A model generated the notes under the pieces. That model was not told where the DNA came from. It searched no databases and worked only from the letters and a program-made list of their open reading frames with translations. From positions 25,212-89,211 of the forward strand of contig JAGAKV010000011.1 in NCBI GenBank assembly GCA_017625505.1: a stretch of DNA of 64,000 bases. Direction: 5' to 3'. Shown here one piece after another: positions 1 through 64,000 of the stretch (the stretch's first letter is position 1; every line of letters starts with the position of its first letter). Both the position numbers and the translations under genes were made by a program. Source of the stretch: Clostridia bacterium. GTDB lineage: Bacteria; Bacillota; Clostridia; Christensenellales; UBA1242.

Positions 1-3000
1 GTAGTGACACTTGAAAATAATACAATCTCACTCTACTACACTACTGAAAAACTTACTGGAGTTAAGTTTAACGATCAGCTTACTGCTTCATTCGTTGAAT
101 TTGAAGAAGTAACACTTTCAAGCGAAGAAAACAGCTACATTAAATTTACTAGTTTCTTACCTACTGCTCAAAACGTACTTGACATTATGGCAAACGATGT
201 GATCTCTGGCTCTATCACTACTACTATTGAAGAGCAAGACATTGAAATATCATTTGCTTACAGCCAAAGCGAAAACAAAGCTTGCGCTTACACTCAAATA
301 CTTGGAATTGATGTAAACATCTACATGACAAACGGAAAGGTATTTGTAAATGTTCAAGACAAGTTTAAGTTTATCTCTGATACTTCAACTTTCATGGATG
401 ACATTCAAGCGTTCTTAACTAACGTTGGACTTGAAATGAATATTGACTCACAAGAAATCTTCACCGAGCTTGCAAACCTATTAAATCCAGCAGTCAATGC
501 ACTCTTCATTAAGAACTTCGTTCAAAATGACAACACTACTGTAGTTACACTTTTCAACGACATTGCATTCACTATCACAAACACTGACAACGCAATCACT
601 CTTGCAAGTCAAGTTGAGAACATTCCATTCGCTATTCATATTGAAGGAAATGGAGATGTTGTAATTCCTCAGCTTGTTGAAGAAGACTACACTGACATTA
701 ATGTACTTCTTAATCTTGCAGCTGCGGCGCATAACGCAGGGCTTACAAAACTGCTTACACCAGCAATTGATACCCTTGCAGCTGGAAATCTTGGCGCAAC
801 ATTTGACTTCTCTTATGACGAGATTACTGTAAGCGGTCATATTTCAATCAATATCACCGATCTAAGTCTTGGAATCAATGTAAACGTTCGCGGCCTTGAT
901 GTAAACATCATTATTCTCTCAGACGATGTTGTTTATATTGAATTTGGAAATGTTTATGCAAAATTTGCACTTGCTGATCTTCCAAAAGTTGGTGAGATTT
1001 TAGAAGAATACTTTGATATTTCTCTTCCATTTGCAGCAATCTTAGAAATACTCAACGACATCCGCACAGGAGAGTTCAATCCTATTGACGCACTTAACAC
1101 ATTAGAAATTGAAATTGATCTTGAGAAGTTTGATCTTGCTTACTTTGACAGTGTGGAAGTTAGCGACGAGTCTTACACCCTCCCTCTTGAAGGCATTGGC
1201 CAGATCAATCTTAAAGCCGATGAGACAACTCTTCAAAGCGTTGGATTTGAAGGATTTGGAATTAAGGCAAACGGATATTTAAGTGAATATAAAGTATTTG
1301 ATCTTTCCCTTCTGAAAAACGAATATATTGATCTTGCACTCCTGCTTCCTACTGCTGAAAACATTCTTGATATCATCTCTTACAACACCCTTTCAGGTCA
1401 AATTGTAATTTATGATAGAGAACTTGACCTCAACATTCCTATCGATTATGTTGTAGCAAAAGATAGTGAAGTTTATGTAAGCTTTACAACAAACATCTAT
1501 GGCGCACATATCAGCGGAAAATACTACAAAGAAAAAGTTTATCTTGAATTTGCAGAAAGCGTAAGCATTGTGGTTGACGTACTCAACCTGCCAGCAGCAA
1601 TACAAGAAGTGATGGATAGCGCAGGAAAGAATATTCAAACTGACCTGTTTGTAACAATCAAGGACATACTTGACAAACTTCTTAGCAGCAACTCAGGCTC
1701 ACTGATTTCAACTGCTGTGGGACTGTTTGATAGCGTTAAATCAACATTTGACAAAACATCAATTGAAATCTTAATCAAAAATCTAGTTTCAACTGATAAT
1801 GGGCTTGTACTCACCCTTCACGATAACACAGCTATTACACTTGCAAATGTTAGTGCTGGGCTTACCGGAGCAACTGCGATCGACTATATTGACTTAAACG
1901 TGTCAGTTTATGGCTCAAATGATACAATTGTCATCCCTACCCTCAACGACAGCGATTACATTCCAATTGAGAACATTCTCGAACTTGTTAAGGCATTCTT
2001 TAATATGACTCATAAAGACGACTTCAATATTCAAGGAACACTCCACATTGTTGGAAGCCTTATTGGAATTGATATCAACATGGATGTTGATGTAAACGCA
2101 CAAGTTAAAATAGTAGACGGCAAAGTTATGTTCCAAGCAGTGATTGGAGAAATTCCTGCAATTGTAGGCGTAAACAATGACGTACCTTACAAGTTTGGTG
2201 ACACTGAAAGTGGAAGCGACAGATATGTTTATCTATACTTTGACGGCGGCGACCTGTATATTTATAGAAGCGAAAATGTTGACGTTGTATTTGGTGCAAG
2301 CAAGCGTCACTACGAAAAATGTACCAAGATCAGTGCAGATACACTGCTCGCAGATCCTATGTACTACTTGCAATACATGCTTGGATTTACCGACACAATC
2401 ATGGCTGAAATTGAAAAAGCGATGGATCTTGCTCAAAATAGAGAAACACCAATCGACCTTAACAATGTTGTAAATGATCTTGCATGTGACGGCGATCGCT
2501 TTGACCTTATACTCAACCTTGCCGAGATTGCAAACAACGAACTTCTCGATACCCTTGATCTTGATCTTCTTCTCAACAAAGACGGAGAAAACAAGAGTTA
2601 TATCTACCAGCTTGGCCTTGCAGTATTTATGCCTTTAGCGGCAAACGTTTTCGAACTTGATATTTCTTCTGACAACATCAGAATTGTAGATTATGGTTCA
2701 ACAGTTGACCTTTCAAGACTATACGAATACGTTGGAAATTATAAATACAACTATGGCGAAGAATGGGAAGCAAGCGACGGCTCTTGGGAAAAGGCTAGTG
2801 ATAAACAATATACTATCAGCTTTGAAGAAAATGGAGGCGACAGTCAAGCAGACATTGTAGGCGTTTATGGCTCACCTATCACCCTTCCAACTTATACAAA
2901 CTCAATCGTAACTGATGATGGTGTGGCAAAAACAACTGCTACATTTGCTGGTTGGTATACAACTGCAAACTTTAAAGAGGGCACACAATTTACTGAAACC

Positions 3001-4050
3001 ACTATGCCACGAAGAGACACTACTCTTTATGCAAAATGGAATAAAGTAAGTCTCTACTATCGCACAATCAAGTTTGTGACAAACTCAACTGACGTAATCG
3101 ACAGCATTACACAGCTTGAAGGAACCACAGTAGTTGTTCCATACCTTGACACAAAACAAGAAACAGTTGGCGACGCAACAACAACTTACAAGTTTGCAGG
3201 CTGGTATATAGATTCAACTTGTACAGAGGAATTTACTTCTTACAAGATGCCAAGTCAAAGCATAGTGCTTTACGCTAAATGGGATTTTGTAAAGACCGAA
3301 ACTACTAAAACATTTGAACTTATTCACAATGGTTCTACACTCTACTCTTACAGAATCAAAGCTGGTGACAGTATTGATCTTTCAAGCGTAACGCAGGTTG
3401 ATACAACAAGCAGCAAACCAACTCTTTTCTATACAGATGCAGCACGCACTACGCTGTATGGCGGCAACTTCATAATGCCTGAAACAGATCTTACAATCTA
3501 TATGAAAAATGCATATACGCTTACTGCTACAAGCAGATTTGGCAACACAGCAACGGCAACTTACTACTTGTATGAAGGCGAAGCTCTTACTCTTCCAACG
3601 CAAAACAGCTATGTTTCTGATGATGGAAATACAAGAAAGACCTACACATTCCTCGGCTATAGTGAAAATATCACGTCAATGCCTTGCGAAAACAAAAATG
3701 TTGTAGCAAATTGGAGCGAGGATATTAAGCATTACTATACAATCACATTTGATATGAGCTTAACGTATCGCCCATTGGGTTGCGCAGCCGGTGCAAAATT
3801 TAAAAAAGCACCTCCTTCAATCCCTTCAATCAAGGTTCTTGAAGGAACAGTGATCGATCTGACACAAAGCACATATCAAGTTGAATGTCAAATTTGGGGA
3901 ACGGCAATTTCCTTTGGAGTTTACTACACCTTCCGCTCTACAACTTGGGGAACTTCGGTTAATAGCACCGCAAGCTCAGGCGGCAACGGCTTCACATCAT
4001 ATACAGTAACAGGCAATGCCACACTTTACCCATATTGGCAAAAGGTTTAG
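1..4050 (+). CDS. Large secreted/surface repeat protein, 5'-truncated by the window edge, with C-terminal Listeria-Bacteroides (Flg_new / InlB B-repeat type) modules
   Basis: The frame is open from base 1 to TAG at 4048-4050. From about aa 930 there are repeated ~70-aa modules of the form Y.I.F..NGG...G..G....LP......F.GWY......F....MP..D..LYAKW. Confidence 0.75.
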   Translation, partial: VVTLENNTISLYYTTEKLTGVKFNDQLTASFVEFEEVTLSSEENSYIKFTSFLPTAQNVLDIMANDVISGSITTTIEEQDIEISFAYSQSENKACAYTQILGIDVNIYMTNGKVFVNVQDKFKFISDTSTFMDDIQAFLTNVGLEMNIDSQEIFTELANLLNPAVNALFIKNFVQNDNTTVVTLFNDIAFTITNTDNAITLASQVENIPFAIHIEGNGDVVIPQLVEEDYTDINVLLNLAAAAHNAGLTKLLTPAIDTLAAGNLGATFDFSYDEITVSGHISINITDLSLGINVNVRGLDVNIIILSDDVVYIEFGNVYAKFALADLPKVGEILEEYFDISLPFAAILEILNDIRTGEFNPIDALNTLEIEIDLEKFDLAYFDSVEVSDESYTLPLEGIGQINLKADETTLQSVGFEGFGIKANGYLSEYKVFDLSLLKNEYIDLALLLPTAENILDIISYNTLSGQIVIYDRELDLNIPIDYVVAKDSEVYVSFTTNIYGAHISGKYYKEKVYLEFAESVSIVVDVLNLPAAIQEVMDSAGKNIQTDLFVTIKDILDKLLSSNSGSLISTAVGLFDSVKSTFDKTSIEILIKNLVSTDNGLVLTLHDNTAITLANVSAGLTGATAIDYIDLNVSVYGSNDTIVIPTLNDSDYIPIENILELVKAFFNMTHKDDFNIQGTLHIVGSLIGIDINMDVDVNAQVKIVDGKVMFQAVIGEIPAIVGVNNDVPYKFGDTESGSDRYVYLYFDGGDLYIYRSENVDVVFGASKRHYEKCTKISADTLLADPMYYLQYMLGFTDTIMAEIEKAMDLAQNRETPIDLNNVVNDLACDGDRFDLILNLAEIANNELLDTLDLDLLLNKDGENKSYIYQLGLAVFMPLAANVFELDISSDNIRIVDYGSTVDLSRLYEYVGNYKYNYGEEWEASDGSWEKASDKQYTISFEENGGDSQADIVGVYGSPITLPTYTNSIVTDDGVAKTTATFAGWYTTANFKEGTQFTETTMPRRDTTLYAKWNKVSLYYRTIKFVTNSTDVIDSITQLEGTTVVVPYLDTKQETVGDATTTYKFAGWYIDSTCTEEFTSYKMPSQSIVLYAKWDFVKTETTKTFELIHNGSTLYSYRIKAGDSIDLSSVTQVDTTSSKPTLFYTDAARTTLYGGNFIMPETDLTIYMKNAYTLTATSRFGNTATATYYLYEGEALTLPTQNSYVSDDGNTRKTYTFLGYSENITSMPCENKNVVANWSEDIKHYYTITFDMSLTYRPLGCAAGAKFKKAPPSIPSIKVLEGTVIDLTQSTYQVECQIWGTAISFGVYYTFRSTTWGTSVNSTASSGGNGFTSYTVTGNATLYPYWQKV

Positions 4051-4061
4051 GTGCAAAAAAA

Positions 4062-4089
4062 AGATGAGAAAAAATCTCATCTTTTTTTA
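4062..4089 (+). terminator. Rho-independent terminator
   Basis: 9-bp stem AAGATGAGA/TCTCATCTT with a 5-nt loop, followed by a T-run. An A-run upstream means it could also act for the convergent minE-like gene. Confidence 0.8.
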
Positions 4090-4185
4090 TTTATTTTCCA
4101 ATCCCTTTCTGCACGCATTAGGCGCAAGAGGTTTGAGCCTTTAACGAGATTGTGTGCCCTAGCCTACAATCATTTAGCGCAAATC

Positions 4186-4413
4186 CTATGGTTGATAGCC
4201 AAATGAATTTATACGCTGCGCCTCAAATTCTATGAAAAAAATATTTTTATTCTTTTCTTTTTTAAACCTCACTTTTACATCTTTTTCAAGTTGGATATAA
4301 CTTTCAATAATGGGCGAAAGTTCTTCCTCAAGCACCTTGCACACCCTTTGAGGATTGCCTATTTTATCGCTCTCAAGCATATCATGCAGCCTGTTTGTAA
4401 TTTGATAATTCAC
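4186..4413 (-). CDS. MinE-like small protein (possible cell-division topological specificity factor)
   Basis: 75-aa ORF directly downstream of minD. The central L.EEL..II..YI.LEKDVKV.F stretch resembles the MinE C-domain, but the N-terminal MinD-binding/membrane helix is not recognisable. Confidence 0.45.
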   Translation of the reverse strand: MNYQITNRLHDMLESDKIGNPQRVCKVLEEELSPIIESYIQLEKDVKVRFKKEKNKNIFFIEFEAQRINSFGYQP

Positions 4414-4425
4414 CCTTTTCCCTCC

Positions 4426-5217
4426 TTAAACTCTCTTTTTGATGTTTCGTCTTAGATAGCCCATAAGCCCCCTATATTTGTATGTGCAGTCAAAAATCTT
4501 TTTTGAGCCGTTGTGAATGTTTTCGCTTAAAAGAGTAAACGCTCTTGCGCTTTCAATTGACTGTAGTCGCACACCAATTGAGCATGAAGAGCCTATTGCA
4601 TCATCTTCAGGAATCACGCCAAGCAGCGGCAAATTGAGCGCTTTGACAATGCTTTCAATGTTAAGCAGCTCGCCGCTGAGCATCAAATCGCCTCTCATAC
4701 GGTTGATTACAAGCCCTTGATCACGCAAGCCGCTTTGTGAGAGTAGCGCCGAAACCTTTCCTGCATCTCGTATAGAAGAAAGATGAGGGGTTACAACGAT
4801 TAGCGCCTCATCAGCCGAAAAAACAGCCCTTTCAAAGCCCGCTTCAACTCCAGCTGGACAATCAATCAGAATATAGTCAAAACTGCTCTCAAGCATACTA
4901 AGCACGTTTTTGATATGCTCGCCAAGTATTGTAACTTTATTATAGGCGTGGGCGGAAGGCATAATATACAGCGACGAGATATTTTTATCCTGCACAAGCG
5001 CCTGTTTTGGCCTGCATTTGCCCATGATTACGTCCGTAATATCAAACACCACCTGATTTTCAATGCCCATAACGACATCAAGGTTGTTAAGTCCAATATC
5101 AACATCTATCAACACCACTCTAAAGCCAAGTTTTGCAAGATTGATTCCAAGATTGGCACATACCGTCGTTTTACCTACGCCACCTTTGCCGCTTGTCATT
5201 ACAATTTTTCTCGCCAT
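4426..5217 (-). CDS. minD: Septum site-determining ATPase MinD
   Basis: Deviant Walker A SGKGGVGKTT at the N-terminus, a length of 263 aa, and ParA/MinD-family similarity throughout. Confidence 0.9.
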   Translation of the reverse strand: MARKIVMTSGKGGVGKTTVCANLGINLAKLGFRVVLIDVDIGLNNLDVVMGIENQVVFDITDVIMGKCRPKQALVQDKNISSLYIMPSAHAYNKVTILGEHIKNVLSMLESSFDYILIDCPAGVEAGFERAVFSADEALIVVTPHLSSIRDAGKVSALLSQSGLRDQGLVINRMRGDLMLSGELLNIESIVKALNLPLLGVIPEDDAIGSSCSIGVRLQSIESARAFTLLSENIHNGSKKIFDCTYKYRGLMGYLRRNIKKRV

Positions 5218-5301
5218 TGCCCTTCTCCTCGCTTATATTTTAGCAAAAATAATAGCCAACAAAAAAGGAAGAAATGTCGATTTCTTCCTTAATATGTCTA
5301 T

Positions 5302-6303
5302 TTATGTGTTTTCAACTATTCTCTTTAAAAGTTTATCATCATCAAGAAGTTTGCCTGCGCCCAGAATTGAAACATGCTCGGCATCTTCAACAATTTTAAA
5401 TGGATATTTTAGGTTTCTTTTCAAATAGTATTCAAGTCCAGACAAATTGCTCATTCCACCAGTAAACAGCACGCCGCTGTTGATAATATCATGAGAAACT
5501 TCTGGAGGAAGTGAAGTAATTGTAACGTCAACGCTTCGAACAATTTCCTCAAAGAAGGGATGAAGCACCACAGACAGATCTTTTGCTGAAATAATGTAAG
5601 ATCTTGGCACCTTGCTTTCTACATCAACGCCTGTCACTTCCATATTTAGAGAATCGTTTGGATATAAACTGCCCACCTCGATTTTAAGCGTTTCAGCCGT
5701 TCCCATTCCGATAAGAATGCCATGCTCATATGCGATTGTGTTTGCAATAGCAACATCTACAGCCTTACCGCCAAGTCCAAGGGTTGCACCTTTTATAATT
5801 GTATTTAAATTGACAACTGCAATGTCAGTATTTGCGCCGCCAATGTTTACTACCATGTTTGTTTTTGTTGAGCTTATATTTTTGCCTGCACCAATGAGTG
5901 AGCATATAACTGTAGGAACAAGTTCTACCCTCTTAAATCCAATTTCATACATGAGGTTTAAAAATGTCTCTCTTTCATCGTCTGTAAGTCCACAGTTTAT
6001 CAGAACAATGACGCTGTCAACTTTCTTTCTAAACTCAACTTTTGCAAAAAAGTATTCAAGAAGCTGCTTAAGATATTCATAATTTATAATCTTGCCATTG
6101 GTGATTGGGCTAAAGATTTCCGCGCTATCATTTGTTTTTCCCAGCATATCCTTTGCCTGTTGGCCAAACCCTGTGATTTTATAGCCATCTACCAGTGCTT
6201 CTGCGCAAACAAGAGTAGGCTCACACAGCGCAAACCCCTCATCTTTGACATATATTTTGGTATATGAACCACCAATTTCAATTGCATATTTAAATTTATC
6301 CAT
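5302..6303 (-). CDS. mreB: MreB/Mbl-family actin-like protein
   Basis: Actin-fold motifs IEIGGSYTKIYV, NIGGANTDIAV and FTGGMSNLSGL. I placed the start at MDKFKY (ATG 6303), which is preceded by AAAGGAGAAAG. Confidence 0.8.
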   Translation of the reverse strand: MDKFKYAIEIGGSYTKIYVKDEGFALCEPTLVCAEALVDGYKITGFGQQAKDMLGKTNDSAEIFSPITNGKIINYEYLKQLLEYFFAKVEFRKKVDSVIVLINCGLTDDERETFLNLMYEIGFKRVELVPTVICSLIGAGKNISSTKTNMVVNIGGANTDIAVVNLNTIIKGATLGLGGKAVDVAIANTIAYEHGILIGMGTAETLKIEVGSLYPNDSLNMEVTGVDVESKVPRSYIISAKDLSVVLHPFFEEIVRSVDVTITSLPPEVSHDIINSGVLFTGGMSNLSGLEYYLKRNLKYPFKIVEDAEHVSILGAGKLLDDDKLLKRIVENT

Positions 6304-6331
6304 ATCTTTCTCCTTTGTTTTTCTCAAAGAA

Positions 6332-7597
6332 TTAAACTGTTATTTTTACTGCTCTGGCGCCTACATTTATTGTCACACTATCGCCATTTGATATGTTAAG
6401 CAAGAAATAAATAAAGTCATTACGATCTTTGATCTCATATACTTTGCCGCTTGCGTCAATGCAGGAAGTAATAGTTCCCCCTGTCGAAAGCGTTCTGAAG
6501 GAAGATAAGCCTGTATTATCAAGAATATAATATCCTTCTTGTGTCATATTAAAGCCTGTAGCATATCTGCTGACATCTCTGCTGTATGTTTTTCCATTAA
6601 GATAGTAGTAATATGTGCCCACTTTGTAAATAAGAATATCTTTTGCAATGCTGGCCTCAATTGAGTCGATGCCGCTTATTCCTATTTTATCAAGAGTATA
6701 AATGGTATTTGCTCCATCCGCTTCATTGTTTTCAATAAGTTTGTCAATAATGCACATTGCAGGATAGATTGGAACAAAACCGTTCATTTGATTTCCGCCC
6801 GTTGTCGTCTCGTCTGTTGAAAGAGTGCTGAGGCCAATTAGATAGCCATCTTTATCAAAACAGCCGCCACCCGAGTTTCCTGGAGTGATTCCAACAGTCA
6901 TGTCAACCACATCTTCATACATGTTTGAAAGCACTTCCTTGCCGCTTACATATTCGACAGTCATCATGCTTAATACATCATTTGTTGCAATATTTCCCTC
7001 TGTAAATCTGTTGAGATAGTCTTGCTCATCGAGAGGACAGCCGATTGTGAAAATTTGTTGAATTTTAAATCTTTCGCCCTCGTCTGGATCAATTACGATA
7101 TCTTTCATGGTAACGTAATTTAGATTGCATGTGTCACTGTAGAGAACGGCAATATCAAGGTTCTCGTTTGCCCACAATACATTGCACTTGAATCTCTCTT
7201 CTTGCTCGGTCAATATTGTTACATCTAAGCTTGAATAATTGTCTGTACCCATGTCAATTACATGGTGATTTGTGACAATATAACTTCCCTTTGTTGCACC
7301 AAGTTTTCCCTCTTCTGTGTCAATGCCAGTTTTATATCCCTTTGAAGCAATGCAGACACCACTTCCAAGAGCGGCGTTTCCGCCATAGGAAACATTTACA
7401 GCAACGGTAGCGTTGCCCTCGATATAGTGATTTCCAATGTCGTATATATCCATATCTGCTGTGATTTGATCGGTCAGACAGTTGGTATCAGAATACACTC
7501 TTGGAGAATTAAAAAGAGGCATCAGAAAACTTATGCCGTAGGATAAAGCGAGTACTAATAAAAGGGTTGATAGTACTGTAATCCATGTTCTTTTCAT
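6332..7597 (-). CDS. Membrane-anchored trypsin-like (S1) serine protease
   Basis: N-terminal TM helix. Catalytic-triad contexts are TNHHV (His), DIAVL (Asp) and TPGNSGGG (Ser). Confidence 0.75.
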   Translation of the reverse strand: MKRTWITVLSTLLLVLALSYGISFLMPLFNSPRVYSDTNCLTDQITADMDIYDIGNHYIEGNATVAVNVSYGGNAALGSGVCIASKGYKTGIDTEEGKLGATKGSYIVTNHHVIDMGTDNYSSLDVTILTEQEERFKCNVLWANENLDIAVLYSDTCNLNYVTMKDIVIDPDEGERFKIQQIFTIGCPLDEQDYLNRFTEGNIATNDVLSMMTVEYVSGKEVLSNMYEDVVDMTVGITPGNSGGGCFDKDGYLIGLSTLSTDETTTGGNQMNGFVPIYPAMCIIDKLIENNEADGANTIYTLDKIGISGIDSIEASIAKDILIYKVGTYYYYLNGKTYSRDVSRYATGFNMTQEGYYILDNTGLSSFRTLSTGGTITSCIDASGKVYEIKDRNDFIYFLLNISNGDSVTINVGARAVKITV

Positions 7598-7612
7598 TTT
7601 GCCTCCTAAGAT

Positions 7613-9097
7613 TTAAATAATTTGTAAACTCTTTTTATACACTTTTCTATAATCTTGAGCCACTTTCATTCCTTCAAGAATTTCATAGCTTGCATCCCCT
7701 TCAACGACTGTTTTCATAATGATTGAATCGCCAAGAATGTCACATACAATGTCTTTTACGATTGGTTTTCTAGATGCGTTGAGAGCCGCTGCGAGTTTTA
7801 CAAGAACTCCCAGTTTTCTTACTGCATCAAGATCTTCATCTGTGAGTATATCTTTATATTTTATCCATTCGTTTAAAGAAAATTCATCAAGATTTTGGCA
7901 AGTACAAATAAAACCTGCAATTAAGAGTTCTCTGTGTGAAGCACCATTAATGTCCGAGTAGACAATTTTGTTGAAACCGTGCCTTACATAATCTTCGCTG
8001 TTGACTACGCTGCCGCTGTTGTACATGTACGCAGCAATGCGCAAAGGTTTTACATAATATCTTGGAAGTTTATGCATAACTTTAAGCTGCTTAAACAAAA
8101 TAATTGCCATGTTGTAAACAGATTCATTAATCGAAAACTCTGTTTTATTAAACTCATAGAAATTTTCAAGTGAGCTTGTAAGAATGTCAGACATTCTCTC
8201 TTGAGAATTCATAATCACGTTTTGAATAAACGCGCCATTTCTTACGCTTGCAGTTGAAATGATGATTTCATTGATGTTGACTGCTTCTACAACCGCTTTA
8301 ATAATTGCAAGTCCGTTTGCAATTTTATCGGCATCGTCATAACTTACGCCTTTGATTTTTCTGATTTTATCAAGTTCTAAACCCTTGATGAAGTTGTAGG
8401 TTGCATCTATCCCTTCTTTTGAAACAAGATAGTTGTTGTCAACGTCAAGAGGATATCTTGCAATCTTTTTATGAAGTTTTCCTAAAGAGAGGAAAGCGTC
8501 ACCCAACCCTACAAAATTAAACTCTTCATCTGGTTCAGAAAGAAGCTCTTTTACATTAATCTTCTTTTTAAGAGTCTTCACAGCATTGTCAAGTTCTTCC
8601 CCTTCTGCCAATACGTTATAGGTTCCAACAGGAATTACAACGCTGCCAAGGATTGCTCGTCTATTGTATTTTACAATATAGGTTTCATAATTTCCTACAT
8701 AAACAAAAATCCCTTTTGGGTTGTCAATTGAGCACACAACGCTGTTGAAAAGATAGCGAATTTTTTCCTCATCAGACATAATCAGGAAATTAAGCGCTGT
8801 ATTGTTGTAAATTTCGTCAATAAATCCACGATAGTTTCTTGTACGCAGGATTACACTTGAAGCAAGTGAAATGATTTTTGATGTGCCATAGCTTTCTATC
8901 ATTTTTCTGTATATTTTTAAAATGTTTAAGATTTCATTTTTGGTTTGAGGGCTTAAAAGCTCTGCCTTGTCAATTTCTTTCGCAATAGCAAATGGTTGAC
9001 TTTGAGTAAGTGCAACATCATATTTTGTGCCATTAACCTTAAAGATTGTCATTTTAAGTGCGCTTTCATTAAGCTCTATAATTGCTACTTTTTCCAT
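7613..9097 (-). CDS. Ppx/GppA-family phosphatase with C-terminal HD-like domain
   Basis: 494 aa. The N-terminal half has an ASKHA/Ppx-GppA fold pattern and the C-terminal half is helical and HD-like. The call rests on overall family resemblance. Confidence 0.7.
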   Translation of the reverse strand: MEKVAIIELNESALKMTIFKVNGTKYDVALTQSQPFAIAKEIDKAELLSPQTKNEILNILKIYRKMIESYGTSKIISLASSVILRTRNYRGFIDEIYNNTALNFLIMSDEEKIRYLFNSVVCSIDNPKGIFVYVGNYETYIVKYNRRAILGSVVIPVGTYNVLAEGEELDNAVKTLKKKINVKELLSEPDEEFNFVGLGDAFLSLGKLHKKIARYPLDVDNNYLVSKEGIDATYNFIKGLELDKIRKIKGVSYDDADKIANGLAIIKAVVEAVNINEIIISTASVRNGAFIQNVIMNSQERMSDILTSSLENFYEFNKTEFSINESVYNMAIILFKQLKVMHKLPRYYVKPLRIAAYMYNSGSVVNSEDYVRHGFNKIVYSDINGASHRELLIAGFICTCQNLDEFSLNEWIKYKDILTDEDLDAVRKLGVLVKLAAALNASRKPIVKDIVCDILGDSIIMKTVVEGDASYEILEGMKVAQDYRKVYKKSLQII

Positions 9098-9104
9098 GTT
9101 TCAC

Positions 9105-9317
9105 CTACTTGTTGATTTTAATTGCTTCCACTGGGCAGCTTGCCTGGCAAGCACCACAACGAATGCACTTGTCTTTATCAATTTTTGCTTTGCCGTCAGT
9201 ATCAAAGCTTATTGCCTCTACTGGACAGATTGCTACACAGGTGCCACAGCCTATGCATATTTTTTTGTCTACGTTTTCTACAGTTTTGTTGTTATTATCA
9301 GCCATAGATTCCTCCAT
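9105..9317 (-). CDS. 2x[4Fe-4S] ferredoxin
   Basis: Two CxxCxxCxxxCP motifs (CIGCGTCVAICP and CIRCGACQASCP) in 70 aa. Confidence 0.9.
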   Translation of the reverse strand: MEESMADNNNKTVENVDKKICIGCGTCVAICPVEAISFDTDGKAKIDKDKCIRCGACQASCPVEAIKINK

Positions 9318-9380
9318 TAGCGATATTTTAGCATATTTTAAAGAATTTGTAAACTGTATTTGTAAAATAATATATTTATT

Positions 9381-9752
9381 TTACTTTTTTATTGCGCTAA
9401 CCAGCTGAAAAACCGATAATATACACAAAAATGCGCCAAAGCATACCCTTAAAATCTTGTTTGGAACTACCCCTGCAAGCAGCGCTCCGCCAGCCGAAGC
9501 AAGCACCCCAAAACATATCAAAAGCATCGTTCCCTTAGTATGAACGTATCCATTTTTAAAGTGTATTACAAGGCTAAAAAGCGCCATTACCAAAAAGGAA
9601 ACGAGGTTTATTCCTTGGGCAAGTTTTTGCGGAAAAGACAAAAAAATTGTAAGCATAGGAATCAGAAGCGTTCCGCCACCCATACCAAGTCCACCAAAAA
9701 CGCCAGCAATAGCACCTAAAACTATATTTAAAACAATTGCAAGAAAGCTCAT
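9381..9752 (-). CDS. TauE/SafE (TSUP) family membrane protein, C-terminal half-size unit
   Basis: 123 aa with 4 predicted TM helices and a G-rich first helix GVFGGLGMGGGTLLIP, which is typical of TSUP repeats. It overlaps the upstream half-gene by 4 bp. Confidence 0.65.
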   Translation of the reverse strand: MSFLAIVLNIVLGAIAGVFGGLGMGGGTLLIPMLTIFLSFPQKLAQGINLVSFLVMALFSLVIHFKNGYVHTKGTMLLICFGVLASAGGALLAGVVPNKILRVCFGAFLCILSVFQLVSAIKK

Positions 9753-10225
9753 ATAATCAGTTTTATCCCTCCTGCAAACATCACTACAGCAAAGATTATT
9801 CTCACTGCTTTTGGCGGCAAAAATTTAAGCGCAAAAGCGCCTAAGATTCCACCGCATACAACCCCAACTCCGACAGAAATAAGCGGAAATGATGAAATGT
9901 AGCCGTTTATCACATAAATAAAGGCCGAAATTAGGCTTAAAGGAAAGATTATCATAATCGCAGTTGCGTGCGAATGTTTTGCGTCAAGGCCGAGCACTTT
10001 TTGCAATATTGGCACGCACACCATACCTCCGCCGCCACCAAAAAATCCATTTAAAAACCCCATAATAGAGCCTGAAATGATCAGCCAAAGATTTGTGCGT
10101 TTTTTCGGCCCTTTTTCTTTATTTTGATATGCAAAAAAGGAGGCAGAGCGTGTCCCGAAAGCAACCTTTTTATTCTTGAGTTTCCTTTTCATCTTTAATA
10201 TTGTTTTTGTCTTTTTCTGTCTCAA
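9749..10225 (-). CDS. TauE/SafE (TSUP) family membrane protein, N-terminal half-size unit (start uncertain)
   Basis: Contains GFLNGFFGGGGGMVCVPIL and 4 TM helices. The basic N-terminal extension may not be translated. Confidence 0.6.
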   Translation of the reverse strand: MRQKKTKTILKMKRKLKNKKVAFGTRSASFFAYQNKEKGPKKRTNLWLIISGSIMGFLNGFFGGGGGMVCVPILQKVLGLDAKHSHATAIMIIFPLSLISAFIYVINGYISSFPLISVGVGVVCGGILGAFALKFLPPKAVRIIFAVVMFAGGIKLII

Positions 10226-10357
10226 TTTGTCTTTTCCTGTCCTTTATATTATATCTTTTCCCCTTTTGCTCAACTTATACTTACAAGCATTTTGCCCCAT
10301 TTTTTAAGATCAAAACCGCAATATAATCAATTATATAAATAAATATTTGAAAAAAGG

Positions 10358-10386
10358 TTGATTGTTGGCACAAAATGTTGTATAAT
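10358..10386 (+). promoter_or_regulatory. Sigma-A-type promoter of the 1104-aa surface protein gene
   Basis: TTGATT (10358-10363), a 17-nt spacer, and TATAAT (10381-10386). The AAAGGTGG RBS and ATG 10410 follow. Confidence 0.6.
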
Positions 10387-10409
10387 GGCTAGGTATTAAA
10401 AGGTGGATT

Positions 10410-13400
10410 ATGAAAAAAACTAGAAATTTTACTAACAAAACATTCTTAAAACTCGCTGCTTTTTTATGTTTTCCATGCGCGCTTTTTGGCGGAGCTATGG
10501 TGTCAGCACCAAAAACAGCAAATGCAGAGCAAACATCATATTCATACAGCGAAGGCCACAGAGAGGCAAACAACGTAACAAACCCATCTTTTGTTGATGG
10601 CGCAAGACCTTTTGCTTCTGACAACGCATTAACTGGCTGGAGCGTTATTGAGCAAACAAAAGCTAAAGGTATGATTATCGATGTTGGAAACAAGATTGAG
10701 TCTGATGACAAAGAGATTGAAAATACAACCTTCTCAAACCATAAAGACACATACATGCTTGAAACAAATCCAGAAACAAAAGATAAGAATGACACAAGAA
10801 TTTTGATGATCAACTCTAAATCAAGTTCTTCTCAGAGAAATGTTGAGACAAGAAAAGGCTATAAATCAAGTACTCTATCTCTCAAAGCAAACTCTTATTA
10901 CGTTTTTTACGTTTCTGCAAAGACGATGCTTAACGGCGATTCATATGCACAAGCATCAATATATCTAAGCGGAATGAAAGATAAAGAAGGAAACGATCTT
11001 GCGTTTGAGAAAATTGAAAGCACAACTTGGGGAGATTATTATTTCTTCGTTGCGACTGGAGACAAAGACGCCGATGTAAACCTTCAACTCTATCTTGGCT
11101 CTAAAGACAGCGACAGTAGTGGTGTTGCCCTCTTTGACGCTACAAGTGTATACCGTTATAGCGAAAATGAGTTTTATGACTTATGCTATAATTATGGTTA
11201 TAAGGGACTGGACGAAAAAGTTGCCCTTTCAAATGGTCAAGCATCCTTCCTAGTAAATGAGAATAAAACAAAGGCAAACATCGTTGAAGAAACAGCAAAC
11301 TACAACTTCAATTTTGAAGATGAAACTGCCCTTTTCAATGACAACTGGACTTTACTTGCTCATCCAAACGGCACTGCACAGATTATCAACTATGCCGATT
11401 TTGCAGCAACAACGGGACTTCCAAGAATCGGAAATGACCTTTCATACGACAATAACCGCGCTCTTGTTATGCAAACAACAGCAAGCGATTATTCATCGTA
11501 CATTGGAATTAAGTCAAAAAACATTACAATTGCTCCACATGCGGCATATAAAGTAAGCCTTAAAGTCAAAATTGCCAACATGGAAAGCGGATCTTTCTAT
11601 CTTAAACTTACTGAAGGTGACTATATTTACAGCGTTTATTCAGATTTTGTAAGTGATGAAGAAAAAGATGACAACTACCTTGCTCTTAGCAGCGGCAAGA
11701 CAAATGGCATTACTTCAAACACCACTGATGTTTGGACAAACGATTATCAAACAATTGACTACTACGTGAAAGGTCACTCTCTCTACACTTCGAAAGTCAA
11801 TGTAGAACTTTGGCTTGGAGATAGCGAAACAAGTGCTGTTGGTTGCGTAGTTGTAGATGATATTCAAGTTGAAAGAGTTGCTGACAGCGAAATTGATAGC
11901 GCTGACTGCCTTACACTTAAATCAAACACTGAAGAAACTTCATTTACAAACGCCTCTTTTGATACAACAACCAACAGTGATGACAATCACAAATATCCAC
12001 TCACCGCTACCGGCTGGACAAATTCAAAAGAAAGCGACCTAAAATGTGAAGCAGGTGTTGTTTATCTTGACGAAAACATCTATGAGGGCGCCGCTGAATC
12101 AGTATACGACTTAATGTATGATAAAGCCACATACAACTGGGCAGGAATCAACCCTAAAAACGCTAACGGCAACGCTAAACCATCAAACGTTTATATGATG
12201 TTTAATAGAGAGGACTCATACCAAACACTTAAATCACCTTCTTTCTCATTAAACGGACAAGAATACTACAAAGTTTCATTCAAATACTACAACCAATTAT
12301 ATAAAACAACAACACCTTCATCAATCAGAGTTGAAGTTGTTGACTCAACAGGAATTATTCTCTTCTCTCAAGCAGGAATTTCATCGCTTGACGAGTGGGC
12401 ACAAATGGATATTTTCTTCCACACTGCAACCACAAAAGCTCACGAAATTTCTCTTAATATCTACTTTGGAGAGAGCTCTTCTCCTGCCCGAGGCCTTGTA
12501 TATCTTGACAACTTTGCTTGGACTAGTGCAACAGCTGATGAATTTGGTGCTGCTGCATACAAGACAGATATGACAGGCTTCTATACAAAACTTGATACTG
12601 TTTCTAGTGACGTAGCAACTGTTGTAGAATCTTCTGCTTATACTTTTAGTGCGACATCACACGACTCAAACTTCTCAAGTGCAAACTGTGGTTTTGGCGG
12701 AGTTGTAAGAGGCACTGATAATGCATACGGTATTACAAATGAAAAAGACAACTTCCTTGCACTGACATCTTATGGCGCTTCTACATTAAGTTTAAAATCA
12801 AAGTTCACTAAAGAATTTGAAGCTGACACTTACTACAAACTCACATTCTCTCTTGCAACAATCTTAGGAAAAGGCGAAACAACAGAGGATCATGACTGTA
12901 GCTATGGTGTAACAATCAAACTTGAAGGATATGGCGAAATTGCAAACCTTATTACTGACGGGGCACTTAAAGACTATACAATTTACTTTAAAGCAACTGA
13001 CAGCGCAACATCACCAACTCTTGAATTTATCTTAAATTCTGATTGTGATTTAACAACAGGCTCTGCCCTGCTTACAAACCTACTGCTTGAAAAGACCGAC
13101 GGTGACAGATACATCAAAGCACAAAACATCGCTGCTTATGGAGAAAGCGTGTTTACCTCTGAATATGAAGGCGTTGAAGACGACTTTGAAGAGCCAGATC
13201 TTGAAGATAAGGAAGATGAGCCAGTCGAAACAGAAAACACAACAAATTGGGGAATTATCGCATCTTCTCTCATCACTTCTCTTGCTGTAGTTATCGGAGT
13301 AATTGCCCTTGCATTTAGAAGCATCAAACTTAAAAAGATCAACAAAGTAAAAGCTTCTGCTTACGACAAGCGTTTAAATGAAAACCACGAACTTATAATG

Positions 13401-13724
13401 TCTCAAGCACAAAAGCTTCGCGATCAAGAAGTTGCAAACTTACAGGCTGCAAGAAAAGCTGTAGAAGAAGAAAAAGCAACAACAGAGCAAGAGCACAAAG
13501 AATTTATCCGCGTTCAAAGAGAAAAGGATAAAGGAAAGATTTCTAAAACTGTTGAAAAAGCATTTAAGCAATACACTTCTCGCATTGCAACTCTCAACGA
13601 AAAGATTAAGATTCTTAATGAGAAAATCGATTACGTTATGACAGCTGATCATCTCATTGAAATCGAAAGAAAAATCGTTGCAAATGAAGATGACAAAAAA
13701 TCTAAAAAGAGAAAATCAAAATAG
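10410..13724 (+). CDS. Giant surface protein: signal peptide, repeated beta-sandwich (CBM4_9/galactose-binding-like) modules, C-terminal TM helix and K/E-rich coiled-coil tail
   Basis: Signal peptide ...SAPKTANA. Recurrent module starts are N(P/F/A)SF(V/E/D)....W. The TM helix WGIIASSLITSLAVVIGVIALAF is followed by about 140 aa of charged heptad-like sequence. Confidence 0.75.
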   Translation: MKKTRNFTNKTFLKLAAFLCFPCALFGGAMVSAPKTANAEQTSYSYSEGHREANNVTNPSFVDGARPFASDNALTGWSVIEQTKAKGMIIDVGNKIESDDKEIENTTFSNHKDTYMLETNPETKDKNDTRILMINSKSSSSQRNVETRKGYKSSTLSLKANSYYVFYVSAKTMLNGDSYAQASIYLSGMKDKEGNDLAFEKIESTTWGDYYFFVATGDKDADVNLQLYLGSKDSDSSGVALFDATSVYRYSENEFYDLCYNYGYKGLDEKVALSNGQASFLVNENKTKANIVEETANYNFNFEDETALFNDNWTLLAHPNGTAQIINYADFAATTGLPRIGNDLSYDNNRALVMQTTASDYSSYIGIKSKNITIAPHAAYKVSLKVKIANMESGSFYLKLTEGDYIYSVYSDFVSDEEKDDNYLALSSGKTNGITSNTTDVWTNDYQTIDYYVKGHSLYTSKVNVELWLGDSETSAVGCVVVDDIQVERVADSEIDSADCLTLKSNTEETSFTNASFDTTTNSDDNHKYPLTATGWTNSKESDLKCEAGVVYLDENIYEGAAESVYDLMYDKATYNWAGINPKNANGNAKPSNVYMMFNREDSYQTLKSPSFSLNGQEYYKVSFKYYNQLYKTTTPSSIRVEVVDSTGIILFSQAGISSLDEWAQMDIFFHTATTKAHEISLNIYFGESSSPARGLVYLDNFAWTSATADEFGAAAYKTDMTGFYTKLDTVSSDVATVVESSAYTFSATSHDSNFSSANCGFGGVVRGTDNAYGITNEKDNFLALTSYGASTLSLKSKFTKEFEADTYYKLTFSLATILGKGETTEDHDCSYGVTIKLEGYGEIANLITDGALKDYTIYFKATDSATSPTLEFILNSDCDLTTGSALLTNLLLEKTDGDRYIKAQNIAAYGESVFTSEYEGVEDDFEEPDLEDKEDEPVETENTTNWGIIASSLITSLAVVIGVIALAFRSIKLKKINKVKASAYDKRLNENHELIMSQAQKLRDQEVANLQAARKAVEEEKATTEQEHKEFIRVQREKDKGKISKTVEKAFKQYTSRIATLNEKIKILNEKIDYVMTADHLIEIERKIVANEDDKKSKKRKSK

Positions 13725-13728
13725 AAAA

Positions 13729-13755
13729 ATAAGGGGTGCCTCCCCTTATTTTTAT
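13729..13755 (+). terminator. Rho-independent terminator
   Basis: ATAAGGGG/CCCCTTAT stem with a 5-nt loop, followed by TTTTT. Confidence 0.8.
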
Positions 13756-13779
13756 TTGCTAAGGTTATTGTGTGAGAAC

Positions 13780-13808
13780 AAAAAAAAGACGAGCATTCGT
13801 CTTTTTTT
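13780..13808. terminator. Bidirectional terminator hairpin
   Basis: AGACGA-GCAT-TCGTCT flanked by an A8 run upstream and a T7 run downstream. It sits between convergent genes. Confidence 0.7.
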
Positions 13809-13831
13809 GTTAGTAACAGATAGACAATAAA

Positions 13832-14377
13832 TTAGTCTTCGTCGTCATAATCCTCATCGTCATCATCGTCGAAATCTTCATCTTCAAAGTCGTCAAAATC
13901 ATCTTCGTCGTCATCTTTATCGTCTATATCTTCATCGTCTTCGTCGTCAAAGTCCTCGTCATCGAAGTCTTCATCAAAATCAATGGCGTCATTTTCGTCG
14001 AAATCAAGCCCTGCACCAATGTCATCTTCATCAAGCATGCTTGACTGTGTGATGTCATTCACAGATGTCATTTCTCCCATTTCATCATCCATTGTCATAA
14101 CGTCATCATCATCTTCACGATTCATATAGTCATCCCAGTCAGAAGTGAGTTCGCCGTCTTCATTTCTATGTTCCTTTAGGCAGCTTGTGCACATAATTTC
14201 ATCAGGTTGAATATAGTTTGTTTTGCAGATTGGGCAAAGTTCAAGATCATCAATATCATCTGTGTAATCCTTCTTTGCTTCCATTTCAGCCTTGCATACG
14301 CTGCAATATTTATCCTTTTTTTGAATGTAGTTGAGTTCACATCTTGGACATCTAACATATACAGGTTTTTTGCTCAT
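13832..14377 (-). CDS. Tandem zinc-ribbon protein with an extreme poly-acidic C-terminal tail
   Basis: There are two copies of CP.C..NYIQ(6-7)C..C (CPRCELNYIQ...CSVC and CPICKTNYIQ...CTSC). The following ~90 aa are dominated by D/E with periodic F. Confidence 0.7.
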   Translation of the reverse strand: MSKKPVYVRCPRCELNYIQKKDKYCSVCKAEMEAKKDYTDDIDDLELCPICKTNYIQPDEIMCTSCLKEHRNEDGELTSDWDDYMNREDDDDVMTMDDEMGEMTSVNDITQSSMLDEDDIGAGLDFDENDAIDFDEDFDDEDFDDEDDEDIDDKDDDEDDFDDFEDEDFDDDDDEDYDDED

Positions 14378-14462
14378 TTAATTTCTCCTTATTACCCTTT
14401 GTTTTTCTATTGACATTATACCGATATGAGAGGCAAAAGTCTATCAAAATTGACTATATTTT

Positions 14463-15101
14463 TTATTTTTTTTCTTTTTCTTCAAGCGCGGCTTCCGCCT
14501 GGCTCTTTCTTAAATATAATGGAAGCAGACAAGCGGCACAAATTAGCGGCTGTGAGCGAGATTTTTCGTTGGCAAGAGCCAGAAACTCTTCTGGCGTAGG
14601 TTTGATTTGTATCCCCTCTAAATTCTCTTCCTCTAGCGAAACCTTTTGAAGTTGATTCGTCTCAAGGTCAGCCTTCGTCACCATTTTCTCATCGCCAATT
14701 TGGTTTCCACTGCAGTCAAACTCACATATGAAGTAATATCCACTTAATCCGTTTATTATGCATAGAAAGTTTTCGCTAGGCTTGAAATTTTTAATATAAC
14801 TATATGCCATAAGTGCAAATGTGGTGAGCGGCAATGTGTTTGCTTCATTATTTCCCGCCAGCAGGCCTTTAACAAGCGAAGTTGCAATCCGAAGCCCTGT
14901 AAACGAGCCCGGCCCAACAATCACTGCAAAAGTCTCCTTTTGAAGGTCCACTTTCTCATCAATTTCTTCCAACGCGTCATCAAGAGATGGAAGCAAATTT
15001 TCTGAATGTTTGCAATTTGCATCCAAAGTTCTAAATGCGCGTTTCCCATTGATCTCAACCGCCACCAGTGCCTGCTTATATGCAGATGAAAGTGCTATCA
15101 T
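14463..15101 (-). CDS. tsaB: tRNA t6A37 biosynthesis protein TsaB
   Basis: GPGSFTGLRI motif, 212 aa, and a 4-bp overlap with the upstream tsaE. Confidence 0.85.
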   Translation of the reverse strand: MIALSSAYKQALVAVEINGKRAFRTLDANCKHSENLLPSLDDALEEIDEKVDLQKETFAVIVGPGSFTGLRIATSLVKGLLAGNNEANTLPLTTFALMAYSYIKNFKPSENFLCIINGLSGYYFICEFDCSGNQIGDEKMVTKADLETNQLQKVSLEEENLEGIQIKPTPEEFLALANEKSRSQPLICAACLLPLYLRKSQAEAALEEKEKK

Positions 15102-15550
15102 TTTTCTTCTCCAACAATATTTGACAAAGTGATCTTACGTTGACACTCGTCAAGTTTTTCAATTTTAATCTCAATGTGAGGGCAAGTTATCAGCCCCTCC
15201 ACTTGACTTGGCCACTCTACCAGCACAATTCCGTCAAGCGAAGAAAGGTCAAAATATTCATCAAATCCAAGTTCCTGCGCTTCTTCTACTGAGTTTAATC
15301 TGTACATATCGAAATGATAAACGGGAACTTTTCCTCCCTCATAGACATTTAAAAGAGTAAAAGTTGGGCTTGTAACAAGCTCGTTACATTCAAGGCCTTT
15401 TACAAAACCTTTAACAAAATGGGTTTTGCCAGCTCCTAAATCGCCAACAAGAGTAAATACAACCCCTTTGCCTACAGTCTTTGCAAGCGCGCCGCCTACT
15501 GCCATTGTTTCTTGCTCATTTTTCGTGACAACTGAAAAAAGTTCTTTCAT
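15098..15550 (-). CDS. tsaE: tRNA t6A37 biosynthesis ATPase TsaE
   Basis: Walker A GDLGAGKT, SPTFTL and HFDMYR motifs, 150 aa. Confidence 0.85.
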   Translation of the reverse strand: MKELFSVVTKNEQETMAVGGALAKTVGKGVVFTLVGDLGAGKTHFVKGFVKGLECNELVTSPTFTLLNVYEGGKVPVYHFDMYRLNSVEEAQELGFDEYFDLSSLDGIVLVEWPSQVEGLITCPHIEIKIEKLDECQRKITLSNIVGEEK

Positions 15551-15558
15551 TTGTTCTC

Positions 15559-16128
15559 CTATTTCCTTCTTTTTCTTTTATCGAGATAAGTATACACATA
15601 AATACCAATAATTGCAACCGTTATTCCAAAAATTATTCCAACAATTGTATCTGAAAGATAGTGAACGCCCAAAACCATGCGCGAAAATGCGATTAAAAAT
15701 GTAAGAAGTGATAGCGCCACACCTCCACAAGCACGCGTCCACTTATTTTTAACCTGACTTTTTAGATGATAGATCAAAAAGGTTGCAAACATTGCTCCGC
15801 ACACACTATGCCCCGACGGAAAACCAAAGCCATCTTCATTGCCATAATTTTGAATAAACGAATAGGTGTCAAACGGGCGCGCTCTACAGACAATGTTTTT
15901 GAGCGCGAAATTTGCTAGCGCGCCAACAACAAATGTAAAGGCGAAAACAATAGCAAGCTTCTTATTTTTAATAAAAATGATTATAAAGGCTATACAAAAG
16001 CCAAGATAGCTTCCAAGCATGGTTATCGCCTGAAAAAATGTTATCCACCTTGTGCCCACGTTCATCTGTAAAAATTCGATTATTTTAGCCTCAAATTCCA
16101 TATGTTTATAGTGTATCAAAAATGTCAA
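15559..16128 (-). CDS. PAP2-family membrane phosphatase
   Basis: PAP2 motifs KNIVCRARP, PSGHS and SRMVLGVHYLSD, with multiple TM helices. Confidence 0.8.
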   Translation of the reverse strand: MTFLIHYKHMEFEAKIIEFLQMNVGTRWITFFQAITMLGSYLGFCIAFIIIFIKNKKLAIVFAFTFVVGALANFALKNIVCRARPFDTYSFIQNYGNEDGFGFPSGHSVCGAMFATFLIYHLKSQVKNKWTRACGGVALSLLTFLIAFSRMVLGVHYLSDTIVGIIFGITVAIIGIYVYTYLDKRKRRK

Positions 16129-16160
16129 AAAAAAACAACAGAATTTAATTCTATCGTTTT

Positions 16161-16760
16161 TTATTTTAATGAGATTATCGCATAACCGTCTTCTATTTCA
16201 AATATTGATGTGTCAAAGTCTGCGTCACGCTGCACTTCATCTAAAAATGCTTGCATATTTCGCACCATTGTACGATTTTTATGCGTAACCAGTTCTTCGT
16301 GACCCACAAGACCATGCAGCCCAACATTATCTGCAAAAATTGTCCCATTTGCAGCAAGCAGGCGCTTTATGATTGGAAGATATTTAATATACTGCCCCTT
16401 AGGACCGTCTAAAAAGACCAACTCAAACTTTTCGCCCCGCAAGTCAAGGTTCTGCAAAACGTCCATTGCATCTCCGTTTAAAAGGGATACTTGGCCACTT
16501 ACGCCTGCCTTTTCAAAATTTGTTTGAGCCTGCTGATAGCGCTGCTCATTTTTCTCGATTGTAGTAATATGGCAATCGCACTTAGCAAGCATGTTAAGCG
16601 CAGAATAACCAACCGCCGTGCCAATTTCTAGCACTTTGCTTGGCTTAAGCTCTGCAACAAGGTTTTTTAGTGCTTCCAGCGTTTGATCCCGTACAATAGG
16701 CACAAAATTTGCTTTTGCATCTGCCTTAATTTGCGCTATTATCTGTTCTAATCTATCCAT
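16161..16760 (-). CDS. Class I SAM-dependent O-methyltransferase (family 3, YrrM/TrmR-like)
   Basis: VLEIGTAVGYS SAM-binding motif, FLDGPK, 199 aa. Confidence 0.75.
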   Translation of the reverse strand: MDRLEQIIAQIKADAKANFVPIVRDQTLEALKNLVAELKPSKVLEIGTAVGYSALNMLAKCDCHITTIEKNEQRYQQAQTNFEKAGVSGQVSLLNGDAMDVLQNLDLRGEKFELVFLDGPKGQYIKYLPIIKRLLAANGTIFADNVGLHGLVGHEELVTHKNRTMVRNMQAFLDEVQRDADFDTSIFEIEDGYAIISLK

Positions 16761-16765
16761 ACTAT

Positions 16766-18424
16766 TTAATCCAAAGTCACAATTGTAAGAATCATTGGTC
16801 TACGCTTTGTACGCTTAAAAATAAAGTTTGACACGTTACGTCTTAATGATGAGCGGATCATTGAAGGCTCTACGCCGCGCAGGTCACTTTCTTTTAGTGA
16901 GGCAATTATGCATGCTTTAGCATCCTGCACAAAGCTTTCTTGTTCATCAGCATAAACCACACCGCGTGTGATGATAAATGGTTCTCCAGTGATTTCTCCC
17001 TTAATGTTGTTGATATTGACACAAACGACGCAAATGCCATCTTCTGAAAGTTGTTTACGTTCGCGCAGAACATTGCTGTCCATGTCGCCAATTCCAATAC
17101 CGTCAACAAGTCGTTGACCTGCTTTGACAAGTTTGCCCTCTTTAATTGAATTTGCACCCAGCTCTATCTGCATGCCAATACATGGCAGAAGGACGTTGCG
17201 TTCATCCATTCCGAGTTTTACAGCAAGCTCTTTATGAGTCTTCATGTGCCTATATTCGCCATGCACTGGGATAAAGAATTTTGGTTTTACAAGGCTGTGC
17301 ATAAGTTTAAGTTCTTCCTGACAAGCGTGTCCCGAAGTGTGAACATCGGCAAGCTCATCATAGATTACATCCGCACCCAGTTTGTAAAGTGCGTTGATTA
17401 CGTTGTATACATTCTTTTCATTGCCTGGAATTGGAGAGGCTGACAAAATCACAAGGTCGTTTTGTTTGATTTTTAAGTTTTTAAACTCACCTGATGCCAT
17501 TCTTGTAAGTGCACTCATTGGCTCGCCTTGGCTTCCAGTGGTCATGATAAGCACTTCTTTATCTGCCATTTTATCAACTTTTTCGATGTCAATAATGTTG
17601 TCACGGTTAAACTTAAGTTCTCCAAGTTTCAGCGCAACCTCGCTTACATTAATCATGCTTCTTCCAGTAAAGGCAATTTTTCTGCCATACTTTTCTGCAA
17701 TGTCCATAATCTGTTGCATTCTGTGAATATTTGATGCAAACGTTGCCACAATGATTCTTTGCTCTGGATGTCCCTTAATAAGTCCGTCAAGGGTTTCTCC
17801 CACCCTTTTTTCACTCATTGAATAGCCCTTTCTGCAAACGTTTGTGCTTTCGCAAAGAAGAAGCTGAACGCCTTTACGTCCAATTTCGCCCAATCTTGAA
17901 AGGTCGGTCATTTGACCATCGATTGGCTCGTAGTCAATTTTAAAGTCGCCCGTATGAACAATTGTTCCAACAGGTGTTGTAATTGAGAATGCCAGTGCCC
18001 CTGCGATTGAGTGGCTCACCTTTACAAATTCAATCACATAAGAGCCAAGTTTAAGCACGTTTCTTGGTTTTACCGCAACCCCCTTAAACTTAACCTTTGG
18101 ATGCTCTTTAAGTTTGTTTTCGACGAGAGCAAGCGTAAGTCTTGACCCATACACTGGAACTTGAATTTGCTCTAATAAGAATGGAACTGCACCAATGTGG
18201 TCTTCATGGCCGTGTGTGAGAAGCAGCGCTTTGATCTTTGCTTTGTTTTCAACTAAGTAACTCATATCAGGAATAACAATATCAACGCCCGGCAAATCTT
18301 CGCCTGGGAATGTAAGTCCCGCATCGATGAGAATGATTTCATCATTATACTCAAGTGCGGTCATGTTTTTTCCGATTTCTCCCACTCCTCCTAAAAATGT
18401 TATTTTTAATTTATCGTTTTTCAC
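16766..18424 (-). CDS. rnj: Ribonuclease J
   Basis: Metallo-beta-lactamase/beta-CASP protein of 552 aa, with LGGVGEIGKNM and the HGHEDHIGA motif. Confidence 0.9.
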   Translation of the reverse strand: MKNDKLKITFLGGVGEIGKNMTALEYNDEIILIDAGLTFPGEDLPGVDIVIPDMSYLVENKAKIKALLLTHGHEDHIGAVPFLLEQIQVPVYGSRLTLALVENKLKEHPKVKFKGVAVKPRNVLKLGSYVIEFVKVSHSIAGALAFSITTPVGTIVHTGDFKIDYEPIDGQMTDLSRLGEIGRKGVQLLLCESTNVCRKGYSMSEKRVGETLDGLIKGHPEQRIIVATFASNIHRMQQIMDIAEKYGRKIAFTGRSMINVSEVALKLGELKFNRDNIIDIEKVDKMADKEVLIMTTGSQGEPMSALTRMASGEFKNLKIKQNDLVILSASPIPGNEKNVYNVINALYKLGADVIYDELADVHTSGHACQEELKLMHSLVKPKFFIPVHGEYRHMKTHKELAVKLGMDERNVLLPCIGMQIELGANSIKEGKLVKAGQRLVDGIGIGDMDSNVLRERKQLSEDGICVVCVNINNIKGEITGEPFIITRGVVYADEQESFVQDAKACIIASLKESDLRGVEPSMIRSSLRRNVSNFIFKRTKRRPMILTIVTLD

Positions 18425-18543
18425 TTTTTTCTCCTTTTTTAAATTATTATTTTTATTATTTTTTCAACACAAAAGCAAGCGTTTGATGATGCCTTGAAGG
18501 CAGAACGCCGCATTACTTTTTGTATTTTTTTGTCAATTTTATA

Positions 18544-19470
18544 TTACAACAAATATTTAATATCTTCAATTTTGTCATTTTCTTCCAACTTCTTTGGAGA
18601 GAAAATGGTTTGTCCATCTACATAAAATCTCATTCCTTGGCTTTGGAAGAATGCTGTCATTTCAAAGATATATAAGAGAGGTGAAATGATTGGCACAATT
18701 ATAATGATTGAATATGCACCAAGAACCAAAGATAAAACAATTGCAAGCAGATAGATTATAAGTGCTGTTGAAAATGTTGCAAGCACCTTTCTAGCAACAG
18801 CGCGAACTCCGATTGCGTATGATTTGAAAATATTTGAGTTGTAAACTACTCTTGCTGGCGCCCAGCCTGCATTAACAGTTTGCTTAAATGCACAAACAAG
18901 AGAAATTGCAATGACAAAAACGAATGGGAACAATACTTCAAGCCCTGTGAAGTCGATTCTTGTAAGCCCCCATACAGCAAGTGCAATGATAAAATTAAGT
19001 GGAAGAGAGTAAACAAGTTTTACCGCAGCATAAGGGAGTGACAGTCGAAGAGTCTTGAGAGCCGTACCTGTAAAACTTTGTTTTTGACATGCCGACATAT
19101 ATCCATAAGAAAGCTCGCACATTACAATTTTGCCCACATTAAACAGGAAAGGCAAAAGAATGAATATTATAAAGCAGAAAAATACGCCTATCCCTACATT
19201 TGAGACAAACATAATGCTAAAAAATGCAAGTACGAAATTTACCACAGTTGTAAGAGCGGTTGGAAAGCTTGCGCCATACAAAGTCCCCGACTGAAACACC
19301 CCTGGAAGATTCACCTGCGCAGAAGCAATGTTTATAAAATCAATATACTGACCTGCAAAAATAGCAAGCAGTCCGCCACAAAGTGCAATACAAATAATGT
19401 GATAAACAAGAAGTTTCCACGCATCTGTAAAATTTGCACATAAAAGTTTTATTGAATTTTTAAATGTCAT
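18544..19470 (-). CDS. Polytopic membrane protein of unknown function
   Basis: 308-aa ORF with about 7 hydrophobic helices. I recognised no family. Confidence 0.5.
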   Translation of the reverse strand: MTFKNSIKLLCANFTDAWKLLVYHIICIALCGGLLAIFAGQYIDFINIASAQVNLPGVFQSGTLYGASFPTALTTVVNFVLAFFSIMFVSNVGIGVFFCFIIFILLPFLFNVGKIVMCELSYGYMSACQKQSFTGTALKTLRLSLPYAAVKLVYSLPLNFIIALAVWGLTRIDFTGLEVLFPFVFVIAISLVCAFKQTVNAGWAPARVVYNSNIFKSYAIGVRAVARKVLATFSTALIIYLLAIVLSLVLGAYSIIIIVPIISPLLYIFEMTAFFQSQGMRFYVDGQTIFSPKKLEENDKIEDIKYLL

Positions 19471-19576
19471 ATTCTATTCCCAAATAATTTATATCTTTTT
19501 TTGCTATTATAATTATACAATATAAAAAAGAATTTGGCAAGAGATTTTCATGCCAAATTTTGAGAATATTTAAATT

Positions 19577-20044
19577 TTAACCGTGATTTACTGCAAGAAT
19601 TTTGTAAGTAATATCACCTGCGTCCATTTTAACAGTCACTCTTTCGCCAACTTTATGTCCTACAAGTGCAGATCCTACCGGTGAATTGTTGCTGATAATT
19701 CCTTTTGCAGGGTCACTTTCTGTTGAGCCAAGAATTTTCAGCCAAAGTTCTTCATCAAACTCTTCATCATAAACTTTGATTGAAGAACCAATTCCTACAA
19801 CGCCATCTTCTTCGTTTGATTCAATAATTTTGCAGTTGAGAAGGATGTCCTCCATTTGTTTGATTTCAGCTTCAATATTGCCCTGTTCTTCTTTTGCAGC
19901 GTCATATTCAGCGTTTTCTGATAGGTCACCAAATTCTCTAGCGATTGCAATCTTTTGCGCTACTTCAACTCTTCTTGTAGATTTATAATAAGCGAGTTTT
20001 TCCTCTAACTGTTTTTTCCCTTCTGGTGTTAAAAAATGTGTCAT
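19577..20044 (-). CDS. greA: Transcription elongation factor GreA
   Basis: N-terminal coiled-coil with REFGDLSENAEYDAAKEEQ and a C-terminal FKBP-like domain, 155 aa. Confidence 0.9.
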   Translation of the reverse strand: MTHFLTPEGKKQLEEKLAYYKSTRRVEVAQKIAIAREFGDLSENAEYDAAKEEQGNIEAEIKQMEDILLNCKIIESNEEDGVVGIGSSIKVYDEEFDEELWLKILGSTESDPAKGIISNNSPVGSALVGHKVGERVTVKMDAGDITYKILAVNHG

Positions 20045-20159
20045 GTCGATCTCCTTTTTAAGTCCTTATTATATTCATTTAAAAAGCAAAAGTCAAATGT
20101 TTTTCAATATTTGTATAAAAATTTATTTTGTTGCAAACAACTACTACAAGGAGAAAATT

Positions 20160-20570
20160 ATGCTTACAATTATCGCATTTATTCTCAGCATTGCTGGTTG
20201 CATCAACTGGCTGCTGATTGGACTTTTGCAATATGATTTTGTTGCTGGAATTTTTGGACTTCAATCCAGCATCTTTTCGCGTATCATTTACATCATAATT
20301 GGCGCCGCCAGTGTTTTTCTTGTGTTTAAACTTATTAAAAATAAGGGATCTCTTCCTGTGTTTACTTGGCGCAACAAGAAGGACTTGTCAAAAAATATTG
20401 CCAAAATGACGCATAAGAAGGATACTACTGAAGAGCGTTTTGCCCGCTCAAACACCGAATCATCTGAAGAGCTTGATCTTTCTAAATTTGAAAGCAACAA
20501 CCGAGATGATCTTCGCGAAAAAAAAGAGCCAAAGGGCTTGTTTGACGAGCATTTTGAGGAGCGGAAGTAA
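20160..20570 (+). CDS. DUF378-like small membrane protein with a charged C-terminal tail
   Basis: I moved the start to ATG 20160 behind AAGGAGA. The protein has two TM helices (LSIAGCINWLLIGLLQYDFVAGIFG...), typical of DUF378. Confidence 0.65.
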   Translation: MLTIIAFILSIAGCINWLLIGLLQYDFVAGIFGLQSSIFSRIIYIIIGAASVFLVFKLIKNKGSLPVFTWRNKKDLSKNIAKMTHKKDTTEERFARSNTESSEELDLSKFESNNRDDLREKKEPKGLFDEHFEERK

Positions 20571-20723
20571 CTATGCATAAGCACCTTCCCCTCATCACAT
20601 TAATGATTATATTCGGCGGATATCTTTTTGGTCTTCTCTTTTTTAATCTTTTTTAAGTGCAAACTTATTTTTTATTCGTTAAGCCTGCTTAAAATTATAA
20701 TCCTATATAATCAACCATATAAA

Positions 20724-21036
20724 AGCGTTTTAAGGGTTTGGGGAAATCGCAATCCCCAGCGCTTTTTTAATTCATCCTCTTTCTCCCACGCAGGGTTTCT
20801 TCGCACGAGAGTCGCGACAAACTTTATTTCGTCAATCATTTAAATCCTCATCCGCTTTTTAGCGTTTTAAGGGTCTGGGGAAATCGCAATCCCCAGCGCT
20901 TTTTTTAATTCATCCTCTTTCTCCCACGCAGGGTTTCTTCGCACGAGAGTCGCGACAAACTTTATTTCGTCAATCATTTAAATCCTTATCCGCTTTTTAG
21001 CGTTTTAAGGGTTTGGGGAAATCGCAATCCCCAGCG
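20724..21036. repeat. Tandem repeat, 137/138-bp unit x 2.3 copies
   Basis: Copies lie at 20724-20860, 20861-20998 and 20999-21036 (partial). Copies 1 and 2 differ by two substitutions and one T indel. Each starts with the hairpin TGGGGA-N8-TCCCCA followed by a T6-7 run. Confidence 0.9.
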
Positions 21037-21072
21037 TCTTTTGTAACTTTTCTACGCTAGAAAAGTTGATAA

Positions 21073-21531
21073 TCATTTGTGATATTTCCCCCCACCATTA
21101 ATCATAAATGCGCGATAAATTTGTTCAAGCAAAATTATTCTTGCAAGATTATGCGGATAAGTTGCCTTTCCAAAAGACAGTTTATCTTTTATTTTGTCCT
21201 TAACCGCTCCGCTCGTGCCATACGAGCCGCCTATAACAAAGGTTAAAGTGCTTGTTTGCAGAGCGCTGCTGTCAATCAAACTGGCAAACTCCTCCGATGC
21301 ATATTGCTTTCCACCTATTTCAAGCAAAAAGCATTTGCCGCTTAAGTGATTTAAGATGTCCAGCCCTTCAACTTCCTTGATTTTCTCTATGTTGTCATAT
21401 TTGTTTTGCTCGGCAAGCTCTATGATGTTAAGTTTACAAAATTTGGAAAGTCTTTTAGCATACTCGGTCGAAGCTTCTTGCCAAAACTTTTCTTTTAAAT
21501 TGCCCACGCATACAAGATTTATCGTAATCAT
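21073..21531 (-). CDS. rlmH: 23S rRNA (pseudouridine1915-N3)-methyltransferase RlmH
   Basis: SPOUT-family protein starting MITINLVCVGNLKEKF and ending ...RIILLEQIYRAFMI..G..YHK. The start is placed at ATG 21531, one base after the upstream stop. Confidence 0.85.
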   Translation of the reverse strand: MITINLVCVGNLKEKFWQEASTEYAKRLSKFCKLNIIELAEQNKYDNIEKIKEVEGLDILNHLSGKCFLLEIGGKQYASEEFASLIDSSALQTSTLTFVIGGSYGTSGAVKDKIKDKLSFGKATYPHNLARIILLEQIYRAFMINGGGKYHK

Positions 21532-21532
21532 G

Positions 21533-22690
21533 CTACACCCCCAGCACATTCCACACAAAACTAAAAATAGTCAGCGCGGAAAGTATTATAAGTGACGTGA
21601 CATAAAATGCTGTGGCAACCTTGTCCTTCACAGGCGTTTGTTCTTCCCCTACCACCATTTTAATTTTGCTTGTAAAACCAAACTCTTTTCCATAGCTGTA
21701 ATAAAGGGATTTGAATCGTGCGAAATCTTGCATTTGATTTGGCCTAAAAGTTTCGCCGTAGTTTTTTATTGACTCAAGATCTTGCATATAATCAAATTTT
21801 TCCATTGAAACAAGCACTTTATTGTTAAGACCGTTGAGTTGCTTCAAAATGGTTGTTTTAAATAGGATTTTGGTCAGCAGTTTCAGCAGGAACGCAAGCA
21901 GCACGCAAAGGATTATAATAAACATGAAACCTAAGATTGCATTATTTGCAACAAATGTTTCGGCATAGGTAAAGAGGTACTCGGCACCCAGCCCATGAAA
22001 ACGCGAATAGCCCATAAATACAGAAAGCGCGTTGTTCATAAAATGCATAATCATTGCAGGATAGATGTTGTCGATAACAGAGGTGATGTAGCCAAGAAAA
22101 AGTCCAATGAGCGTTGCATAGAAAAACTGAGTTATATTACAATGCAACAGCCCAAACATAAGCGATGAGAGAATGATTGCCTTCGACCTAGATCTAGCAC
22201 TTGAAAGCCCGTTAAGCAGCATACCTCTGTGCGCTGTTTCCTCGCAAATTGCTGGAAGAACGGCTGTAAAAATCAGATTTACAATAAGAAGCCACACGGG
22301 ATATGCGCTCATCCCTTCCCCTTCTGGAAATGTGTACCCCAGCATGCCAAGAAACATATTGAAAAATGAAGAGAGAAAAACGTTTAAAATATAGATGACA
22401 ATCCCGATTAAGACTGAAAGAACAACTCCCTTCCAAGAAATTTTCTTAAAGCCATAATATCTTAACACTTCAAGGGGCTTTTGCTTTAGCGTGATGCACA
22501 TCACACCGATTGAAAGCAGCAGCATAATTCCAATTTGAATGAATGCGCCCAGCAGTTCTTTTCCTATTTCTCCTATTCCGTCCAGCACACCGAAGCCGAG
22601 GAGCACTTTGATTGATGCAAAAAGAACGACCATAACAAAGTATGTTATGGCAGAAGTTCTATTAATTTTCATGCTAAGATTTTTTTGCAT
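21533..22690 (-). CDS. CPBP-family intramembrane glutamic endopeptidase (CAAX protease/Abi type)
   Basis: Motifs EETAHRG, FGLLH and HFMNN in a polytopic membrane protein. Confidence 0.8.
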   Translation of the reverse strand: MQKNLSMKINRTSAITYFVMVVLFASIKVLLGFGVLDGIGEIGKELLGAFIQIGIMLLLSIGVMCITLKQKPLEVLRYYGFKKISWKGVVLSVLIGIVIYILNVFLSSFFNMFLGMLGYTFPEGEGMSAYPVWLLIVNLIFTAVLPAICEETAHRGMLLNGLSSARSRSKAIILSSLMFGLLHCNITQFFYATLIGLFLGYITSVIDNIYPAMIMHFMNNALSVFMGYSRFHGLGAEYLFTYAETFVANNAILGFMFIIILCVLLAFLLKLLTKILFKTTILKQLNGLNNKVLVSMEKFDYMQDLESIKNYGETFRPNQMQDFARFKSLYYSYGKEFGFTSKIKMVVGEEQTPVKDKVATAFYVTSLIILSALTIFSFVWNVLGV

Positions 22691-22731
22691 TCAAACTCCT
22701 TTTTATCTTTATGCGACATCCCTTCTAAACA

Positions 22732-23700
22732 TTACTGCAGGATATATGAAACTACATTTATTATATACATAACAAGCCCGATTGCAAGTGAAATATATAA
22801 AAAGTTTGATGTTTTAAGACTTGATTTTTCAACTTCCTCGTGATTTTTGTGTTTAAAGCAAAACTTATCAACAAGTATGCACACTAAAAACGCTACGCCC
22901 GCTGCCGCCACCGCTATAAGATAAAACCACCAAACATTTGGCAAATTCAAGCTAAATCCTGTTGTATTTTCAATGAAACGGAAGGACACAACCAACAAAT
23001 TGTTTACAAAGTGTACAAGCATTGATGAAATAAGCGAGCCTGTACGCGCTACAACAAGCGCAAGGAAGGTTCCAAAAATAAGTGGATAAATAAGCTGCTG
23101 CAAATTTCCATGCGCTATGGCAAACATGGCCGCAGAAATAACAGCTGCCCAGCCGGTTGGAAATCTTTCGCGCAAGCCATTGAAAATTACCCCTCTAAAT
23201 AGCAGCTCTTCAATAAAAGCTGGCACCACGGCAAGCGCAAAAATTGCATAAATATATTCTCCCGCGTTTTCCGGATCAACCGAGCCAAAGCCTCTATCTA
23301 CCGGATATCCAACCACTTCAAGCAAGTTGTCAAACGCCTGCACAAGATATTGAAACCCAAACAGCATTACAATGCCAAGCACAACTGGAATAATATAATT
23401 TTGCCATTTTTGTTTTATCTTCATTTTGGCCGCCACCACAGGCCTAATATCTTTCAATTTGCTGTATGAAAGCCAAATTCCAACATAGGTCAATAAATTT
23501 AAAATGGTAAAACACAAATGAAACCATATGCTTGAGGTGACATCCGTTATGTCAATCCCCTGTCCGTCTGCAATAGCCTCCGAAATTAGACTTGCAAAGA
23601 AAGAAAGAATAAATGGCAAAAATATTGCCAATATAAAGACTTTGCCGCTGTCATCATGGTTGTAAATGTTTCTTTTCACTACAAATGTGTTTTTCTCCAT
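22732..23700 (-). CDS. CPBP-family intramembrane glutamic endopeptidase (second paralog)
   Basis: Motifs EELLFRG, FAIAHG and HFVNN in a polytopic protein. Confidence 0.8.
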   Translation of the reverse strand: MEKNTFVVKRNIYNHDDSGKVFILAIFLPFILSFFASLISEAIADGQGIDITDVTSSIWFHLCFTILNLLTYVGIWLSYSKLKDIRPVVAAKMKIKQKWQNYIIPVVLGIVMLFGFQYLVQAFDNLLEVVGYPVDRGFGSVDPENAGEYIYAIFALAVVPAFIEELLFRGVIFNGLRERFPTGWAAVISAAMFAIAHGNLQQLIYPLIFGTFLALVVARTGSLISSMLVHFVNNLLVVSFRFIENTTGFSLNLPNVWWFYLIAVAAAGVAFLVCILVDKFCFKHKNHEEVEKSSLKTSNFLYISLAIGLVMYIINVVSYILQ

Positions 23701-23767
23701 ATCTCTTCCTTTTGCCTTTGTTTTGCCCTATTATACAACAAAAAAACAAAAAAAACAACAAAAGGGC

Positions 23768-23796
23768 TTTACATTATTAAAAATTATAGCTAAAAT
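23768..23796 (+). promoter_or_regulatory. Promoter of tadA (predicts a leaderless mRNA)
   Basis: TTTACA (23768-73), a 17-nt spacer, and TAAAAT (23791-96). The ATG at 23803 lies 7 nt after the -10 box, with no Shine-Dalgarno. Confidence 0.5.
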
Positions 23797-23802
23797 AGCT
23801 AT

Positions 23803-24261
23803 ATGAAAGATTTTATGAAAGAGGCAATTAAAGAGGCGAAAAAAGCGTTTGACAAAGGTGAAGTGCCAATAGGCGCCCTCGTCGTGCAAAATGGACAAAT
23901 CATCTCTCGTGGGCACAACACACGTGAGCAAAGCCAAAACGCAATTAAGCATGCCGAGATTATCGCAATTGAAAAAGCATGCAAAAAATTAAAGTCATGG
24001 CGACTTGAAGATTGTGAAATTTATGTAACCCTTGAGCCATGCCCTATGTGTGCGGGTGCAATTGCCAACGCAAGAATAACCAAGCTGCACTACGGCTGCC
24101 AAGAAAAAACATCTTGCGATCACTTATGCGAAAGTATACTTTCAAGCGAAAGATTAAACCACAAAACAGAAATCATTTTTGAAGAAGAGCGCGAAGAAGA
24201 AATATCCACCCTCCTAAGCGACTTTTTTAAAGCAAAAAGAAAGAAAAAAGACCAAGATTAG
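23803..24261 (+). CDS. tadA: tRNA adenosine(34) deaminase TadA
   Basis: CDA zinc motifs HAEIIAI and PCPMCAGA, 152 aa. Confidence 0.9.
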   Translation: MKDFMKEAIKEAKKAFDKGEVPIGALVVQNGQIISRGHNTREQSQNAIKHAEIIAIEKACKKLKSWRLEDCEIYVTLEPCPMCAGAIANARITKLHYGCQEKTSCDHLCESILSSERLNHKTEIIFEEEREEEISTLLSDFFKAKRKKKDQD

Positions 24262-25037
24262 TCTTGGGCTTTTTCTTCTTCATTTTCATTAAAATATTGA
24301 TTGTCTATCGCTCGAACTATGAGACCTATTAGCTTTGGATTGTTAAGAAAGCCATTACTTACAGGTTTCCCACAAATTCCTTTTTCTGTAAGATATATCT
24401 CCATCCAGTTCATTTTATCGTATCTGTCATCTCTTTTATAGTCATGATATTCTTTATGTACAATATGCTCAGTCATTCCTTTTTGCTCAAGTTGTCGAAG
24501 ATATTCATGATTAAATCCGTGAACAACCACTTTTGAAAGATGACTAAATGGATTAGGAATATTTGCATCCTTTAGTTGATTATACATTTTACTATCGGCA
24601 GATGCGATAAATAAATCCACAGTATATTTTCTATACGTTCTATTATGTGCAAAGTCATTATAGTGCGTTTTTGCACCTGTGGTCTGAGAAATCACCCAAC
24701 CCTTTCCAGTTTCAGCCTCAAGTAGTTGTTCCATCATATCGTTTGATATAAAATGTTTTTTAAGAAAATCTTCTATTGCCTGAAGCCTCTTTTGGCAAAA
24801 ATCTTCCCTATCATTTTCTATTTTATTTCTATTTGTTTCAATTGCCTCAAGAGCAGCTTTCTTTTGTTCTTTCAATTCTGCAAGCTGTCTGAGAAGCGAA
24901 TCTATTCTAGCCTCATAATCAGCTTTAGTTTCAACTGCTTTTCGCGTAAAAGTATCTATCATTTTTGTATACTCACTTGCTGCGAGCGAATAAGCACCAT
25001 CTACCTTTTTAAGTAATTCAAACTCTGCTTTTTTCAT
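24258..25037 (-). CDS. Hypothetical protein with N-terminal coiled coil
   Basis: 259-aa ORF of average composition. I recognised no family. Its 3' end overlaps the tadA 3' end by 4 bp (convergent genes). Confidence 0.5.
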   Translation of the reverse strand: MKKAEFELLKKVDGAYSLAASEYTKMIDTFTRKAVETKADYEARIDSLLRQLAELKEQKKAALEAIETNRNKIENDREDFCQKRLQAIEDFLKKHFISNDMMEQLLEAETGKGWVISQTTGAKTHYNDFAHNRTYRKYTVDLFIASADSKMYNQLKDANIPNPFSHLSKVVVHGFNHEYLRQLEQKGMTEHIVHKEYHDYKRDDRYDKMNWMEIYLTEKGICGKPVSNGFLNNPKLIGLIVRAIDNQYFNENEEEKAQD

Positions 25038-25138
25038 AATTACTCCTTTTGATCTGAAAACAAAGCTATTATATCATATTTGAACTCTTTTGTCAATAGA
25101 AACAAAAAACAAGTGTCAAGGCACTTGTTTTGCTTTGA

Positions 25139-25615
25139 TTACAAAAGCTTCATAATCTCTTCTTGAAATTGCTCTTCAGTGATTTGTCCGCTGTCCTTCA
25201 TTTCTTTAAGGCGAGCAATCATCTCTTCTTTATTAGTTGGAGCTTGAGGCTCTTTATGATATATGTCTTCATCTTTTGGTTTAACCCAAACCCAATCAGA
25301 GATAAACATTGTGCTTATAAGAAGAATTGTAGCAAGTGATGTAAGATTTACAATTACTGAAAGCACAATCGAAGTCATATAAAAGCCATATCTGCTTCTA
25401 AACAACTTTCCATTGTTCCAAATTGCAATTATAAGCATAACAATCACGGCAAGAGTGACTGCAATTGCAATGATTTCGTAGACAATATAAAAGATTGGTG
25501 AGCGGTCTTGAGGCGCGGTCATAAAATAGTTTACCACTTTATAGATGCTATACCCCACATCGCCAAACGCAAAAACAATTGATAGAATGATTAATATAAA
25601 CTTCGCTTTATTCAT
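25139..25615 (-). CDS. Membrane protein with C-terminal SHOCT-like motif
   Basis: Four TM helices, then ...EEMIARLKEMKDSGQITEEQFQEEIMKLL, which has the SHOCT short C-terminal domain pattern. Confidence 0.6.
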   Translation of the reverse strand: MNKAKFILIILSIVFAFGDVGYSIYKVVNYFMTAPQDRSPIFYIVYEIIAIAVTLAVIVMLIIAIWNNGKLFRSRYGFYMTSIVLSVIVNLTSLATILLISTMFISDWVWVKPKDEDIYHKEPQAPTNKEEMIARLKEMKDSGQITEEQFQEEIMKLL

Positions 25616-25724
25616 TTTTACCTTCCTTTAGAGAAAAATATAGCATATTCGAAAAAACAAGTCAAATCATTTGGCACTTTTAAAAATTTATTATATAATT
25701 TATCTATACTTTTATTGGAGAATA

Positions 25725-26522
25725 ATGATGAAAAAAGAAAAATTGCATGTTATGAGAAATGTTATAATCACCGGCTCGTCAAGCGGAATTGGCAAAGCAC
25801 TGCGTCAATACTTTGAGAGTCGTGGCGATCAAGTCATCGGAATCAGCTTAAGCGATGATGACTACAACTGCGACGTATCAAACTCGGCAGAAATGAAAAA
25901 AATCTTTGCAACTATTGCGGAAAAACATGGCGCTATTGACATTTTAATCCCTTGCGCAGGGTTTGGGCTTTCAGGAGCTATTGAACTTATCGACTCCTCT
26001 CGTGTTCAAAAAGAATATGATGTAAATGTTATGGGCACAATCAACGCCATCCAAAACACCCTGCCACTTATGCGAGAAAATGGAAAAATCATCAATATAA
26101 GCTCTGCGTGTGCACTTTTCCCTCTTCCTTTCAGAGGATATTACTGCTCAAGCAAAGCTGCGGTATCGATGCTTAGCGATTCCCTTAGAATGGAGCTTTC
26201 TAAAACTAAAATTCAGGTGACAGCAATCTGCCCTTGCGACATCAAAACAAACTTCACAAAAAATCGCGACAAAAGCTATACAACAAACGAGCGTTACGGA
26301 GAGGCAATCAGACTTTCTGCTGAGCGCATTGACAGCCGCGAAGACAAGCGCATGAGCCTTGAAAAAGCAACAAAGATTTTCATCAAAATCATAGAAAAGA
26401 AAAAGCTTAAACCTCAATATGTTATGGGCGCAAGAAATAAGTTTTTATATCAAATTCAAAAGTTTTTCCCGCGCTCTTTAGTGCTTAAGGTTATGACCAA
26501 AATGTTTTATAGGGATAAATAA
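25725..26522 (+). CDS. Short-chain dehydrogenase/reductase (SDR)
   Basis: TGSSSGIGKA cofactor motif and a YCSSK catalytic motif. The start is placed at ATG 25725 after GGAG. Confidence 0.8.
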   Translation: MMKKEKLHVMRNVIITGSSSGIGKALRQYFESRGDQVIGISLSDDDYNCDVSNSAEMKKIFATIAEKHGAIDILIPCAGFGLSGAIELIDSSRVQKEYDVNVMGTINAIQNTLPLMRENGKIINISSACALFPLPFRGYYCSSKAAVSMLSDSLRMELSKTKIQVTAICPCDIKTNFTKNRDKSYTTNERYGEAIRLSAERIDSREDKRMSLEKATKIFIKIIEKKKLKPQYVMGARNKFLYQIQKFFPRSLVLKVMTKMFYRDK

Positions 26523-26644
26523 AAAAGGACTTCGTAGTGAAGTCTTTTTTATTTCCTTACAAGCACGCTTTTCATATGAGTAAGAAGCGTTGTTTATATA
26601 AGTGTTTTCCCTTTGCTGAGTCTTATTTTTGACGGCACTTGCGA

Positions 26645-28554
<1,910 letters not shown>

Positions 28555-28590
28555 TTTGTCCTCCTTATTTTAGACAACTTTTACAATCAT

Positions 28591-28619
28591 ATTATAGTTG
28601 TTTTTATTCGCTGTTGCAA
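28591..28619 (-). promoter_or_regulatory. groES-groEL promoter
   Basis: On the minus strand: TTGCAA (28619-28614), a 17-nt spacer, and TATAAT (28596-28591). AGGAGG lies upstream of ATG 28554. Confidence 0.55.
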
Positions 28620-28709
28620 ATATTTATGGCGTATTTTTCCTTCATAGATTGTATTTTTTTGTCATACACTAAGGTAATAACACGGTTAAGGAGTCAAATT
28701 CAAGAGTTT

Positions 28710-29468
28710 ATGACAACATTTTTTGCAAAATACAGAAAAAAAATATTTTACGCACTGTCGGCAGGCGGACTTATCGTAATGCTTACCCTTGCAAACTTTC
28801 TTTCTTCGTTTATTGTGCCAGCACAGGGCGAAGCTCAACAAGTGGCAAGCACGCCATTTTCGCTGCACCTTATCTCTCTTGCCAAATCACAAGTAAAACA
28901 AGAGGCGGAAGAGCACAGCAAAGATTTTCAGGCAATAGGCGCAGGCGGATATGTGTGGCAGCATGAAGAGTATTATCATGTCATAACAAGCGGATATCTC
29001 AATAAAACGGACGCCGAACTTGTGCAAAACAACATCAAACTCAATTTAAGCCTTGAAAGCCAGCTTATCTCAATTGACCTGCCCTCTTATGTTGTTTATG
29101 GCAGCTTCGACGCAGATGAAGCAAAATCGCTTGACAGACTTCTCGCCGCTCCGCTGCAGTTTTACTCTGCTGTTTATGACATTTCAATCAGCCTTGACAC
29201 TGGTGTTTTTAGTGAAACATCAGCAAAACTAAACGTCAACACCGCCCTCAACGACTACTCAAAGGCGCTGGCCGACTTTAATACACTGTTTTCACAGCCA
29301 CTACCCGATCACCTTGCCCCCCTTTATGAAATGAGCCTGCAAGGATATACCATCGCGCAAAAGCTTTGCCAAAGCGAAAAGAAACATGAAGGACAAACAT
29401 ACTCATCACTGCTGAAATATCGCTATCTTGAAATGATGCGCCTCTTCTATGATTTCACAAACGAATAA
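28710..29468 (+). CDS. Membrane-anchored hypothetical protein (possible SPOR-like extracytoplasmic domain)
   Basis: I moved the start to ATG 28710 (MTTFFAKYRKK...). The protein has a single N-terminal TM helix. I am not confident of any family. Confidence 0.45.
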   Translation: MTTFFAKYRKKIFYALSAGGLIVMLTLANFLSSFIVPAQGEAQQVASTPFSLHLISLAKSQVKQEAEEHSKDFQAIGAGGYVWQHEEYYHVITSGYLNKTDAELVQNNIKLNLSLESQLISIDLPSYVVYGSFDADEAKSLDRLLAAPLQFYSAVYDISISLDTGVFSETSAKLNVNTALNDYSKALADFNTLFSQPLPDHLAPLYEMSLQGYTIAQKLCQSEKKHEGQTYSSLLKYRYLEMMRLFYDFTNE

Positions 29469-29617
29469 CACTTTCAACCACTTTCCTCACTCAAAAAGCA
29501 AGCGCAAGCCCGCCACACTACCGCTTCGCAGTCCACAAAACAAAAAAAAGACGCAAATAGTTGCACCTTTTTGTTTCCTTTTATTGAGTTAATGCAGCAA
29601 TATTCAAGCTGGGTTTG

Positions 29618-30277
29618 CTAGGCAAAGTTTTGATTTTGTTCTGCTTTTGCCTCAACAACGGTTATCCTCTGGCAAGAGACTTCGTAAGCGGTACGCTCTT
29701 CAAACACACCTGCCTCTGTCTCTTTGCGGTATACCCTTGATTGAATGCGACCGGTAAGTGAAAGTTTTGTCCCCACCTTTTGTCCTTGAATAAACTTAGC
29801 ATTTCTTCCCCACAAAATGCATGGAATATAATCTGATTTATTGAAGTTTGGTCGGTTTACAGCAAGAAGGATGTCGCAAATTTGTCGATTGAATGGAGTA
29901 GTCCTAAAAACTGGATTTTTGCAGATAAAGCCAGTTAGACTAAGCTCGTTTGTGTTTTCGCAAGAGCCTTCTTGCGGCAAGATTTCCTTCACAAAAAACG
30001 AAAGAATCAGTCTTGATTTGCCGTTAAGAATTTTGTTATATGAGCGAAGTTCGCCGCCAAAGTTTACTAGGGCGCCACCTTCTAAATTTAAGTTGTATGC
30101 TTTTAAAAGTTTTTCTGAGATTGTAAATGGCAGAATATCATTTGCCTCAGAAAGGCGTTCTACCACAATTTTGCCTTCATAAAAGGTCTCGCCCTCAACC
30201 TCGAAAGATCGCTCGGCTGTCTCTAAAATTTTTCCTTGAATTTTCCCTTTATTATTTGCTGTTAGTGTACTGTTCAT
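29618..30277 (-). CDS. SSB-like protein with two OB-fold-like halves and no acidic C-terminal tip
   Basis: The C-terminal half (LTGFICKNP...ILWGRNAKF...LSLTGRIQSRVY...) matches the SSB OB-fold pattern. The N-terminal half has a similar beta-rich pattern. Confidence 0.5.
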   Translation of the reverse strand: MNSTLTANNKGKIQGKILETAERSFEVEGETFYEGKIVVERLSEANDILPFTISEKLLKAYNLNLEGGALVNFGGELRSYNKILNGKSRLILSFFVKEILPQEGSCENTNELSLTGFICKNPVFRTTPFNRQICDILLAVNRPNFNKSDYIPCILWGRNAKFIQGQKVGTKLSLTGRIQSRVYRKETEAGVFEERTAYEVSCQRITVVEAKAEQNQNFA

Positions 30278-30288
30278 CTTTTCTCCTT

Positions 30289-31056
30289 TTAATTTTTGTG
30301 TTGCATGCCAGCTGCGTCTATATGGTAGTCATCCCAATAAATAAGTTCTCCTACGCTGGTCACCTCATAACCCGCTTTTGTCAGCCAGTCAAGGGTAAGT
30401 CGTGTTGACTCAACCACATTGTCGGCGTTGTTGTGCATCAAAATTATTGAGCCGTTTTTGGCCTTGTTCATCACTCGCTTGCAAACTTCCCCAGCCGAAA
30501 GACCTTTCCAGTCAAGGCTGTCAACGTCCCACTGAATTGCTTTTAAATTCAGGTGCGAGCAGACAGATAAAAGCATGTTGTTGTACGAGCCAAATGGCGG
30601 GCGAAACACTCTCACATCTTTGCCGGTTATCGCTTTGATTTTATCCATTGACAAGCATAGCTCGCTTCGCACGCTTTCTTCGCTCAGTTTTGCCATATCT
30701 GGATGAGTGTTGGAGTGAGTGCCAATCTCAAGCCCTGCCTTGTCTATGGTGCTGACCATTTCGGGAAACTTATCCACCCAAAAACCTACTAGAAAGAAGG
30801 TCGCTTTTGCGTTGTATTCGGCTAAAACTTCAATTATCTGTTCTGTCTTATCCGCACCCCACGCAGCGTCAAAAGAAATTGCAACCTGCTTCTTCTCGGT
30901 GTCAACGTTATAGATTGGCACAAGTCTTGAAGACTGCCCAAACCATACCAGTGCTGATGCGCCCCCTTGATATGAAATTGCAAGCGCCACCGCCACCAAA
31001 ATAAATGCACAAATAATTTTGATTGTTCTACGTTTGATTACACAAAATGGCATCAC
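30289..31056 (-). CDS. Polysaccharide deacetylase (NodB homology domain), membrane-anchored
   Basis: NodB motifs FDAAWG, HSNTHPDM and RPPFG, with an N-terminal TM helix. Confidence 0.85.
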   Translation of the reverse strand: MMPFCVIKRRTIKIICAFILVAVALAISYQGGASALVWFGQSSRLVPIYNVDTEKKQVAISFDAAWGADKTEQIIEVLAEYNAKATFFLVGFWVDKFPEMVSTIDKAGLEIGTHSNTHPDMAKLSEESVRSELCLSMDKIKAITGKDVRVFRPPFGSYNNMLLSVCSHLNLKAIQWDVDSLDWKGLSAGEVCKRVMNKAKNGSIILMHNNADNVVESTRLTLDWLTKAGYEVTSVGELIYWDDYHIDAAGMQHKN

Positions 31057-31327
31057 AAACCTCGCTTTTAATGATAGTTTATCTTCTTTCTTTCGCCAAT
31101 GAGAAATTTGTCTAAAAGGGCTGCAAAAATGCGATAAATGGCGAATTTATACAAGCCTCTTTATAAATATATTTTTCTTTCATGACGTTTAGACCAAAAA
31201 TCGTTATTTCCCCCGAACAAAAAAAAGACCTAGCAAATTGCTAAGTCTTTCTGTTTATGCAAATATGAATAATAAACAACGGCCAACATATTAAGTGTTT
31301 GGAAAGGGCACTTAAAAATTTTTTCAA

Positions 31328-33820
31328 TTAAATAAGTTTGTTGATTGTGATAAAGTTTTTCTTAATCACTTCATTTCCGCTTGTCAGTCTATCTCCTTCT
31401 GGGATTTTGTTTGTCTCCATTGGGAGTATTTTTAAGCCAAAATCTACTGCCAAGGTTATATTTCCGTCAGCTGGGCAAACATAGAAAACGTTTTTCGCAT
31501 TTTTAGCAAATGAAATGTATTTTACTCCCTTTCTATATCTTGGAGAAAGTGGGAAAAGAGAAGCTTTAAGTTTTTTGATGTAGCCATTTTCGGTCACAAC
31601 AATCACGTGAGAGAAGTCAAGCTGGCTTGCAAAAATGACACTGTCCCCTTCATCGAGGTTGATGCCCTTCACTCCGCCCGAAATTCTTCCTTGCGTTGGC
31701 ACTTCGGCTTTATCAAAATTGAGCGACATTCCTTTTCTTGTAAGCATCAAAATGCTTTTGCCTTTCTTCTCAAGTTCAACAGAGATCACTTCGTCTCCCT
31801 CATTAAGTTTGCAAACTTGATAGTAAGATTTCACTGTTACAAGGTCGCTTATGCTGCTTTTCTTGACCATACCTTGTTTTGTCATAAACAGCACATCGCC
31901 TTTCTTTTCAACCTTCATAAAGCATACAGGGATTTCGTTGAGCACAGTTGACTTTTCAATTGACAGAAGTGAATTTCCTTTATCTCTCCACTTGCACTCT
32001 TTGATTTCTCCAACTGTTTTCTTGACAACATTTCCTTGGTTTGTAAAAATGAGAATTGTATCATCGGAGTTAAGCGTTTCTACCTGCGTCGCAAGATCGG
32101 TCAGAACAGTATTTTCTCCAATACCCTTTTGCGACATTGCATAGTTTTTGGTGCTTACACGCTTGATTGTGTTGCCGGCAGAAATTGACACAACGCACTG
32201 CTTAACTGGTTCTGGAGCGTCCTCATCAATCATCTCAAGCTTAACCTTTCCGTCAGTATTGATTTGGGTTTTTCTTTGCGTGTTATAGCTTTTCTTAATT
32301 TCAAGCATTTCTTTCTTGACAACGTCAAATTGAAGTTTTTTAGACGCAAGAATCGCCTCAAGCTCTTTAATGCGTGCATGAAGTTGTTTAAGTTCTTCTT
32401 CAATTTTGTTTACTTCAAGGTGAACAAGACGAGAAAGCTTCATATCAAGAATCGCTTGCGCTTGTTTGTCTGAAAGAGCAAACTTCTCTCTCAATTTTTG
32501 TTTTGCTTCGCTTGTTGTTGCACTCTTTTTGATGATTTTGATAACCTCATCAATGTGTTTGATCGCAATTAGTATACCTTCCAAGATGTGAGCGCGATCC
32601 TTAGCAACGCCAAGATCGTATTTTGTTCTACGAACAATGATTTCTCGTTGGTATTGTGCATAATATGAAATAATTTCAAGCAAATTTAAAAGTTTTGGTT
32701 TGCCGTCTGCAATTGCAACCATATTAATTCCATACGATACTTGCAAGTTTGTTGATTTAAACAGATAATCAAGTATCTTTTGTGGATTTGCGTCCTTCTT
32801 AAGCATAACAACCGCTCTCATTCCGTGAATATCCGATTCATCACGCACAACCGTGATTGCTGAAAGCTTGTCCTTGTTTGCCTCTTTAAGCTCTACAATC
32901 TTTTGAAGCAAAAGGGCTTTATTTACTTGATATGGCAACTCGGTAATAACAAGCGCTGTCTTTTCGCCGCTCTTTTCGATTGCAACCTTAGCCCTAATGG
33001 CTATCTTACCCTTTCCTGTCTTATACGCCTGCTCAAGTCCCCCGTCCTGAGAAATAATAATTCCACCTGTTGGGAAGTCTGGCGCTTTGATGATTTTCAT
33101 CAGTTCTTCAATCTTGATGTTTGGATTGTTGATGTAGGCAACTACGCCGTCAATTGCCTCGCCAAGATTGTGTGGAGGAATGTTTGTTGCAACTCCAACC
33201 GCAATCCCGTATGCTCCGTTTACAAGCAGGTTTGGAAATCTTCCCGGAAGCATATCTGGTTCTTTGCGTTGATCGTCAAAGTTGAGACTCCATCGCACAG
33301 TGTCCTTCTCAAGATCTCTCATAAGTTCAAGCGCAAGCGGAGCAAGGCGAGCTTCAGTGTAACGATAAGCCGCTGGGCTGTCTCCGTCGACCGAACCAAA
33401 GTTTCCGTGTCCGTCTACAAGTGGCGCTCTCAGCACCCAGTTTTGTGCCATACGACACATAGCGTCATAAACTGAAGAGTCACCGTGTGGGTGATAATGA
33501 CCAAGACAAGCACCAACAATGTTGGCACTTTTCTTGTGTGGACGCTCTGGCGTATTGCCCTCTTCAAGCATTGTATATAAAATTCTTCGCTGAACAGGCT
33601 TAAGTCCGTCTTCTACACGAGGAAGAGCACGATCAAGCACAACGCACTCGGTGTATGGAATCATGGAATCATGCAGCACCTCAGACATACTTTTAAAGAT
33701 AATTCCGCTGTGGTCATTTGAGTTGTTTATAGCAGAGCTGCTGTTTTTTTCCGCTTCCTTAGCACTCTTTTCTTCGTCACCAACTTCCATTTTGGACTGT
33801 TCAAACTTTTCTTTATCCAT
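31328..33820 (-). CDS. parC: Type IIA topoisomerase subunit A, ParC-like (topoisomerase IV)
   Basis: Contains [20 protein letters not shown] and the catalytic AYRYTE motif. The CTD lacks a GyrA box (Q.RGG.G), and [12 protein letters not shown]...KWRDKG resembles the ParC blade. Confidence 0.7.
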
Positions 33821-33832
33821 ATTTTCTCCTGT

Positions 33833-35788
33833 TTAGTTTACCCTTTTATAGTTTTTCATAAAGTAATCTTCGCGATCAAAGTTTGCATGCTGATTGATGT
33901 ATGCCTTTCTCGCATCAATATCATCTCCCATAAGCGTTGTAACAATCTTTTCCGCCGCCGTGGCATCTTCCATTGTTACTTGAATGAGACTGCGTTTTTC
34001 TGGATCCATCGTAGTATATTTAAGCTGATCTGGGTTCATTTCTCCAAGACCTTTATAGCGCTGCAAGCTATAGTTTTTCCCTGCGCGCTCTACCGCCGCT
34101 GGAAGCTCTGCATCTGAATAAACGTACTCCTCATAACCTTTCTTATAAACCTTATATAGCGGTGGCAATCCAATATAAATGTGACCATTTGTAATCAGTG
34201 GACGCATATAGCGGAAGAAGAACGTCAGAAGAATTGCTCTGATATGCGCACCGTCTTGATCGGCATCTGAAAGAATTATTACTTTGTTATAGCGAAGGGA
34301 TGAAAGATCAAGATCGTCACCAATTCCCGTGTTCAGCGCAGAAATAATGGTACGGATTTCTTCGTTTGCAAGCACCTGATCAATTCTCTTCTTCTCTGCG
34401 TTGAGTGGTTTTCCTCTAAGTGGAAGGACAGCTTGATATTTTCGATCACGCCCCTGCTTTGCAGAGCCTCCCGCCGAATCTCCCTCGACGATAAAGAGTT
34501 CGCATTTTTCCCTGTCTTTACCCGTTGCAGCGGCAAGTTTTCCAACCAAGTTGAAGTTTTCTGCCGAGTTTTTAGCCCGTGTAAGCTCCTTTGCTTTTTT
34601 CGCAGCCTCTCTTGTTTTGGCAGCCCCTTTTGCCTTATTTATGATTGTTTCGGCAATTGACGTATTTTTCTTGTCAGCAAAGAAGCGAACAAGAGCCTGC
34701 ATAGTGAGACTTTCAACCAAAGTTTTAGCCTCAGGGTTGCCAAGCTTTGTTTTTGTTTGCCCTTCAAATTGAACATTGTTCATTTTGATGTTAAGTACAA
34801 AGGTAATCCCCTCTCTAAAGTCTTCGCCGAGGAAGTTTGGCTCTTTTTCTTTTAAATAGTTGTTTGTCCTTGCATAGTCGTTCATCACCTTTGTATAAGC
34901 CGTTCTAAAACCCGTCTCGGGTGTTCCTCCTTCAACGGTTGGAATGTTGTTTACAAAAGAAAATGAGCTTTCTGTATATGAATCTGTGTAAATAAAAGCC
35001 ACTTCAAGATCAAAGTTTTTCTCTTCAGCATGGAAATATACAGGTTTGCCAAAAAGTTTTGTTTTTCCTTCAATTAGGTATTGCGCAAAGTCGGCAATAC
35101 CACCTTCATAATGAAAACGCTCTTCACTTCCACTGTTCTCGTCAGAAAGTTCGATGATCAGGCCCTTGTTTAGAAAGGCAAGCTCTCTTGCACGATTTGC
35201 AATCGTCTCAAAACTAAACTTAATATTTCCAAACATTTCACTATCAGGAAGGAATGTCACCTTCGTACCTGACTTCTTTGTCTTGCCAATCATCTTTAAA
35301 GGTGCTTTTGCAATACCACTATGCATTTTTCCATTCTCATCTTCATATGAATGGAATTCAACTAAATATTCTTTGCCACCTTTGTAAACGGTAACGTTAC
35401 ACCATTTTGAAAGTGCGTTTGTAACAGACGCACCCACGCCGTGCAGACCGCCCGAGAATTTGTAATTATCTGTGTTGAATTTTCCGCCTGCATGAAGGGT
35501 TGTGTAAACAACCTCAACACCACTTTTGCCAAGTGTCGGATGAATGTCCACAGGGATTCCTCTTCCATTATCTTCAACCGTGGCTGAATTGTCTTTATGA
35601 ATTGTAATTTTGATTGTATCACCATGTCCGTTTGAAATTTCGTCAATCGCATTATCAACAATCTCCCAAAGAAGATGGTGCATACCTTTTGCCCCTGTTG
35701 TACCAATGTACATTCCCGGACGCAGTCGAACCGCGTCAAGTCCTTCCAGTACAACTATATCTTTTGCGTCATAATTTTTCTCTGCCAT
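33833..35788 (-). CDS. parE: Type IIA topoisomerase subunit B, ParE-like
   Basis: GHKL ATPase and TOPRIM motifs (LEGLDAVRLRPGMYIG, EGDSAGGS, PLRGK), 651 aa. Assigned to ParE because it pairs with the ParC-like gene. Confidence 0.7.
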   Translation of the reverse strand: MAEKNYDAKDIVVLEGLDAVRLRPGMYIGTTGAKGMHHLLWEIVDNAIDEISNGHGDTIKITIHKDNSATVEDNGRGIPVDIHPTLGKSGVEVVYTTLHAGGKFNTDNYKFSGGLHGVGASVTNALSKWCNVTVYKGGKEYLVEFHSYEDENGKMHSGIAKAPLKMIGKTKKSGTKVTFLPDSEMFGNIKFSFETIANRARELAFLNKGLIIELSDENSGSEERFHYEGGIADFAQYLIEGKTKLFGKPVYFHAEEKNFDLEVAFIYTDSYTESSFSFVNNIPTVEGGTPETGFRTAYTKVMNDYARTNNYLKEKEPNFLGEDFREGITFVLNIKMNNVQFEGQTKTKLGNPEAKTLVESLTMQALVRFFADKKNTSIAETIINKAKGAAKTREAAKKAKELTRAKNSAENFNLVGKLAAATGKDREKCELFIVEGDSAGGSAKQGRDRKYQAVLPLRGKPLNAEKKRIDQVLANEEIRTIISALNTGIGDDLDLSSLRYNKVIILSDADQDGAHIRAILLTFFFRYMRPLITNGHIYIGLPPLYKVYKKGYEEYVYSDAELPAAVERAGKNYSLQRYKGLGEMNPDQLKYTTMDPEKRSLIQVTMEDATAAEKIVTTLMGDDIDARKAYINQHANFDREDYFMKNYKRVN

Positions 35789-36001
35789 AACTCTCCTTAA
35801 ACATCTTTTTCTTAGTTAGTATAGCACATTCTTTCCTTTTATTCAAAAGAAAATAGCCCAAATTAGACAAGTTTTTTATCTTGATTTCGAAAATAAAAAT
35901 TGCAATAATTATACGACCAAATGCATATTTATACATCAAATTTTAAGAAAATAAAAACAAGCAAAAACGCATATACTACAATAAAAAGGAGAACACATTA
36001 T

Positions 36002-37063
36002 ATGCAAAACATTGTACTAACTGGCGGCGGCACCGCTGGTCACGTTTACCCTGCACTGGCTGTCGCAGAACATTTGAAAGAAGAATTTAAACTTCATTAT
36101 ATAGGATCATGCGGCATGGAAAAAGAGATTGTCGGAAAAGAGCCTGATATTGTTTTTCACGAAATTGAGGCAGTCAAGTTGCAACGAAAACTAACACTAA
36201 AAAATTTGCTTATCCCCTTCAAGCTTTTAAGATCAATTTCTAAGGCAAAAAAAATATTGCACAAAATATCGCCCGCTGCAATTTTCTCTAAAGGCGGTTA
36301 TGTATCTTTGCCTGTCGTCATTGCAGCACACAAACTTAACATACCAATCGTCAGCCACGAGAGCGACCTTACAATGGGACTTGCAAACAAAATTATTTTG
36401 CGATATTGCGACTGCATGTGCACGGCATTTGAAAAGACAGCCGAAGTAAATAATAAGTGTGTTTTTACTGGACAGCCAATTCGCAAATCAATTTTAACTG
36501 GTAAAAAAGAAAACCTCTCTTTTTATAAAAACTTAGATAAAAACATGCCTACACTTCTGATTGTAGGCGGCTCAAGCGGCGCGGAATTTTTAAACAAAAT
36601 TGTAAAAGAGAGTCTTGATAAGCTTTGTGAAAAATTTAATGTTGTGCACATTTGCGGAAAAAACAAAATTGAAAAAATCAACCATAAAAATTATTTTCAG
36701 CTTGAATACGCGCACAATATGGGAGATGTTTTAGATGCGGCCGATTATGTAATTTCACGCGCGGGGTCTGGCGCAATCAACGAGTTTCTTACGTTAAACA
36801 AACCCATGCTTTTAATCCCATTATCAAAATCTTGCTCTCGTGGAGACCAGATTGAAAACGCAAAATTATTTGCAAATTTAGGCTACTGTGAGATGCTTGA
36901 AGAGGAGGAATATGACGAGGACAAAATTTTGGGTAAGTTAGATAATTTAATGAAAAACGACAAAATTTTTAAAAAAAATATGAAAAAAACATTAAAAACT
37001 GATACTTGCACCCAAATTTGCAAAATCATAAAAAATTTAATTAAAGAAAAAAGAGGCTGCTAA
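36002..37063 (+). CDS. murG: UDP-GlcNAc:lipid I N-acetylglucosaminyltransferase MurG
   Basis: Contains TGGGTAGHVYPALA. The start is placed at ATG 36002 behind AAGGAG. Confidence 0.85.
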   Translation: MQNIVLTGGGTAGHVYPALAVAEHLKEEFKLHYIGSCGMEKEIVGKEPDIVFHEIEAVKLQRKLTLKNLLIPFKLLRSISKAKKILHKISPAAIFSKGGYVSLPVVIAAHKLNIPIVSHESDLTMGLANKIILRYCDCMCTAFEKTAEVNNKCVFTGQPIRKSILTGKKENLSFYKNLDKNMPTLLIVGGSSGAEFLNKIVKESLDKLCEKFNVVHICGKNKIEKINHKNYFQLEYAHNMGDVLDAADYVISRAGSGAINEFLTLNKPMLLIPLSKSCSRGDQIENAKLFANLGYCEMLEEEEYDEDKILGKLDNLMKNDKIFKKNMKKTLKTDTCTQICKIIKNLIKEKRGC

Positions 37064-38205
37064 CCTCTTAATATTCGCTCCAAATTTGGATATCCAAGAC
37101 CCTCTAAATTACGATTAAAACATATCGACTTGGCACTTAAAAGAAGGCGGCGCTTAATTTCATTTGGCGTGAGATTTTCTTCCTTCTCAAGCATAAGCGC
37201 ACACAAGCCTGCAATCATAGGCGTCGCAACCGAGGTGCCCGAAAGGCAGGTGTAAGCCTTCTTGTTGCCGCATGAAGTAATGTCAACAGCGGGAGCAACA
37301 AGATCTGGTTTGTACCGCCTGAAGGCCGGACCTCTCGAAGAAAAATCTGCAATTTCAAAAAAGTGTTCATCAACTTTATCATCAAAACGATTATCATTAA
37401 AACCACCAACGGTGATAATTCTACTTGACACTCCTGGGCTTTTGATGGTCTGATATTCTGGTCCACTGTTGCCTGCCGCTGCCACCACAGTAACTCCTTC
37501 ATCCCATAGCGCATCAGCACCACTCATAATGGGGTCATTCCCGCCAAGCGGTTCACTTCCAAAACTCATACAAACAGTCTTGAAGTTGTATTCTTTATGA
37601 TTATCATATACCCACTCCATAGCCTTCAAAATTTTATCAGCTGACGCTTCTCCATTTTTATCAAGCGCCTTAAGAGAAATGATTTTACTCTGCGGAGCAA
37701 TGCCACTATACTTACCACCAGAGAGAGCACCGTTGCCGCAACACACGCCTGCAACAAATGTTCCATGCCCGTTGTCATCATAGCAATCACTCTTACCATT
37801 CAAAAAATCTTTAAAAACGATTAGTCGATTTTCCCCCAGACAAAAATCACAATGCTTACATATTCCGGTATCTATAAAAGCGATTGTTTGACCCCTTCCG
37901 CTTAAGCGTGATTGGTGCGCGCCCAAGATGCTTCTTGCCACATTCATAAGTGCCGAGGCCTTCGATAGCGAAGAGATAAACTTCACTTGCGATGTGTTTG
38001 AAAGATAACATAATTGCATTTTATTTAAACGCACGCGAAAAGATTTTATGAATAAATATTCATCAAGTATATCAATATTTTTATGTAATAGGATTTTTTT
38101 TGTTCGAGAAAAATCACTAGCATGCACAATACATTCCCACTTTTTTTCATTGCTAAGCATTTGAGACAATGAAAAAAGTTTATCATCAATTTTGCGTTTA
38201 TTCAT
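37060..38205 (-). CDS. S8 (subtilisin-family) serine peptidase with an I9-like propeptide and no signal peptide
   Basis: Catalytic contexts are FIDTG (Asp), GHGTFVAG (His) and GTSVATPMIAG (Ser). The N-terminus is hydrophilic. Confidence 0.85.
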   Translation of the reverse strand: MNKRKIDDKLFSLSQMLSNEKKWECIVHASDFSRTKKILLHKNIDILDEYLFIKSFRVRLNKMQLCYLSNTSQVKFISSLSKASALMNVARSILGAHQSRLSGRGQTIAFIDTGICKHCDFCLGENRLIVFKDFLNGKSDCYDDNGHGTFVAGVCCGNGALSGGKYSGIAPQSKIISLKALDKNGEASADKILKAMEWVYDNHKEYNFKTVCMSFGSEPLGGNDPIMSGADALWDEGVTVVAAAGNSGPEYQTIKSPGVSSRIITVGGFNDNRFDDKVDEHFFEIADFSSRGPAFRRYKPDLVAPAVDITSCGNKKAYTCLSGTSVATPMIAGLCALMLEKEENLTPNEIKRRLLLSAKSICFNRNLEGLGYPNLERILRG

Positions 38206-38465
38206 TATTTTAAACTTTCAAGAATCCTTTTGATGTTTTCATAATCGGCAGGCGGAAGCATGCCTTGAAGTGAGCCAACCATTGCTTCAAGCGTATTGTA
38301 ATCAAAGCTGCCATTGCTTTTTTGTCTAGCAACTTCTCTTAGCAAATTTTCGTTCAGCTGCTCTTTTGACATATTTTTGTAGCTATCATATTTTTGACGA
38401 ATGTCCGCTTCGCTAACATTTTCATTTTGTTTTCTATTAGATTGAAATTGTGAAAATCTTGCCAT
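38205..38465 (-). CDS. Small hydrophilic protein translationally coupled to the S8 peptidase
   Basis: The start is taken at MARFSQ (ATG 38465). Its TAA stop shares base 38205 with the peptidase ATG (TAATG). Confidence 0.45.
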   Translation of the reverse strand: MARFSQFQSNRKQNENVSEADIRQKYDSYKNMSKEQLNENLLREVARQKSNGSFDYNTLEAMVGSLQGMLPPADYENIKRILESLK

Positions 38466-38557
38466 AACAAATCTCCCTATTTCAATATATGCAACCCCCA
38501 AATTTTTCTTTACTTAAAATGTCAATTTTTAGGTGATAACAGAATATAAAATATAGT

Positions 38558-38887
38558 ATGAACAACATGATTTCGCAGCTGCTTTTTAACCTTTTAAGCG
38601 GCACCCAACAAACGTCAATAAAAAAAGAAGCAGACAGCCCTGCGGAGCAAAATCCATCCGCAAATAACTACCCTGCAGAAGCGTTTTTCAATTCTCAAAA
38701 AGAAAATCCTCAACCTCAACAAAGTCCGCTTGCTTCCTTTTTCGGCGGCATACAAGGTAGCAATAATATGTTTTCGCTGCTGTCAGGCTTACTATCAAAA
38801 GGCGACAATCCTCTTGCAAACATTATGGACGCGACTAAAAAAGAGGAATCTCCACCCTCTTCCCCAAAAGATGAACTTTTGTTATAA
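38558..38887 (+). CDS. Low-complexity (Q/P/S/N-rich) hypothetical protein
   Basis: 109-aa ORF with no recognisable domain. Coding status is uncertain. Confidence 0.35.
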   Translation: MNNMISQLLFNLLSGTQQTSIKKEADSPAEQNPSANNYPAEAFFNSQKENPQPQQSPLASFFGGIQGSNNMFSLLSGLLSKGDNPLANIMDATKKEESPPSSPKDELLL

Positions 38888-38944
38888 TAATTTCATTGTC
38901 ATAGCGTATTCATATTAAACAAAAAACTCCCCCTTGGGAGTTTT

Positions 38945-39595
38945 TTAGTCAAGTTTATCAACAATTGATCCATACTTAAAATAGATTTTACGTTTACAAA
39001 GTTTGTCGGCAATCCATTCTTTTTTCGTAGCAACAACAAGTGTACATTTTTTTGTCGCTAGCTGATTGATAAGAGAGATCACAACCTCAAGCGTTGCCTC
39101 GTTGAGATCATCAAAAATATTGTCGACCATCAGAAGATCAAGATCTTTATATGTCAAGCGAATGAGAGAGAGCACATATTTCTCTTCTTTTGTCAAATCC
39201 TTGATTTTGGTGTCTTTGATTTTTTCAAGAGAGTATTCGATGATTGTATCATTGATTTTATTTTCAATCTCACTATCGCTATATCCCCAAATCTTAAGAA
39301 CGTATTTCAGATTCTCGTATACAGATTTTTTCTCCAAAAATTCAGGCGAAGCTGGCACATAGCCTGCCACGAGATCGGTTTTATAATCAAGCTTTTCAAT
39401 AGGGATTTCTCTAATGTACACCTCACCTTTTGTAAGTTTTTCACTTTTCGCAAAAATTCTCAGAAGGCTGGTTTTCCCACTTTCGTCTTCTCCAACAAAA
39501 GCAACTTTCTCCCCGTCTGCAATATCTATATTGATATTATAAAGCGCATAAAATTCTCTTGTATAACGCAAATACAAATTATTAACTCTAATCAT
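38945..39595 (-). CDS. ABC-type ATPase-like protein with degenerate catalytic motifs
   Basis: Walker A GEDESGKT is present. The signature is replaced by LTKEEK, Walker B is LLMVDN (no catalytic Glu), and the H-loop His is absent. Confidence 0.65.
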   Translation of the reverse strand: MIRVNNLYLRYTREFYALYNINIDIADGEKVAFVGEDESGKTSLLRIFAKSEKLTKGEVYIREIPIEKLDYKTDLVAGYVPASPEFLEKKSVYENLKYVLKIWGYSDSEIENKINDTIIEYSLEKIKDTKIKDLTKEEKYVLSLIRLTYKDLDLLMVDNIFDDLNEATLEVVISLINQLATKKCTLVVATKKEWIADKLCKRKIYFKYGSIVDKLD

Positions 39596-39651
39596 ATTTT
39601 TCTCCTACATCTATTTTACTATAAATGCAGAAAAAATAAAAGCAATTTTAG

Positions 39652-40164
39652 CTACTTTTTGGCTATCTTTAAGGTAAATTGATTGGATATGGGCTCAGCG
39701 CCTACCAAAATATAACCACTTCCAGTTGAATTTTCTTCAATATCTCCAGCCACGACTCTGAAAGTAATTTCTTGAGCTATCTCACTGTTGAAAAAATAAC
39801 TTTTTGCAAGAACACTCTTAATCGGTTCGAATTCTTCCTTCCCCTCTTTGCCTTCAACGGCAGCAAAAATCACCGTCATCGAATACCACTCATCATAGTC
39901 GTCAATCTTATAGGTAAATTTTTCTTGGTTCTCTTTCCAAATCACAATTTCACCCTTTTTCGAGAATTTGATTTGAACATCAGTATATTTCTCCTCCAGC
40001 CTAGAATCGTCGCTATATGTGATTTTTACACCATAATTTTCACTACCCGCACTGGTAGACTCACTAATAAATGCAGCTGTAATATCTGTTGAATTCTCAC
40101 ACCCACAAAGTGCAAGTGCCACAAGTATGGGCAAAATCAGCAGCCTAACTTTTTTATACTTCAT
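39652..40164 (-). CDS. Lipoprotein of unknown function
   Basis: The start is taken at MKYKKVRLL (ATG 40164). It has a signal peptide with lipobox LALC-GC. Confidence 0.65.
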   Translation of the reverse strand: MKYKKVRLLILPILVALALCGCENSTDITAAFISESTSAGSENYGVKITYSDDSRLEEKYTDVQIKFSKKGEIVIWKENQEKFTYKIDDYDEWYSMTVIFAAVEGKEGKEEFEPIKSVLAKSYFFNSEIAQEITFRVVAGDIEENSTGSGYILVGAEPISNQFTLKIAKK

Positions 40165-40270
40165 AACATCCTCCTTGCAATGATTATTGACAAAAACGCA
40201 TATTTTAAACAAAAAAAAGCGACAATGCCGCTAATTCAAAATGCTTTTTCCGCACACGCTTTACAATCTT

Positions 40271-40618
40271 CTAGAACGCATTTTGAATGTGATTAATTTC
40301 ATTATCAACAATTTCAATCACATCAAAACGAATTTCGCACCCTAAAAGTTTATTTCGAATGAGGTATTCCTCAGCTACTCTTCGGATTTTTGCCTGTTTT
40401 TGCACGTTTACAGCCTCACTTGGCCGGCCGAAAGCAAGAGTCGTTCTCCTCTTGACTTCAACAAAAACTAATGCTTTCTTTTGCCTTGCAATCAAGTCAA
40501 TCTCGCCAATTTGCGTTTTATAGTTTTTCTCCAATATTTTATATTTATGTTTTTCTAGATATTTGCATGCAGCACTTTCGCCATACATGCCGCTAACCTT
40601 GTTATATCTTTTCTCCAT
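40271..40618 (-). CDS. yraN: YraN-family (UPF0102) endonuclease-like protein
   Basis: 115 aa with GEIDLIA...FVEVK, the typical PD-(D/E)xK pattern of YraN. Confidence 0.8.
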   Translation of the reverse strand: MEKRYNKVSGMYGESAACKYLEKHKYKILEKNYKTQIGEIDLIARQKKALVFVEVKRRTTLAFGRPSEAVNVQKQAKIRRVAEEYLIRNKLLGCEIRFDVIEIVDNEINHIQNAF

Positions 40619-40621
40619 AAC

Positions 40622-41437
40622 CTAATCCAACGTAATCTTGCCAATTCTGCATTTGCGAAAATCATCAATAACTGCATTTGCTGCACGGTCAAGATCATAT
40701 TCTCCCTTGCTTATCACAAAGCCTCGTTTCTTAGCAATGCCTTCAAGAGACAAATCATCACCAAAACGGGTTTTTAACAGCCCTGGATATTTCTGCTCAA
40801 TCATATCGATCAGCTCTAAAGCAAGCTCGATGTTGTCTGCAACAACTTCATCCTTTATACTTCCAACAAACAACAGCTTCTTCGCAACCTCTTGATCTTC
40901 AAGGTTGGGATAAAGCGTTCCCGGAGTGTCGCAGATTTCAATATTATCCCCAATTGACACCCACTGCGTCATTTTTGTCACGCCCGCCTTGTTCCCTGTT
41001 ACCGCTTTGGCCTTGCCACACAGATTATTAACAAGGGTGCTTTTGCCAGAGTTTGGCACTCCGATAACTATCGCTCTAATAACGGTCTTGATGCCTTTTT
41101 TTGCAAATCTATCAATCTTTTCTTTTGCAAGAGAAAGAATTTTTTGCTTTATGACTTTTGACGCACCAGAAAGAATGCTGTTCATAACAACATAGTCACA
41201 CTTGGCCCCTTTATAATTTTTTGCGAGCTCTCTTACACGAGCCTCATCAGCAAGGTCAACCTTGTTGAAAACATACAAAACAGGCTTGTCTTGTGAAAGT
41301 TTTGATAAACTTGGGTTGATTGATGATATAGGAGCACGGGCGTCAAGAAGATAAATTACGACGTCAATATTCGCAAGTTTACTGCGAATTTCCGCCATTG
41401 TCTTTTTCATATGCCCTGGAAACCAGTTAATTTTCAT
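40622..41437 (-). CDS. rbgA: Ribosome biogenesis GTPase A (YlqF/RbgA)
   Basis: Circularly permuted GTPase: NKVDL (G4) precedes GVPNSGKST (G1) and DTPG (G3). It starts MKINWFPGHM. Confidence 0.85.
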   Translation of the reverse strand: MKINWFPGHMKKTMAEIRSKLANIDVVIYLLDARAPISSINPSLSKLSQDKPVLYVFNKVDLADEARVRELAKNYKGAKCDYVVMNSILSGASKVIKQKILSLAKEKIDRFAKKGIKTVIRAIVIGVPNSGKSTLVNNLCGKAKAVTGNKAGVTKMTQWVSIGDNIEICDTPGTLYPNLEDQEVAKKLLFVGSIKDEVVADNIELALELIDMIEQKYPGLLKTRFGDDLSLEGIAKKRGFVISKGEYDLDRAANAVIDDFRKCRIGKITLD

Positions 41438-41453
41438 ATGCTCCTCCTTTTTT

Positions 41454-42122
41454 CTATTCGTTTTTCAGCAGATCTGGTCGAACAATCTTGGTTTTTTCTT
41501 CACTTTGTTGCTTGCGCCACTTGGAAATTTCTTGATGATTGCCTGAAACTAGCACATCTGGAACGGCAAGCCCCTCAAACACCTGAGGCCTTGTATATTG
41601 TGGATATTCCAAGCTCCCCGACGAAAAACTTTCTTCGTCGAGGCTTTCCTTCGTAATAACCCCATCGATAAACCTTGACAGGCAGTCAATAATTACCATT
41701 GTTGGAAGTTCTCCACCGGTCAGCACGTAGTCTCCAATTGAAATTTCCTGAGGCTTCAATAGGTCAAGAACCCTTTGATCAACCCCTTCATAATGCCCAC
41801 AAATAAAAATAATGTGCTCTTTTTGCGAAAGTTCTTGCGCTGCCGCAACAGACAATTTGTGGCCGCTTGGGCTGGCAAAAACAATATGCGAGTTATCCTT
41901 TTGTACGCTTTTTACAGCATCATAAATTGGCTGAGCCGTCATCAGCATACCTGCTCCACCACCAAAAGGATAGTCATCACATTTTTTATGTTTATCTTTT
42001 GAAAACTGACGTATATCTATTACGTTTATTTCAAGAATTCCATTCTCTTTCGCCCTTTTCAAGATGCTCGAATCGAGATAGGAGAAGCTTTCTGGAAAAA
42101 GCGTCAGGATGTCTATTTTCAT
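41454..42122 (-). CDS. trmD: tRNA (guanine37-N1)-methyltransferase TrmD
   Basis: MKIDILTLFPE start, GGGAGM and GHYEGVDQR motifs. Confidence 0.92.
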   Translation of the reverse strand: MKIDILTLFPESFSYLDSSILKRAKENGILEINVIDIRQFSKDKHKKCDDYPFGGGAGMLMTAQPIYDAVKSVQKDNSHIVFASPSGHKLSVAAAQELSQKEHIIFICGHYEGVDQRVLDLLKPQEISIGDYVLTGGELPTMVIIDCLSRFIDGVITKESLDEESFSSGSLEYPQYTRPQVFEGLAVPDVLVSGNHQEISKWRKQQSEEKTKIVRPDLLKNE

Positions 42123-42625
42123 ACCATAACCTCTTCAAGGCGTTTGCTGTCAACAATAAGTTGATCATTCTCCACCTTAAAAATCTCCTCAACGTAAGGA
42201 ATATCGTAAGTTCTGCCTTCATTTTCTACAACGAAGATGTCGCTTGCGCCATAATTTAAAATTTCGACAATTTGGCCAACCATATTGCCCTCATCATCAT
42301 AAAGAATAGTTCCGATCAGATCATCAACTAAAAATTGATCGTCCCCCTTCATTTCCTCTAAAAGAGTTTTTGGCACTTTTATCACCAAATTTCTATAATT
42401 TTCCGCATCATTGCGGGTTTTTATCTCATCAAATTTTATATACAAAAAGCCTTGTCGAATCGAAACACGCTCTATATGCATGTTTTTATTTCCGACAAGA
42501 CACTCTGTCAAAACATCAAAAATTGAAACCACATCGGTCAAAAGTTCTGCTTTCACTTCGCCTTTGATGCCTTGTGGCTTTAATATTCTTGCAATTTCGA
42601 TCACATTATTCTCCAAATTTAACAA
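42119..42625 (-). CDS. rimM: 16S rRNA processing protein RimM
   Basis: KPQGIKGEVK motif, a PRC-barrel C-terminal half, and a position between the KH gene and trmD. Confidence 0.85.
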   Translation of the reverse strand: MLNLENNVIEIARILKPQGIKGEVKAELLTDVVSIFDVLTECLVGNKNMHIERVSIRQGFLYIKFDEIKTRNDAENYRNLVIKVPKTLLEEMKGDDQFLVDDLIGTILYDDEGNMVGQIVEILNYGASDIFVVENEGRTYDIPYVEEIFKVENDQLIVDSKRLEEVMV

Positions 42626-42836
42626 AAACCTTTTTGCCTGTTCTTGATGAGATTGATTTGATTATTGTTCTGATGCTTGCAGCAACGTTGCCAGCCTTTC
42701 CAATAACTCTGCCCATATCGTCTGCAGCAACCGAAACATGAATCACTGTTTGAGTTTCTTCTTCTGTTTCGCTTACTCTTACTTCATCTTTATTGATAAC
42801 AAGACTTTTTACGATATATTCTACGATTTCTTTCAT
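42606..42836 (-). CDS. KH-domain RNA-binding protein (YlqC-like)
   Basis: The start is taken at MKEIVEYIVKSL (ATG 42836). GRVIGKAG is a KH GXXG motif. Confidence 0.75.
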   Translation of the reverse strand: MKEIVEYIVKSLVINKDEVRVSETEEETQTVIHVSVAADDMGRVIGKAGNVAASIRTIIKSISSRTGKKVFVKFGE

Positions 42837-42966
42837 TGATTCGTCTCCCTTAAAATAGTCTGATTTAAGTCTAAAGCGCCAAGAAGAATGTTCTTCTTGA
42901 AAACGCTTTTGCAACAAAAATCCTTTTTCCTAAACAGTCATTTAGGACGTTTTAAGCCTTTTAGCC

Positions 42967-43215
42967 TTATTTTGCGATTACGCCGCTCTTAACAAGAAGT
43001 TGTTTTGCTGTTTCAGTTGGAGTAGCGCCGTTTTTGAGCCAAGTTTTTGCTTTTTCTGTGTCGATTTTGATTTCAGCTGGATCAGTAAGTGGATTGTAAG
43101 TTCCGATAATATCGATAAACTTGCCATCTCTTGGTGATCTTGAATCAGCAACGATAACTCTGTAGAAAGGTGCTTTTTTGTCTCCCATTCTTGTAAGTCT
43201 AATTTTTACTGCCAT
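42967..43215 (-). CDS. rpsP: 30S ribosomal protein S16
   Basis: [29 protein letters not shown], 82 aa. Confidence 0.97.
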
Positions 43216-43284
43216 GTTTTCCTCCTATAAAATTTTGTATATAAAATTGCACTAGGCAATGATATACCATCTTTGGTATTTGGG

Positions 43285-44598
43285 TTACATAAATTTGTTT
43301 TTAAATTTGCCACCCTTTAATTGTTTCATCATCTCTTTTGACTGTTCAAAAGATTTTAGAAGTTGGTTTACTTGTTGAATTGATGTACCACTTCCGTTTG
43401 CAATGCGTTGTCTTCTGCTTGCTTTGATGATTTCTGGATTTCTTCTCTCTTTTGGCGTCATTGATTGAATGATCGCTTTGTTGACTTGCATCTGTCTTTC
43501 GTCAATATCAAGATTTTTGATTTTCCCGCCAATGCCAGGAATCATTCCTAAAATATCTTTGATATTTCCCATCTTTTTGATGCTTTCAAGTTGAACAAGA
43601 TAGTCTTCAAAGGTAAACGAATTTTCTCTAAACTTCTTTTCCATTTCCTTCGCTTGCTCTTCACTGACTGCCTCTTGCGCCTTTTCAATAAGACTGAGCA
43701 CGTCACCCATTCCAAGAATCCTTCCCGCAATACGGTCAGGATAGAAAGGCTCTATATCGCCAATCTTTTCACCAATTCCGGTAAACTTGATTGGTTTTCC
43801 TGTGATTGCCCTGATTGAAAGCGCTGCACCGCCACGAGTATCACCATCAAGTTTTGTAAGGACAACTCCTGTGATGTCAAGATCGCGATTGAAGCTTTCC
43901 GCAACTGTAACAGCATCTTGTCCAGTCATTGCATCCACAGTAAGTAAGATTTCTGTCGGAGTAACTTCTTTTTTGATGTTTTTAAGCTCATCCATCAGTT
44001 CTTCATTGATATGAAGTCTTCCTGCCGTATCAATGATGACTGTATCAAAACCCTGTTTCTTTGCGTGATCAATTGCCTCTTTTGACGTCTTGACTGGATT
44101 TTGAGTGCCTCTTTCAAACACTTCGACATTTGCTTGCTTTCCTACAACTTGAAGTTGATTGATTGCTGCCGGTCTGTAAATATCGCAGGCTACAAGCAAA
44201 ATCTTTTTGCCAGATTTCTTCAGGTGTGCCGCAAGTTTGCCACACATTGTAGTTTTTCCCGCACCTTGAAGTCCACACATCATAATCACTGTTGGAGGTG
44301 CCGGCGAAACTGCCAGTTTTTGCTCGTTTGAAGACATGAGCGCTGTAAGCTCGTCACGTACAATCTTGATGACCTGTTGCGCTGGAGTCAAGCTTTTTAA
44401 AACTTCATCCCCAACTGCCTTTTCAGACACAGACTTGATAAAATCTTTTACAACAAGATAGTTTACATCCGCTTCAAGAAGTGCGATTTTAACTTCCCTC
44501 ATTGCCTCTTTAATTTCAAGTTCTGTAAGGCGTCCTCGTTTTGTCAACTTTGAGAAGATATGGTTAAATTTTTCCGATAGTGATGAAAAAAGTGCCAT
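43285..44598 (-). CDS. ffh: Signal recognition particle protein Ffh
   Basis: NG domain (GLQGAGKTT, DTAGR, TKLDGD) and a Met-rich M domain. Confidence 0.97.
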   Translation of the reverse strand: MALFSSLSEKFNHIFSKLTKRGRLTELEIKEAMREVKIALLEADVNYLVVKDFIKSVSEKAVGDEVLKSLTPAQQVIKIVRDELTALMSSNEQKLAVSPAPPTVIMMCGLQGAGKTTMCGKLAAHLKKSGKKILLVACDIYRPAAINQLQVVGKQANVEVFERGTQNPVKTSKEAIDHAKKQGFDTVIIDTAGRLHINEELMDELKNIKKEVTPTEILLTVDAMTGQDAVTVAESFNRDLDITGVVLTKLDGDTRGGAALSIRAITGKPIKFTGIGEKIGDIEPFYPDRIAGRILGMGDVLSLIEKAQEAVSEEQAKEMEKKFRENSFTFEDYLVQLESIKKMGNIKDILGMIPGIGGKIKNLDIDERQMQVNKAIIQSMTPKERRNPEIIKASRRQRIANGSGTSIQQVNQLLKSFEQSKEMMKQLKGGKFKNKFM

Positions 44599-44907
44599 TT
44601 ACTCCTCCTCTTTGCGTGAAAGTTTTTCTCTCAACATTTCATTTTCCTGTTCGATCGCCTCAAGTTTTTTAACAAAACCCAGTTTCTCTTCATAAAGCTT
44701 CAGCTTTTTCTCTGCCTTGCTTACGCTGTCCATGACGGCCTGCCTTGAAACGCCAAGATTTTCAGCAATTTCGCTGACTGTCAGATCGTAACCGAGATAA
44801 GACGACATGATATCTTGTTGACCACTGCTCAACAATTTGCCATATGCATCAAACAGTTTGTTTAAAATGATGTTTTCTTCTACTTTCATAACTTTCATGT
44901 AAAGCAT
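44599..44907 (-). CDS. ylxM: YlxM/p13-like putative DNA-binding protein (UPF0122); start codon uncertain
   Basis: Sigma-r4-like HTH TVSEIAENLGVSRQAVMDS, immediately upstream of ffh as in other Firmicutes. Confidence 0.75.
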   Translation of the reverse strand: MLYMKVMKVEENIILNKLFDAYGKLLSSGQQDIMSSYLGYDLTVSEIAENLGVSRQAVMDSVSKAEKKLKLYEEKLGFVKKLEAIEQENEMLREKLSRKEEE

Positions 44908-45063
44908 TTTTACTTTACAACGCTATTCTAGCACAAAAAAAAGAAGATTGCAAGTGTTTTTCGCAATCTTTTTATATTTTTATTAAAATTTATTTCAATG
45001 TTTCCCACAGGCATACTTTAAAATGGGCTTCATCTTATCATTTTTAGTTTACAGTAACCCCTT

Positions 45064-46161
45064 TTACTCAGGCAGAAGTTTTACAATAATGTAATTACTT
45101 ACACCATAGTAGTCTGGATTCAAGGTTATAATATCGCCCTGCTGATTAAGAATTCCTTTTTCAACAAATTCAACAAGGTTGCTGTTTGTCGTTATATCAT
45201 AACCCAGTGTTTTCATAACAATTTTGCTTATTCCTGCCTTGCAGCGAAGCCCAAGCATTATATGTTCTTCCAGCCTTTGTTGGTCATTAATCGCTTCTAT
45301 TGTATGTATTCTGTCATAATACCCACTAAATGTAGTATCGTTTGCTATCCTCTTACCATTCAAATAAGAGTGAGCGCCCAGCCCAAAGCCGACATACTCT
45401 TGCCCCGTCCAATACTTGAAGTTATGATAGCTTTCATAACCTTGTTTGGCAAAGTTTGAAATTTCATATTGACTAAACCCTAAAATCGCCAATTTGTCAG
45501 TCATTTTTTCATAAACATCAACGCAGTCATCATCAGTTGGCAGAAGATGCTTATTTTTTTCGACCAGTCGATGTAATCTTGTCCCCTCTTCAACTTGAAG
45601 CATATACGCAGAAATGTGGGTAATTCCAAGCTCTGCAAGTGTGTTAATTTGGGCAAGAAATGCATTTTCGTCCATATCTTTTAACCCAATCAAAAGGTCG
45701 CAAGAAACATTGTCAAAATATTTTTTTGCAAGTTTAACGGCATCAATCGCCTCTATGCTGCTATGCCTGCGCCCTATAAACTTAAGTTGATTTTCATCAA
45801 GGCTTTGCACCCCTAAAGAAATTCTATTTACACCATTTTTCTTATAAAATGAAAGTTTTTCTTCGTCAAGAGAACAAGGATTTGCTTCAATGGTAAACTC
45901 AAGTCCATCTTTCCACTTGAAGTTTTCCTTTAGTGCTTCAAAAAGTTTGCAGATGAGATTTATAGGCAAAATGCTAGGCGTTCCGCCACCTATATAAATA
46001 GAGTCAATCTCGCGTTTTTTTTCTCCAGCAAACTCCTTTATTTCTTCGACAAGGCTGTTTATATATCTTTCTTTCTCATCATCAGTTTTCACAAAGGAAG
46101 AAAAGCCGCAATAAGAGCATTTACCGTCACAGAATGGAATATGTACATACACTCCCAGCAT
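45064..46161 (-). CDS. hemW: Radical SAM heme chaperone HemW (HemN-like, oxygen-independent)
   Basis: The start is taken at MLGVYVHIPFCDGKCSYCGF (CxxxCxxC radical SAM motif). ATG 46161 lies one base after the lepA stop. Confidence 0.85.
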   Translation of the reverse strand: MLGVYVHIPFCDGKCSYCGFSSFVKTDDEKERYINSLVEEIKEFAGEKKREIDSIYIGGGTPSILPINLICKLFEALKENFKWKDGLEFTIEANPCSLDEEKLSFYKKNGVNRISLGVQSLDENQLKFIGRRHSSIEAIDAVKLAKKYFDNVSCDLLIGLKDMDENAFLAQINTLAELGITHISAYMLQVEEGTRLHRLVEKNKHLLPTDDDCVDVYEKMTDKLAILGFSQYEISNFAKQGYESYHNFKYWTGQEYVGFGLGAHSYLNGKRIANDTTFSGYYDRIHTIEAINDQQRLEEHIMLGLRCKAGISKIVMKTLGYDITTNSNLVEFVEKGILNQQGDIITLNPDYYGVSNYIIVKLLPE

Positions 46162-46162
46162 G

Positions 46163-47977
46163 CTATTCTCCGTCATCAAGCTTAAGAATTGACATAAAGG
46201 CCTCTGAAGGAATTTCAACCGAGCCGACCTTTCTCATTCTCTTTTTGCCCTCTTTTTGTTTTTCAAGAAGTTTGCGTTTTCTTGTAACGTCGCCGCCATA
46301 GCACTTTGCAAGCACGTCCTTTCTCATCGCCTTGATTGTTTCTCTTGCAATAACCTTGCCACCAATGGCTGCTTGAACAGGCACTTCAAAAAGCTGTCTT
46401 GGAATGATTTTCTTAAGTTTCTCTGTAAGCACCCTACCCCTTGCATAGGCTTTATCCTTAAATACAATAATTGACAGGGCATCACATTTTTCTCCATTAA
46501 GCAGAATATCAACCTTGACAAGGTCGCTTCTCTCATAACCCGCCATTTCATAGTCAAAACTAGCATAACCCTTCGTACGCGACTTTAAACTGTCAAAAAA
46601 GTCATAAATAATTTCTCCAAGAGGAAGGGTATAGTTCAGCCTTACCCTGTTTTCATCAAGATACGTCAAATCTTTATAAATGCCGCGTTTTTCTTGACAA
46701 AGATCCATAATCGCCCCCACATAATTTGGCGGAGCAAACACGCTTGCCTTCACCATTGGTTCTTCAATATAGTCAATCTCCACAGGGTTTGGCAGCGATG
46801 AAGGGTTGGAAAGCTCAATCATCTCGCCATTTGTCTTATACACGTGATAAAATACACTTGGCGCTGTTGTAATGATGTCAAGGTCAAATTCCCTTTCAAG
46901 TCTTTCTGTTATGATTTCAAGGTGTAAAAGTCCCAAAAATCCACATCTAAAACCAAAGCCGAGCGCCTGAGACACTTCTGGTTGAAACTGAAGGGAAGCG
47001 TCATTAAGTTTAAGTTTTTCAAGACCATCTTTCAGATCGTTATATCTCGCGCCATCAACAGGGAAGATTCCGCAAAAGACAACTGGCTGCACCTCTTTAT
47101 ATCCCGGCAGCGCCTCAGTAATCGGATTGTCAACTTTCGTAATCGTGTCGCCAACTGCCACATCGCTGATCGTCTTAATTGAGCCTGCAAGATAGCCAAC
47201 ATCACCCGCACGCAAAACATCAACTGGTTTTTCATTTGGCACAAAAACGCCCACTTCAGTCACGTCATAAATCTTGCCTGTTTGCATCATTTTGACTTTA
47301 TCGCCCACCTTAAGCGTTCCGTCAAAAATGCGGACAAGGCAAATTGCGCCTTTGAAGTTATCATAATAGCTGTCAAAAATAAGCGCCTTAAGTTTGCCAT
47401 TTTCGTCACCTTTTGGAGAAGGAAACTCTTTGACAATCATCTTAAGCACATCCTCTATGTTTGTGCCCTCTTTCGCTGAAATGCAAGGTGCGTGCATTGC
47501 AGGAATGCCCACCACGTCTTCCACTTCCTTCTTCACCTCTTCTGGCCTTGCCGATGGGAGATCGATCTTGTTTATAACAGGCAAAATTTCAAGGTTGTTG
47601 TCAATAGCAAGATAGGCGTTTGCAAGCGTCTGCGCTTCTACGCCTTGAGAGGCATCAACAATAAGAATTGCCCCTTCGCACGCAGCCAAAGAACGCGAAA
47701 CTTCATAAGTGAAGTCCACGTGTCCTGGAGTATCAATAAGATTAAGCTCGTATGTCTCTCCGTCGAGAGTATAATTCATTTTGGTTGGGGTGAGTTTGAT
47801 TGTAATCCCCTTTTCTCTTTCAAGCTCCATCGAGTCAAGAAGCTGCTCTTGCATATCTCTTTTTGCGAGGGTGCCCGTTTTTTCAATCAAACGATCGGCA
47901 AGTGTCGATTTGCCATGATCGATGTGAGCCACAATGCAAAAATTTCGTATTTTATTTATTCTGTCCATACTCCACAT
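46163..47977 (-). CDS. lepA: Translation elongation factor 4 (LepA); start could be ATG 47968
   Basis: [25 protein letters not shown] and the LepA-specific C-terminal domain. Confidence 0.95.
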
Positions 47978-48149
47978 TATATATCTTTTTTTTTAGGAAA
48001 TCAATTGTTTTTTCAAGATTAGTTGCACATACTAGCCTTATAAAAGCAAAATTTTTTAAAATTAGTCAAAAATCGCTTTATTTTATCTTTTAGTTATGAT
48101 ATAGTAATCATAAGAACAAAATATTGTACGAATAAATATTGAGGTGTTT

Positions 48150-48878
48150 ATGAATTTATTTAATTCTTGGCTTGTTGAGCAACCTATTGCGCATAGAGGC
48201 CTTCACGATAAAGCTGCCCCAGAAAATTCACTTGCCGCTTTTGCAAATGCTATTGACAATGGTTATGCAATTGAGTTTGATGTACGCTCAATTGCTGACG
48301 GAACAGTTATCGTATTTCATGACGAGAGTCTTTCTCGTCTAACTGACAATGACGGATATGTCAAATTTTTAAATAAGGCCGATTTGTCTCTTCTTTCTCT
48401 TAAAGGAAGCGAAGAAAAAATCCCTACTCTCCAAGAGGCTCTTGATTTTATTGACGGACGCGTGCCAATTCTTATTGAAATTAAGAATGACGGAAAAGTT
48501 GGAGATCTTGAAAAAAGCGTGCTTGAAATTCTGAAAAATTATACGGGCGACTATGCCATTCAATCATTCAATCCTTACGTGCTTGAATATTTTAAGAAGA
48601 ATGCTCCTCATATTTTGAGAGGCCAACTTGCAGGTTTCTTTAAGGGACAAAAACTTGCTTTCTTCAAAAAATACGCCCTTAAAAGAATGCTGTTAAACAG
48701 CAAAATCAGCTACCCTGATTTTATCTCATACGAGGCTGCGCGCCTTCCAAATCGATTTGTACGCAAATATAAAAAGCTTCCACTTCTTGCTTGGACAGTA
48801 AAAAGCCAAAGCGAATATATGAAGGTTGTAAAATATTGCGACAACATAATCTTTGAAGGCTTTGAGCCAAATATTTAA
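48150..48878 (+). CDS. Glycerophosphodiester phosphodiesterase family protein
   Basis: GDPD motifs AHRG...ENS and EFDV. The start is taken at ATG 48150 after GAGG. Confidence 0.8.
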   Translation: MNLFNSWLVEQPIAHRGLHDKAAPENSLAAFANAIDNGYAIEFDVRSIADGTVIVFHDESLSRLTDNDGYVKFLNKADLSLLSLKGSEEKIPTLQEALDFIDGRVPILIEIKNDGKVGDLEKSVLEILKNYTGDYAIQSFNPYVLEYFKKNAPHILRGQLAGFFKGQKLAFFKKYALKRMLLNSKISYPDFISYEAARLPNRFVRKYKKLPLLAWTVKSQSEYMKVVKYCDNIIFEGFEPNI

Positions 48879-48965
48879 CCCTAACTATACAAAACAAAAG
48901 TTGAGATAATCTGACAAGTAAAAAAAAGACATACTGATCATATGTCTTTTTTATTAGATTTTTGT

Positions 48966-49502
48966 TTAGTTTTTAAGATAAGCAACTTTTTTAATCCCAT
49001 ACACCCTTTCATCCGATAAAGCAAAGGGCTTATAGTCAATGTCTATGTTTTTTTCTTGCTCACAGACAATGATGCCCTCTTCACTTAAAAGCTTTGCCTC
49101 AGCAATTTTTTCAAGACATTTTTCATAGATTCCGCTTTTGTATGGTGGGTCAAGTATAATTATGTCAAACTTTTGTCCTTTAAGGCGAGAAATCGTCTCT
49201 TCGTAGTCAGCACAAATTACCTTTGCATTTGCTGGCAAACCAATGCTTTTAAGGTTGTCCTGAGTAAGTTTGATCGAGCGCTTATCAAGATCGGCAAACA
49301 CCACCTCTTCCGCGCCACGGCTGAGCGCCTCAATCCCAAGCGCGCCAGTTCCACAAAAAAGATCGAGCACCTTTGCGCCAATAAGCTCAAACTGAAGTTT
49401 ATTAAAAATAGACTGTTTTACCATATCAGCAGTTGGCCTGATATGCTCAAATGGCCTGTCTATAAGTTTTTTACCTTTAAATTTTCCTGCAACAATTTTC
49501 AT
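48966..49502 (-). CDS. rsmD: 16S rRNA (guanine966-N2)-methyltransferase RsmD
   Basis: MKIVAGKFKGKKL start, LDLFCGTGALGIEALSRGA and DPPY motifs. Confidence 0.88.
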   Translation of the reverse strand: MKIVAGKFKGKKLIDRPFEHIRPTADMVKQSIFNKLQFELIGAKVLDLFCGTGALGIEALSRGAEEVVFADLDKRSIKLTQDNLKSIGLPANAKVICADYEETISRLKGQKFDIIILDPPYKSGIYEKCLEKIAEAKLLSEEGIIVCEQEKNIDIDYKPFALSDERVYGIKKVAYLKN

Positions 49503-49603
49503 ATTTACATATTAGCATATTTTATTAAAAAGGTCAAATCTACAACACCTTTTTTCACACAATAACAATTTTTTACATAAACTTGTAGATGTGAGGAGGA
49601 AAA

Positions 49604-50602
49604 ATGCACACAATTAAAAAAATCGCACTCGTAGCCATTTGCCTTATGCTTGCACTGGCAAGCAGCTTGATGTTTGTTGGCTGCGGAAAAGACAATAAAA
49701 TCAGGCTAAATGAAGTGACGCACAGCATATTCTATGCACCGCTGTATGTTGCGATAAACATGGGATTCTTTGAAGATGAAGGACTTGAAGTAACTCTTGA
49801 AAGCGCAACGGGATCTGATGCCTCTATGACTGCACTTGTAAGCGGCAGTGCCGACATTGCGCTGATTGGACCTGAACAAGTTGTCTACACCGAGGATATT
49901 AAAGACCGACCTGTAATCTTTGGCCAGCTTACACAAACAGATGGATCTTTCTTTGTTGGACGTGATGATACAGCCGATTTTAATCTTGATATGCTGAAAG
50001 GGAAAACCATCATTGGCGGTCGCCAAGGCGGACTTCCTGCGATGACTCTTGAATACATCATTGAAGAAGCAGGCCTTACTATCGGAACTGGAGAAGGAGA
50101 AGTCAACCTTCGTACAGATGTTGCCTTCCCTATGATTGCAAGCGAGTTTATAACTTCTGGAAGTGAATTCTGTACACTGTTTGAGCCAAACGCCACCAAT
50201 CTTGAGAAGGCTGGGAATGGCTACGTTCTGCAGGCTGTTGCCACATACTCTGGTCAGCTGCCATACACATGCTTCACTGCAAAAACTAGTTTCCTTGAGC
50301 AAAACAGCGACAAAGCAGAAAGCTTCTTAAAGGCAGTCAAACGTGGCTATCAATATTTAAAAGAACAAAGCTATGAAAACAGCGCGAAAGCCCTTCAAGC
50401 CTCTTTCTCAGGAATGACAATTGAGGAGCTTGCTATCGCTGTAAAAGAATATCTTGCAATCAACGCTTGGGATGATGATATGATTTTATCACAACAATCT
50501 TTCAATCGTTTGATTGACGTATTAAACAATGCAAGTGACGAAGATTACTCACCATCATACAATAACCTCGTCAACAACACCTTTGCGACAAATATCGCAT
50601 AA
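49604..50602 (+). CDS. ABC transporter substrate-binding lipoprotein (NMT1/THI5 / aliphatic sulfonate-nitrate family-like)
   Basis: Lipobox MFVGC-GK and a periplasmic-binding-protein pattern. No permease or ATPase gene is adjacent. Confidence 0.65.
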   Translation: MHTIKKIALVAICLMLALASSLMFVGCGKDNKIRLNEVTHSIFYAPLYVAINMGFFEDEGLEVTLESATGSDASMTALVSGSADIALIGPEQVVYTEDIKDRPVIFGQLTQTDGSFFVGRDDTADFNLDMLKGKTIIGGRQGGLPAMTLEYIIEEAGLTIGTGEGEVNLRTDVAFPMIASEFITSGSEFCTLFEPNATNLEKAGNGYVLQAVATYSGQLPYTCFTAKTSFLEQNSDKAESFLKAVKRGYQYLKEQSYENSAKALQASFSGMTIEELAIAVKEYLAINAWDDDMILSQQSFNRLIDVLNNASDEDYSPSYNNLVNNTFATNIA

Positions 50603-50650
50603 AAAAAAACGGACACGAAGTCCGTTTTTTTATGCAATAAAATCTCTCAT

Positions 50651-53083
50651 TTATACGTAGTAATCTTTGTAGCTTTCGGCTTTTGCTTTTGGAGCCTTTG
50701 TGCCTTTAGCTGCACCGCGTCCACCACGTCCGCCACCTTTACGCTTCTTGATCACAACAATTGTCACAACAACTCCAGTTGCAACCACAACCACGCAAGC
50801 AAGGGTAATCCATAGCCATAAAAGATCTGATGCGTTTGCATTTTTATCTTCCTTTGAAGTAATTTTGATTTTGATTTCTTCCTTTCCGGCAGCATAATCA
50901 AACTTACTCATATCAATATTAAATGAATAGATTGTATTTCCTTCTTCATCCAAAATTGAATCACTTTGGAATGTCGCAGGAAAAACAAATGTAAGCGGAT
51001 CTTGCACTTTGGTTTTTATGTCTTTCTTGAGAGCCTCAACATCAAGCATATATCCTTTTTTGACAGTAATTCTTAATGGAACAATGCCTTTTTTAGCAAT
51101 TTGAATTGCTTCTTCTGTGTTATATTCATTTCCGCCTAGGCTTATAAGCAAAACTTGCTTGTCGTCAAAGGTAAAATTTACATTCGCCGGATCGGCTGTA
51201 AACACAGCAATCAGTTTTACCTCTCTATTGAATGTAACTTGCTGCACTTTCTCAATAGCGTCATATTCTGAATTAAATGCATCTTTCGCATTTCTATTAA
51301 AAACAACCTTCAGTTCGCTGGCAGCAATATCCTCTACTGTTTGCTTCTCATCTTCCCATCCGTCACCGTCTGCGTCATCAGTTTCGTTGGTTGCTTTATA
51401 ATAAACATCCCAATGATCAAAAGCATAAATTCCCTTAGACTCTGCAACAATCTTTTTCGACTTTGCATCATATCTAAATTCAAGTGAAACGCTTTCATAG
51501 ATAGAGCCTACAGCCGCTTCGCTCATTCTAACGCCACCCTCATCGGTATTCAGAACGGCCGCCAGCCCCTCATAAGGAGTTGTTTGCTCTACGCTAAACG
51601 AATATCTCCCTGCTGTGCTAGCGTTTGCTTCAAGAGTAAACGACCACCCAAGCAGTTCGTTTGCTGTAACTTCTGTAGTAACTACATTTTCAGTATTTTG
51701 ATAGATAGTAAGTCTGTCAAACCACCCTTGACAATCGTCTAACAATGTCACCTTAATGGTTACAGGATCACCATACTTAAAGATCTTCCTGTGTGCCTCA
51801 CCTTCTGCCGCTCCTTCGAATGAAGCATCTTTGATCGTTTTGACCGAACTTAGAGCAATTTCAAAATTGCCTTCTGGAATAATAAACTCAAAGTATTCAA
51901 ACTGCTGAAGAACAACTTTCGCACTTTTATAGTCCCAGATAGTATTAAAATCAAATGCCTCAAGTGCGCCGTCAAAAAGCTCTACACTCGTCAAAAGATC
52001 TTTTGTTATGGTTGTATATTTTTCATCAATTGCAGTTAAATTTTGAAGATTAGCCTTAATCGCGATGCTGTCATCTCCTACAGGGTTGATAGCGTTTTGA
52101 AGATAATAGTCATATCGAATGTTGTTTGCAGTATATGCAGTTGGGCATCCACCAATGATGGCACCTGCTTTCAGTGAAAAATTTACATAATCGTGTTCAC
52201 CTGCAACAGTTCCACCAAAAATTGTGTTTTTAACTTGCGTGTTTGTCCCATCTACAACACCTACAATTCCACCAAAATATTGATACACGTCCTCAATAAT
52301 GTCAAGATTTTTCCCACCATAGGTTATTTGCCCAAAATTAAGTGAATTTACAACTACTCCCTGACTAAGCATCCCTACAAGTCCGCCAACTTGAATGCTT
52401 GCCATTTCATCTAAAACAAAGTTCGTAGAATAGTAAGCTATGCAGTCTTCCACGTTCTTTTTTTCTGTGCTTTTTCCATTAAGTCTGCCTGCCAGCATAC
52501 CGAAAGTAACTTTAGAGCCAAGATGAATGTCATCTCGGAGGGCATCTCTTGTTTTTTCAACGCCATCTTCTTCATCAGTATAAGTTTCGGTATATATTTC
52601 TTGCACTGATGTAAGGTCTATTTCACAGTTTTTAATAGTTGTATCATCTCCAAGTCCAACAAGCCCGCCAATATACGCCCCTGTTGAAGACATGTTTCTC
52701 AAATCATATGTAAGCGATCCTTCCAATTTTAAATCTTGAATCGTCGCTCCCTTTGCCCTTGGAATAAGTCCATAACATGATTGCACACTTCCATCTTCTG
52801 GCGCGCCCAAAGTTAAATTTGTAATTTTGTATCCATTCCCATCGAAGAACCCTTGAAACTCGTTTGTGATTTGTGAAATGTCGATAACGACATTCTCAAG
52901 GTCATTTTGAAGCGTAATCTTAGCATAATTTCCATTTAAAGCGTTCTGAAGATCCTGCGCTGTTTCGACCTTTTTTTCTTCGTTTGGCGCTGCTTCTTCT
53001 GCATAAACAAAATTATTTGCAAGCGCAAAACTGCCTGCAAATATCATTACTATTGATAAAATTCCCATCCACAATTTTTTCAT
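50651..53083 (-). CDS. Surface protein with GLUG-type repeats, C-terminal TM helix and a short RGG/K-rich tail
   Basis: Signal peptide ...FALANNFVYA. Recurrent GG(L/I)VG motifs (GGLVGLGDD, GGLVGMLSQG, GGIVGVVDG). TM helix LWLWITLACVVVVATGVVVTIVVI, then KKRKGGGRGGRGAAKG... Confidence 0.7.
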   Translation of the reverse strand: MKKLWMGILSIVMIFAGSFALANNFVYAEEAAPNEEKKVETAQDLQNALNGNYAKITLQNDLENVVIDISQITNEFQGFFDGNGYKITNLTLGAPEDGSVQSCYGLIPRAKGATIQDLKLEGSLTYDLRNMSSTGAYIGGLVGLGDDTTIKNCEIDLTSVQEIYTETYTDEEDGVEKTRDALRDDIHLGSKVTFGMLAGRLNGKSTEKKNVEDCIAYYSTNFVLDEMASIQVGGLVGMLSQGVVVNSLNFGQITYGGKNLDIIEDVYQYFGGIVGVVDGTNTQVKNTIFGGTVAGEHDYVNFSLKAGAIIGGCPTAYTANNIRYDYYLQNAINPVGDDSIAIKANLQNLTAIDEKYTTITKDLLTSVELFDGALEAFDFNTIWDYKSAKVVLQQFEYFEFIIPEGNFEIALSSVKTIKDASFEGAAEGEAHRKIFKYGDPVTIKVTLLDDCQGWFDRLTIYQNTENVVTTEVTANELLGWSFTLEANASTAGRYSFSVEQTTPYEGLAAVLNTDEGGVRMSEAAVGSIYESVSLEFRYDAKSKKIVAESKGIYAFDHWDVYYKATNETDDADGDGWEDEKQTVEDIAASELKVVFNRNAKDAFNSEYDAIEKVQQVTFNREVKLIAVFTADPANVNFTFDDKQVLLISLGGNEYNTEEAIQIAKKGIVPLRITVKKGYMLDVEALKKDIKTKVQDPLTFVFPATFQSDSILDEEGNTIYSFNIDMSKFDYAAGKEEIKIKITSKEDKNANASDLLWLWITLACVVVVATGVVVTIVVIKKRKGGGRGGRGAAKGTKAPKAKAESYKDYYV

Positions 53084-53301
53084 ATTTCCTCCAGCACAAA
53101 CTAGTGCTTTTATTTTTTGTTTTGCATTTTAAAACAAATTAATTAATATTTTTATTGTCGAATAGCATATTTAGTATTTATATATTTAATTTATCATATA
53201 AATTTATTTTTTCCAAACAAATTACAAAATATTTTAAAATAATAAAAATATTACAAAAATAAATATGAATATTTTTTTATATAAAATTTTAGTGGTAATA
53301 A

Positions 53302-54723
53302 TCACAAAGCATTAAATCGATTTTTTCTAATTAGTTTTTCTTTATCCTTTTGAATTTGTGATTTTTCTTGCCTTTTTTGCACCGGCTTATTGATATTCAT
53401 AAGATAATAGCGCATTTCGTCTAAGCAGTGATCATCCTTTTTGATCGGAATATCATCATCTCCCCACCAATATCCCTTTATCTCCGAAATCAAGTTCACG
53501 CAGTTTTTGAATATAAATAAATGAGCTTTTCCTTCGCCATCTTTGAGATAGCTTTTAACCTTGCTTATTCCGCTAAACATATCCTTGTTTACTTTAGGGT
53601 TTACCAAAATGTCGTTATCATAAAAAAGATCAACAACGCTTTTGCTGCTTGCAAGCGTTCGCTGAGTTGCCGCACTATCAATCAGCGCGCATAATTTTCC
53701 ATTTTGATAATGCCACCCCAGTCGTTTTGAAATCTCTTTAATGCGGTTTGCGTGATATGTTACATCCTTCCCCTTGTCAAAGTGCTCGGCTATTACATAC
53801 ACGTTTCCATCAAAATCCTGTGCATACCAGTGTGCAGAAAGAGGGTTGTTGAGGCCGGGGTCAATGGAAATGGTATCATACCACTCTTTTGGCACGTCAA
53901 AAGGCTCAATCACATGCACGCTTTCTTGAAACTCGCTATACACAAGCCCGCCGCACTGCATAAACTTGCCATAGCGCCTACTTTCGAGTTCCTCTTCTGA
54001 CATACTTTTTGTCATAGCCTCAATTTCGTGTTTATCAAGATATGGATTATCTGCCCACTCCATTTCTTCATGCCAGACATTATCATCATTATTTTGATTT
54101 AAATAAATTTCGTTATACACCCATGTCAGTCCTTTTAGCGGGGTCATCGTACCAAACACTTCTCCCTGCCTATCAAGGACTCTCATGCGACATTCTTGGT
54201 AAATATCATATGGCGGTTCTTCATCAAACCAAACAAAGTCAAGTGATGAGCCCTGAAATTTTTCTCTTCCCTGATCACAGCTTTTAAAGCCAATTTTGGA
54301 AAGCGAGCCAAACACATTTTTGACCATAATAAAGTCAATTACGCCCCCTTCTGCGCTATCCGAACGGCCGCTGGACATGACAATATGGTCAATCCAATCC
54401 TTTCTTAAGTAGTGCAAAATTTTGCTTTGCGCGACATCACGCTGCACCTGTTTTGACAGACTTACAACCCATGCCGAAATTGGCTTATTTTTCTTAAAAG
54501 GATGAATTCCTCTTGCAAGCCAAACCGTTTCTACCGCGCCGCACTCGGTCTTACCTGAGCGATTTCCTCCAAATACCCAACGATTCTTCTTGCAGCACTT
54601 ATGAAACTCCATTTGTTTTTTGTGGATAATTTCTCCGCTGTTATAGCGTGACAAATTGTCTTCTCTTTGCCTTTTTTCGATTTCTTGCGTCACAAGCTGC
54701 AACTTATATTTTATCTCTTCCAT
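53302..54723 (-). CDS. Phage terminase large subunit (intact, isolated)
   Basis: Walker A GGNRSGKT, Walker B LDFVWFDE, and nuclease-half motifs IDPG and DDHCLDEMRY. The start is taken at MEEIKY (ATG 54723) after GGAGAG. Confidence 0.85.
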   Translation of the reverse strand: MEEIKYKLQLVTQEIEKRQREDNLSRYNSGEIIHKKQMEFHKCCKKNRWVFGGNRSGKTECGAVETVWLARGIHPFKKNKPISAWVVSLSKQVQRDVAQSKILHYLRKDWIDHIVMSSGRSDSAEGGVIDFIMVKNVFGSLSKIGFKSCDQGREKFQGSSLDFVWFDEEPPYDIYQECRMRVLDRQGEVFGTMTPLKGLTWVYNEIYLNQNNDDNVWHEEMEWADNPYLDKHEIEAMTKSMSEEELESRRYGKFMQCGGLVYSEFQESVHVIEPFDVPKEWYDTISIDPGLNNPLSAHWYAQDFDGNVYVIAEHFDKGKDVTYHANRIKEISKRLGWHYQNGKLCALIDSAATQRTLASSKSVVDLFYDNDILVNPKVNKDMFSGISKVKSYLKDGEGKAHLFIFKNCVNLISEIKGYWWGDDDIPIKKDDHCLDEMRYYLMNINKPVQKRQEKSQIQKDKEKLIRKNRFNAL

Positions 54724-54812
54724 TTCTCTCTCCGCTAAAAAGTTTACATTTGCCCATAATATCGACAAATATTTGTTTTGACCCGTTCCCCCTTTCGATA
54801 TACACTTGACTT

Positions 54813-55586
54813 ATGAAAAAATTAGTAATTTCTCTATCGCTTATTATTTTCTGTCTTGCCATTCTTCCAACCAGTGCACAATACTCTTACGCTGAAAAAA
54901 TCTACTGGGCCAAGGTTGAACAAAATGGCACTTATTTTTATGCTCTTGCTGACGAGACAAGCCAGCTGTTTATTTTGCCTGAATCTTATTTTGTAAAACT
55001 TACCGGCGAAAAGGATAATTTCTTCTCCGCGCAGTATCGAGACATACAGGGATATGTGAAAAAAGATGAAGTGAGCCCAATGGATGGAACGCCGTCAAAT
55101 CCATACTATATTGAATCTTTCAGAGCATTTTTGCCTGCAGGTACGGGGCTTTATGCCATCAGTCAAATGATGGATGAGTATAAAATCATTGACATCCCAT
55201 ACCTATATGAAAATCTGACCTATTACGGCTCGATTGCTGGGCAAACTGCCATCCCAGAAAAAAGTAATATCTGGCATTACTGCAAATATGGTGAGGATTA
55301 TGGCTATGTATATTCCATTTTTTGTGACAAGCTGGAATCCCCACCACTAAACCATGAAAGTTTTTCAAAAATTGACAGCGTTTCATTTGAAGAGCCTCCA
55401 ATAAAAGCACTCTCGCAAACAGCAATGGCTTTTATTATTATCGGCGTTTCTCTTCCATGCCTGATTGTTTTATATCTTCTCATCAGACCTAATATGATGA
55501 AAGTAAGCCTGCCAAAAGAAAAATCCAAATATAAAGCAGCAAAGCGAAGGGATTACTTTGAATTTGACCAATCAGATTTAAATTAA
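54813..55586 (+). CDS. Secreted protein with SH3b-like N-domain and C-terminal TM anchor
   Basis: Signal peptide ...PTSAQYSYA. YWAKV...GYVKKDEV resembles a bacterial SH3. TM helix AFIIIGVSLPCLIVLYLLI near the C-terminus. Confidence 0.5.
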   Translation: MKKLVISLSLIIFCLAILPTSAQYSYAEKIYWAKVEQNGTYFYALADETSQLFILPESYFVKLTGEKDNFFSAQYRDIQGYVKKDEVSPMDGTPSNPYYIESFRAFLPAGTGLYAISQMMDEYKIIDIPYLYENLTYYGSIAGQTAIPEKSNIWHYCKYGEDYGYVYSIFCDKLESPPLNHESFSKIDSVSFEEPPIKALSQTAMAFIIIGVSLPCLIVLYLLIRPNMMKVSLPKEKSKYKAAKRRDYFEFDQSDLN

Positions 55587-56080
55587 ATGGCAATTTGCTC
55601 CTCCGCCATTTCTTGCTCTTTATAGCTTTGGTAAATCTCCATAATCCACTTCTCTCCCGCCAAATACCTTTGAAGCTTTTTCTCGTCATATCCAAATTTA
55701 CTCATAAAGCCACAAAATTTTTCTTCCGCAGCAAGAAGATGTCTAAAATAAGTGCGTATGTTTAAATTATGTCGCTCGGCTATTGCTTGAGATGAATCTC
55801 CGTCCATATATTTCTCGATTAAAATTTGAGCAGAATGTCTATCGCACTCAAGGAGCGCCTTGTCGGCAAGCACCCTAACATTAATCAGTCTCTTTTTCCT
55901 CTCGGTCAGCTCCAATATGCGATCAGCAACTGCCATTACAGAATTTTGCGACTGATTTTGCCCAACAAAATAAAATGAATTGAAGGCGTTTTGTTTGACA
56001 AGTTTGTCAATGGCCTCGCTTACCCTATCTAAAAATTTATATACCGATAAAATTGTTTTTCCCCATGTATTATTCTTCAT
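55583..56080 (-). CDS. ArpU-/sigma-70-region-4-like phage-type transcriptional regulator
   Basis: 165 aa. The C-terminal HTH ...DSSQAIAERHNLNIRTYFRHLLAAEEKF resembles sigma r4 and ArpU late regulators. It has its own promoter and RBS. Confidence 0.5.
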   Translation of the reverse strand: MKNNTWGKTILSVYKFLDRVSEAIDKLVKQNAFNSFYFVGQNQSQNSVMAVADRILELTERKKRLINVRVLADKALLECDRHSAQILIEKYMDGDSSQAIAERHNLNIRTYFRHLLAAEEKFCGFMSKFGYDEKKLQRYLAGEKWIMEIYQSYKEQEMAEEQIAI

Positions 56081-56111
56081 ATTTTTCTCCTTTTTTATGA
56101 AAATTGCCTAA

Positions 56112-56141
56112 ATTATAAGTAGTGAAAATTGAAAAAGTCAA
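56112..56141 (-). promoter_or_regulatory. Promoter of the ArpU-like gene
   Basis: On the minus strand: TTGACT (56141-56136), an 18-nt spacer, and TATAAT (56117-56112). GGAG lies upstream of ATG 56080. Confidence 0.6.
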
Positions 56142-56168
56142 CGTTCACTGACATAGTATTACATATTT

Positions 56169-56186
56169 TTGTAAAATATTTTACAA
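56169..56186. promoter_or_regulatory. Perfect 18-bp palindrome TTGTAAAATATTTTACAA (operator candidate), copy 1
   Basis: It lies within the 24-bp string ATATTTTTGTAAAATATTTTACAA, which recurs identically at 58232-58255. It is 27 nt upstream of the -35 box. Confidence 0.7.
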
Positions 56187-56196
56187 AAATGAGTGT

Positions 56197-56236
56197 TTTT
56201 TTCGAATTTTGTCAAATTTTGTCAATTTTTGTCGAA
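56197..56236 (+). repeat. Four phased 10-bp direct repeats (TTTTTTCGAA TTTTGTCAAA TTTTGTCAAT TTTTGTCGAA)
   Basis: The repeats have an exact 10-bp period. The last unit contains TGTCGAA, the canonical Spo0A-box heptamer, and the two before it are one-mismatch variants. Confidence 0.75.
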
Positions 56237-56294
56237 ACGACTACACTTTTACGTATGGAGATTTAAGATTATTTAAACTTTTTTTTAAAATCTG

Positions 56295-56323
56295 TTGCAC
56301 TCTAAGAAGTTTTGTGCTAAGAT
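56295..56323 (+). promoter_or_regulatory. Possible tRNA-Leu promoter
   Basis: TTGCAC (56295-300), a 17-nt spacer ending in TGC, and TAAGAT (56318-23). Confidence 0.4.
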
Positions 56324-56381
56324 TGTATTGTTGCTTAGGCTTCTGCCTGGCATAAAACTTACAATTAAACAAATTTATTAT

Positions 56382-56467
56382 GCTGGTGTGGCGGAATGGC
56401 AGACGCGACGGACTCAAAATCCGTTGGTGGCAACATCATGTGGGTTCGACTCCCACCACCAGCACCA
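56382..56467 (+). tRNA. tRNA-Leu (anticodon CAA), type II with long variable arm, CCA encoded
   Basis: Acceptor stem GCTGGTG/CACCAGC, anticodon stem ACGGA/TCCGT with loop CTCAAAA, T-arm GTGGG-TTCGACT-CCCAC, and a 3' ACCA. Confidence 0.9.
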
Positions 56468-56489
56468 ACAGGTTTTACCTGTTTTTTTT
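56468..56489 (+). terminator. Rho-independent terminator after tRNA-Leu
   Basis: ACAGGT-TTT-ACCTGT followed by a T8 run. Confidence 0.8.
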
Positions 56490-56492
56490 ATT

Positions 56493-56571
56493 TGGTGGGA
56501 GTCGAACGTGTTCGATCGGGTTCCCTGAAAATTGTAAAATTTTTAGGGTAAGGCTTCCACCACCAGCACCA
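56493..56571 (+). repeat. Inverted (56493-56507) and direct (56555-56571) copies of the tRNA-Leu 3' end enclosing two hairpins
   Basis: 56493-56507 is the exact reverse complement of tRNA bases 56444-56458. 56555-56571 matches tRNA bases 56451-56467 at 16 of 17 positions. Confidence 0.85.
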
Positions 56572-56593
56572 GTAACCTAATGTTGCACGACTA

Positions 56594-56625
56594 AATACTG
56601 AATGAAATTGGTTCAGTATTTTTTA
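56594..56625 (+). terminator. Terminator-like hairpin
   Basis: AATACTGAA/TTCAGTATT 9-bp stem with a 9-nt loop, followed by a T-run (TTTTTTATTT). Confidence 0.55.
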
Positions 56626-56867
56626 TTTGCGAAGGCACCTCCAACCACGTCGCTTCTCGAAGATATGGTTAGCGAACGTGTTTAAATCCACCCGCAAGAG
56701 TCCATGTGCGTATGAAAAGCGTGACGTCGCACCAATGCAATAACGGTTACGCCGCTTTACACCGCGCCACATTGAATTGAAGCCCACTCCGTCACTCAAC
56801 TCATTAAAAAAGCGCCCCAAAACTAGCATAAAATTGCTAGAATTGGAACGCTGCTGGTTCGCTTAAT

Positions 56868-57056
56868 CTAATCATTAAATTCCATAAGTATAAAAACTTC
56901 GTTTTTACATTTTACACATTTCATATCATGAATAAAATGTTTTTTCCCTCGCACTGAGGGCTTTTTTATTAATATTCTACATGTGCCACTATCAGACGAT
57001 GTATTGCACTCGCCAAGACATCTTCCACAGTGAGGACAATATAGCTTGATATTCAA
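56868..57056 (-). CDS. Small CxxC...CxxC zinc-ribbon protein co-transcribed with lexA
   Basis: 62 aa with CPHC near the N-terminus and CVKC near the C-terminus. It starts 11 nt after the lexA stop. It faintly resembles Mu Com-type zinc fingers. Confidence 0.5.
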   Translation of the reverse strand: MNIKLYCPHCGRCLGECNTSSDSGTCRILIKKPSVRGKKHFIHDMKCVKCKNEVFILMEFND

Positions 57057-57067
57057 TTTTTGCCTCC

Positions 57068-57664
57068 TTAAAATTTATGGATACAATGCTCGACCACGCC
57101 AAGAATGCTTACGTGCCGCGTAATAATGTCTCCATAATTTTTGTTTTCAGGGTGTAACACTACATGATCTGACCGCTTGTAAAAAGTCTTAACGGTTGCG
57201 CTGTCATCAAGTAAGGCGACTACTATCTGACCATTTTGCGCATAGTTGGTTTTGCGGACAACAAGCAAGTCTCCACTTTGAATCCCCACTTCCATCATAC
57301 TATCACCTTCAGCGTGAAGCAGGAATATCTCGCCGCGACCAAATATATCGCTTGGCAGTGCATACACTCCTTCAATGTTTTCTTGAGCCAGTATAGGTTG
57401 ACCGCATGTGACCACACCAACCACAGGGGCAATTGTGACTGATGAGGCATCAAAAGTTGGAAAACAGAATATCTTTCCACTCTTGCTTTTTTGCACTTCT
57501 CCCCGCTCTGCAAGAATATCTATATATCTGCTTACGACAGAGAGGCTTGAAAGCTGAAACTGTTTGGCTATATTACGATAAGAGGGGCTTTGCCCATTCT
57601 TAATCTGATAAGTTTTAATATAGTCCAAAATTTCAGCCAGCAATTTTTCATTTACAACCTTCAT
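57068..57664 (-). CDS. lexA: LexA-family repressor (winged HTH + S24 peptidase)
   Basis: The start is taken at MKVVNEKLL (ATG 57664) after GAGGT. HTH SYRNIAKQFQLSSLSVVSRYI, catalytic Ser in GDSM and Lys in VKTF. Confidence 0.85.
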   Translation of the reverse strand: MKVVNEKLLAEILDYIKTYQIKNGQSPSYRNIAKQFQLSSLSVVSRYIDILAERGEVQKSKSGKIFCFPTFDASSVTIAPVVGVVTCGQPILAQENIEGVYALPSDIFGRGEIFLLHAEGDSMMEVGIQSGDLLVVRKTNYAQNGQIVVALLDDSATVKTFYKRSDHVVLHPENKNYGDIITRHVSILGVVEHCIHKF

Positions 57665-57682
57665 ACCTACCTCGTTTTTAAA

Positions 57683-57697
57683 AGAACATCGCGTTCT
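57683..57697. promoter_or_regulatory. LexA-box-like inverted repeat AGAAC-N5-GTTCT
   Basis: AGAACATCGCGTTCT lies between the predicted lexA -10 box (57709-57714) and the RBS. The spacer is 5 nt rather than the 4 nt of the canonical Firmicute box. Confidence 0.45.
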
Positions 57698-57708
57698 TTT
57701 ATGGAAGT

Positions 57709-57737
57709 ATAATAACACACTCTTTTTTAAATTGCAA
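57709..57737 (-). promoter_or_regulatory. lexA promoter
   Basis: On the minus strand: TTGCAA (57737-57732), a 17-nt spacer, and TATTAT (57714-57709). Confidence 0.5.
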
Positions 57738-57757
57738 GCGTTTGTGTCAATTTTTTC

Positions 57758-57789
57758 AAAAAAAAAATGCCATCTTTTTTCAGACGGCA
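57758..57789 (-). terminator. Rho-independent terminator after the Spo0A_C gene
   Basis: On the minus strand: TGCCGTCT-GAAAAA-AGATGGCA (8 bp including one G-U), followed by a T10 run. Confidence 0.7.
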
Positions 57790-58172
57790 CATTTTTTGCT
57801 TTTTTGTAAAATCTTATTGCTTTCCATAAATGCTTTTTCCGCAAGCAGACAAAGCATTTCACGTGGAGATGGTTTACAAATAGAAAAACGGATATGCATT
57901 CCTCTTTCAAAATCGGCAATTCCATTTCGCTTATAACTCACTTCAATTGCATGACGCATGGCACGATCAACAATGTCAAGCTTTACCCCATTATCCGATG
58001 CGATCTCTTGATATAACCCAACCCCAACTTTAAACTTCTTATCATTGTCATTTATAATCTTTTTTGCCCCCTCCTTAAAGAAAGTATACCCTTTCAAATT
58101 GGGTGATATCTTCAGCATAATCAAAAACAGCGACAACTTTTCTTCTATAAGAAGAGCAAAACATTCTTGCAT
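57780..58172 (-). CDS. Stand-alone Spo0A C-terminal (DNA-binding) domain protein, no receiver domain
   Basis: The start is taken at MQECF (ATG 58172) after GGAGG. ISPNLKGYTFFKEG, VDRAMRHAIEVSY.RNG and KPSPREMLCLLAEK align with the Spo0A effector motifs IKGYLYLREA, VERAIRHAIEVAWSRG and KPTNSEFIAMVADK. Confidence 0.8.
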   Translation of the reverse strand: MQECFALLIEEKLSLFLIMLKISPNLKGYTFFKEGAKKIINDNDKKFKVGVGLYQEIASDNGVKLDIVDRAMRHAIEVSYKRNGIADFERGMHIRFSICKPSPREMLCLLAEKAFMESNKILQKSKKCAV

Positions 58173-58193
58173 AATTCCTCCGTAGCATAAAGG

Positions 58194-58221
58194 ATTATAC
58201 TGATGTGGACGCAAAAGTCAA
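58194..58221 (-). promoter_or_regulatory. Promoter of the Spo0A_C gene
   Basis: On the minus strand: TTGACT (58221-58216), a 16-nt spacer, and TATAAT (58199-58194). Confidence 0.6.
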
Positions 58222-58237
58222 TACTTTTTAAATATTT

Positions 58238-58255
58238 TTGTAAAATATTTTACAA
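58238..58255. promoter_or_regulatory. Perfect 18-bp palindrome TTGTAAAATATTTTACAA, copy 2
   Basis: Identical to 56169-56186, including 6 upstream bases. It lies 16 nt upstream of the -35 box of the Spo0A_C gene. Confidence 0.7.
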
Positions 58256-58282
58256 TTTTGCTTTATACATTGCTTTAACACA

Positions 58283-58308
58283 AAAAAAGTTGTGTCTTTA
58301 CGACACAA
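58283..58308 (-). terminator. Rho-independent terminator after the BspA-like gene
   Basis: On the minus strand: TTGTGTC-GTAAA-GACACAA followed by a T7 run. Confidence 0.75.
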
Positions 58309-58332
58309 CATGCATATTAATCTTTACTAAAT

Positions 58333-60180
58333 CTACGCTTTAAGCGTCAAATAGCCATACTTGCCAGTAGTTTCATCCAGTCCAGCGTAAGCATATGTTT
58401 TGTCGATCACCTTGCCGTTTGCTTCCCAGTTTGGAAGGGATGAGCAACTTAAAAACATATCTGTACTGCCAGAAACTTGATGCGTAAAGCCAGAAATAGA
58501 ACAGTTTGCTGAGGCCGCCAATGCGCTTGTTGTCCACTTGCTTCCAATATATATGTTTTCAAGAGCGCTGCACCCAGCAAAAATATGATGCATGTCTTGA
58601 ACTTTTGATGTGTCAAACGTTGACAAATCTAAAGTTGTAAGATTTGCATTGTTTTTAAATAAATGTTCCATAGACACAACATTAGCCGTTCCAAATCCAT
58701 TTAAATTAAGTGACGTTAAAGAGGACATTCCAGACAGCATATCTGTCATGTTTATGACTTGTTCATTGCTAAAACTCGAAAGGTCAAGAGATGTCAACGT
58801 TCGACAGTTGCGAAACATATACGTCATGGTGGTTGCACTTTTCGTGTTAAACGATGAAACGTCTAGACTTTCAAGGACAGTACATGCTTGAAACATCCAA
58901 TCAAACCGAGTCACCTTTGATGTATCAAAGCCATTCAGCCCCACAATGTTCTTAATTTTGAAGCACCCTGAAAACATTGCATCCATTTGCGTTACATTAG
59001 AGGTATTAAATGATGTAAGATCAAGCGACAACAGTGAGGAACAACTTGCAAACATCGATGTCATCACTTTGACATTTTGCGTATTAAAACTAGACACGTC
59101 AACCTCAGTTAAACTAGAACAATTTGAGAACATGCTAAGCATATTGGTCACTTTTGACGTGTTAAAATTTGATAAATCAAGAGAAGTTAGGCTTTTGCAG
59201 CCGTAAAACATATTTGACATATCCTTCACACTTGAAGTATCCCAACCCGTCATATCTATTTCTGTCAAATATGAGACCAAACCACTCTCTGATGCAAACA
59301 TGTTTGACATCTGTGTAACATTTGAAACATCAAAATGAGATAAATCAAGTTTGCTTAACTTTGTAGAATGAAACATCGCATGCATCGATGTGCATTTTGA
59401 TGTATTAAAATTTGAAATATCCAGCTGCTGAAGACTCATACAATATTGAAACATACCGGATATCGCTGTTAAATTGGGTGTAAACCATTTAGACAGATCG
59501 AGCGCAGTAAGGCTTCGACAATAATAGAACATATAGGAAAAACTTGTTGCATTTTCTGTATTAAGTTTTTCTAGTCCATCAATATTCGTAAGTACTTTAC
59601 AATTGTAAAACATCCCATAAAAATTAGTCACAACAGATGTATCAATGTTGTTGAATGCAATTTTTGTTAGCACGGATGACTTGACACCTGCCTCATTTAT
59701 TGAATAAACGTAATCCGCTCTGAAAAAATCTTTACAATCGGCTGGCATGGTGATTGTCTCATTTGAAAGGACAAGCATTGCGCCGATGTGCGATGATGTC
59801 TCGCGATTATAATAGGTGTAATAGTGGGCAAAGATGCTTTCGTCTTGTGCTTGACTTACGTCAATTGTAGAAAGCACGTCTGTGCTTACGAGGCTACCCC
59901 CACCCCGCGAAAACGCGTAGGTGGCGCGGTCAGCGTCGGTATAACTGTCAAAATAAATTTCAGTTATGACAGGGTTGCCGATTGACGAAGCCTCTTCGTT
60001 AAACTCTAAATATGCATTTTGAAAGTTTGTTTTGCCAATCATTGGATTTTTGGTGTAATAATAAATATTTGTATAAGTTTCGATTTGAGGCATTGAAACA
60101 GCAAAAACACCCATCGACATCGCGATGCAGACGAGAAATGAGTATAACACTACATAAATTGTTGTTTTTACCTTTTTCAT
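58333..60180 (-). CDS. BspA-family leucine-rich-repeat surface protein (DUF285-type ~25-aa repeats)
   Basis: More than 10 consecutive repeats of the type LDLS.FNTS.VT.M..MF..C.SL, with an N-terminal signal/anchor helix. Confidence 0.85.
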   Translation of the reverse strand: MKKVKTTIYVVLYSFLVCIAMSMGVFAVSMPQIETYTNIYYYTKNPMIGKTNFQNAYLEFNEEASSIGNPVITEIYFDSYTDADRATYAFSRGGGSLVSTDVLSTIDVSQAQDESIFAHYYTYYNRETSSHIGAMLVLSNETITMPADCKDFFRADYVYSINEAGVKSSVLTKIAFNNIDTSVVTNFYGMFYNCKVLTNIDGLEKLNTENATSFSYMFYYCRSLTALDLSKWFTPNLTAISGMFQYCMSLQQLDISNFNTSKCTSMHAMFHSTKLSKLDLSHFDVSNVTQMSNMFASESGLVSYLTEIDMTGWDTSSVKDMSNMFYGCKSLTSLDLSNFNTSKVTNMLSMFSNCSSLTEVDVSSFNTQNVKVMTSMFASCSSLLSLDLTSFNTSNVTQMDAMFSGCFKIKNIVGLNGFDTSKVTRFDWMFQACTVLESLDVSSFNTKSATTMTYMFRNCRTLTSLDLSSFSNEQVINMTDMLSGMSSLTSLNLNGFGTANVVSMEHLFKNNANLTTLDLSTFDTSKVQDMHHIFAGCSALENIYIGSKWTTSALAASANCSISGFTHQVSGSTDMFLSCSSLPNWEANGKVIDKTYAYAGLDETTGKYGYLTLKA

Positions 60181-60187
60181 TACAATT

Positions 60188-60216
60188 ATTATACACTATT
60201 TTATTCAAAAAGTAAA
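60188..60216 (-). promoter_or_regulatory. Promoter of the BspA-like gene (predicts a leaderless mRNA)
   Basis: On the minus strand: TTTACT (60216-60211), a 17-nt spacer, and TATAAT (60193-60188). ATG 60180 follows 7 nt later with no Shine-Dalgarno. Confidence 0.45.
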
Positions 60217-60287
60217 TAAATTTTAAATGATTTTGCAAATTTTCACCATGTTGTTTTAATGCGAAAAAAAAACGTTTGTCAGAAGTT

Positions 60288-60316
60288 TTGTAAAAGGAAA
60301 GGCTGACCATTTTACA
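60288..60316. promoter_or_regulatory. Split version of the palindrome: TTGTAAAA-N13-ATTTTACA
   Basis: The half-sites at 60288-60295 and 60309-60316 equal the two arms of the 18-bp palindrome. They end 9 nt upstream of the -35 box of the 60373 gene. Confidence 0.5.
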
Positions 60317-60325
60317 TATTATCTC

Positions 60326-60353
60326 TTGACAAGCGACAAAATTGTGCTATACT
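60326..60353 (+). promoter_or_regulatory. Promoter of the 233-aa hypothetical gene
   Basis: TTGACA (60326-31), a 16-nt spacer, and TATACT (60348-53). GGAGG lies upstream of ATG 60373. Confidence 0.6.
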
Positions 60354-60372
60354 TTTTGTATAGGAGGCACTT

Positions 60373-61074
60373 ATGGACGAAAATTTACCATCTTCTCAAT
60401 CTTCTGGCAAAAACCTGCATAAGAGAAAACAATCAAAAGCGTATGAAATTTTAGAAACAGTTGGCGCTGACGCTCACTCTATTGTGAGCATGATTTTAAA
60501 AAGCCACCAACACAATAAAGATGACCTTAATGCTTTAGCGCGCTGTTTGACTTCTTTTCTCAACAAAAAAGACGTCACCAAAATAGACTTTAATAAACTT
60601 TCAACAGCAAAACAAGCCTCAGGGCAATATAATGTTTTGTTGTCTAGCGAAGAAGCAGAAAAACACTTTGTAGACGCTGTTGAGTATGCCGCTGCCGACG
60701 CCAACCTTGCAACCGACGTTGTAAAAGAGCTTGTTGGAATTATCATAAGCAACAAACTTAGCCAAACTCAAATATTTAAAGACTACCTTTTAAAAAGCGG
60801 CGTGACAGGATATTGTTATACCAAAAGCGATATGTTTAAAGAGGAAATAATCAAACTTGATGATGCCTTTATCGCGTTAGAAAAGCAGACGCAGCCAAGC
60901 TTTAACCGCAGCGAATTTATCTCTCGTGCATACCCTTTTGCATTCTATTCAGCATATCAATCAATCAAAACAGACGATACGTCAATCATCTATTCATTCG
61001 CACTTGCATCAATCATGGAAATGAACATGCGACAAGGCTTGCTTGATGAAGAACACGCCGAAGAAAACGAATAA
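60373..61074 (+). CDS. Hypothetical cytoplasmic protein
   Basis: 233-aa ORF with a strong promoter and RBS. I recognised no domain. Confidence 0.55.
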   Translation: MDENLPSSQSSGKNLHKRKQSKAYEILETVGADAHSIVSMILKSHQHNKDDLNALARCLTSFLNKKDVTKIDFNKLSTAKQASGQYNVLLSSEEAEKHFVDAVEYAAADANLATDVVKELVGIIISNKLSQTQIFKDYLLKSGVTGYCYTKSDMFKEEIIKLDDAFIALEKQTQPSFNRSEFISRAYPFAFYSAYQSIKTDDTSIIYSFALASIMEMNMRQGLLDEEHAEENE

Positions 61075-61173
61075 TCCGAAAGCCGCCAAGCATCCACGCT
61101 TGGCATTTTTACTCTCAATAGCTTTTATTTTTAGCAAATTTTTCATTTTTTTTGATTTGATTTGCAAAAATTG

Positions 61174-61202
61174 TTGACAAATTAATTTATTTCGTGTATA
61201 AT
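61174..61202 (+). promoter_or_regulatory. tRNA-Lys promoter
   Basis: Consensus TTGACA (61174-79), a 17-nt spacer, and TATAAT (61197-202), 37 nt upstream of the tRNA. Confidence 0.7.
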
Positions 61203-61239
61203 GCCCTTGTCTTTAGTTGAGATATCAATTTATAGATTT

Positions 61240-61315
61240 GGACTGCTAGCTCAGTCGGTAGAGCATCTGACTCTTAATCAGGGGGTCCGGAGTTCGAGCC
61301 TCCGGCAGTCCACCA
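61240..61315 (+). tRNA. tRNA-Lys (anticodon CTT), CCA encoded
   Basis: Acceptor stem GGACTGC/GCAGTCC, D-arm AGCTCAGTCGGTAGAGC, anticodon loop CTCTTAA, and T-arm CCGGAGTTCGAGCCTCCGG. Confidence 0.92.
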
Positions 61316-61389
61316 AAACACATACCATAAGAACTTTAAACACATTATATGTTTTTAAATCAAATTCAGTTGGTATAATCATAAAAAAA

Positions 61390-61413
61390 GACTAGTTGCA
61401 ACTAGCCTTTTTT
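61390..61413 (+). terminator. Rho-independent terminator after tRNA-Lys
   Basis: 14-bp palindrome CTAGTTGCAACTAG followed by CC and a T6 run. Confidence 0.75.
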
Positions 61414-61672
61414 ATTGTTATAAATATAAAATGCTTAATCAAATTCAATAAACAAAGATATATCAACACTTTTTCACATTATTTTAAACCCTTTGCCTAG
61501 AATTATATTTTTAAAAAACAATCAAAATGAAACAATTATATTTATAACATTTTATAGATTACCACCCCCTTTTAACCATTAGAAAAAACAGATTGCCACA
61601 TTTTTTTGCGATGTCGCAATTTTTTTAGTAAAAAGCATTGACTTTTTCTTACACATCATTTATAATATAACT

Positions 61673-61766
61673 ACACAAAGCAAATGTTTTTTAACATTCT
61701 GTCGGCTTCGTTCCGACCTTTGCAAGGTGTAGGTGAAGTAAGATTTTATCTTACTTCTTTTTTTTT
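61673..61766 (+). ncRNA. Candidate small RNA (~95 nt) with its own consensus promoter and strong terminator
   Basis: TTGACT (61638-43), a 17-nt spacer, and TATAAT (61661-66). Internal hairpins are AATGTT/AACATT and GTCGG-CTTCGTT-CCGAC. The terminator is GAAGTAAGAT/ATCTTACTTC plus a T9 run (61735-61766). There is no RBS before the only ATG. Confidence 0.5.
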
Positions 61767-61976
61767 ATGTTGTAAATACTTTTCATATTCAACTAAAACA
61801 CAAACATTATTCACATCATATCTATTTTTAAAAACCCATAAAAAGAACTCTTTTAAAACAACCATTTTTTCTTTTGCTTGCATTATCTTATTTGTCTGTT
61901 TCATAGAGTCTTTTAAATAAGCTTTTTCATTATTATAAAGTATTGTTTCATCATTTATAATGCGTTTTTCTTTCAA
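61746..61976 (-). CDS. Small hypothetical protein (TTG start)
   Basis: 76 codons with AAGGAAGG 8 nt upstream of TTG 61976. Its 3' end overlaps the sRNA-candidate terminator. Confidence 0.4.
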   Translation of the reverse strand: MKEKRIINDETILYNNEKAYLKDSMKQTNKIMQAKEKMVVLKEFFLWVFKNRYDVNNVCVLVEYEKYLQHKKKEVR

Positions 61977-62005
61977 TGCTTTTCCTTCCTTTTTTCAAAT
62001 ATTTT

Positions 62006-62217
62006 CGGTTAAGTGTTACTATTGTCGAGTAGAGTAACACTTAACGGCAAGGCTTGGCTAAAGCCAAAGCCTATGCCGATATGAAAGCATTATTGTATAT
62101 CTGTTTGTAAAATGTTTGCTAACGCAAAAATTTTCTTACGAAAATTCAAGCATTTGACAAGCAGATATACAGTAATGCAAAGAGCAGTCAAGAAAACAAA
62201 ATGAAATATTTTGTTTT
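62006..62217. other. Array of four long stem-loops (structured RNA or DNA element)
   Basis: The helices are 62008-20/62033-45, 62046-58/62063-77, 62087-114/62151-178 (capped by two mini-hairpins) and 62193-202/62208-217. There is no ORF. Confidence 0.7.
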
Positions 62218-62431
62218 ACAAAACAATTTTTAAGAATTCACCTATATCAAAGTTTATATCTATAAGACCTTTATTTATAAATATGACTTTTATATTTTCT
62301 AAATCTTCGATAGTAAAATCAATTTTCTTGGCGAATTTATTTTGTAAAGTGCTGAAAGGCATACCAAGTTGAATAGCTAAATTTTTAATACTTATATTAT
62401 TATTTTTCATAAGCAATCTTAAATAAAACAT
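62216..62431 (-). CDS. Small HTH protein
   Basis: NISIKNLAIQLGMPFSTLQNKF is an HTH pattern. AGGTGG lies 5 nt upstream of ATG 62431. ATG 62410 is an alternative start. Confidence 0.5.
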   Translation of the reverse strand: MFYLRLLMKNNNISIKNLAIQLGMPFSTLQNKFAKKIDFTIEDLENIKVIFINKGLIDINFDIGEFLKIVL

Positions 62432-62440
62432 AAACACCAC

Positions 62441-63310
62441 CTATTCACAAATCAATTCTTGTAAAGTATAATTTTTAAAAAACTTATCTCTTAAAGCTTG
62501 TATCTGATATAAAAAAAGTTTACTTTGAGCTATAGTTTTATGGTAAACATACTTTTCTAACTCATCTTTAGTAATATTTAAACAGTTTGCATAATCTTCA
62601 ATATTACCATTTTCACGCATCAGTTGATAAATTTTAAAATCTTGAAAATTATATAATGTCTTTCCTTGCTTTTTAGCTTTTTCTCTTTCAAGCCATAATC
62701 GATGACAATTACTTGTTTCGAATTCATCACCATTATAATAAACATTTTTATAGAAAAAACCATTACAATTAAGCAAATCAAGAAAGTCAGCTCTAAACCC
62801 ACGAACCAATAAAACAAAGTCCTTTCTTGCTATCTTATGTATATTACAAATATCTTTAACCTTTTGTTTTTTAAAAAAATAACACATTAAAATTTTTTTA
62901 TTATCAAAATCATAGTTATTTATTAGTTCATTAAAAGACTTTAAAACAAGACTCTCGCATAAGATGTCAAAGTTATTACTTTTATCTTCTAAAACATCAT
63001 ATAAAAACAATTCTCTATCACCATTTTTAGAAATAGAAGTATCAAATGACATCAACAAATCATTTTGTTTAATTTTGTATAAACATTGCATAATTTTATT
63101 ATCTGCAATCTTTGAAAGCTCTAAAAATAAGTTATCTTTTGTTATATGGTTATTTTGTTTTATGTATTCTAACAAATCAATATAAACATCAAAGAGTATA
63201 TCATTTTTATAATCATCGAATTTATCCCCATAAAACCTTTTAATCTTTTGATTATATGAATTATTAAGGACTTTAAATTCAATACCATCTAAACCTTTAA
63301 AAACATTCAT
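62441..63310 (-). CDS. Hypothetical protein with sigma-factor-like / multi-HTH features
   Basis: 289 aa, very AT-rich codons. ...KKQKVKDICNIHKIARKDFVLLVRGFR... and ...DYANCLNITKDELEKYV... look like HTH segments. The family is uncertain. Confidence 0.5.
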   Translation of the reverse strand: MNVFKGLDGIEFKVLNNSYNQKIKRFYGDKFDDYKNDILFDVYIDLLEYIKQNNHITKDNLFLELSKIADNKIMQCLYKIKQNDLLMSFDTSISKNGDRELFLYDVLEDKSNNFDILCESLVLKSFNELINNYDFDNKKILMCYFFKKQKVKDICNIHKIARKDFVLLVRGFRADFLDLLNCNGFFYKNVYYNGDEFETSNCHRLWLEREKAKKQGKTLYNFQDFKIYQLMRENGNIEDYANCLNITKDELEKYVYHKTIAQSKLFLYQIQALRDKFFKNYTLQELICE

Positions 63311-63312
63311 AG

Positions 63313-63495
63313 TTACCCCTTATTATTTGTTTGATAAATTAACGCGCGAACTTCAGCCAAAAGCGAAACACTAGCTACATACACCCTTACAGGATAACCT
63401 AGTTTTTCAAGTGAACTAGCAAAAGTAAGCGCTTTTTCTTTGTCATCAAATTTTTTAACTTTACCATAATGTTTTACTTCATACAATGTTTTCAT
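63313..63495 (-). CDS. Small hypothetical protein
   Basis: 60-aa ORF. Its ATG overlaps the stop of an upstream 48-codon ORF (ATGA). It ends 2 nt before the next gene. Confidence 0.45.
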   Translation of the reverse strand: MKTLYEVKHYGKVKKFDDKEKALTFASSLEKLGYPVRVYVASVSLLAEVRALIYQTNNKG

Positions 63496-63638
63496 TTTAT
63501 TTTCTCCTTTCTATCTAAAACACAAGATTTAATATATTGATAAACTTTTTTATTAAATAAATCATAATCCAAAGGAGAAGCACGAGAAGTTGCAAACTCT
63601 TTATTGTCTTTTCTTGAAAATACATAACCAATAACCAT
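63492..63638 (-). CDS. Possible 48-aa ORF (below the ORF-track cut-off)
   Basis: My manual translation gives MVIGYVFSRKDNKEFATSRASPLDYDLFNKKVYQYIKSCVLDRKEKIK. Its stop overlaps the next ATG. The RBS is weak (GTGGGG). Confidence 0.25.
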   Translation of the reverse strand: MVIGYVFSRKDNKEFATSRASPLDYDLFNKKVYQYIKSCVLDRKEKIK

Positions 63639-63676
63639 ATAAACCCCACTTATATTTACGCACAATAATTATTCGT

Positions 63677-63719
63677 ATTGCAAATATTTATGTATAGTTT
63701 AATAAAGATTGCAAATATT
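63677..63719. promoter_or_regulatory. Two copies of ATTGCAAATATT in the divergent switch region (operator candidates)
   Basis: Exact 12-mers at 63677-63688 and 63708-63719, 31 bp apart, between the leftward operon and the XRE gene. Confidence 0.5.
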
Positions 63720-63795
63720 GTCAACTAATTTTAAACAAATACTTGATATTTTTCTAAAAATTTTATAAGATATACAAATAAAAGGAGCAAACTTT

Positions 63796-64000
63796 ATGAA
63801 ATTAAAAGAAATTAGAACAAAATGTTTAATGACTCAACAAGAAGTAGCACAAAAATTAAATATAACACAATCAACATACAGTGGCTATGAGTCCGGCAAA
63901 TACCAACCAAGTATTGACATTTTAATTGCCATAAGCAAATTATTTAAGGTGTCTATAGATTATTTACTAGGCAATGAAAACGAGTTTACAATCGATATGT
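63796..64000 (+). CDS. XRE-family (cI/Cro-like) HTH regulator, 3'-truncated by the window edge
   Basis: AAAGGAG RBS upstream. MKLKEIRTKCLMTQQEVAQKLNITQSTYSGYESGKYQPSIDILIAISKLFKVSIDYLLG is a canonical HTH_3 pattern. Confidence 0.85.
   Translation, partial: MKLKEIRTKCLMTQQEVAQKLNITQSTYSGYESGKYQPSIDILIAISKLFKVSIDYLLGNENEFTIDM

Follow-up and report, generated by a model that had tools for sequence, protein, structure and literature searches.

The palindrome that is repeated in the window, the whole 64-kb stretch of DNA analysed here, is, judged by sequence comparison, a genuine regulatory DNA site, conserved in many uncultured gut Clostridia. It is built of two inverted copies of TTGTAAAA, an 8-bp variant of the 0A box that Spo0A binds. 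The site fronts genes for receiver-less Spo0A-like proteins and a gene for a phage-type activator, and so it most likely marks a small regulatory circuit that has not been described so far.

The 24-mer ATATTTTTGTAAAATATTTTACAA has exactly two copies in the window, at the two loci given in the original prediction (56163-56186 and 58232-58255). None is expected by chance, and 100 dinucleotide-preserving shuffles produced no match. Identity between the copies ends sharply at 24 bp. The 18-mer palindrome TTGTAAAATATTTTACAA also has only two exact copies in the 64 kb, the next best match having three mismatches. At site 1 the 18-mer (56169-56186), two inverted TTGTAAAA boxes with TA between them, is the core of a longer perfect palindrome (Table 1). 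Site 2 lies directly 3' of the terminator of a DUF285/BspA-like gene. A minus-strand TTGACT/TATAAT promoter had been described beside each copy, separated from the palindrome by 27 and 16 nt, and both promoters and both gaps were found again. The predicted centre of site 1 is at about -72.5 relative to the ArpU-like promoter. The promoter of the Spo0A_C gene is followed by a GGAGG ribosome-binding site and an ATG at 58172.

Table 1. Features of the window around the palindromic sites.
Feature	Position	Strand	Description
Module beside the ArpU-like gene	53302-55586		membrane protein gene and lone terminase large-subunit gene
Lone terminase large-subunit gene	54768/54723-53302	-	Terminase_6N/6C; phrog_2 at 3e-29
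Membrane protein gene	54813-55586	+	
ArpU-like regulator gene	55583-56080	-	165 aa; sigma-70 region-4 type, phage late-activator families
Predicted sigma-A promoter, ArpU-like gene	56112-56141	-	TTGACT (56141-56136), 18-nt spacer, TATAAT (56117-56112)
Semi-conserved TG(T/G)CA element	56147-56154	-	ATGTCAGT here; between site 1 and -35
Site 1	56165-56190		perfect 26-bp palindrome, ATTTTTGTAAAAT/ATTTTACAAAAAT
Three tandem 0A-type boxes	56208-56236	+	10-bp period: TTTGTCAAA, TTTGTCAAT, TTTGTCGAA
Stand-alone Spo0A_C gene	57780-58172	-	130 aa; Spo0A C-terminal DNA-binding domain, without receiver domain
Predicted sigma-A promoter, Spo0A_C gene	58194-58221	-	TTGACT (58221-58216), 16-nt spacer, TATAAT (58199-58194)
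Site 2	58238-58255		same 18-mer palindrome; 16 nt 5' of the -35 of the Spo0A_C gene
Candidate third site	60288-60317	+	TTGTAAAA, 14 nt, TTTTACAt; ends 8 nt 5' of -35

The motif is conserved, obeys rules of position and is associated exclusively with two gene families. Specificity was assessed in 758,830 bases (~0.76 Mb), consisting of loci fetched by protein homology and the window. All 31 TTGTAAAA/TTTTACAA box pairs in this sample are located within about 115 nt 5' of a stand-alone Spo0A_C or ArpU-like homologue, and no pair was found away from such genes in these homology-fetched loci and the window; the motif is not scattered. Nineteen of the pairs are inverted with an N2 spacer, ten are split inverted pairs (N11-12 or N21-22) and two are direct repeats. 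The centres of inverted boxes are 9, 18-19 or 28-29 bp apart, and the direct repeat of L232, TTGTAAAAttTTGTAAAA, has a 10-bp period. As proposed, the motif is a shared cis-regulatory site upstream of the -35 of an ArpU-like and a Spo0A_C promoter. The pairing recurs in other species, in some cases with the two genes on separate contigs of a single genome (L063 and L108). The targets had been called accessory genes. The two verified ones are not strain-specific; both are in conserved synteny across species.

At the ArpU-like promoter of eight species (alignment A1) both boxes, the -35 and the -10 are invariant, with a mean column identity of 68%. The central dinucleotide of the palindrome varies (TA, AT or TT), and the flanks of site 1 diverge while the boxes stay unchanged. 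Four columns of the TG(T/G)CA element (T108, G109, C111 and A112) are also invariant. The gap between the box and the -35 is 27 nt in nine ArpU-like promoters (the eight aligned species plus L130), despite diverging sequence within it, and 15-18 nt in the other promoter class. The idea that the two gaps preserve helical phase holds.

The original prediction saw no match of the motif to the LexA box or to the Spo0A box. This is literally correct, but the half-site TGTAAAA is the 0A box TGTCGAA altered only at C4 and G5, both of which are A here; T1, G2, T3, A6, A7 and the A/T flanks are kept. [quoted passage not shown] Since C4 and G5 are both replaced, canonical Spo0A should bind the TGTAAAA boxes poorly. 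The grammar of the boxes resembles that of 0A boxes, which can likewise be single, tandemly repeated every 10 bp or inverted, lie at varying distances from the promoter and sometimes overlap the -35. The preferred arrangement differs, being here a tight inverted pair that forms an 18-bp palindrome. The promoter of the regulator itself bears boxes, as does that of spo0A in C. difficile (PMC3485338) and in L238; the bona fide spo0A of L238 has TGTCGAAataTGTCGA, again in the 10-bp register. The three tandem 0A-type boxes in the window share the register of site 1's distal box, with TGT at 56170, 56210, 56220 and 56230. TGTCGA boxes cluster around the palindromes of the related loci, mostly at ArpU-like promoters: within about 150 nt their density is 6.6-fold that of the remaining sequence.

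The 130-aa protein had been labelled Spo0A_C, and Pfam bears this out with 50.3 bits against a cut-off of 25. Like Spo0A, it has a complete DNA-binding domain, aligning across the whole of that domain in PDB entries 1LQ1 and 1FC3, whereas the TIGR02875 model gives only 39 bits (cut-off 200). Its recognition helix is LDIVDRAMRHAIEV, compared to ASRVERAIRHAIEV in Spo0A. At the Arg211 position full-length Spo0A proteins carry R or K (S-R/K-V-E-R), unlike the Ile or Leu present here. Group A, group B and P0054-type proteins, like the majority of the remaining stand-alone proteins sampled, show I, L, V or M in its place (in a few cases C, A, G, S or F) and keep Arg214 and Arg217. A few other stand-alone proteins (P0047, P0071 and P0075) are Spo0A-like there, with R or K. 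Arg211 is essential for Spo0A function and contacts the DNA backbone, not the bases (PMC13577027). The covariation of this residue with box type draws on one full-length spo0A locus here and on published knowledge.

Boxes are found upstream of four subfamilies of stand-alone Spo0A_C genes, whose products are only 20-40% identical to each other and whose genomic contexts differ. Group A adjoins lexA; group B adjoins rpoC or lies in the neighbourhood of uvrBA and of a gene for a T4SS coupling protein; genes of the P0033 type are arranged NUDIX, Spo0A_C, LexA; and the P0054 type adjoins a radical-SAM gene. The association with boxes thus tracks the Spo0A_C domain through four subfamilies. Sites orthologous within group A have a TG centre in L215 and TT in L222, and are split in L128/L130 (N12/N11) and in L218-221 (N12). 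A 198-aa protein of the window has Peptidase_S24 and LexA_DNA_bind domains.

This association points to the small receiver-less Spo0A-domain family, the 130-aa protein included, as the most likely binder. On balance we favour a circuit in which these proteins bind the boxes and regulate both their own genes and the ArpU-like activator, whose gene has a conserved lone terminase gene as its neighbour. One subunit would occupy each box, with all subunits on one face of the helix. Unlike Spo0A, the stand-alone protein has no receiver domain and so no phosphorelay input; because of this, binding is proposed to occur without phosphorylation, and the isolated Spo0A DNA-binding domain does bind its targets in this way (PMC3485338). 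The Spo0A_C protein would act at its own promoter, and in the window's lineage the boxes 27 nt 5' of the -35 would place the ArpU-like sigma-r4 activator under the same control. This activator would probably extend the control by the boxes to its neighbours, the lone terminase and surface-protein genes. The sign of regulation is an inference: a site upstream of a weak -35 suggests activation, and a box that serves as the -35 suggests autorepression or a Spo0A-style sigma contact. Simple activation fits poorly with the ArpU-like promoter, whose sequence is close to consensus as it stands. Two of the subfamilies that would have to recognise one box are only 20-28% identical, which counts against a Spo0A_C binder.

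The ArpU-like gene is predicted to be the second conserved target of the boxes. The name was justified in part: its product matches phrog_248 (4.7e-6) and phrog_36, and seven of eight orthologues, the window protein weakly among them (E 0.1), match sigma-70 region 4 (Sigma70_r4_2), but a Pfam search with the window protein gave no match of its own. Orthologues with boxes upstream are 26-76% identical. The order ArpU-like gene, membrane protein gene, TerL is kept in most loci that include the upstream flank, and the latter two genes are probable downstream targets of the activator. Phage late-gene modules have an activator of the ArpU/RinA/Xpf type 5' of the terminase genes, often under LexA/SOS control, as in PBSX. 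Similarly, a sigma-r4-like activator gene is here directly 5' of the terminase large-subunit gene, lexA is adjacent, and canonical SOS boxes are present at the ArpU-like promoter of several relatives (L087, L134, L149 and L150). Unlike phage modules, these loci contain no other phage structural genes that could be seen, and the module is in conserved chromosomal synteny in genomes of 27-54% GC. Furthermore, the upstream control element of the low-GC clade is the TTGTAAAA dyad and not an SOS box. The targets also differ from those of Spo0A, being a phage-type activator and terminase module instead of sporulation genes.

Two known operators look similar to the palindrome, but fit the data poorly. 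One is the cre_var site of CcpA, a TGTAAA/TTTACA core whose halves may be anything from 0 to 40 nt apart (Yang et al. 2017, PMC5263246). The boxes contain the same inverted 6-bp core, split forms with variable spacers occur here, and some related MAGs have exact palindromes without an adjoining Spo0A_C gene (L016/L081, L100/L102 and L036/L093 of genomes CASLXJ and CARNVA), one of them upstream of dnaX. These palindromes also count against a Spo0A_C binder and could mean that the factor is encoded elsewhere or that the regulon is wider. That CcpA, or a GntR-, AbrB- or other HTH-type protein, binds the boxes is unlikely, if not negligibly so. The low-GC relatives (403 kb) contain 45 cre_var-like pairs compared to about 7 expected, but 29 of these are the Spo0A_C and ArpU-like promoter sites, and the other 16 (about 9 once redundant loci are collapsed) match what chance would give. 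The sites occur only at two families of regulator genes; none was found at a carbohydrate-metabolism gene in the related loci examined. The conserved unit, TTGTAAAA with A/T flanks, is at least 8 bp and exceeds the cre_var core, its spacers fall into helical-repeat classes (N2, N11-12, N21-22), and the direct repeat of L232 is foreign to cre_var. The site also follows Spo0A_C genes through four unrelated genomic contexts.

It is improbable that the binder is the ArpU-like protein itself or a small Arc/TraY-type ribbon-helix-helix (RHH) protein. Boxes 5' of the ArpU-like gene in at least 13 loci would fit autoregulation, but 20-kb group B loci have no ArpU-like gene, higher-GC relatives of the gene lack boxes altogether, and we know of no sigma-r4-type activator that binds such dyads. 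The RHH gene (64-79% identity) is divergently upstream of the group A Spo0A_C gene in L215, L218, L222, L128 and L130. However, neither the window nor the loci of group B, the P0033 type and the P0054 type have this gene, although boxes are present in all of them, and the intergenic regions that adjoin it contain tandem GCGTCAAAAT repeats of their own, which are better operator candidates.

The second look-alike is the operator of Rex, which would tie the genes to the NADH/NAD+ ratio. Its consensus is TTGTGAANNNNTTCACAA (TTGTGAA-N4-TTCACAA; PMC5355995), and the clostridial form is TTGTTAANNNNTTAACAA (TTGTTAA-N4-TTAACAA; PMC5367854). The palindrome shares this 18-bp architecture: its ends are TTGT...ACAA, positions 6-7 are AA/TT, and the four central nucleotides are A/T-rich. 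In TTGTAAANNNNTTTACAA the sole difference is at position 5 of each arm, an A here; the two Rex forms differ from each other at this position too. Nevertheless, Rex is a very improbable binder: in orthologous promoters the boxes have 11-12 or 21-22 nt between them or are directly repeated, arrangements for which a dimer of fixed geometry is unfit, no site adjoins a fermentation or redox gene in the 0.76 Mb, and a position at about -72 of ArpU-like promoters is unusual for a repressor.

That the sequence has no specific protein partner, being an AT-rich bent or UP-like element, a duplication relic or a chance repeat, is hardly credible: the A and T tracts are phased and exact 18-mers occur sporadically in unrelated phyla and viruses, but no related genes surround the viral matches, the G of TGT and the C of ACA never change, unlike the centre and the flanks, the distances to the -35 are fixed, all 31 pairs are at two gene families, and identity in the window stops abruptly after 24 bp.

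A third, split site had been proposed 5' of the TTGACA/TATACT promoter of a 233-aa gene (60373-61074), an orphan for which a homologue was looked for and not found. The half-sites are present, TTGTAAAA at 60288-60295 and ATTTTACA at 60309-60316, followed by TTGACA (60326), 16 nt and TATACT (60353), although the second box is imperfect when read as an 8-mer. Loosely matching TGTAAA...TTTACA pairs like this one are about as frequent in the window and in its relatives as chance would predict, and the box centres are 21 bp apart, compared to the 9, 18-19 or 28-29 bp of the conserved cases. The architecture is like that of the split sites of L218, L128 and L231, with the spacing about 2 nt off. The candidate site is also within the divergent promoter region of the DUF285 gene.

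The palindrome lies in chromosomal DNA of an uncultured Clostridia MAG, obtained as metagenome contigs; one protein of the window is named 'MAG: hypothetical protein J6A28_01680 [Clostridia bacterium]' at NCBI. The minus-strand gene order is a DUF285/BspA-like surface protein, a protein consisting of a Spo0A C-terminal domain only (Spo0A_C), LexA with its Peptidase_S24 and LexA_DNA_bind domains, and a small zinc-ribbon ORF. These are followed by a divergent tRNA-Leu, the ArpU-like regulator, a 257-aa membrane protein on the opposite strand, the lone terminase large subunit (TerL) and an 810-aa surface protein. Spo0A proper has a receiver and a DNA-binding domain, whereas the Spo0A_C protein is a DNA-binding domain alone. 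The DNA upstream of its gene contains a terminator and a promoter and no receiver-domain coding region, and its score against TIGR02875 (Spo0A), 39.4 bits with a cut-off of 200, is not at the equivalog level. Pfam and NCBIfam searches with the ArpU-like protein gave no match, but the protein matches phrog_248 (4.7e-6) and phrog_36, and seven of eight ArpU-like orthologues match Sigma70_r4_2 (best E 1e-5). None of the defence-system models run gave a meaningful match.

The 24-mer ATATTTTTGTAAAATATTTTACAA is found in exactly the two places that the original prediction gave, with no copies expected from shuffles. All further copies of the 18-bp palindrome TTGTAAAATATTTTACAA in the 64-kb window have at least three mismatches. 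At site 1, in front of the ArpU-like gene, the symmetry extends to a perfect 26-bp palindrome. The minus-strand TTGACT/TATAAT promoters expected downstream of both copies were recovered as strong predicted elements. The offset of one helical turn between the two gaps to the -35 box also held up: the gaps fall into two classes, 15-18 and 27-28 nt, in relatives as well. Counted from the predicted transcription starts, the predicted site centres are at about -59.5 (Spo0A_C) and -72.5 (ArpU-like). Class I-type upstream activator sites have their centres near positions such as -61.5 and -71.5, which share one face of the helix relative to the mapped start.

Positions of the sites, genes and box arrangements in the window and in related loci (L-numbers)
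Feature	Location	Strand	Details
24-mer, site 1	56163-56186		exact copy
26-bp palindrome, site 1	56165-56190		perfect
0A-type boxes beyond site 1	56208-56236		TTTGTCAAA, TTTGTCAAT, TTTGTCGAA
Predicted promoter, ArpU-like gene		minus	TTGACT-18-TATAAT; 27-nt gap from palindrome to -35
ArpU-like gene	56080-55583	minus	165 aa
24-mer, site 2	58232-58255		exact copy
Predicted promoter, Spo0A_C gene		minus	TTGACT-16-TATAAT; 16-nt gap from palindrome to -35
Spo0A_C gene	58172-57780	minus	130 aa
Third site, distal box	60288-60295		TTGTAAAA
Third site, proximal box	60309-60316		ATTTTACA; ahead of predicted TTGACA-16-TATACT
Putative lexA operator	57683-57697		AGAAC-N5-GTTCT; kept upstream of lexA in L128, L130
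TerL	53302-54768		with 54813-55586 and 55583-56080; also in L128-L171, L215, L222
TerL/surface-protein intergenic element	53184-53235	minus	~52 nt, AAAATATTTTGTAATTTgTTTGGAAAAAAtAAATTTATATGATAAATTAAAT; kept in L108, L128, L215, L222
tRNA-Leu(CAA) region	56382-56571		inverted T-arm copy 56493-56507 (15/15 nt); 85% direct copy of 3' end 56546-56571
Island after tRNA-Lys(CTT)	61240-64000 and beyond (L001, L228)		25% GC, small phage-like genes
Ribbon-helix-helix gene	L215 5604-5795; L218 5565-5753; L222 5563-5775; L128 and L130 ~2036-2222		beside tandem GCGTCAAAAT repeats
Hachiman-like pair (HamA and helicase)	L222/L223 2121-5069		just upstream of the ribbon-helix-helix/Spo0A_C pair
Group B block	L224-L227 ~9300-15100		203-aa membrane protein, Spo0A_C, 131-aa, 110-aa, TraG/VirD4-type coupling protein, RadC
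Box-rich non-coding stretch	L077 6380-6800		420 nt
Boxes inverted, N2	window, L215, L222, group B
Boxes inverted, N11-12	L128/L130, L218-221, L231
Boxes inverted, N21-22	L133, L234-236		L133 at ArpU-like gene
Boxes in direct repeat	L232/L233, L077		TTGTAAAAttTTGTAAAA

A scan for the exact 18-mer in one genome per species gave at least 119 loci, mostly from unrelated phyla. Among the matches listed, 9 of the 119 are uncultured Clostridia with the motif 20-260 nt upstream of a Spo0A_C or ArpU-like gene: L012, L063, L094, L107 and L112 carry it in front of a stand-alone Spo0A_C gene, and L028, L087, L104 and L108 in front of an ArpU-like gene that adjoins TerL. The ArpU-like proteins of these loci are 26-52% identical to that of the window. 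Both types of site are present in the CAKNRR genome, on different contigs.

Loci were also gathered by protein, as a guard against motif-search bias, using 48 metagenome loci found via TerL and contigs encoding Spo0A_C homologues. The 758,830 bases fetched in this way, together with the window, contain 19 inverted pairs of an 8-bp box, TTGTAAAA-NN-TTTTACAA, 10 split inverted pairs (N3-30) and 2 direct pairs. Each of the 31 pairs has a Spo0A_C or ArpU-like homologue at most ~115 nt downstream, and no pair occurs at any other place in these sequences. A chance or scattered AT-rich repeat, the alternative raised with the original prediction, was rejected on the evidence of the shuffles and of this distribution. 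A phage origin of the motif was rejected too: the 39 exact IMG/VR matches have no related genes nearby and their flanks are unrelated. Near motif copies that lack a downstream gene, a search for known RNA families found tRNAs only.

In the upstream regions of the ArpU-like genes of eight species, aligned with a mean column identity of 68%, TTGTAAAA, TTTTACAAAA, TTGACT and TTATAAT do not vary. The two central bases between the boxes do (TA, AT, TT), and the 27-nt gap is constant in length but divergent in sequence, except for a TG(G/T)CA element. Boxes are present upstream of every stand-alone Spo0A_C gene with a readable upstream intergenic region; the gene of P0075 (locus L237), an R-type stand-alone homologue, is within an operon and has no promoter region to read for boxes. 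That the site is conserved and functional is nearly certain. Higher-GC relatives (ArpU-like 24-27% and TerL 57-62% identical) are without the dyad, and have TTCGACA/TGTCGAA repeats and/or canonical SOS boxes in its place.

The unit of the motif is the 8-bp box with A/T flanks (ATTTT...AAAAT), of which the promoter-proximal copy is mostly TTTTACAAAAATA. The box centres are 9, 18-19 or 28-29 bp apart in inverted pairs and 10 bp apart in direct pairs, and thus all boxes are on roughly one helical face. In the N11-12 form the distance from the distal box to the -35 box is unchanged, and the proximal box is one helical turn nearer. In the promoters of group B, the Spo0A_C subfamily whose genes are next to rpoC or near uvrBA, the proximal TTTACA doubles as the -35 box and is followed by 17 nt and TGtTATATT. 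TGTCGA boxes are 6.6-fold enriched close to the dyads. The three 0A-type boxes beyond site 1 are in a 10-bp register with its distal box. The non-coding stretch of L077 (MAG UMGS2054), situated between convergent genes, contains nine TTGTAAAA/TTTTACAA boxes in tandem, inverted and everted arrangements, and also one TGTCGAA box. It may be a hub for binding, or else a small gene or RNA that lacks annotation.

The box-bearing promoters other than those of ArpU-like genes have only one feature in common, a downstream gene for a receiver-less Spo0A C-terminal domain. These box-associated proteins belong to at least four subfamilies, 20-40% identical, in unrelated neighbourhoods. Autoregulation classically shows itself in this way, as a site ahead of a regulator gene that is conserved over such distances. 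The receiver-less Spo0A-domain proteins probably bind the boxes and autoregulate, where we infer both the binder and the sign of regulation.

TGTAAAA differs from the 0A box, TGTCGAA, in C4 and G5 only, both of which are A at every conserved site, while G2 is kept. The box is therefore a variant and not a canonical 0A box. The original prediction that the palindrome matches neither the LexA nor the Spo0A box is literally correct: a search for the GAAC/GTTC arms of the SOS box found none and C4 and G5 are both replaced, but TGTAAAA is a variant of the 0A box. The two kinds of site also share A/T-rich flanks, 10-bp tandem or inverted arrays, a position near or over the -35 box and an occurrence at the regulator's own promoter. 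Because the receiver domain is absent and C4 and G5 are not conserved, the system is classed as a variant of the Spo0A/0A-box system and not as Spo0A.

Spo0A makes base-specific contacts with G2, C4 and G5, and either C4A or G5A weakens binding by the C. difficile Spo0A DNA-binding domain ~10-fold (PMC3485338). Canonical Spo0A should therefore bind TGTAAAA boxes poorly, so that a paralogue with altered specificity would be needed. Arg211 is essential to Spo0A function (PMC13577027). This position is I, L, V or M in group A (encoded next to lexA), in group B and in most of the remaining stand-alone proteins sampled, which keep Arg214, Arg217 and the RHAIEV helix, whereas it is R or K in full-length Spo0A proteins, a covariation of residue and box type that comprises few independent contrasts. 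A bona fide spo0A gene, encoding receiver and DNA-binding domain (L238), is preceded by tandem TGTCGAAataTGTCGA, whose 10-bp register matches that of the direct TTGTAAAA repeat. Phosphorylation is not needed for DNA binding by the isolated Spo0A DNA-binding domain (PMC3485338). A protein with no receiver would therefore always be able to bind, its activity depending on its own level, and autoregulation would be a sensible design.

An exhaustive homologue search gave 487 cluster representatives at E <= 1e-3, a mixture of full-length Spo0A and stand-alone proteins (110-160 aa). Some members of this set, metagenome proteins of 350-450 aa (P0039, P0048, P0057, P0077, P0081 and P0087), have three tandem Spo0A_C-like stretches. 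In the literature searched, neither stand-alone Spo0A_C proteins nor the palindrome are described. The group B block, which has uvrB and uvrA upstream, may be connected with DNA transfer.

The boxes fit formally as CcpA cre_var sites, defined as TGTAAA-Yx-TTTACA with a spacer of 0-40 nt (PMC5263246), since both the inverted TGTAAA/TTTACA core and the spacer agree with the published pattern. However, the excess of such pairs (45 compared to ~7 by chance in 403 kb of low-GC relatives) is wholly due to the sites at Spo0A_C and ArpU-like promoters. For cre_var, many sites per genome, carbon-metabolism genes and the presence of ccpA are expected. A further candidate is Rex, whose operator is a fixed 18-bp dyad, TTGT[G/T]AA-N4-TT[C/A]ACAA, at NADH-linked fermentation or respiration genes. 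The N2 form fits 16 of its 18 positions, and the 18-bp layout is common to both except for position 5, but the N11-12, N21-22 and direct arrangements at orthologous sites depart from this geometry and would be incompatible with a fixed dimer. Furthermore, no site is at an NADH-linked fermentation or respiration gene in 0.76 Mb.

An Arc/TraY-type ribbon-helix-helix protein could be considered as the binder on the grounds that its gene is divergently upstream of the group A genes in five relatives, but neither the window nor the other subfamilies have the gene, and it is accompanied by GCGTCAAAAT repeats of its own. The protein has 62-70 aa and is 64-79% identical between species; in the window, a DUF285 gene is on that side instead. 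The Hachiman-like pair is inserted in one relative. LexA was rejected as the binder: a separate conserved element, AGAAC-N5-GTTCT, is its probable operator, and loci of group B and of the P0054 type, another Spo0A_C subfamily, lack LexA. The Gram-positive LexA/SOS box is CGAAC-N4-GTTCG. The element upstream of lexA, with a spacer of 5 nt compared to the canonical 4, is the probable operator of lexA itself. More distant relatives (L087, L134, L149, L150) have canonical CGAAC-N4-GTTCG boxes at their ArpU-like promoters.

The half-sites foreseen in split form ahead of the 233-aa gene are present as described, although the second is imperfect as an 8-mer. In layout (distal box, N14, proximal box, 8 nt, -35) they are similar to the sites of L218, L128 and L231 (N11-12, then 6-7 nt), but their box centres are 21 bp apart compared to 18-19 bp. 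Loose TGTAAA...TTTACA pairs are not unusual as chance occurrences, and a homologue search with the 233-aa protein gave only itself. It is somewhat doubtful that this third site is functional. Two MAGs have exact dyads with no adjoining Spo0A_C gene, in one case upstream of dnaX; thus the regulon may be wider or the factor may be encoded elsewhere.

The lone TerL keeps 57-83% amino-acid identity across genomes of 27-54% GC. At most loci where the upstream flank is present, an ArpU-like gene, usually together with the opposite-strand membrane-protein gene, is upstream of TerL, and no further phage structural genes were seen in the 13-kb TerL loci. Close relatives retain the chromosomal synteny of Spo0A_C, LexA, tRNA-Leu, ArpU-like, membrane protein, TerL and surface protein. 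TerL looks like a domesticated terminase, and the module may be a domesticated phage function. This conserved chromosomal module would have layered control, with SOS boxes in some lineages and TTGTAAAA boxes in others.

A more speculative and rather unlikely reading is that a receiver-less Spo0A-domain family with a re-tuned box (TGTCGAA to TGTAAAA, with Arg211 lost) has taken over control of the domesticated phage module alongside LexA, as a Spo0A-derived switch for DNA packaging or transfer. If so, this would be an unrecognised transcription-factor family in uncultured gut Clostridia, the late-activator and terminase module would be vertically inherited, and the switch would serve packaging or transfer and not sporulation. 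Spo0A is among the best-studied bacterial master regulators. Its stand-alone Spo0A_C relatives, in a group of gut Clostridia known from metagenomes only, gain a testable DNA motif with a grammar of box orientation and helical spacing, their first target genes, and a residue that is a candidate determinant of specificity. Even with another binder, a well-defined conserved operator and a mini-regulon remain for these organisms.

In the intergenic region that separates TerL from the gene of the 810-aa surface protein, the conserved element is a candidate non-sigma-A, perhaps ArpU-dependent, promoter. A 'palindrome' with three mismatches at 53222 belongs to this element and was rejected as a box pair. 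The partial copies that follow tRNA-Leu(CAA) look like integration or excision scars. The island that follows tRNA-Lys(CTT) is an integrated element at a tRNA, and at its end, outside the window, are an HTH_3 repressor-like gene and a 552-aa serine recombinase.

Follow-up and report, generated by a model that had tools for sequence, protein, structure and literature searches.

A conserved, helically phased set of Spo0A-type boxes at the promoter of a phage-type regulator gene, near an orphan Spo0A DNA-binding domain

Endospore formation is controlled by a master switch, Spo0A. [quoted passage not shown] This arrangement raises the question of whether the repeats are genuine 0A-type sites and, if they are, which protein reads them. 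According to the original prediction, made from the window alone, the orphan domain could act at sites of this kind.

The array is made of four 10-bp units, TTTTTTCGAA TTTTGTCAAA TTTTGTCAAT TTTTGTCGAA (56197-56236), whose heptamers share one orientation and are all separated by the same 3-bp spacer, TTT. TRF describes the array as a repeat of period 10 with 3.7 copies, 88% matches and a score of 53, and its lag-10 self-match (25/30) is the highest found anywhere in the window. A value of 25/30 was reached in 0 of 200 dinucleotide-preserving shuffles of the whole window (mean maximum 18.7, sd 0.9) and in 0 of 5000 shuffles of the local 300-bp spacer. The sequence given for the 4 x 10 bp direct repeat in the original prediction is correct, and both TRF and the shuffles confirm the repeat. 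When the heptamers were compared with TGTCGAA, the last unit showed no mismatch, in agreement with its earlier identification as a canonical 0A box; TTTCGAA and TGTCAAA showed one mismatch each, and TGTCAAT showed two. A single mismatch had been assigned to both inner units, which holds for TGTCAAA but not for TGTCAAT. The distance of the array from the downstream promoter, formerly given as 56-95 bp upstream of the -35 box, agrees with our promoter scan if the 5' edge of the -35 hexamer is taken as reference. Tracts of the A2-3T4-5 type recur every 10 bp in the array, in phase with the helix, and probably add a helpful intrinsic bend.

The array sits inside a 300-bp divergent spacer that separates a gene for a 165-aa protein (minus strand) from a tRNA-Leu gene (plus strand), and lies 59 bp from the tRNA promoter. 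Coordinates of the relevant features are gathered in Table 1. The promoter of the 165-aa gene is near-consensus, with 11 matches out of 12, and the conserved element that precedes its -35 reads TGTCAGT in the window and TGGCAGT in most relatives. To the right of the array, a 62-aa CxxC ORF is followed by LexA, whose own box (GAAC-N5-GTTC) is located at 57684-57696, and then by the 130-aa Spo0A_C protein. To the left, the order is a 257-aa membrane protein, a terminase-large-subunit-like gene, an 810-aa surface protein and then NMT1 and RsmD. Otherwise, the window contains ordinary chromosomal genes (MreB, RNase J, GreA, GroEL, Ffh, TrmD, LepA and others).

Table 1. Positions of the features discussed in the text, numbered from the first nucleotide of the window
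Feature	Position	Strand	Remarks
810-aa surface-protein gene	50651-53083		
Conserved promoter-like block AATATTTTGTAATTTGTTTGGAAAAAATAAATTTATATGATAAATTA	53186..53233	-	Upstream of 810-aa surface-protein gene
Lone terminase-large-subunit-like gene	53302..54768	-	In conserved cluster headed by 165-aa gene
165-aa gene	55583..56080	-	Sigma-region-4-like phage-type transcriptional activator
Sigma-A-type promoter of 165-aa gene	56112..56141	-	TTGACT 56141..56136, N18, TATAAT 56117..56112
Conserved element TGTCAGT	56147..56153	-	5-8 nt upstream of 165-aa gene -35
Perfect 26-bp palindrome ATTTTTGTAAAAT/ATTTTACAAAAAT	56165..56190	.	Inverted pair of TTTTGTAAAA
Array heptamers	56200-06, 56210-16, 56220-26, 56230-36	.	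TTTCGAA, TGTCAAA, TGTCAAT, TGTCGAA, respectively
Sole perfect 0A box of array, TGTCGAA	56230..56236	+	Reads TTCGACA toward 165-aa gene
Divergent tRNA-Leu promoter	56295..56323	+	TTGCAC-N17-TAAGAT, kept in relatives
tRNA-Leu(CAA)	56382..56467	+	Divergent neighbour in nearly all lineages
LexA	57068..57670	-	NCBIfam equivalog, 147 bits; between orphan and array
Stand-alone Spo0A_C protein, 130 aa	57780..58172	-	~2 kb from array
Orphan gene promoter	58194..58221	-	Near-consensus TTGACT-N16-TATAAT
Second TTTTGTAAAA inverted pair	58234..58255	.	Slots 21 and 30 upstream of orphan's -35

The locus was collected from 38 species-level genomes and 11 metagenome contigs, and 7-mers were counted in an unbiased way between 60 and 230 bp ahead of the start codon in a set of 33 orthologous, non-redundant promoters. 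The top 7-mers were of the TTTTGTAAAA type: TTTTGTA was found 67 times, compared with 2.8 expected, and was present in 30-31 of the 33 loci. The top 7-mer not made of A and T only was TGTCGAA/TTCGACA, with 21 copies distributed over 19 of the 33 loci and 0.75 expected from background (p 2e-23). Dinucleotide shuffles of the same regions, which are on average 79% AT in relatives, yielded 0.68 ± 0.83 copies, with a maximum of 5 in 1000 shuffles. TGTCGAA was also first among 630 7-mers of the same composition, the next best reaching 7, and was 33-fold denser than in AT-rich control windows of the same loci. In the window, the cross-species conserved portion of the array is the perfect box. Neither TGTCAAA nor TGTCAAT was enriched in the 7-mer count among the promoters of relatives. 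Altogether, these figures support the view that a 0A-type heptamer has been kept by selection at the promoter of the 165-aa gene, as judged from its sequence.

Heptamers that differ from the 0A box by at most one mismatch were detected in 29 of 31 loci, while a strong tandem repeat (at least 23/30) was found only in the clade of the window and in a few other lineages. If the repeats were functional, one would expect homologous loci to carry them; this expectation is borne out by the boxes but not by the tandem repeat itself. A divergent tRNA-Leu almost always lies upstream of the 165-aa gene. In about half of the lineages, Spo0A_C and LexA adjoin the promoter of the 165-aa gene; in others they are located on another contig, beside a paralogue of the 165-aa gene. 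Around half of the lineages having 0A boxes show no orphan within 4 kb.

The positions of the boxes were examined taking the 5' edge of the -35 hexamer of the 165-aa gene as the origin of distances. The centres of perfect boxes fall at 51 (six loci), 53, 61, 69, 70, 73, 74, 82, 83, 92, 93 and 113 bp, and their unique positions are phased to that -35 with a period of 10.25-10.5 bp (R = 0.77, p ~0.002). One-mismatch heptamers cluster at 51-54, 60-64, 69-76, 81-84, 92-95 and 102-103 (R 0.69). In the window, slots 32 and 41 are taken by a palindrome, slot 52 is empty, and slots 62, 72, 82 and 92 hold the four repeat units. Placement of the boxes on one face of the helix, proposed for the window, is thus reinforced by phasing to the -35 of the 165-aa gene across relatives. 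The perfect boxes did not show significant phasing to the tRNA promoter (R 0.43, p 0.18), and regulation of the tRNA-Leu promoter by the boxes was discarded on this ground. Taken together, the positions of perfect boxes, near-boxes and TTTTGTAAAA indicate that all heptamers of the form TGT(C/A)(G/A)AA share one lattice of ~10.3 bp. Hence, the conserved feature is the lattice, and the exact 4 x 10 repeat is a local elaboration in this lineage.

The most conserved element of the spacer had been overlooked in the original prediction. This element is the TTTTGTAAAA inverted pair (the 26-bp palindrome in Table 1), which separates the array from the promoter of the 165-aa gene and is identical in close relatives; its 18-bp core is present at just two places in the 64 kb. 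In 26 of 31 loci, an element of the TTTTGTAAAA type is fixed 41/42 bp upstream of the -35; a second copy occupies either 30/31, where it is inverted in 17 loci and direct in 3, or 20/21. A site of the Rex or CRP/FNR type was considered for the palindrome and rejected, since relatives often have direct repeats or a 21-bp separation, which make a poor fit to a symmetric dimer.

Elements of the TTTTGTAAAA type are also found upstream of the orphan's own promoter, in 14 of the 16 promoters inspected. TTGTAAA/TTTACAA was present in all 15 orphan promoters scored (15 species), at a density of 1.73 per 140 bp compared with 0.145 per 100 bp in AT-rich controls. The 15 include four distant orphans, 36-52% identical, which lie in other gene neighbourhoods; beside them are seen CLIPPER proteins, NUDIX plus LexA, or an ECF-type sigma factor. 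TGTCGAA is only rare at orphan promoters, where TTTTGTAAAA predominates. In a lineage whose orphan is 46% identical, the orphan's own promoter has TTTTGTAAAA-type elements in slots 12 and 31, followed by GGTCGAA in slot 61, TTCGTCA in slot 73 and TGTCGAA in slot 92, and the Pfam domains of the neighbouring gene product are of the sigma-70 region 4 type. The orphan gene is therefore the common denominator of TTTTGTAAAA occurrences, an observation that points to autoregulation. TTTTGTAAAA also has ATTTTGTAA in common with the conserved promoter block of the 810-aa gene, and this recurrence makes the 165-aa protein another DNA-binding candidate for TTTTGTAAAA. The block itself, whose conservation is strong, is a possible target of the 165-aa factor.

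The description of the orphan as a Spo0A effector domain devoid of phospho-receiver stands. Its only Pfam domain is Spo0A_C (E 2.7e-13, residues 17-113), and a receiver domain was absent in the Pfam search. Against the NCBIfam Spo0A equivalog TIGR02875, the orphan scores 39 bits, compared with a cut-off of 200 bits. It can be aligned with the Spo0A C-domain in the 1LQ1 complex with DNA (E 4e-9) and also with 1FC3. The recognition helix of the orphan family reads V-D-R-A-M/L-R-H-A-I-E/D-V-S, and that of B. subtilis V-E-R-A-I-R-H-A-I-E-V-A. Residues E213, R214 and R217 of the Spo0A recognition helix (numbered here from the 1LQ1 alignment) reportedly make base contacts. R214, R217 and H218 are invariant throughout the orphan family, while E213 is fixed as D in the clade of the window and retained as E in more distant orphans. 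Divergence of this helix had been anticipated as a potential objection to 0A-box specificity; the core of the helix is, however, kept. The segment that follows the recognition helix, SRGNIDSISSLFGYTV in B. subtilis, which we take to be the sigma-A-activating or sigma-A-contacting segment, becomes KRNGIADFER--GMHIRF in the orphan, with a 2-residue gap. The orphan family is small, with ~20 clusters (50% identity level) at E < 1e-10, nearly all of 120-156 aa. Relatives of the orphan, like those of the 165-aa protein, were found only in uncultured gut Clostridia.

The product of the 165-aa gene matches PHROG 248, "transcriptional activator" (E 4.7e-6), and its AlphaFold model, which is a confident one (pLDDT 85.5), is similar to sigma region 4 and to ECF sigma factors; these structural matches have weak E-values, with target TM-scores of 0.73-0.83 for the region-4 domain. 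The protein had no Pfam match at E 0.01 and no relevant NCBIfam match at E 0.1, and the "ArpU-like" label initially given to the gene is unsupported by either database. In every lineage, the 165-aa gene is linked to the terminase-like gene, and the two differ in conservation: the identity of the 165-aa protein ranges from 28 to 77%, compared with 66-88% for the terminase-like protein over >35 species.

With its consensus heptamer, its 3-bp same-orientation spacing and its enrichment at orthologous promoters, the array has the attributes of a 0A site. We consider it a set of Spo0A-type boxes that is real, conserved and disposed on one face of the helix, and predict from sequence that it constitutes a site within a larger composite operator. 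We infer that a protein binds there from the motif and its geometry, conservation and phasing, together with the domain content and synteny of the locus; which protein it might be, and with which sign it would regulate, can be proposed on the same grounds.

Our preferred interpretation, with a probability of about one half, is that the locally encoded, receiver-less Spo0A_C protein occupies the lattice, with TTTTGTAAAA as its best site, and controls the sigma-4-like activator and the genes downstream. A DNA-binding domain of the Spo0A family would load onto the lattice, and the likeliest candidate would be the 130-aa orphan, which would not need phosphorylation; in Spo0A, the isolated DNA-binding domain binds legitimate targets in the unphosphorylated state (PMC3485338). 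The orphan might nucleate at the strongest sites and spread over imperfect neighbours, as Spo0A does at phi29 sites. Loading would then set the transcription of the activator gene and, via the activator, that of the linked terminase-like and surface-protein genes. Since neither core promoter departs much from consensus, repression seems slightly favoured over activation; by analogy with phi29 A2b, it could operate by occlusion of upstream alpha-CTD contacts.

Several observations speak against the orphan as the binder. One is the lack of enrichment of TGTCAAA and TGTCAAT, together with the fact that canonical Spo0A contacts G2, C4 and G5 of TGTCGAA and that single changes, including those at G5 or G2, cost it ~10-fold in affinity (PMC3485338). 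Furthermore, C4 and G5 are both A in TTTTGTAAAA, the best-supported site of the orphan, and a choice of the CG-containing TGTCGAA by the orphan is therefore doubtful. The orphan also lacks the sigma-A-activating segment and has undergone the E213-to-D change in the clade of the window. Finally, about half of the lineages that carry 0A boxes lack an orphan within 4 kb.

The preference for the CG-containing TGTCGAA looks like that of canonical Spo0A, and the main alternative, although somewhat unlikely, is that canonical, phosphorylated, full-length Spo0A, if encoded, reads the CG boxes, with the orphan either reading TTTTGTAAAA only or competing at the boxes. In that case, the regulon of Spo0A would simply include the 165-aa gene among its ordinary members, and the gene would be switched when cells enter stationary phase or sporulation. 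The enriched 7-mer is indeed the exact Bacillus/Clostridioides consensus, 0A boxes persist where an adjacent orphan is lacking, and host Spo0A controls phage-type regulatory regions of phi29 through such arrays. In addition, the scarcity of TGTCGAA at orphan promoters dominated by TTTTGTAAAA suggests two specificities. However, no full-length Spo0A has been tied to the lineage; canonical full-length proteins, including the nearest ones, are only 30-34% identical to the orphan. As weak evidence against canonical Spo0A, no sporulation gene is present in the 64-kb window, and gpr/spoIIP are not found beside lepA.

It is quite improbable that the whole lattice is bound by some other factor, be it the 165-aa protein in an autoregulatory fashion or another regulator, and that the 0A likeness of the distal units is a coincidence. 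Such a factor would account for the presence of ATTTTGTAA both in TTTTGTAAAA and in the conserved 810-aa promoter block, and the sigma-4-type HTH of the 165-aa protein and the additional conserved element TGGCAGT, which has no assigned binder, would accommodate it. Yet distant orphans with other neighbours keep TTTTGTAAAA at their own promoters, TGTCGAA is the best 7-mer of its composition, and the 7+3 geometry is precisely that of Spo0A sites.

Phased AnTn tracts are known to bend DNA, and one may envisage that the array is only intrinsically bent, AT-rich upstream DNA that stimulates the 165-aa or the tRNA-Leu promoter without any dedicated protein. The A2-3T4-5 tracts in each 10 bp, the high AT content of the region in relatives and the closeness of the tRNA promoter (59 bp) would be in keeping with this very improbable explanation. 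Selection, however, acts on a CG-containing heptamer and not merely on A/T tracts; the boxes are phased to the promoter of the 165-aa gene and not to that of the tRNA; and many relatives have boxes without a regular A-tract repeat.

Other candidate explanations were rejected. A prophage is at odds with the synteny of the cluster across species (orphan, LexA, 62-aa ORF, tRNA-Leu, 165-aa, 257-aa, terminase-like, ~800-aa protein, NMT1 and RsmD) and with its location amid housekeeping genes; a scan of viral contigs with the orphan and the 165-aa proteins found almost nothing. Integrase arm sites and replication iterons were dismissed, as the conserved neighbourhood contains no integrase or initiator gene; the cumulative GC skew is monotonic across the window, without an origin-type switch, and att-like scars lie on the opposite (3') side of the tRNA from the array. 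A LexA operator was discarded because GAAC-N4/5-GTTC is absent from the array region, the only matches in the window being at 17956 and 57684, and an RNA element because the tRNA is the only Rfam match and folding of the single strand gave no significant result (z -1.6). Elsewhere in the window, the 0A box found at 53156, ahead of the 810-aa gene, is not kept in relatives, and TTTTACAAAA, upstream of an LRR gene at ~60286, shows no lattice.

Returning to occupancy of the lattice by the orphan, an extension, unlikely as a whole, is that Spo0A_C is the core of a phosphorylation-independent switch kept throughout this lineage of uncultured gut Clostridia. Such a switch would have evolved a site for itself in TTTTGTAAAA, which departs from the 0A box by a change of CG to AA, and would be autoregulated through it; in combination with the 0A-type boxes of the helical lattice, it would control a sigma-4-like factor, and this factor would in turn drive a large surface protein and a domesticated terminase-like gene; and it would be wired next to lexA. 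The module would possibly be the remnant of a phage or of a gene-transfer-like module.

The locus supplies two kinds of candidate cis-sites for the orphan: TTTTGTAAAA at its own promoter and a phased 0A lattice at the neighbouring regulator gene. Since these sites are conserved over dozens of uncultured gut species, a small protein and two short stretches of DNA would suffice to address directly the specificity and role of orphan Spo0A domains. Attention is also drawn to a lone, strongly conserved terminase-like gene in the proposed regulon, which may represent a domesticated phage function.

Comparison with known systems places the array within an established type of site. The promoters of abrB, spo0A, sigH and spoIIG have several perfect and near-consensus boxes 50-100 bp upstream of their start sites, and the array resembles them in its combination of perfect and near-consensus boxes upstream of a promoter. 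Those are, however, sporulation and transition-state genes of spore-formers, whereas the putative target of the array encodes a sigma-4-like activator and has a terminase-like gene linked to it. The array also shares the 7-bp consensus of Bacillus/Clostridioides 0A promoters, at which the DNA-binding domain alone suffices (PMC3485338).

The similarity extends to phages phi29 and Nf. Their footprinted Spo0A sites consist of a consensus box and an imperfect box (at most 3 mismatches) located 3 bp away, and are found at promoters A2c, A2b and A3, while four consecutive 0A boxes are present at each phi29 origin (PMC2731898). At A2b, a box that lies 26 bp upstream of the -35, with divergent promoters on its two sides, represses by keeping the alpha-CTD from the UP element (PMC2731898). 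Like those sites, the array places a consensus TGTCGAA beside imperfect boxes of the same orientation, with 3-bp gaps, a 10-bp period and up to four boxes, and it is flanked by divergent promoters, with a -35 a few helical turns downstream, in a regulatory module of phage type. In contrast, the binder in phi29 and Nf is the phosphorylated full-length Spo0A of the host, established by footprinting, and the array is known from its sequence. The array is also chromosomal and conserved in a bacterial lineage, and is accompanied by the better-conserved TTTTGTAAAA and by an adjacent receiver-less paralogue.

Effector-only, truncated spo0A genes have been described in gut phages, in a report that does not describe their targets (PMC10294663). 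The orphan shares with them the stand-alone, receiver-less Spo0A_C architecture and the predicted independence from the phosphorelay; unlike the phage copies, it is chromosomal, is paired with lexA in many species and has candidate cis-sites that include its own promoter. Arrays of 0A boxes are already known as a type of site; the novelty lies in the TTTTGTAAAA variant, in the placement of the boxes on one helical lattice, in the target module and in an orphan Spo0A_C protein that is chromosomal, widely conserved and provided with candidate sites.

Related loci from other genomes (L-numbers) were compared with the window. In genomes L048, L050, L051 and L052, where Spo0A_C and LexA do not adjoin the terminase cluster (the conserved chromosomal gene set that includes the sigma-region-4-like 165-aa gene), a paralogue of the 165-aa gene with 30-39% identity comes after the LexA/62-aa operon. 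In L064-L066 (positions 5001-6186), an orphan Spo0A_C protein (stand-alone and without receiver), 46% identical, has as its immediate downstream neighbour a protein of 174 aa that carries Pfam sigma-70 region-4 domains, and the pair lies in the same GDPD/RsmD/NMT1 neighbourhood. The association between the orphan and a sigma-like factor thus seems to be conserved. Spo0A_C-like stretches are also found in tandem, two to three each, in five proteins of 350-430 aa (P0061, P0070, P0079, P0099 and P0103).

Among the homologues of the 165-aa gene, the one in locus L049, from Candidatus Heteroclostridium caecigallinarum, is the most divergent (28% identity). At this homologue, a perfect LexA box, CGAACATATGTTCG, is found at ~3870-3890. 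Because this box occupies the place of the TTTTGTAAAA elements seen in other lineages, its position suggests that SOS-type control was swapped for the Spo0A-type lattice, the array of Spo0A-type heptamers on one helix face. No lattice was recognisable around the further copy of TTTTACAAAA upstream of the DUF285/LRR gene.

Conserved elements were detected near the -35 boxes of both the 165-aa gene and lexA, and the element of the lexA promoter resembles that of the 165-aa gene promoter. A promoter-like block upstream of the ~800-aa surface-protein gene is strongly conserved in every lineage; in L015-L047, its counterpart is found downstream of the terminase-like gene. This block may be a target of the 165-aa sigma-4-like factor. 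The features detected in the window are listed below.

Coordinates of features in the window
Feature	Position	Strand	Observation
Tandem repeat, 138-bp unit	20724-21042		2.3 copies, 97% identical, TRF score 608; adjoins SPOUT methyltransferase gene
Promoter-like block AATATTTTGyAAwTTATTTGGAAAAA...TATATGATAAATTA	53186-53233	minus	Strong conservation
Lone terminase-large-subunit-like gene	53302-54768	minus	Present in all related loci
TGGCAGT/TGTCAGT element	56147-56153		5-8 nt upstream of 165-aa gene -35; same position in relatives
tRNA-Leu 3'-end copies, one inverted and one direct partial	56493-56507 and 56546-56571		Just downstream of tRNA
62-aa ORF, two CxxC pairs	56868-57056	minus	Immediately downstream of lexA
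LexA box	57684-57696		lexA promoter; compared with lexA promoters in L009-L050
T[GT]G[ATG]CA[CT]AAAYRC	~57738-57755		Just upstream of lexA -35; same position in relatives
TTTTACAAAA, further copy	~60286-60295		~100 bp upstream of 615-aa DUF285/LRR surface-protein gene

The terminase-like gene looks like a domesticated phage gene: it shows 66-88% identity and a fixed chromosomal context in >35 species, and no other phage structural genes were found near it in the window or in the related loci. The region downstream of tRNA-Leu, in turn, has the appearance of a scarred integration hot spot. Variable insertions lie between the lexA operon and the 165-aa gene in four relatives (L006, L009, L012 and L014), some of them flanked by duplicated tRNA segments.

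The 62-aa ORF is conserved directly 3' of lexA in all relatives and is followed by a long, conserved hairpin terminator. The LexA box of this lineage, as read from the lexA promoters, is AAAAGAAC-N5-GTTCTTTT. Whereas the Firmicutes LexA box is GAAC-N4-GTTC, the spacer is 5 bp in most species of the lineage.

Follow-up and report, generated by a model that had tools for sequence, protein, structure and literature searches.

A conserved hairpin array on a small integrative element of Clostridia is a probable inovirus origin and packaging region

The 64,000-nucleotide stretch of Clostridial DNA analyzed in this study (hereafter, the window) includes part of an element of ~4.6 kb, a full copy of which is present in locus L001. 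The element encodes a large serine recombinase, a cI-like repressor of the HTH_3 family, and open reading frames (ORFs) of 57, 60, 289, 74, and 76 aa. It is inserted in the 3′ end of a tRNA-Lys(CTT) gene (61240-61315), which bears out the original prediction of a putative mobile element next to a tRNA. An att core marks its right end (Table 1), and the left copy lies ~1.9 kb past the end of the window, within the serine-recombinase gene at its 3′ end. In L001, a 14-bp direct repeat, TGGTGGACTGCCGG, occupies positions 7427-7440 and 11997-12010. In L002, L003, and L005, the same element adjoins the 3′ ends of other tRNA genes. Identical copies occur in at least three flanking contexts, and a relative, L012, was assembled as a 4.1-kb circle whose ends overlap by 30 nt. 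The att repeats, the several flanks, and the circular relative show that the element is mobile and integrates and excises by itself.

The 289-aa protein has no match in Pfam, and its family is rare, with 29 representatives among 1.84 billion proteins; its AlphaFold2 model (pLDDT 85.6) has ECF sigma factors as top matches in the PDB. A search with six aligned sequences of the family returned no match in the genome, viral, and metagenome collections, and an alignment of 28 sequences was too diverse for a locus search. An exact-match look-up of the 74-aa HTH protein found no record, and its homologs (32-44% identity) occur in satellite-like loci alone. Searches of the neighboring proteins against Pfam and PHROGs gave weak HTH matches and nothing more. 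The 76-aa ORF has a single weak local match, to an ORF of the satellites L010 and L011, and no homolog in the phage loci described below. Neither a replication initiator (Rep, by tblastn) nor a Zot homolog is encoded in the 64-kb window or the full 4.6-kb element, all of whose ORFs are accounted for, and no coat or virion homologs are found among the element genes. BLASTN of 61316-64000 produced no match in collections of 50,697 phage records and 72,556 plasmid records.

Table 1. Positions of the hairpin block and adjoining features in the window
Feature	Position	Strand	Remarks
Intergenic (IG) cassette, whole conserved hairpin block, 223 nt	61995..62217	-	Borders: HTH gene stop codon to just upstream of the 76-aa ORF ribosome-binding site
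Helix A, predicted plus-strand origin hairpin	62008..62045	-	Loop and 3′ arm conserved in at least 18 phage/satellite loci
19-mer GACAATAGTAACACTTAAC	62008..62026	-	Part of helix A loop and 3′ arm; predicted nick/Rep-recognition region
Helix B, GC-rich hairpin abutting helix A	62046..62077	-	Arms 62046-62058/62063-62077
Helix C, 28-position stem	62087..62178	-	Arms 62087-62114/62151-62178
Helix D, 10-bp A/T-rich hairpin	62193..62217	-	Arms 62193-62202/62208-62217; TTTTCTT comes next on the minus strand
Small HTH protein, 71-74 aa	62216..62440	-	Satellite backbone; weak HTH and phrog_4583 repressor matches
289-aa sigma-factor-like protein	62441..63310	-	C-terminal XRE-like HTH; satellite backbone marker
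76-aa ORF	61746..61976	-	Just downstream of the IG, at the position of phage rep
att core CCGGCAGTCCACCA	61301..61314	+	3′ end of tRNA-Lys(CTT); right end of element

The hairpin block lies between the HTH gene and the 76-aa ORF, whose stop (62216) and start (61976) fall where they had been placed originally. No ORF in the region exceeds 33 aa, and two ORFs of 30-33 aa that overlap the block appear spurious. The block is occupied by four helices and two mini-hairpins, all present at the coordinates first proposed, and minimum-energy folds give exactly this four-helix architecture. The 13 perfect base pairs of helix A (GGTTAAGTGTTACT/AGTAACACTTAACC; 62008-62020/62033-62045) enclose a 12-nt loop, CTACTCGACAAT (62021-62032), and an inverted-repeat scan extends the arms to 18 nt at 89%. 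Helix C (GCATTACTGTATATCT...AGATATACAATAATGC), scored as an inverted repeat, has 32-nt arms at 88%, and its two capping mini-hairpins (62115-62128 and 62129-62146) give it a T or Y shape. Folded as RNA, the plus strand reaches -90.4 kcal/mol (z -10.6) and the minus strand -79.1 (z -9.0). As single-stranded DNA (ssDNA), the 223-nt block reaches -57.0 (z -11.7) and -54.0 (z -10.3), respectively, and 0 of 200 shuffled sequences were equally stable. The array is a real structure, far beyond chance on either strand.

A second copy of the block provides a view of how it evolves. L013, an unrelated element, carries a copy identical at 212 of 223 nt (95%), while identity directly outside it falls to ~50% on both sides; the block is thus a discrete cassette with sharp borders. 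The backbone proteins of the two elements are ~23-44% identical, with the exception of p57 (76%). Not one of the 11 differences between the two cassettes breaks a base pair: eight are unpaired, two form one compensatory pair, and one repairs a mismatch (P ~7e-5 for all nine non-compensatory changes avoiding paired bases). In helix C, a G-C pair is replaced by A-T through a double change at 62162/62103, the mismatch at 62104 is repaired, and the changes in the caps (62138 and 62123) are both in loops. Both differences in helix B are on unpaired bulge positions, and the sole difference in helix D (62207) is in the loop.

To place the cassette in a wider context, we made use of the 19-mer that spans part of the helix A loop and its 3′ arm. 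It occurs once in the window (0.02 copies expected) and exactly in 22 genome contigs, where ~4 matches are expected by chance; some four of these hits are probably chance matches or have an ambiguous setting (L027 and L033, inside coding regions; L017, ambiguous). Since the 19-mer served as the search key, its invariance partly reflects ascertainment. In 13 Clostridia loci, a G2P-type Rep gene lies downstream of it, usually within ~60 nt, and in most of these a Zot-like assembly ATPase (PF05707, phrog_197) is encoded upstream. The ~330-aa Rep matches PF23343 (REP_ORF2-G2P, 4e-11) and phrog_3419, and its motifs FATLTF, IHFHLL, and YVKKYVEK correspond to FDTLTL, LHFHAV, and YVAKYVNK of the phiX174 A protein. 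Gene order in the loci that have both Rep and Zot, all on one strand, is Zot, a 123-aa gene, the IG, and Rep; in L025, a 7.6-kb contig, Rep, the Zot-like ATPase, and small membrane ORFs all share one strand. As judged from these sequences, the 13 Rep-bearing loci are inoviruses of Gram-positive bacteria, whose intergenic region is formed by the hairpin array. The IG of the window has the same orientation relative to its own operon as in the phages, and rep and zot are absent there. The 19-mer is absent from the IMG/VR viral contigs. L032 is a distant inovirus in which the motif lies upstream of rep and the 5′ arm of helix A is missing.

The IG of satellite L035 is 94% identical to that of phage L025 over 274 nt, and that of satellite L012 is 82% identical to that of phage L016 over 338 nt. 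The IG is all that satellites and phages have in common, no homologs of the satellite backbone proteins being found in the phage loci, and the cassette appears to have been exchanged between backbones. The primary sequence shared by the window and the phages is helix A plus the motif alone (38-75 nt), and the homology of window helices B and C to the phage IGs is one of position and shape. A helix-B-like hairpin of different sequence but equal shape and position is present in 21 of 21 phage and satellite IGs folded, and helix B shows compensatory changes in the family alignment (helix 7). The phage hairpin H1 resembles helix C in anatomy, with a long stem, TTGTCAA/TTGACAA arms, and two capping mini-hairpins, and it too covaries in the family alignment (helices 2-3). 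We regard the homology of the block to the inovirus intergenic region, in sequence (helix A and the nick motif) and in architecture (helix B and the T-shaped helix C), as well supported.

Covariation, which the original prediction had proposed as a check, was counted on a nine-sequence alignment of related IGs (A4) because a MAFFT alignment of the helix B/A region from 20 loci (A3) was structurally unreliable and A4 was better aligned. In A4, 96% of cells are paired, versus 38-51% when partners are slid, and 13 pairs show double-sided changes, versus 2-4 when slid; 0 of 500 shuffles reach this level. RNAalifold also proposed a long-range helix (columns 150-164 with 336-353), which is probably spurious and was left out of the count. 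The G.T wobbles of A4 are on the viral-sense strand. Those of helix C in the window reverse this trend: they lie on the plus strand, so that the predicted viral strand has C.A mismatches at these positions.

The conserved part of helix A resembles mapped nick sites of HUH-type Rep proteins. The mapped phiX174 origin, CAACTTG^ATATTAATAACAC, is identical to the helix A region at 15 of 20 positions in the window and at 16 of 20 in the family consensus; the sequence aligned to it, CTACTTGACAATAGTAACAC, is identical at 16/20. On the minus strand, the predicted nick falls at 62026/62025 (phiX-like, CTYG^A) or 62024/62023 (M13-like, ^AATAGT). The 12-nt loop, CTACTYGACAAT, would expose the predicted nick/recognition sequence within a hairpin loop, a layout like that of the M13 hairpin GAGTCCAC-GTTCTTTAATA-GTGGACTC. 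Set side by side, M13 reads GAGTCCAC-GTTCTTT^AATA-GTGGACTC and the window GAGTGTTACT-CTACTTGACAAT-AGTAACACT, with AATAGT at the loop/stem junction in both. The nick motif and the orientation of all phage genes indicate that the displaced, packaged strand would be the minus strand of the window.

The same loop complicates a reading as an origin alone, as it holds a -35 box, which is the perfect consensus TTGACA in relatives and reads TCGACA in the window, followed 16 nt later by GAAAAT, so that a promoter role is inseparable from an origin role. One might therefore ask whether the block simply controls the element's own transcription, with helix D as a terminator, helices C, B, and A as operator repeats for the HTH and sigma-like proteins, and the helix A loop as promoter of the small ORF, the phage copy being the promoter/operator of rep. 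The promoter-like sequence does read toward the 76-aa ORF, the block sits between two genes of one operon in an element rich in HTH proteins, and rolling-circle origins and rep promoters often overlap. We nevertheless consider this account unlikely. The -10 is poor and unconserved between loci (GAAAAT, GGAATA, GGAATG), the satellite regulators are absent from phages that share the IG, and the helix A loop matches mapped HUH nick sites. Moreover, an operator requires neither arms of 28 bp that change in compensatory fashion nor capped mini-hairpins; intramolecular pairing is indicated instead by covariation and by the strand bias of the G.T wobbles. A sigma-70 promoter embedded in the helix C stem was considered separately and rejected on its hexamer spacing of 8 or 13 nt.

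Intramolecular pairing could equally occur in RNA, and the original prediction had offered two readings of the array, an ornate non-coding RNA and a DNA-level origin or packaging site. The second has gained support from homology to the inovirus IG; the first, a structured regulatory RNA of the element encoded on either strand, found no specific support and is very unlikely. The RNA fold is very stable, the covariation fits RNA just as well, two G-U-type pairs lie on the plus strand, and read-through from the HTH operon is likely. However, the suggested comparison with Rfam identified no family that reaches its gathering score in the block. Across the whole window, the two tRNAs alone pass at gathering score (Rfam 15), and at E<=10 the region 61400-62500 yields generic miRNA-precursor models (30 bits versus 139) and RNA-OUT (25 versus a cut-off of 41). 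The plus strand shows neither a promoter nor a terminator around the block, and conservation is highest in a hairpin loop and 3′ arm that match DNA nick sites and always precede rep in the phages. The T-G pairs of helix C, originally taken to require a plus-strand RNA, do not carry that argument: G.T pairs form in ssDNA too, one of the two becomes G-C in L013, and the wobble pairs of the related family favor the opposite, viral-sense strand. Two further RNA-based candidates were set aside, a retron msr/msd or recombinase guide RNA (there is no reverse transcriptase and no evidence for either) and a type I toxin-antitoxin (the 76-aa ORF is not hydrophobic).

Among DNA-level functions, conjugative mobilization of the excised circle from an oriT, or replication in the manner of a rolling-circle plasmid with a single-strand origin (sso), seems extremely improbable. 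Single-strand origins of the ssoA type are marked by RS-B and, in the terminal loop, by CS-6 (TAGCGT/A); CS-6 (TAGCG[T/A]) is absent from both strands of 61995-62217. A hairpin beside a nick-like conserved sequence is also the layout of an oriT, and small integrative mobilizable elements without a relaxase exist (PMC11389934). Yet no relaxase, coupling protein, or T4SS is found in the element or beside the motif in the 22 loci, and the motif is tied to phage genomes encoding Zot and a G2P-type Rep.

The block might also be a non-functional relic, left behind when an inovirus prophage decayed or when a recombinant kept the IG by accident. Rep and structural genes are absent from the element, as such a history would have it, and no helper with a matching helix C emerged from the metagenome and viral contigs. 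Exact scans of those contigs for a helper phage with the helix C pattern TTGTCAAATGCTTGAATTTTCG gave no match, and the helix C sequence was found in the window element and L013 alone; 13 phages have exactly the nick motif of the window, whereas window helices B-D lack a matching phage in the contigs scanned. Several observations nonetheless make decay quite unlikely. At least six satellite lineages (window, L013, L010/L011, L012, L020, and L035) keep an IG with the nick motif although their proteins have diverged to 23-44% identity, and the substitutions between the window and L013 preserve every pair. The element itself is intact, with att repeats, several insertion contexts, and a circular form, and its backbone is unrelated to phage genes, which argues that it is not a deletion derivative.

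We therefore favor the reading that the block is probably the origin and packaging region of Clostridial inoviruses, carried in helper-dependent form on a Rep-less integrative satellite, in effect a natural integrative phagemid. We class the cassette as a satellite-borne copy rather than a phage origin because there is no cognate Rep in the same replicon. Lacking replication and virion genes, the element probably hitchhikes on a filamentous phage for both replication and packaging. According to this model, the helix A loop would present the conserved nick sequence CTACTYGACAATAGTAAC to a Rep of the phiX174-A/M13-gpII HUH type, and nicking there would start rolling-circle synthesis of the displaced strand. 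Helix B may serve as an accessory origin hairpin. The T-shaped helix C would form in the displaced ssDNA and is a candidate packaging signal and/or minus-strand origin, or priming site. Helix D, at the 5′ edge of the cassette, may close the upstream HTH operon as a weak terminator. The element would excise as a circle, and an inovirus resident in the same cell would replicate and extrude it in trans.

Whether these elements form an undescribed class of inovirus satellite in gut Clostridia is, in our estimation, an evenly balanced question. Such a class would comprise tRNA-integrating elements of 4-5 kb without Rep or virion genes that swap helper origin/packaging cassettes between backbones and encode a large serine recombinase (a tyrosine integrase in some lineages), a cI-like switch, an ECF-sigma-like protein, and small HTH proteins. 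The same data would then constitute the first map of a Gram-positive inovirus origin, in which a hairpin loop holds a nick site like that of phiX174. The recognition of filamentous phages in Gram-positive gut bacteria is itself recent. We came across no account of their origin or packaging signals, and a paper on Enterocloster inoviruses (PMC10061712) makes no mention of satellites, replication origins, packaging, recombinases, intergenic regions, or rolling-circle replication. The locus and its relatives offer an origin concrete enough to test, in the form of an invariant 19-mer that sits in a hairpin loop with covarying hairpins alongside, and a family of tiny integrative elements that apparently parasitize inoviruses by cis signals alone. 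If this is true, a Rep-less, self-integrating satellite would widen the known range of phage satellites and would point to a chronic, non-lytic way for genes to move within the gut microbiome. Phagemid-type vectors for Clostridia could also draw natural parts from it: an origin, a packaging signal, and a tRNA-targeting serine recombinase.

The closest architectural parallel is the IG of the Ff phages (M13, f1, and fd), which consists of packaging hairpin A, minus-origin hairpins B and C, and plus-origin hairpins D and E. As there, consecutive non-coding hairpins lie between a morphogenesis gene and rep on the viral strand, with the nick site in the loop of an 8-13-bp hairpin on the rep side. 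Overall sequence similarity is lacking, however; the hosts here are Gram-positive Clostridia, the hairpin set is different (with a T-shaped hairpin bearing two caps), and the window has no rep gene at the place where one would be expected next. In Rep motifs and nick sequence, the loci described here are nearer to the A protein of phiX174 (Microviridae) than to M13 gpII. The A protein, which acts at a 30-bp viral-strand origin, shares motifs 1-3 with the Clostridial Reps, including the two-tyrosine YVxKYVxK. Unlike the origins described here, that of phiX174 lies within gene A and outside any hairpin loop, and the phages here are Zot-encoding filamentous phages rather than microviruses.

As a genetic arrangement, the element is reminiscent of laboratory phagemids and of the f1 miniphage (defective interfering particles), which hold a phage origin and packaging signal in cis and receive gpII and virion proteins from a helper in trans. 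Phagemids are artificial and miniphages are deletion products of a phage, whereas here the backbone is unrelated, self-integrating, and equipped with its own regulators. To our knowledge, the known inovirus satellites RS1, TLC, and pDolos all have a replication function of their own. Like the window element, RS1 and TLC of Vibrio cholerae, both chromosomally integrated, and plasmid pDolos of Shewanella are small and lack virion genes, and they depend, as the window element would, on a filamentous helper for packaging and spread (10.1101/2023.11.28.569023; PMC11389934). The window element differs in encoding no replication function, such that it would need its helper for replication as well, in using its own large serine recombinase at a tRNA gene rather than host XerCD/dif, and in residing in Gram-positive hosts. 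For replication in trans, a parallel is found in the betasatellites and deltasatellites of geminiviruses, which, according to one account (PMC12193555), are Rep-less, have little beyond the origin stem-loop in common with their helper, and are replicated by the helper's HUH Rep. In contrast to the Clostridial elements, these are satellites of eukaryotic viruses that do not integrate and that travel in icosahedral capsids.

The 223-nt hairpin array, hereafter the block, is a predicted inovirus-type intergenic (IG) origin and packaging region on an integrative element that lacks a rolling-circle initiator (Rep). All four consecutive helices of the original prediction, A to D, were found in place on direct reading of window 61500-62700; a repeat finder also returned A and C, and minimum-energy folds all four. 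Helix C, with 32-nt arms that are 88% complementary, is the longest inverted repeat in the region, and minimum-energy folds of 61977-62230 recover A, B and D as well as C, which carries its two mini-hairpins as caps. Treated as RNA, this segment folds at -90.4 kcal/mol on the plus strand (z -10.6) and -79.1 kcal/mol on the minus strand (z -9.0); folded as single-stranded DNA (ssDNA), the 223-nt core gives z values of -11.7 and -10.3, neither approached by any of 200 shuffles. The only ORFs that extend into the region are two of 30-33 aa.

Two readings of this structure had been offered originally, an ornate non-coding RNA and a DNA-level origin or packaging site. The RNA reading drew no support from Rfam 15: the proposed cmscan search, run over the whole window at gathering thresholds, matched only the two tRNAs, which rules out a known RNA family at that threshold. 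A permissive scan of the block region returned miRNA-precursor models, which any long hairpin will match, and RNA-OUT, whose 25 bits fall short of the cut-off of 41. BLASTN against phage and plasmid collections gave no matches. The DNA-level reading gained support from the likeness of the block to the IG that phages carry between their assembly genes and rep.

Coordinates of features in and around the element
Feature	Location	Strand	Remarks
Spo0A_C-like host ORF	window 57780-58214	-	near tRNA
615-aa DUF285/BspA-type leucine-rich-repeat surface protein (host)	window 58333-60180	-	near tRNA; Pfam E 5e-95
14-bp att repeat	window 61301-61314; L001 7427-7440 and 11997-12010		
Left att repeat	L001 7416-7440		past window end; in final codons of serine-recombinase gene
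Palindrome TTGCGATGTCGCAA	window 61606-61619	+	
Near-consensus promoter TTGACT-17-TATAAT	window 61638-61666	+	after the palindrome
Structured RNA candidate, ~95 nt	window 61672-61770	+	z -3.9; downstream of the promoter; convergent with 76-aa ORF, overlapping its 3' end
Strong terminator ending the RNA candidate	window 61735-61757		plus T run
Block	window 61995-62217		helices A-D
Helix A	window 62003-62020/62033-62050		repeat finder
19-mer GACAATAGTAACACTTAAC	window 62026-62008	-	one copy in window
Helix C	window 62087-62118/62147-62178		repeat finder
289-aa protein	window 62441-63310	-	

An exact look-up of the neighboring 289-aa protein retrieved six metagenome contigs (L001-L006) that carry the same DNA and reach past the window. 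The 14-bp direct repeat TGGTGGACTGCCGG, which is the 3' end of tRNA-Lys(CTT), is present at both ends of the element and sets its size at ~4.6 kb, the right-hand 2.7 kb lying inside the window. One strand encodes a large serine recombinase (552 aa) and a cI-like HTH_3 repressor (145 aa); divergent from these are ORFs of 57, 60 and 289 aa and an HTH protein of 71-74 aa, followed by the block and a 76-aa ORF. In L003 and L005 the identical element adjoins the 3' end of another tRNA, and in L002 it adjoins a variant fragment of tRNA-Lys; it therefore moves as a unit. Because the left repeat lies inside the recombinase gene, integration and excision alter the 3' end of that ORF or its immediate context. 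A terminase gene that follows in L001 after another ~6 kb points to a separate tailed prophage in the vicinity. The plus-strand palindrome recurs as TTGCGACGTCGCAA in three satellites (L010, L012 and L013). Window 61606-61770 probably combines an operator and a small RNA, antisense or regulatory, that belong to the element.

The 289-aa protein has no Pfam domain, and its family is very rare, with 29 representatives (at 50% identity) in a set of 1.84 billion proteins. AlphaFold models it (pLDDT 85.6) as an ECF sigma factor-like region with an XRE-like HTH after it. The protein marks the satellite backbone and might sense or hijack the helper. Relatives gathered through its homologs are small elements with the same backbone, encoding a serine recombinase (L010/L011, L012, L013, L035) or a tyrosine integrase (L008/L009); L007 is another. 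The 4,113-bp contig L012 has a 30-nt terminal overlap, and this element therefore assembled as a circle. In L013, the block is identical at 212 of 223 positions over exactly window 61995-62217, with ~50% identity just outside, and the backbone proteins are only 23-44% identical, except p57 (the 57-aa ORF) at 76%. A block ~95% conserved with sharp edges amid such proteins is thus a discrete cassette, and its near identity in divergent backbones suggests cassette exchange. Of the 11 differences, four fall in loops (62207, 62138, 62123, 62027), two affect bulged bases in helix B (62073, 62066) and two lie in the linker between D and C (62187, 62183). In helix C, 62162 and 62103 change together from G-C to A-T, and a change at 62104 converts a mismatch to a pair. 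None breaks a pair, though 146 of 223 positions are paired (P ~7e-5).

The loop and 3' arm of helix A are the portion common to all satellite IGs. An exact search for the 19-mer, with one genome per species, found it in 22 loci, against ~4 chance matches expected in 596 Gb; its invariance is partly ascertainment, these loci having been found by that very sequence. Nearly all are Clostridia (Christensenella, Oscillospiraceae, Lachnospiraceae, [Ruminococcus] torques). Downstream in 13 of the 22, usually within ~60 nt, lies a ~330-aa ORF matching Pfam REP_ORF2-G2P (E 4e-11), the filamentous-phage gene II protein family, and PHROG 3419, 'rolling circle DNA replication initiation'. Its motifs FATLTF, IHFHLL and SYVKKYVEK compare with FDTLTL, LHFHAV and FYVAKYVNK in the phiX174 A protein, as translated here. 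In most of the 13 loci, two genes lie upstream of the hairpin region: one encodes a Zot-like P-loop protein (PF05707; phrog_197), which in inoviruses is the pI assembly ATPase, and the other is conserved and ~123-141 aa long. Further upstream, the 7.6-kb phage contig L025 has a pair of small membrane ORFs, of 65 and 52 aa, along with larger ORFs that carry hydrophobic segments at their N termini, the listed genes all being on one strand. The motif-bearing Rep/Zot loci are Gram-positive inoviruses.

Other arrangements surround the same motif. L014, L018, L022, L024, L026 and L030 have a second type of inovirus IG, in which several inverted iteron-like repeats (AATGTGGTAAAsT ... TTTTCCAyATT) replace the T-shaped hairpin ~100-250 nt upstream of the 19-mer; the usual GC-rich hairpin comes next, and then the one with the nick motif. 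The exact 19-mer also occurs at oriented position 4430 of L034, an element that encodes a CRESS-type Rep (Viral_Rep, PF02407, along with an RNA_helicase domain) and a tyrosine integrase and gives a weak match to Zot. In L032 (motif at 5322), a distant inovirus with a Rep of just 27% identity, the 19-mer lies directly upstream of rep without the helix A 5' arm. The nick motif appears to be common to divergent Rep types.

Phage and satellite IGs, folded as ssDNA and read on the coding (viral-sense) strand, have a common anatomy. Both contain a long hairpin, H1, whose arms include TTGTCAA/TTGACAA and which carries two capping mini-hairpins, giving the same T/Y shape as helix C; larger versions have several short hairpins in addition. 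A GC-rich hairpin of variable sequence, of helix B type, abuts the last hairpin in all 21 folded sequences, and the final, helix A-type hairpin has the 12-nt loop CTACT(T/C)GACAAT and the 3' arm AGTAACAC(TTAAC). The block is a compact D-C-B-A version of this IG. Scans of metagenome and viral contigs found no phage with a window-type helix C, and helices B and C are judged homologous to the phage hairpins from where they lie and how they fold, not from their sequence.

In alignment A4, which contains nine well-aligned IGs (six from phages, three from satellites), pairing holds in 96.2% of cells, versus 38-51% with partners slid, and 13 pairs show double-sided changes, versus 2-4; none of 500 shuffles attained these values. 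Invariant or frequent G.T wobbles fall on the viral-sense strand. Together with the double-sided changes, they indicate pairing within one strand, which fits the ssDNA of a rolling-circle phage. Neither the original ornate-RNA reading nor its argument that T-G pairs in helix C point to plus-strand RNA is supported; wobbles in the family favor the viral-sense strand. In the window itself, positions 62093/62172 and 62104/62161 are G.T on the plus strand and hence C.A on the predicted viral (minus) strand, opposite to the family; 62104/62161 is properly paired in L013. RNAalifold also drew a long-range helix (A4 columns 150-157 with 345-353, e.g., in L015 and L025) in which the second IG hairpin pairs through its conserved loop, ACATTGTT, with the nick motif (T)GACAAT.GT; this could be chance or a loop-loop contact hiding the nick site.

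The annotated phiX174 origin, CAACTTG^ATATTAATAACAC (rep_origin at 4306), matches the family loop and arm, CTACTTGACAATAGTAACAC, at 16 of 20 positions (15 of 20 for the window; chance P ~6e-6 per register). In M13, the gene II protein nicks in the loop of GAGTCCAC-GTTCTTT^AATA-GTGGACTC, a hairpin taken from the M13 record, in which the site is not annotated; its layout is that of helix A, and AATAGT is common to both. By analogy, we infer a nick on the window minus strand, which the phiX register would place at 62026/62025 and the M13 register at 62024/62023. A -35-like hexamer, with GAAAAT 16 nt after it, is also present in the loop of helix A, which may serve as a promoter for the downstream gene alongside its predicted role as an origin.

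Neither the 64-kb window nor the full element contains a Rep or Zot homolog, and homologs of the backbone proteins (p57, p60, sigma-like, HTH and p76) are confined to other satellite-like loci, the phage loci having none. The IG alone is common to satellites and phages: satellite L035 matches phage L025 at 94% identity across 274 nt and does not align with it beyond, and the IGs of L012 and phage L016 are 82% identical over 338 nt. We regard homology of the block to the inovirus intergenic/origin region, as read from sequence, as very likely; a helper-dependent satellite lifestyle for the element is, with less assurance, the reading we favor. The simplest mechanism, by analogy, would be that of a phagemid. 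The serine recombinase would cut out a circle, and a co-resident inovirus would provide Rep to nick at helix A and displace a minus-strand circle; the ssDNA hairpins would then serve minus-strand priming and as a packaging signal, and helper Zot and coat proteins would extrude the ssDNA circle. Our literature search found no description of a Rep-less, self-integrating inovirus satellite, nor of the Clostridial inovirus origin region. RS1 and TLC carry their own initiators (rstA and cri). The Clostridial hairpin region occupies the same place as the Ff intergenic region, between the assembly genes and gene II.
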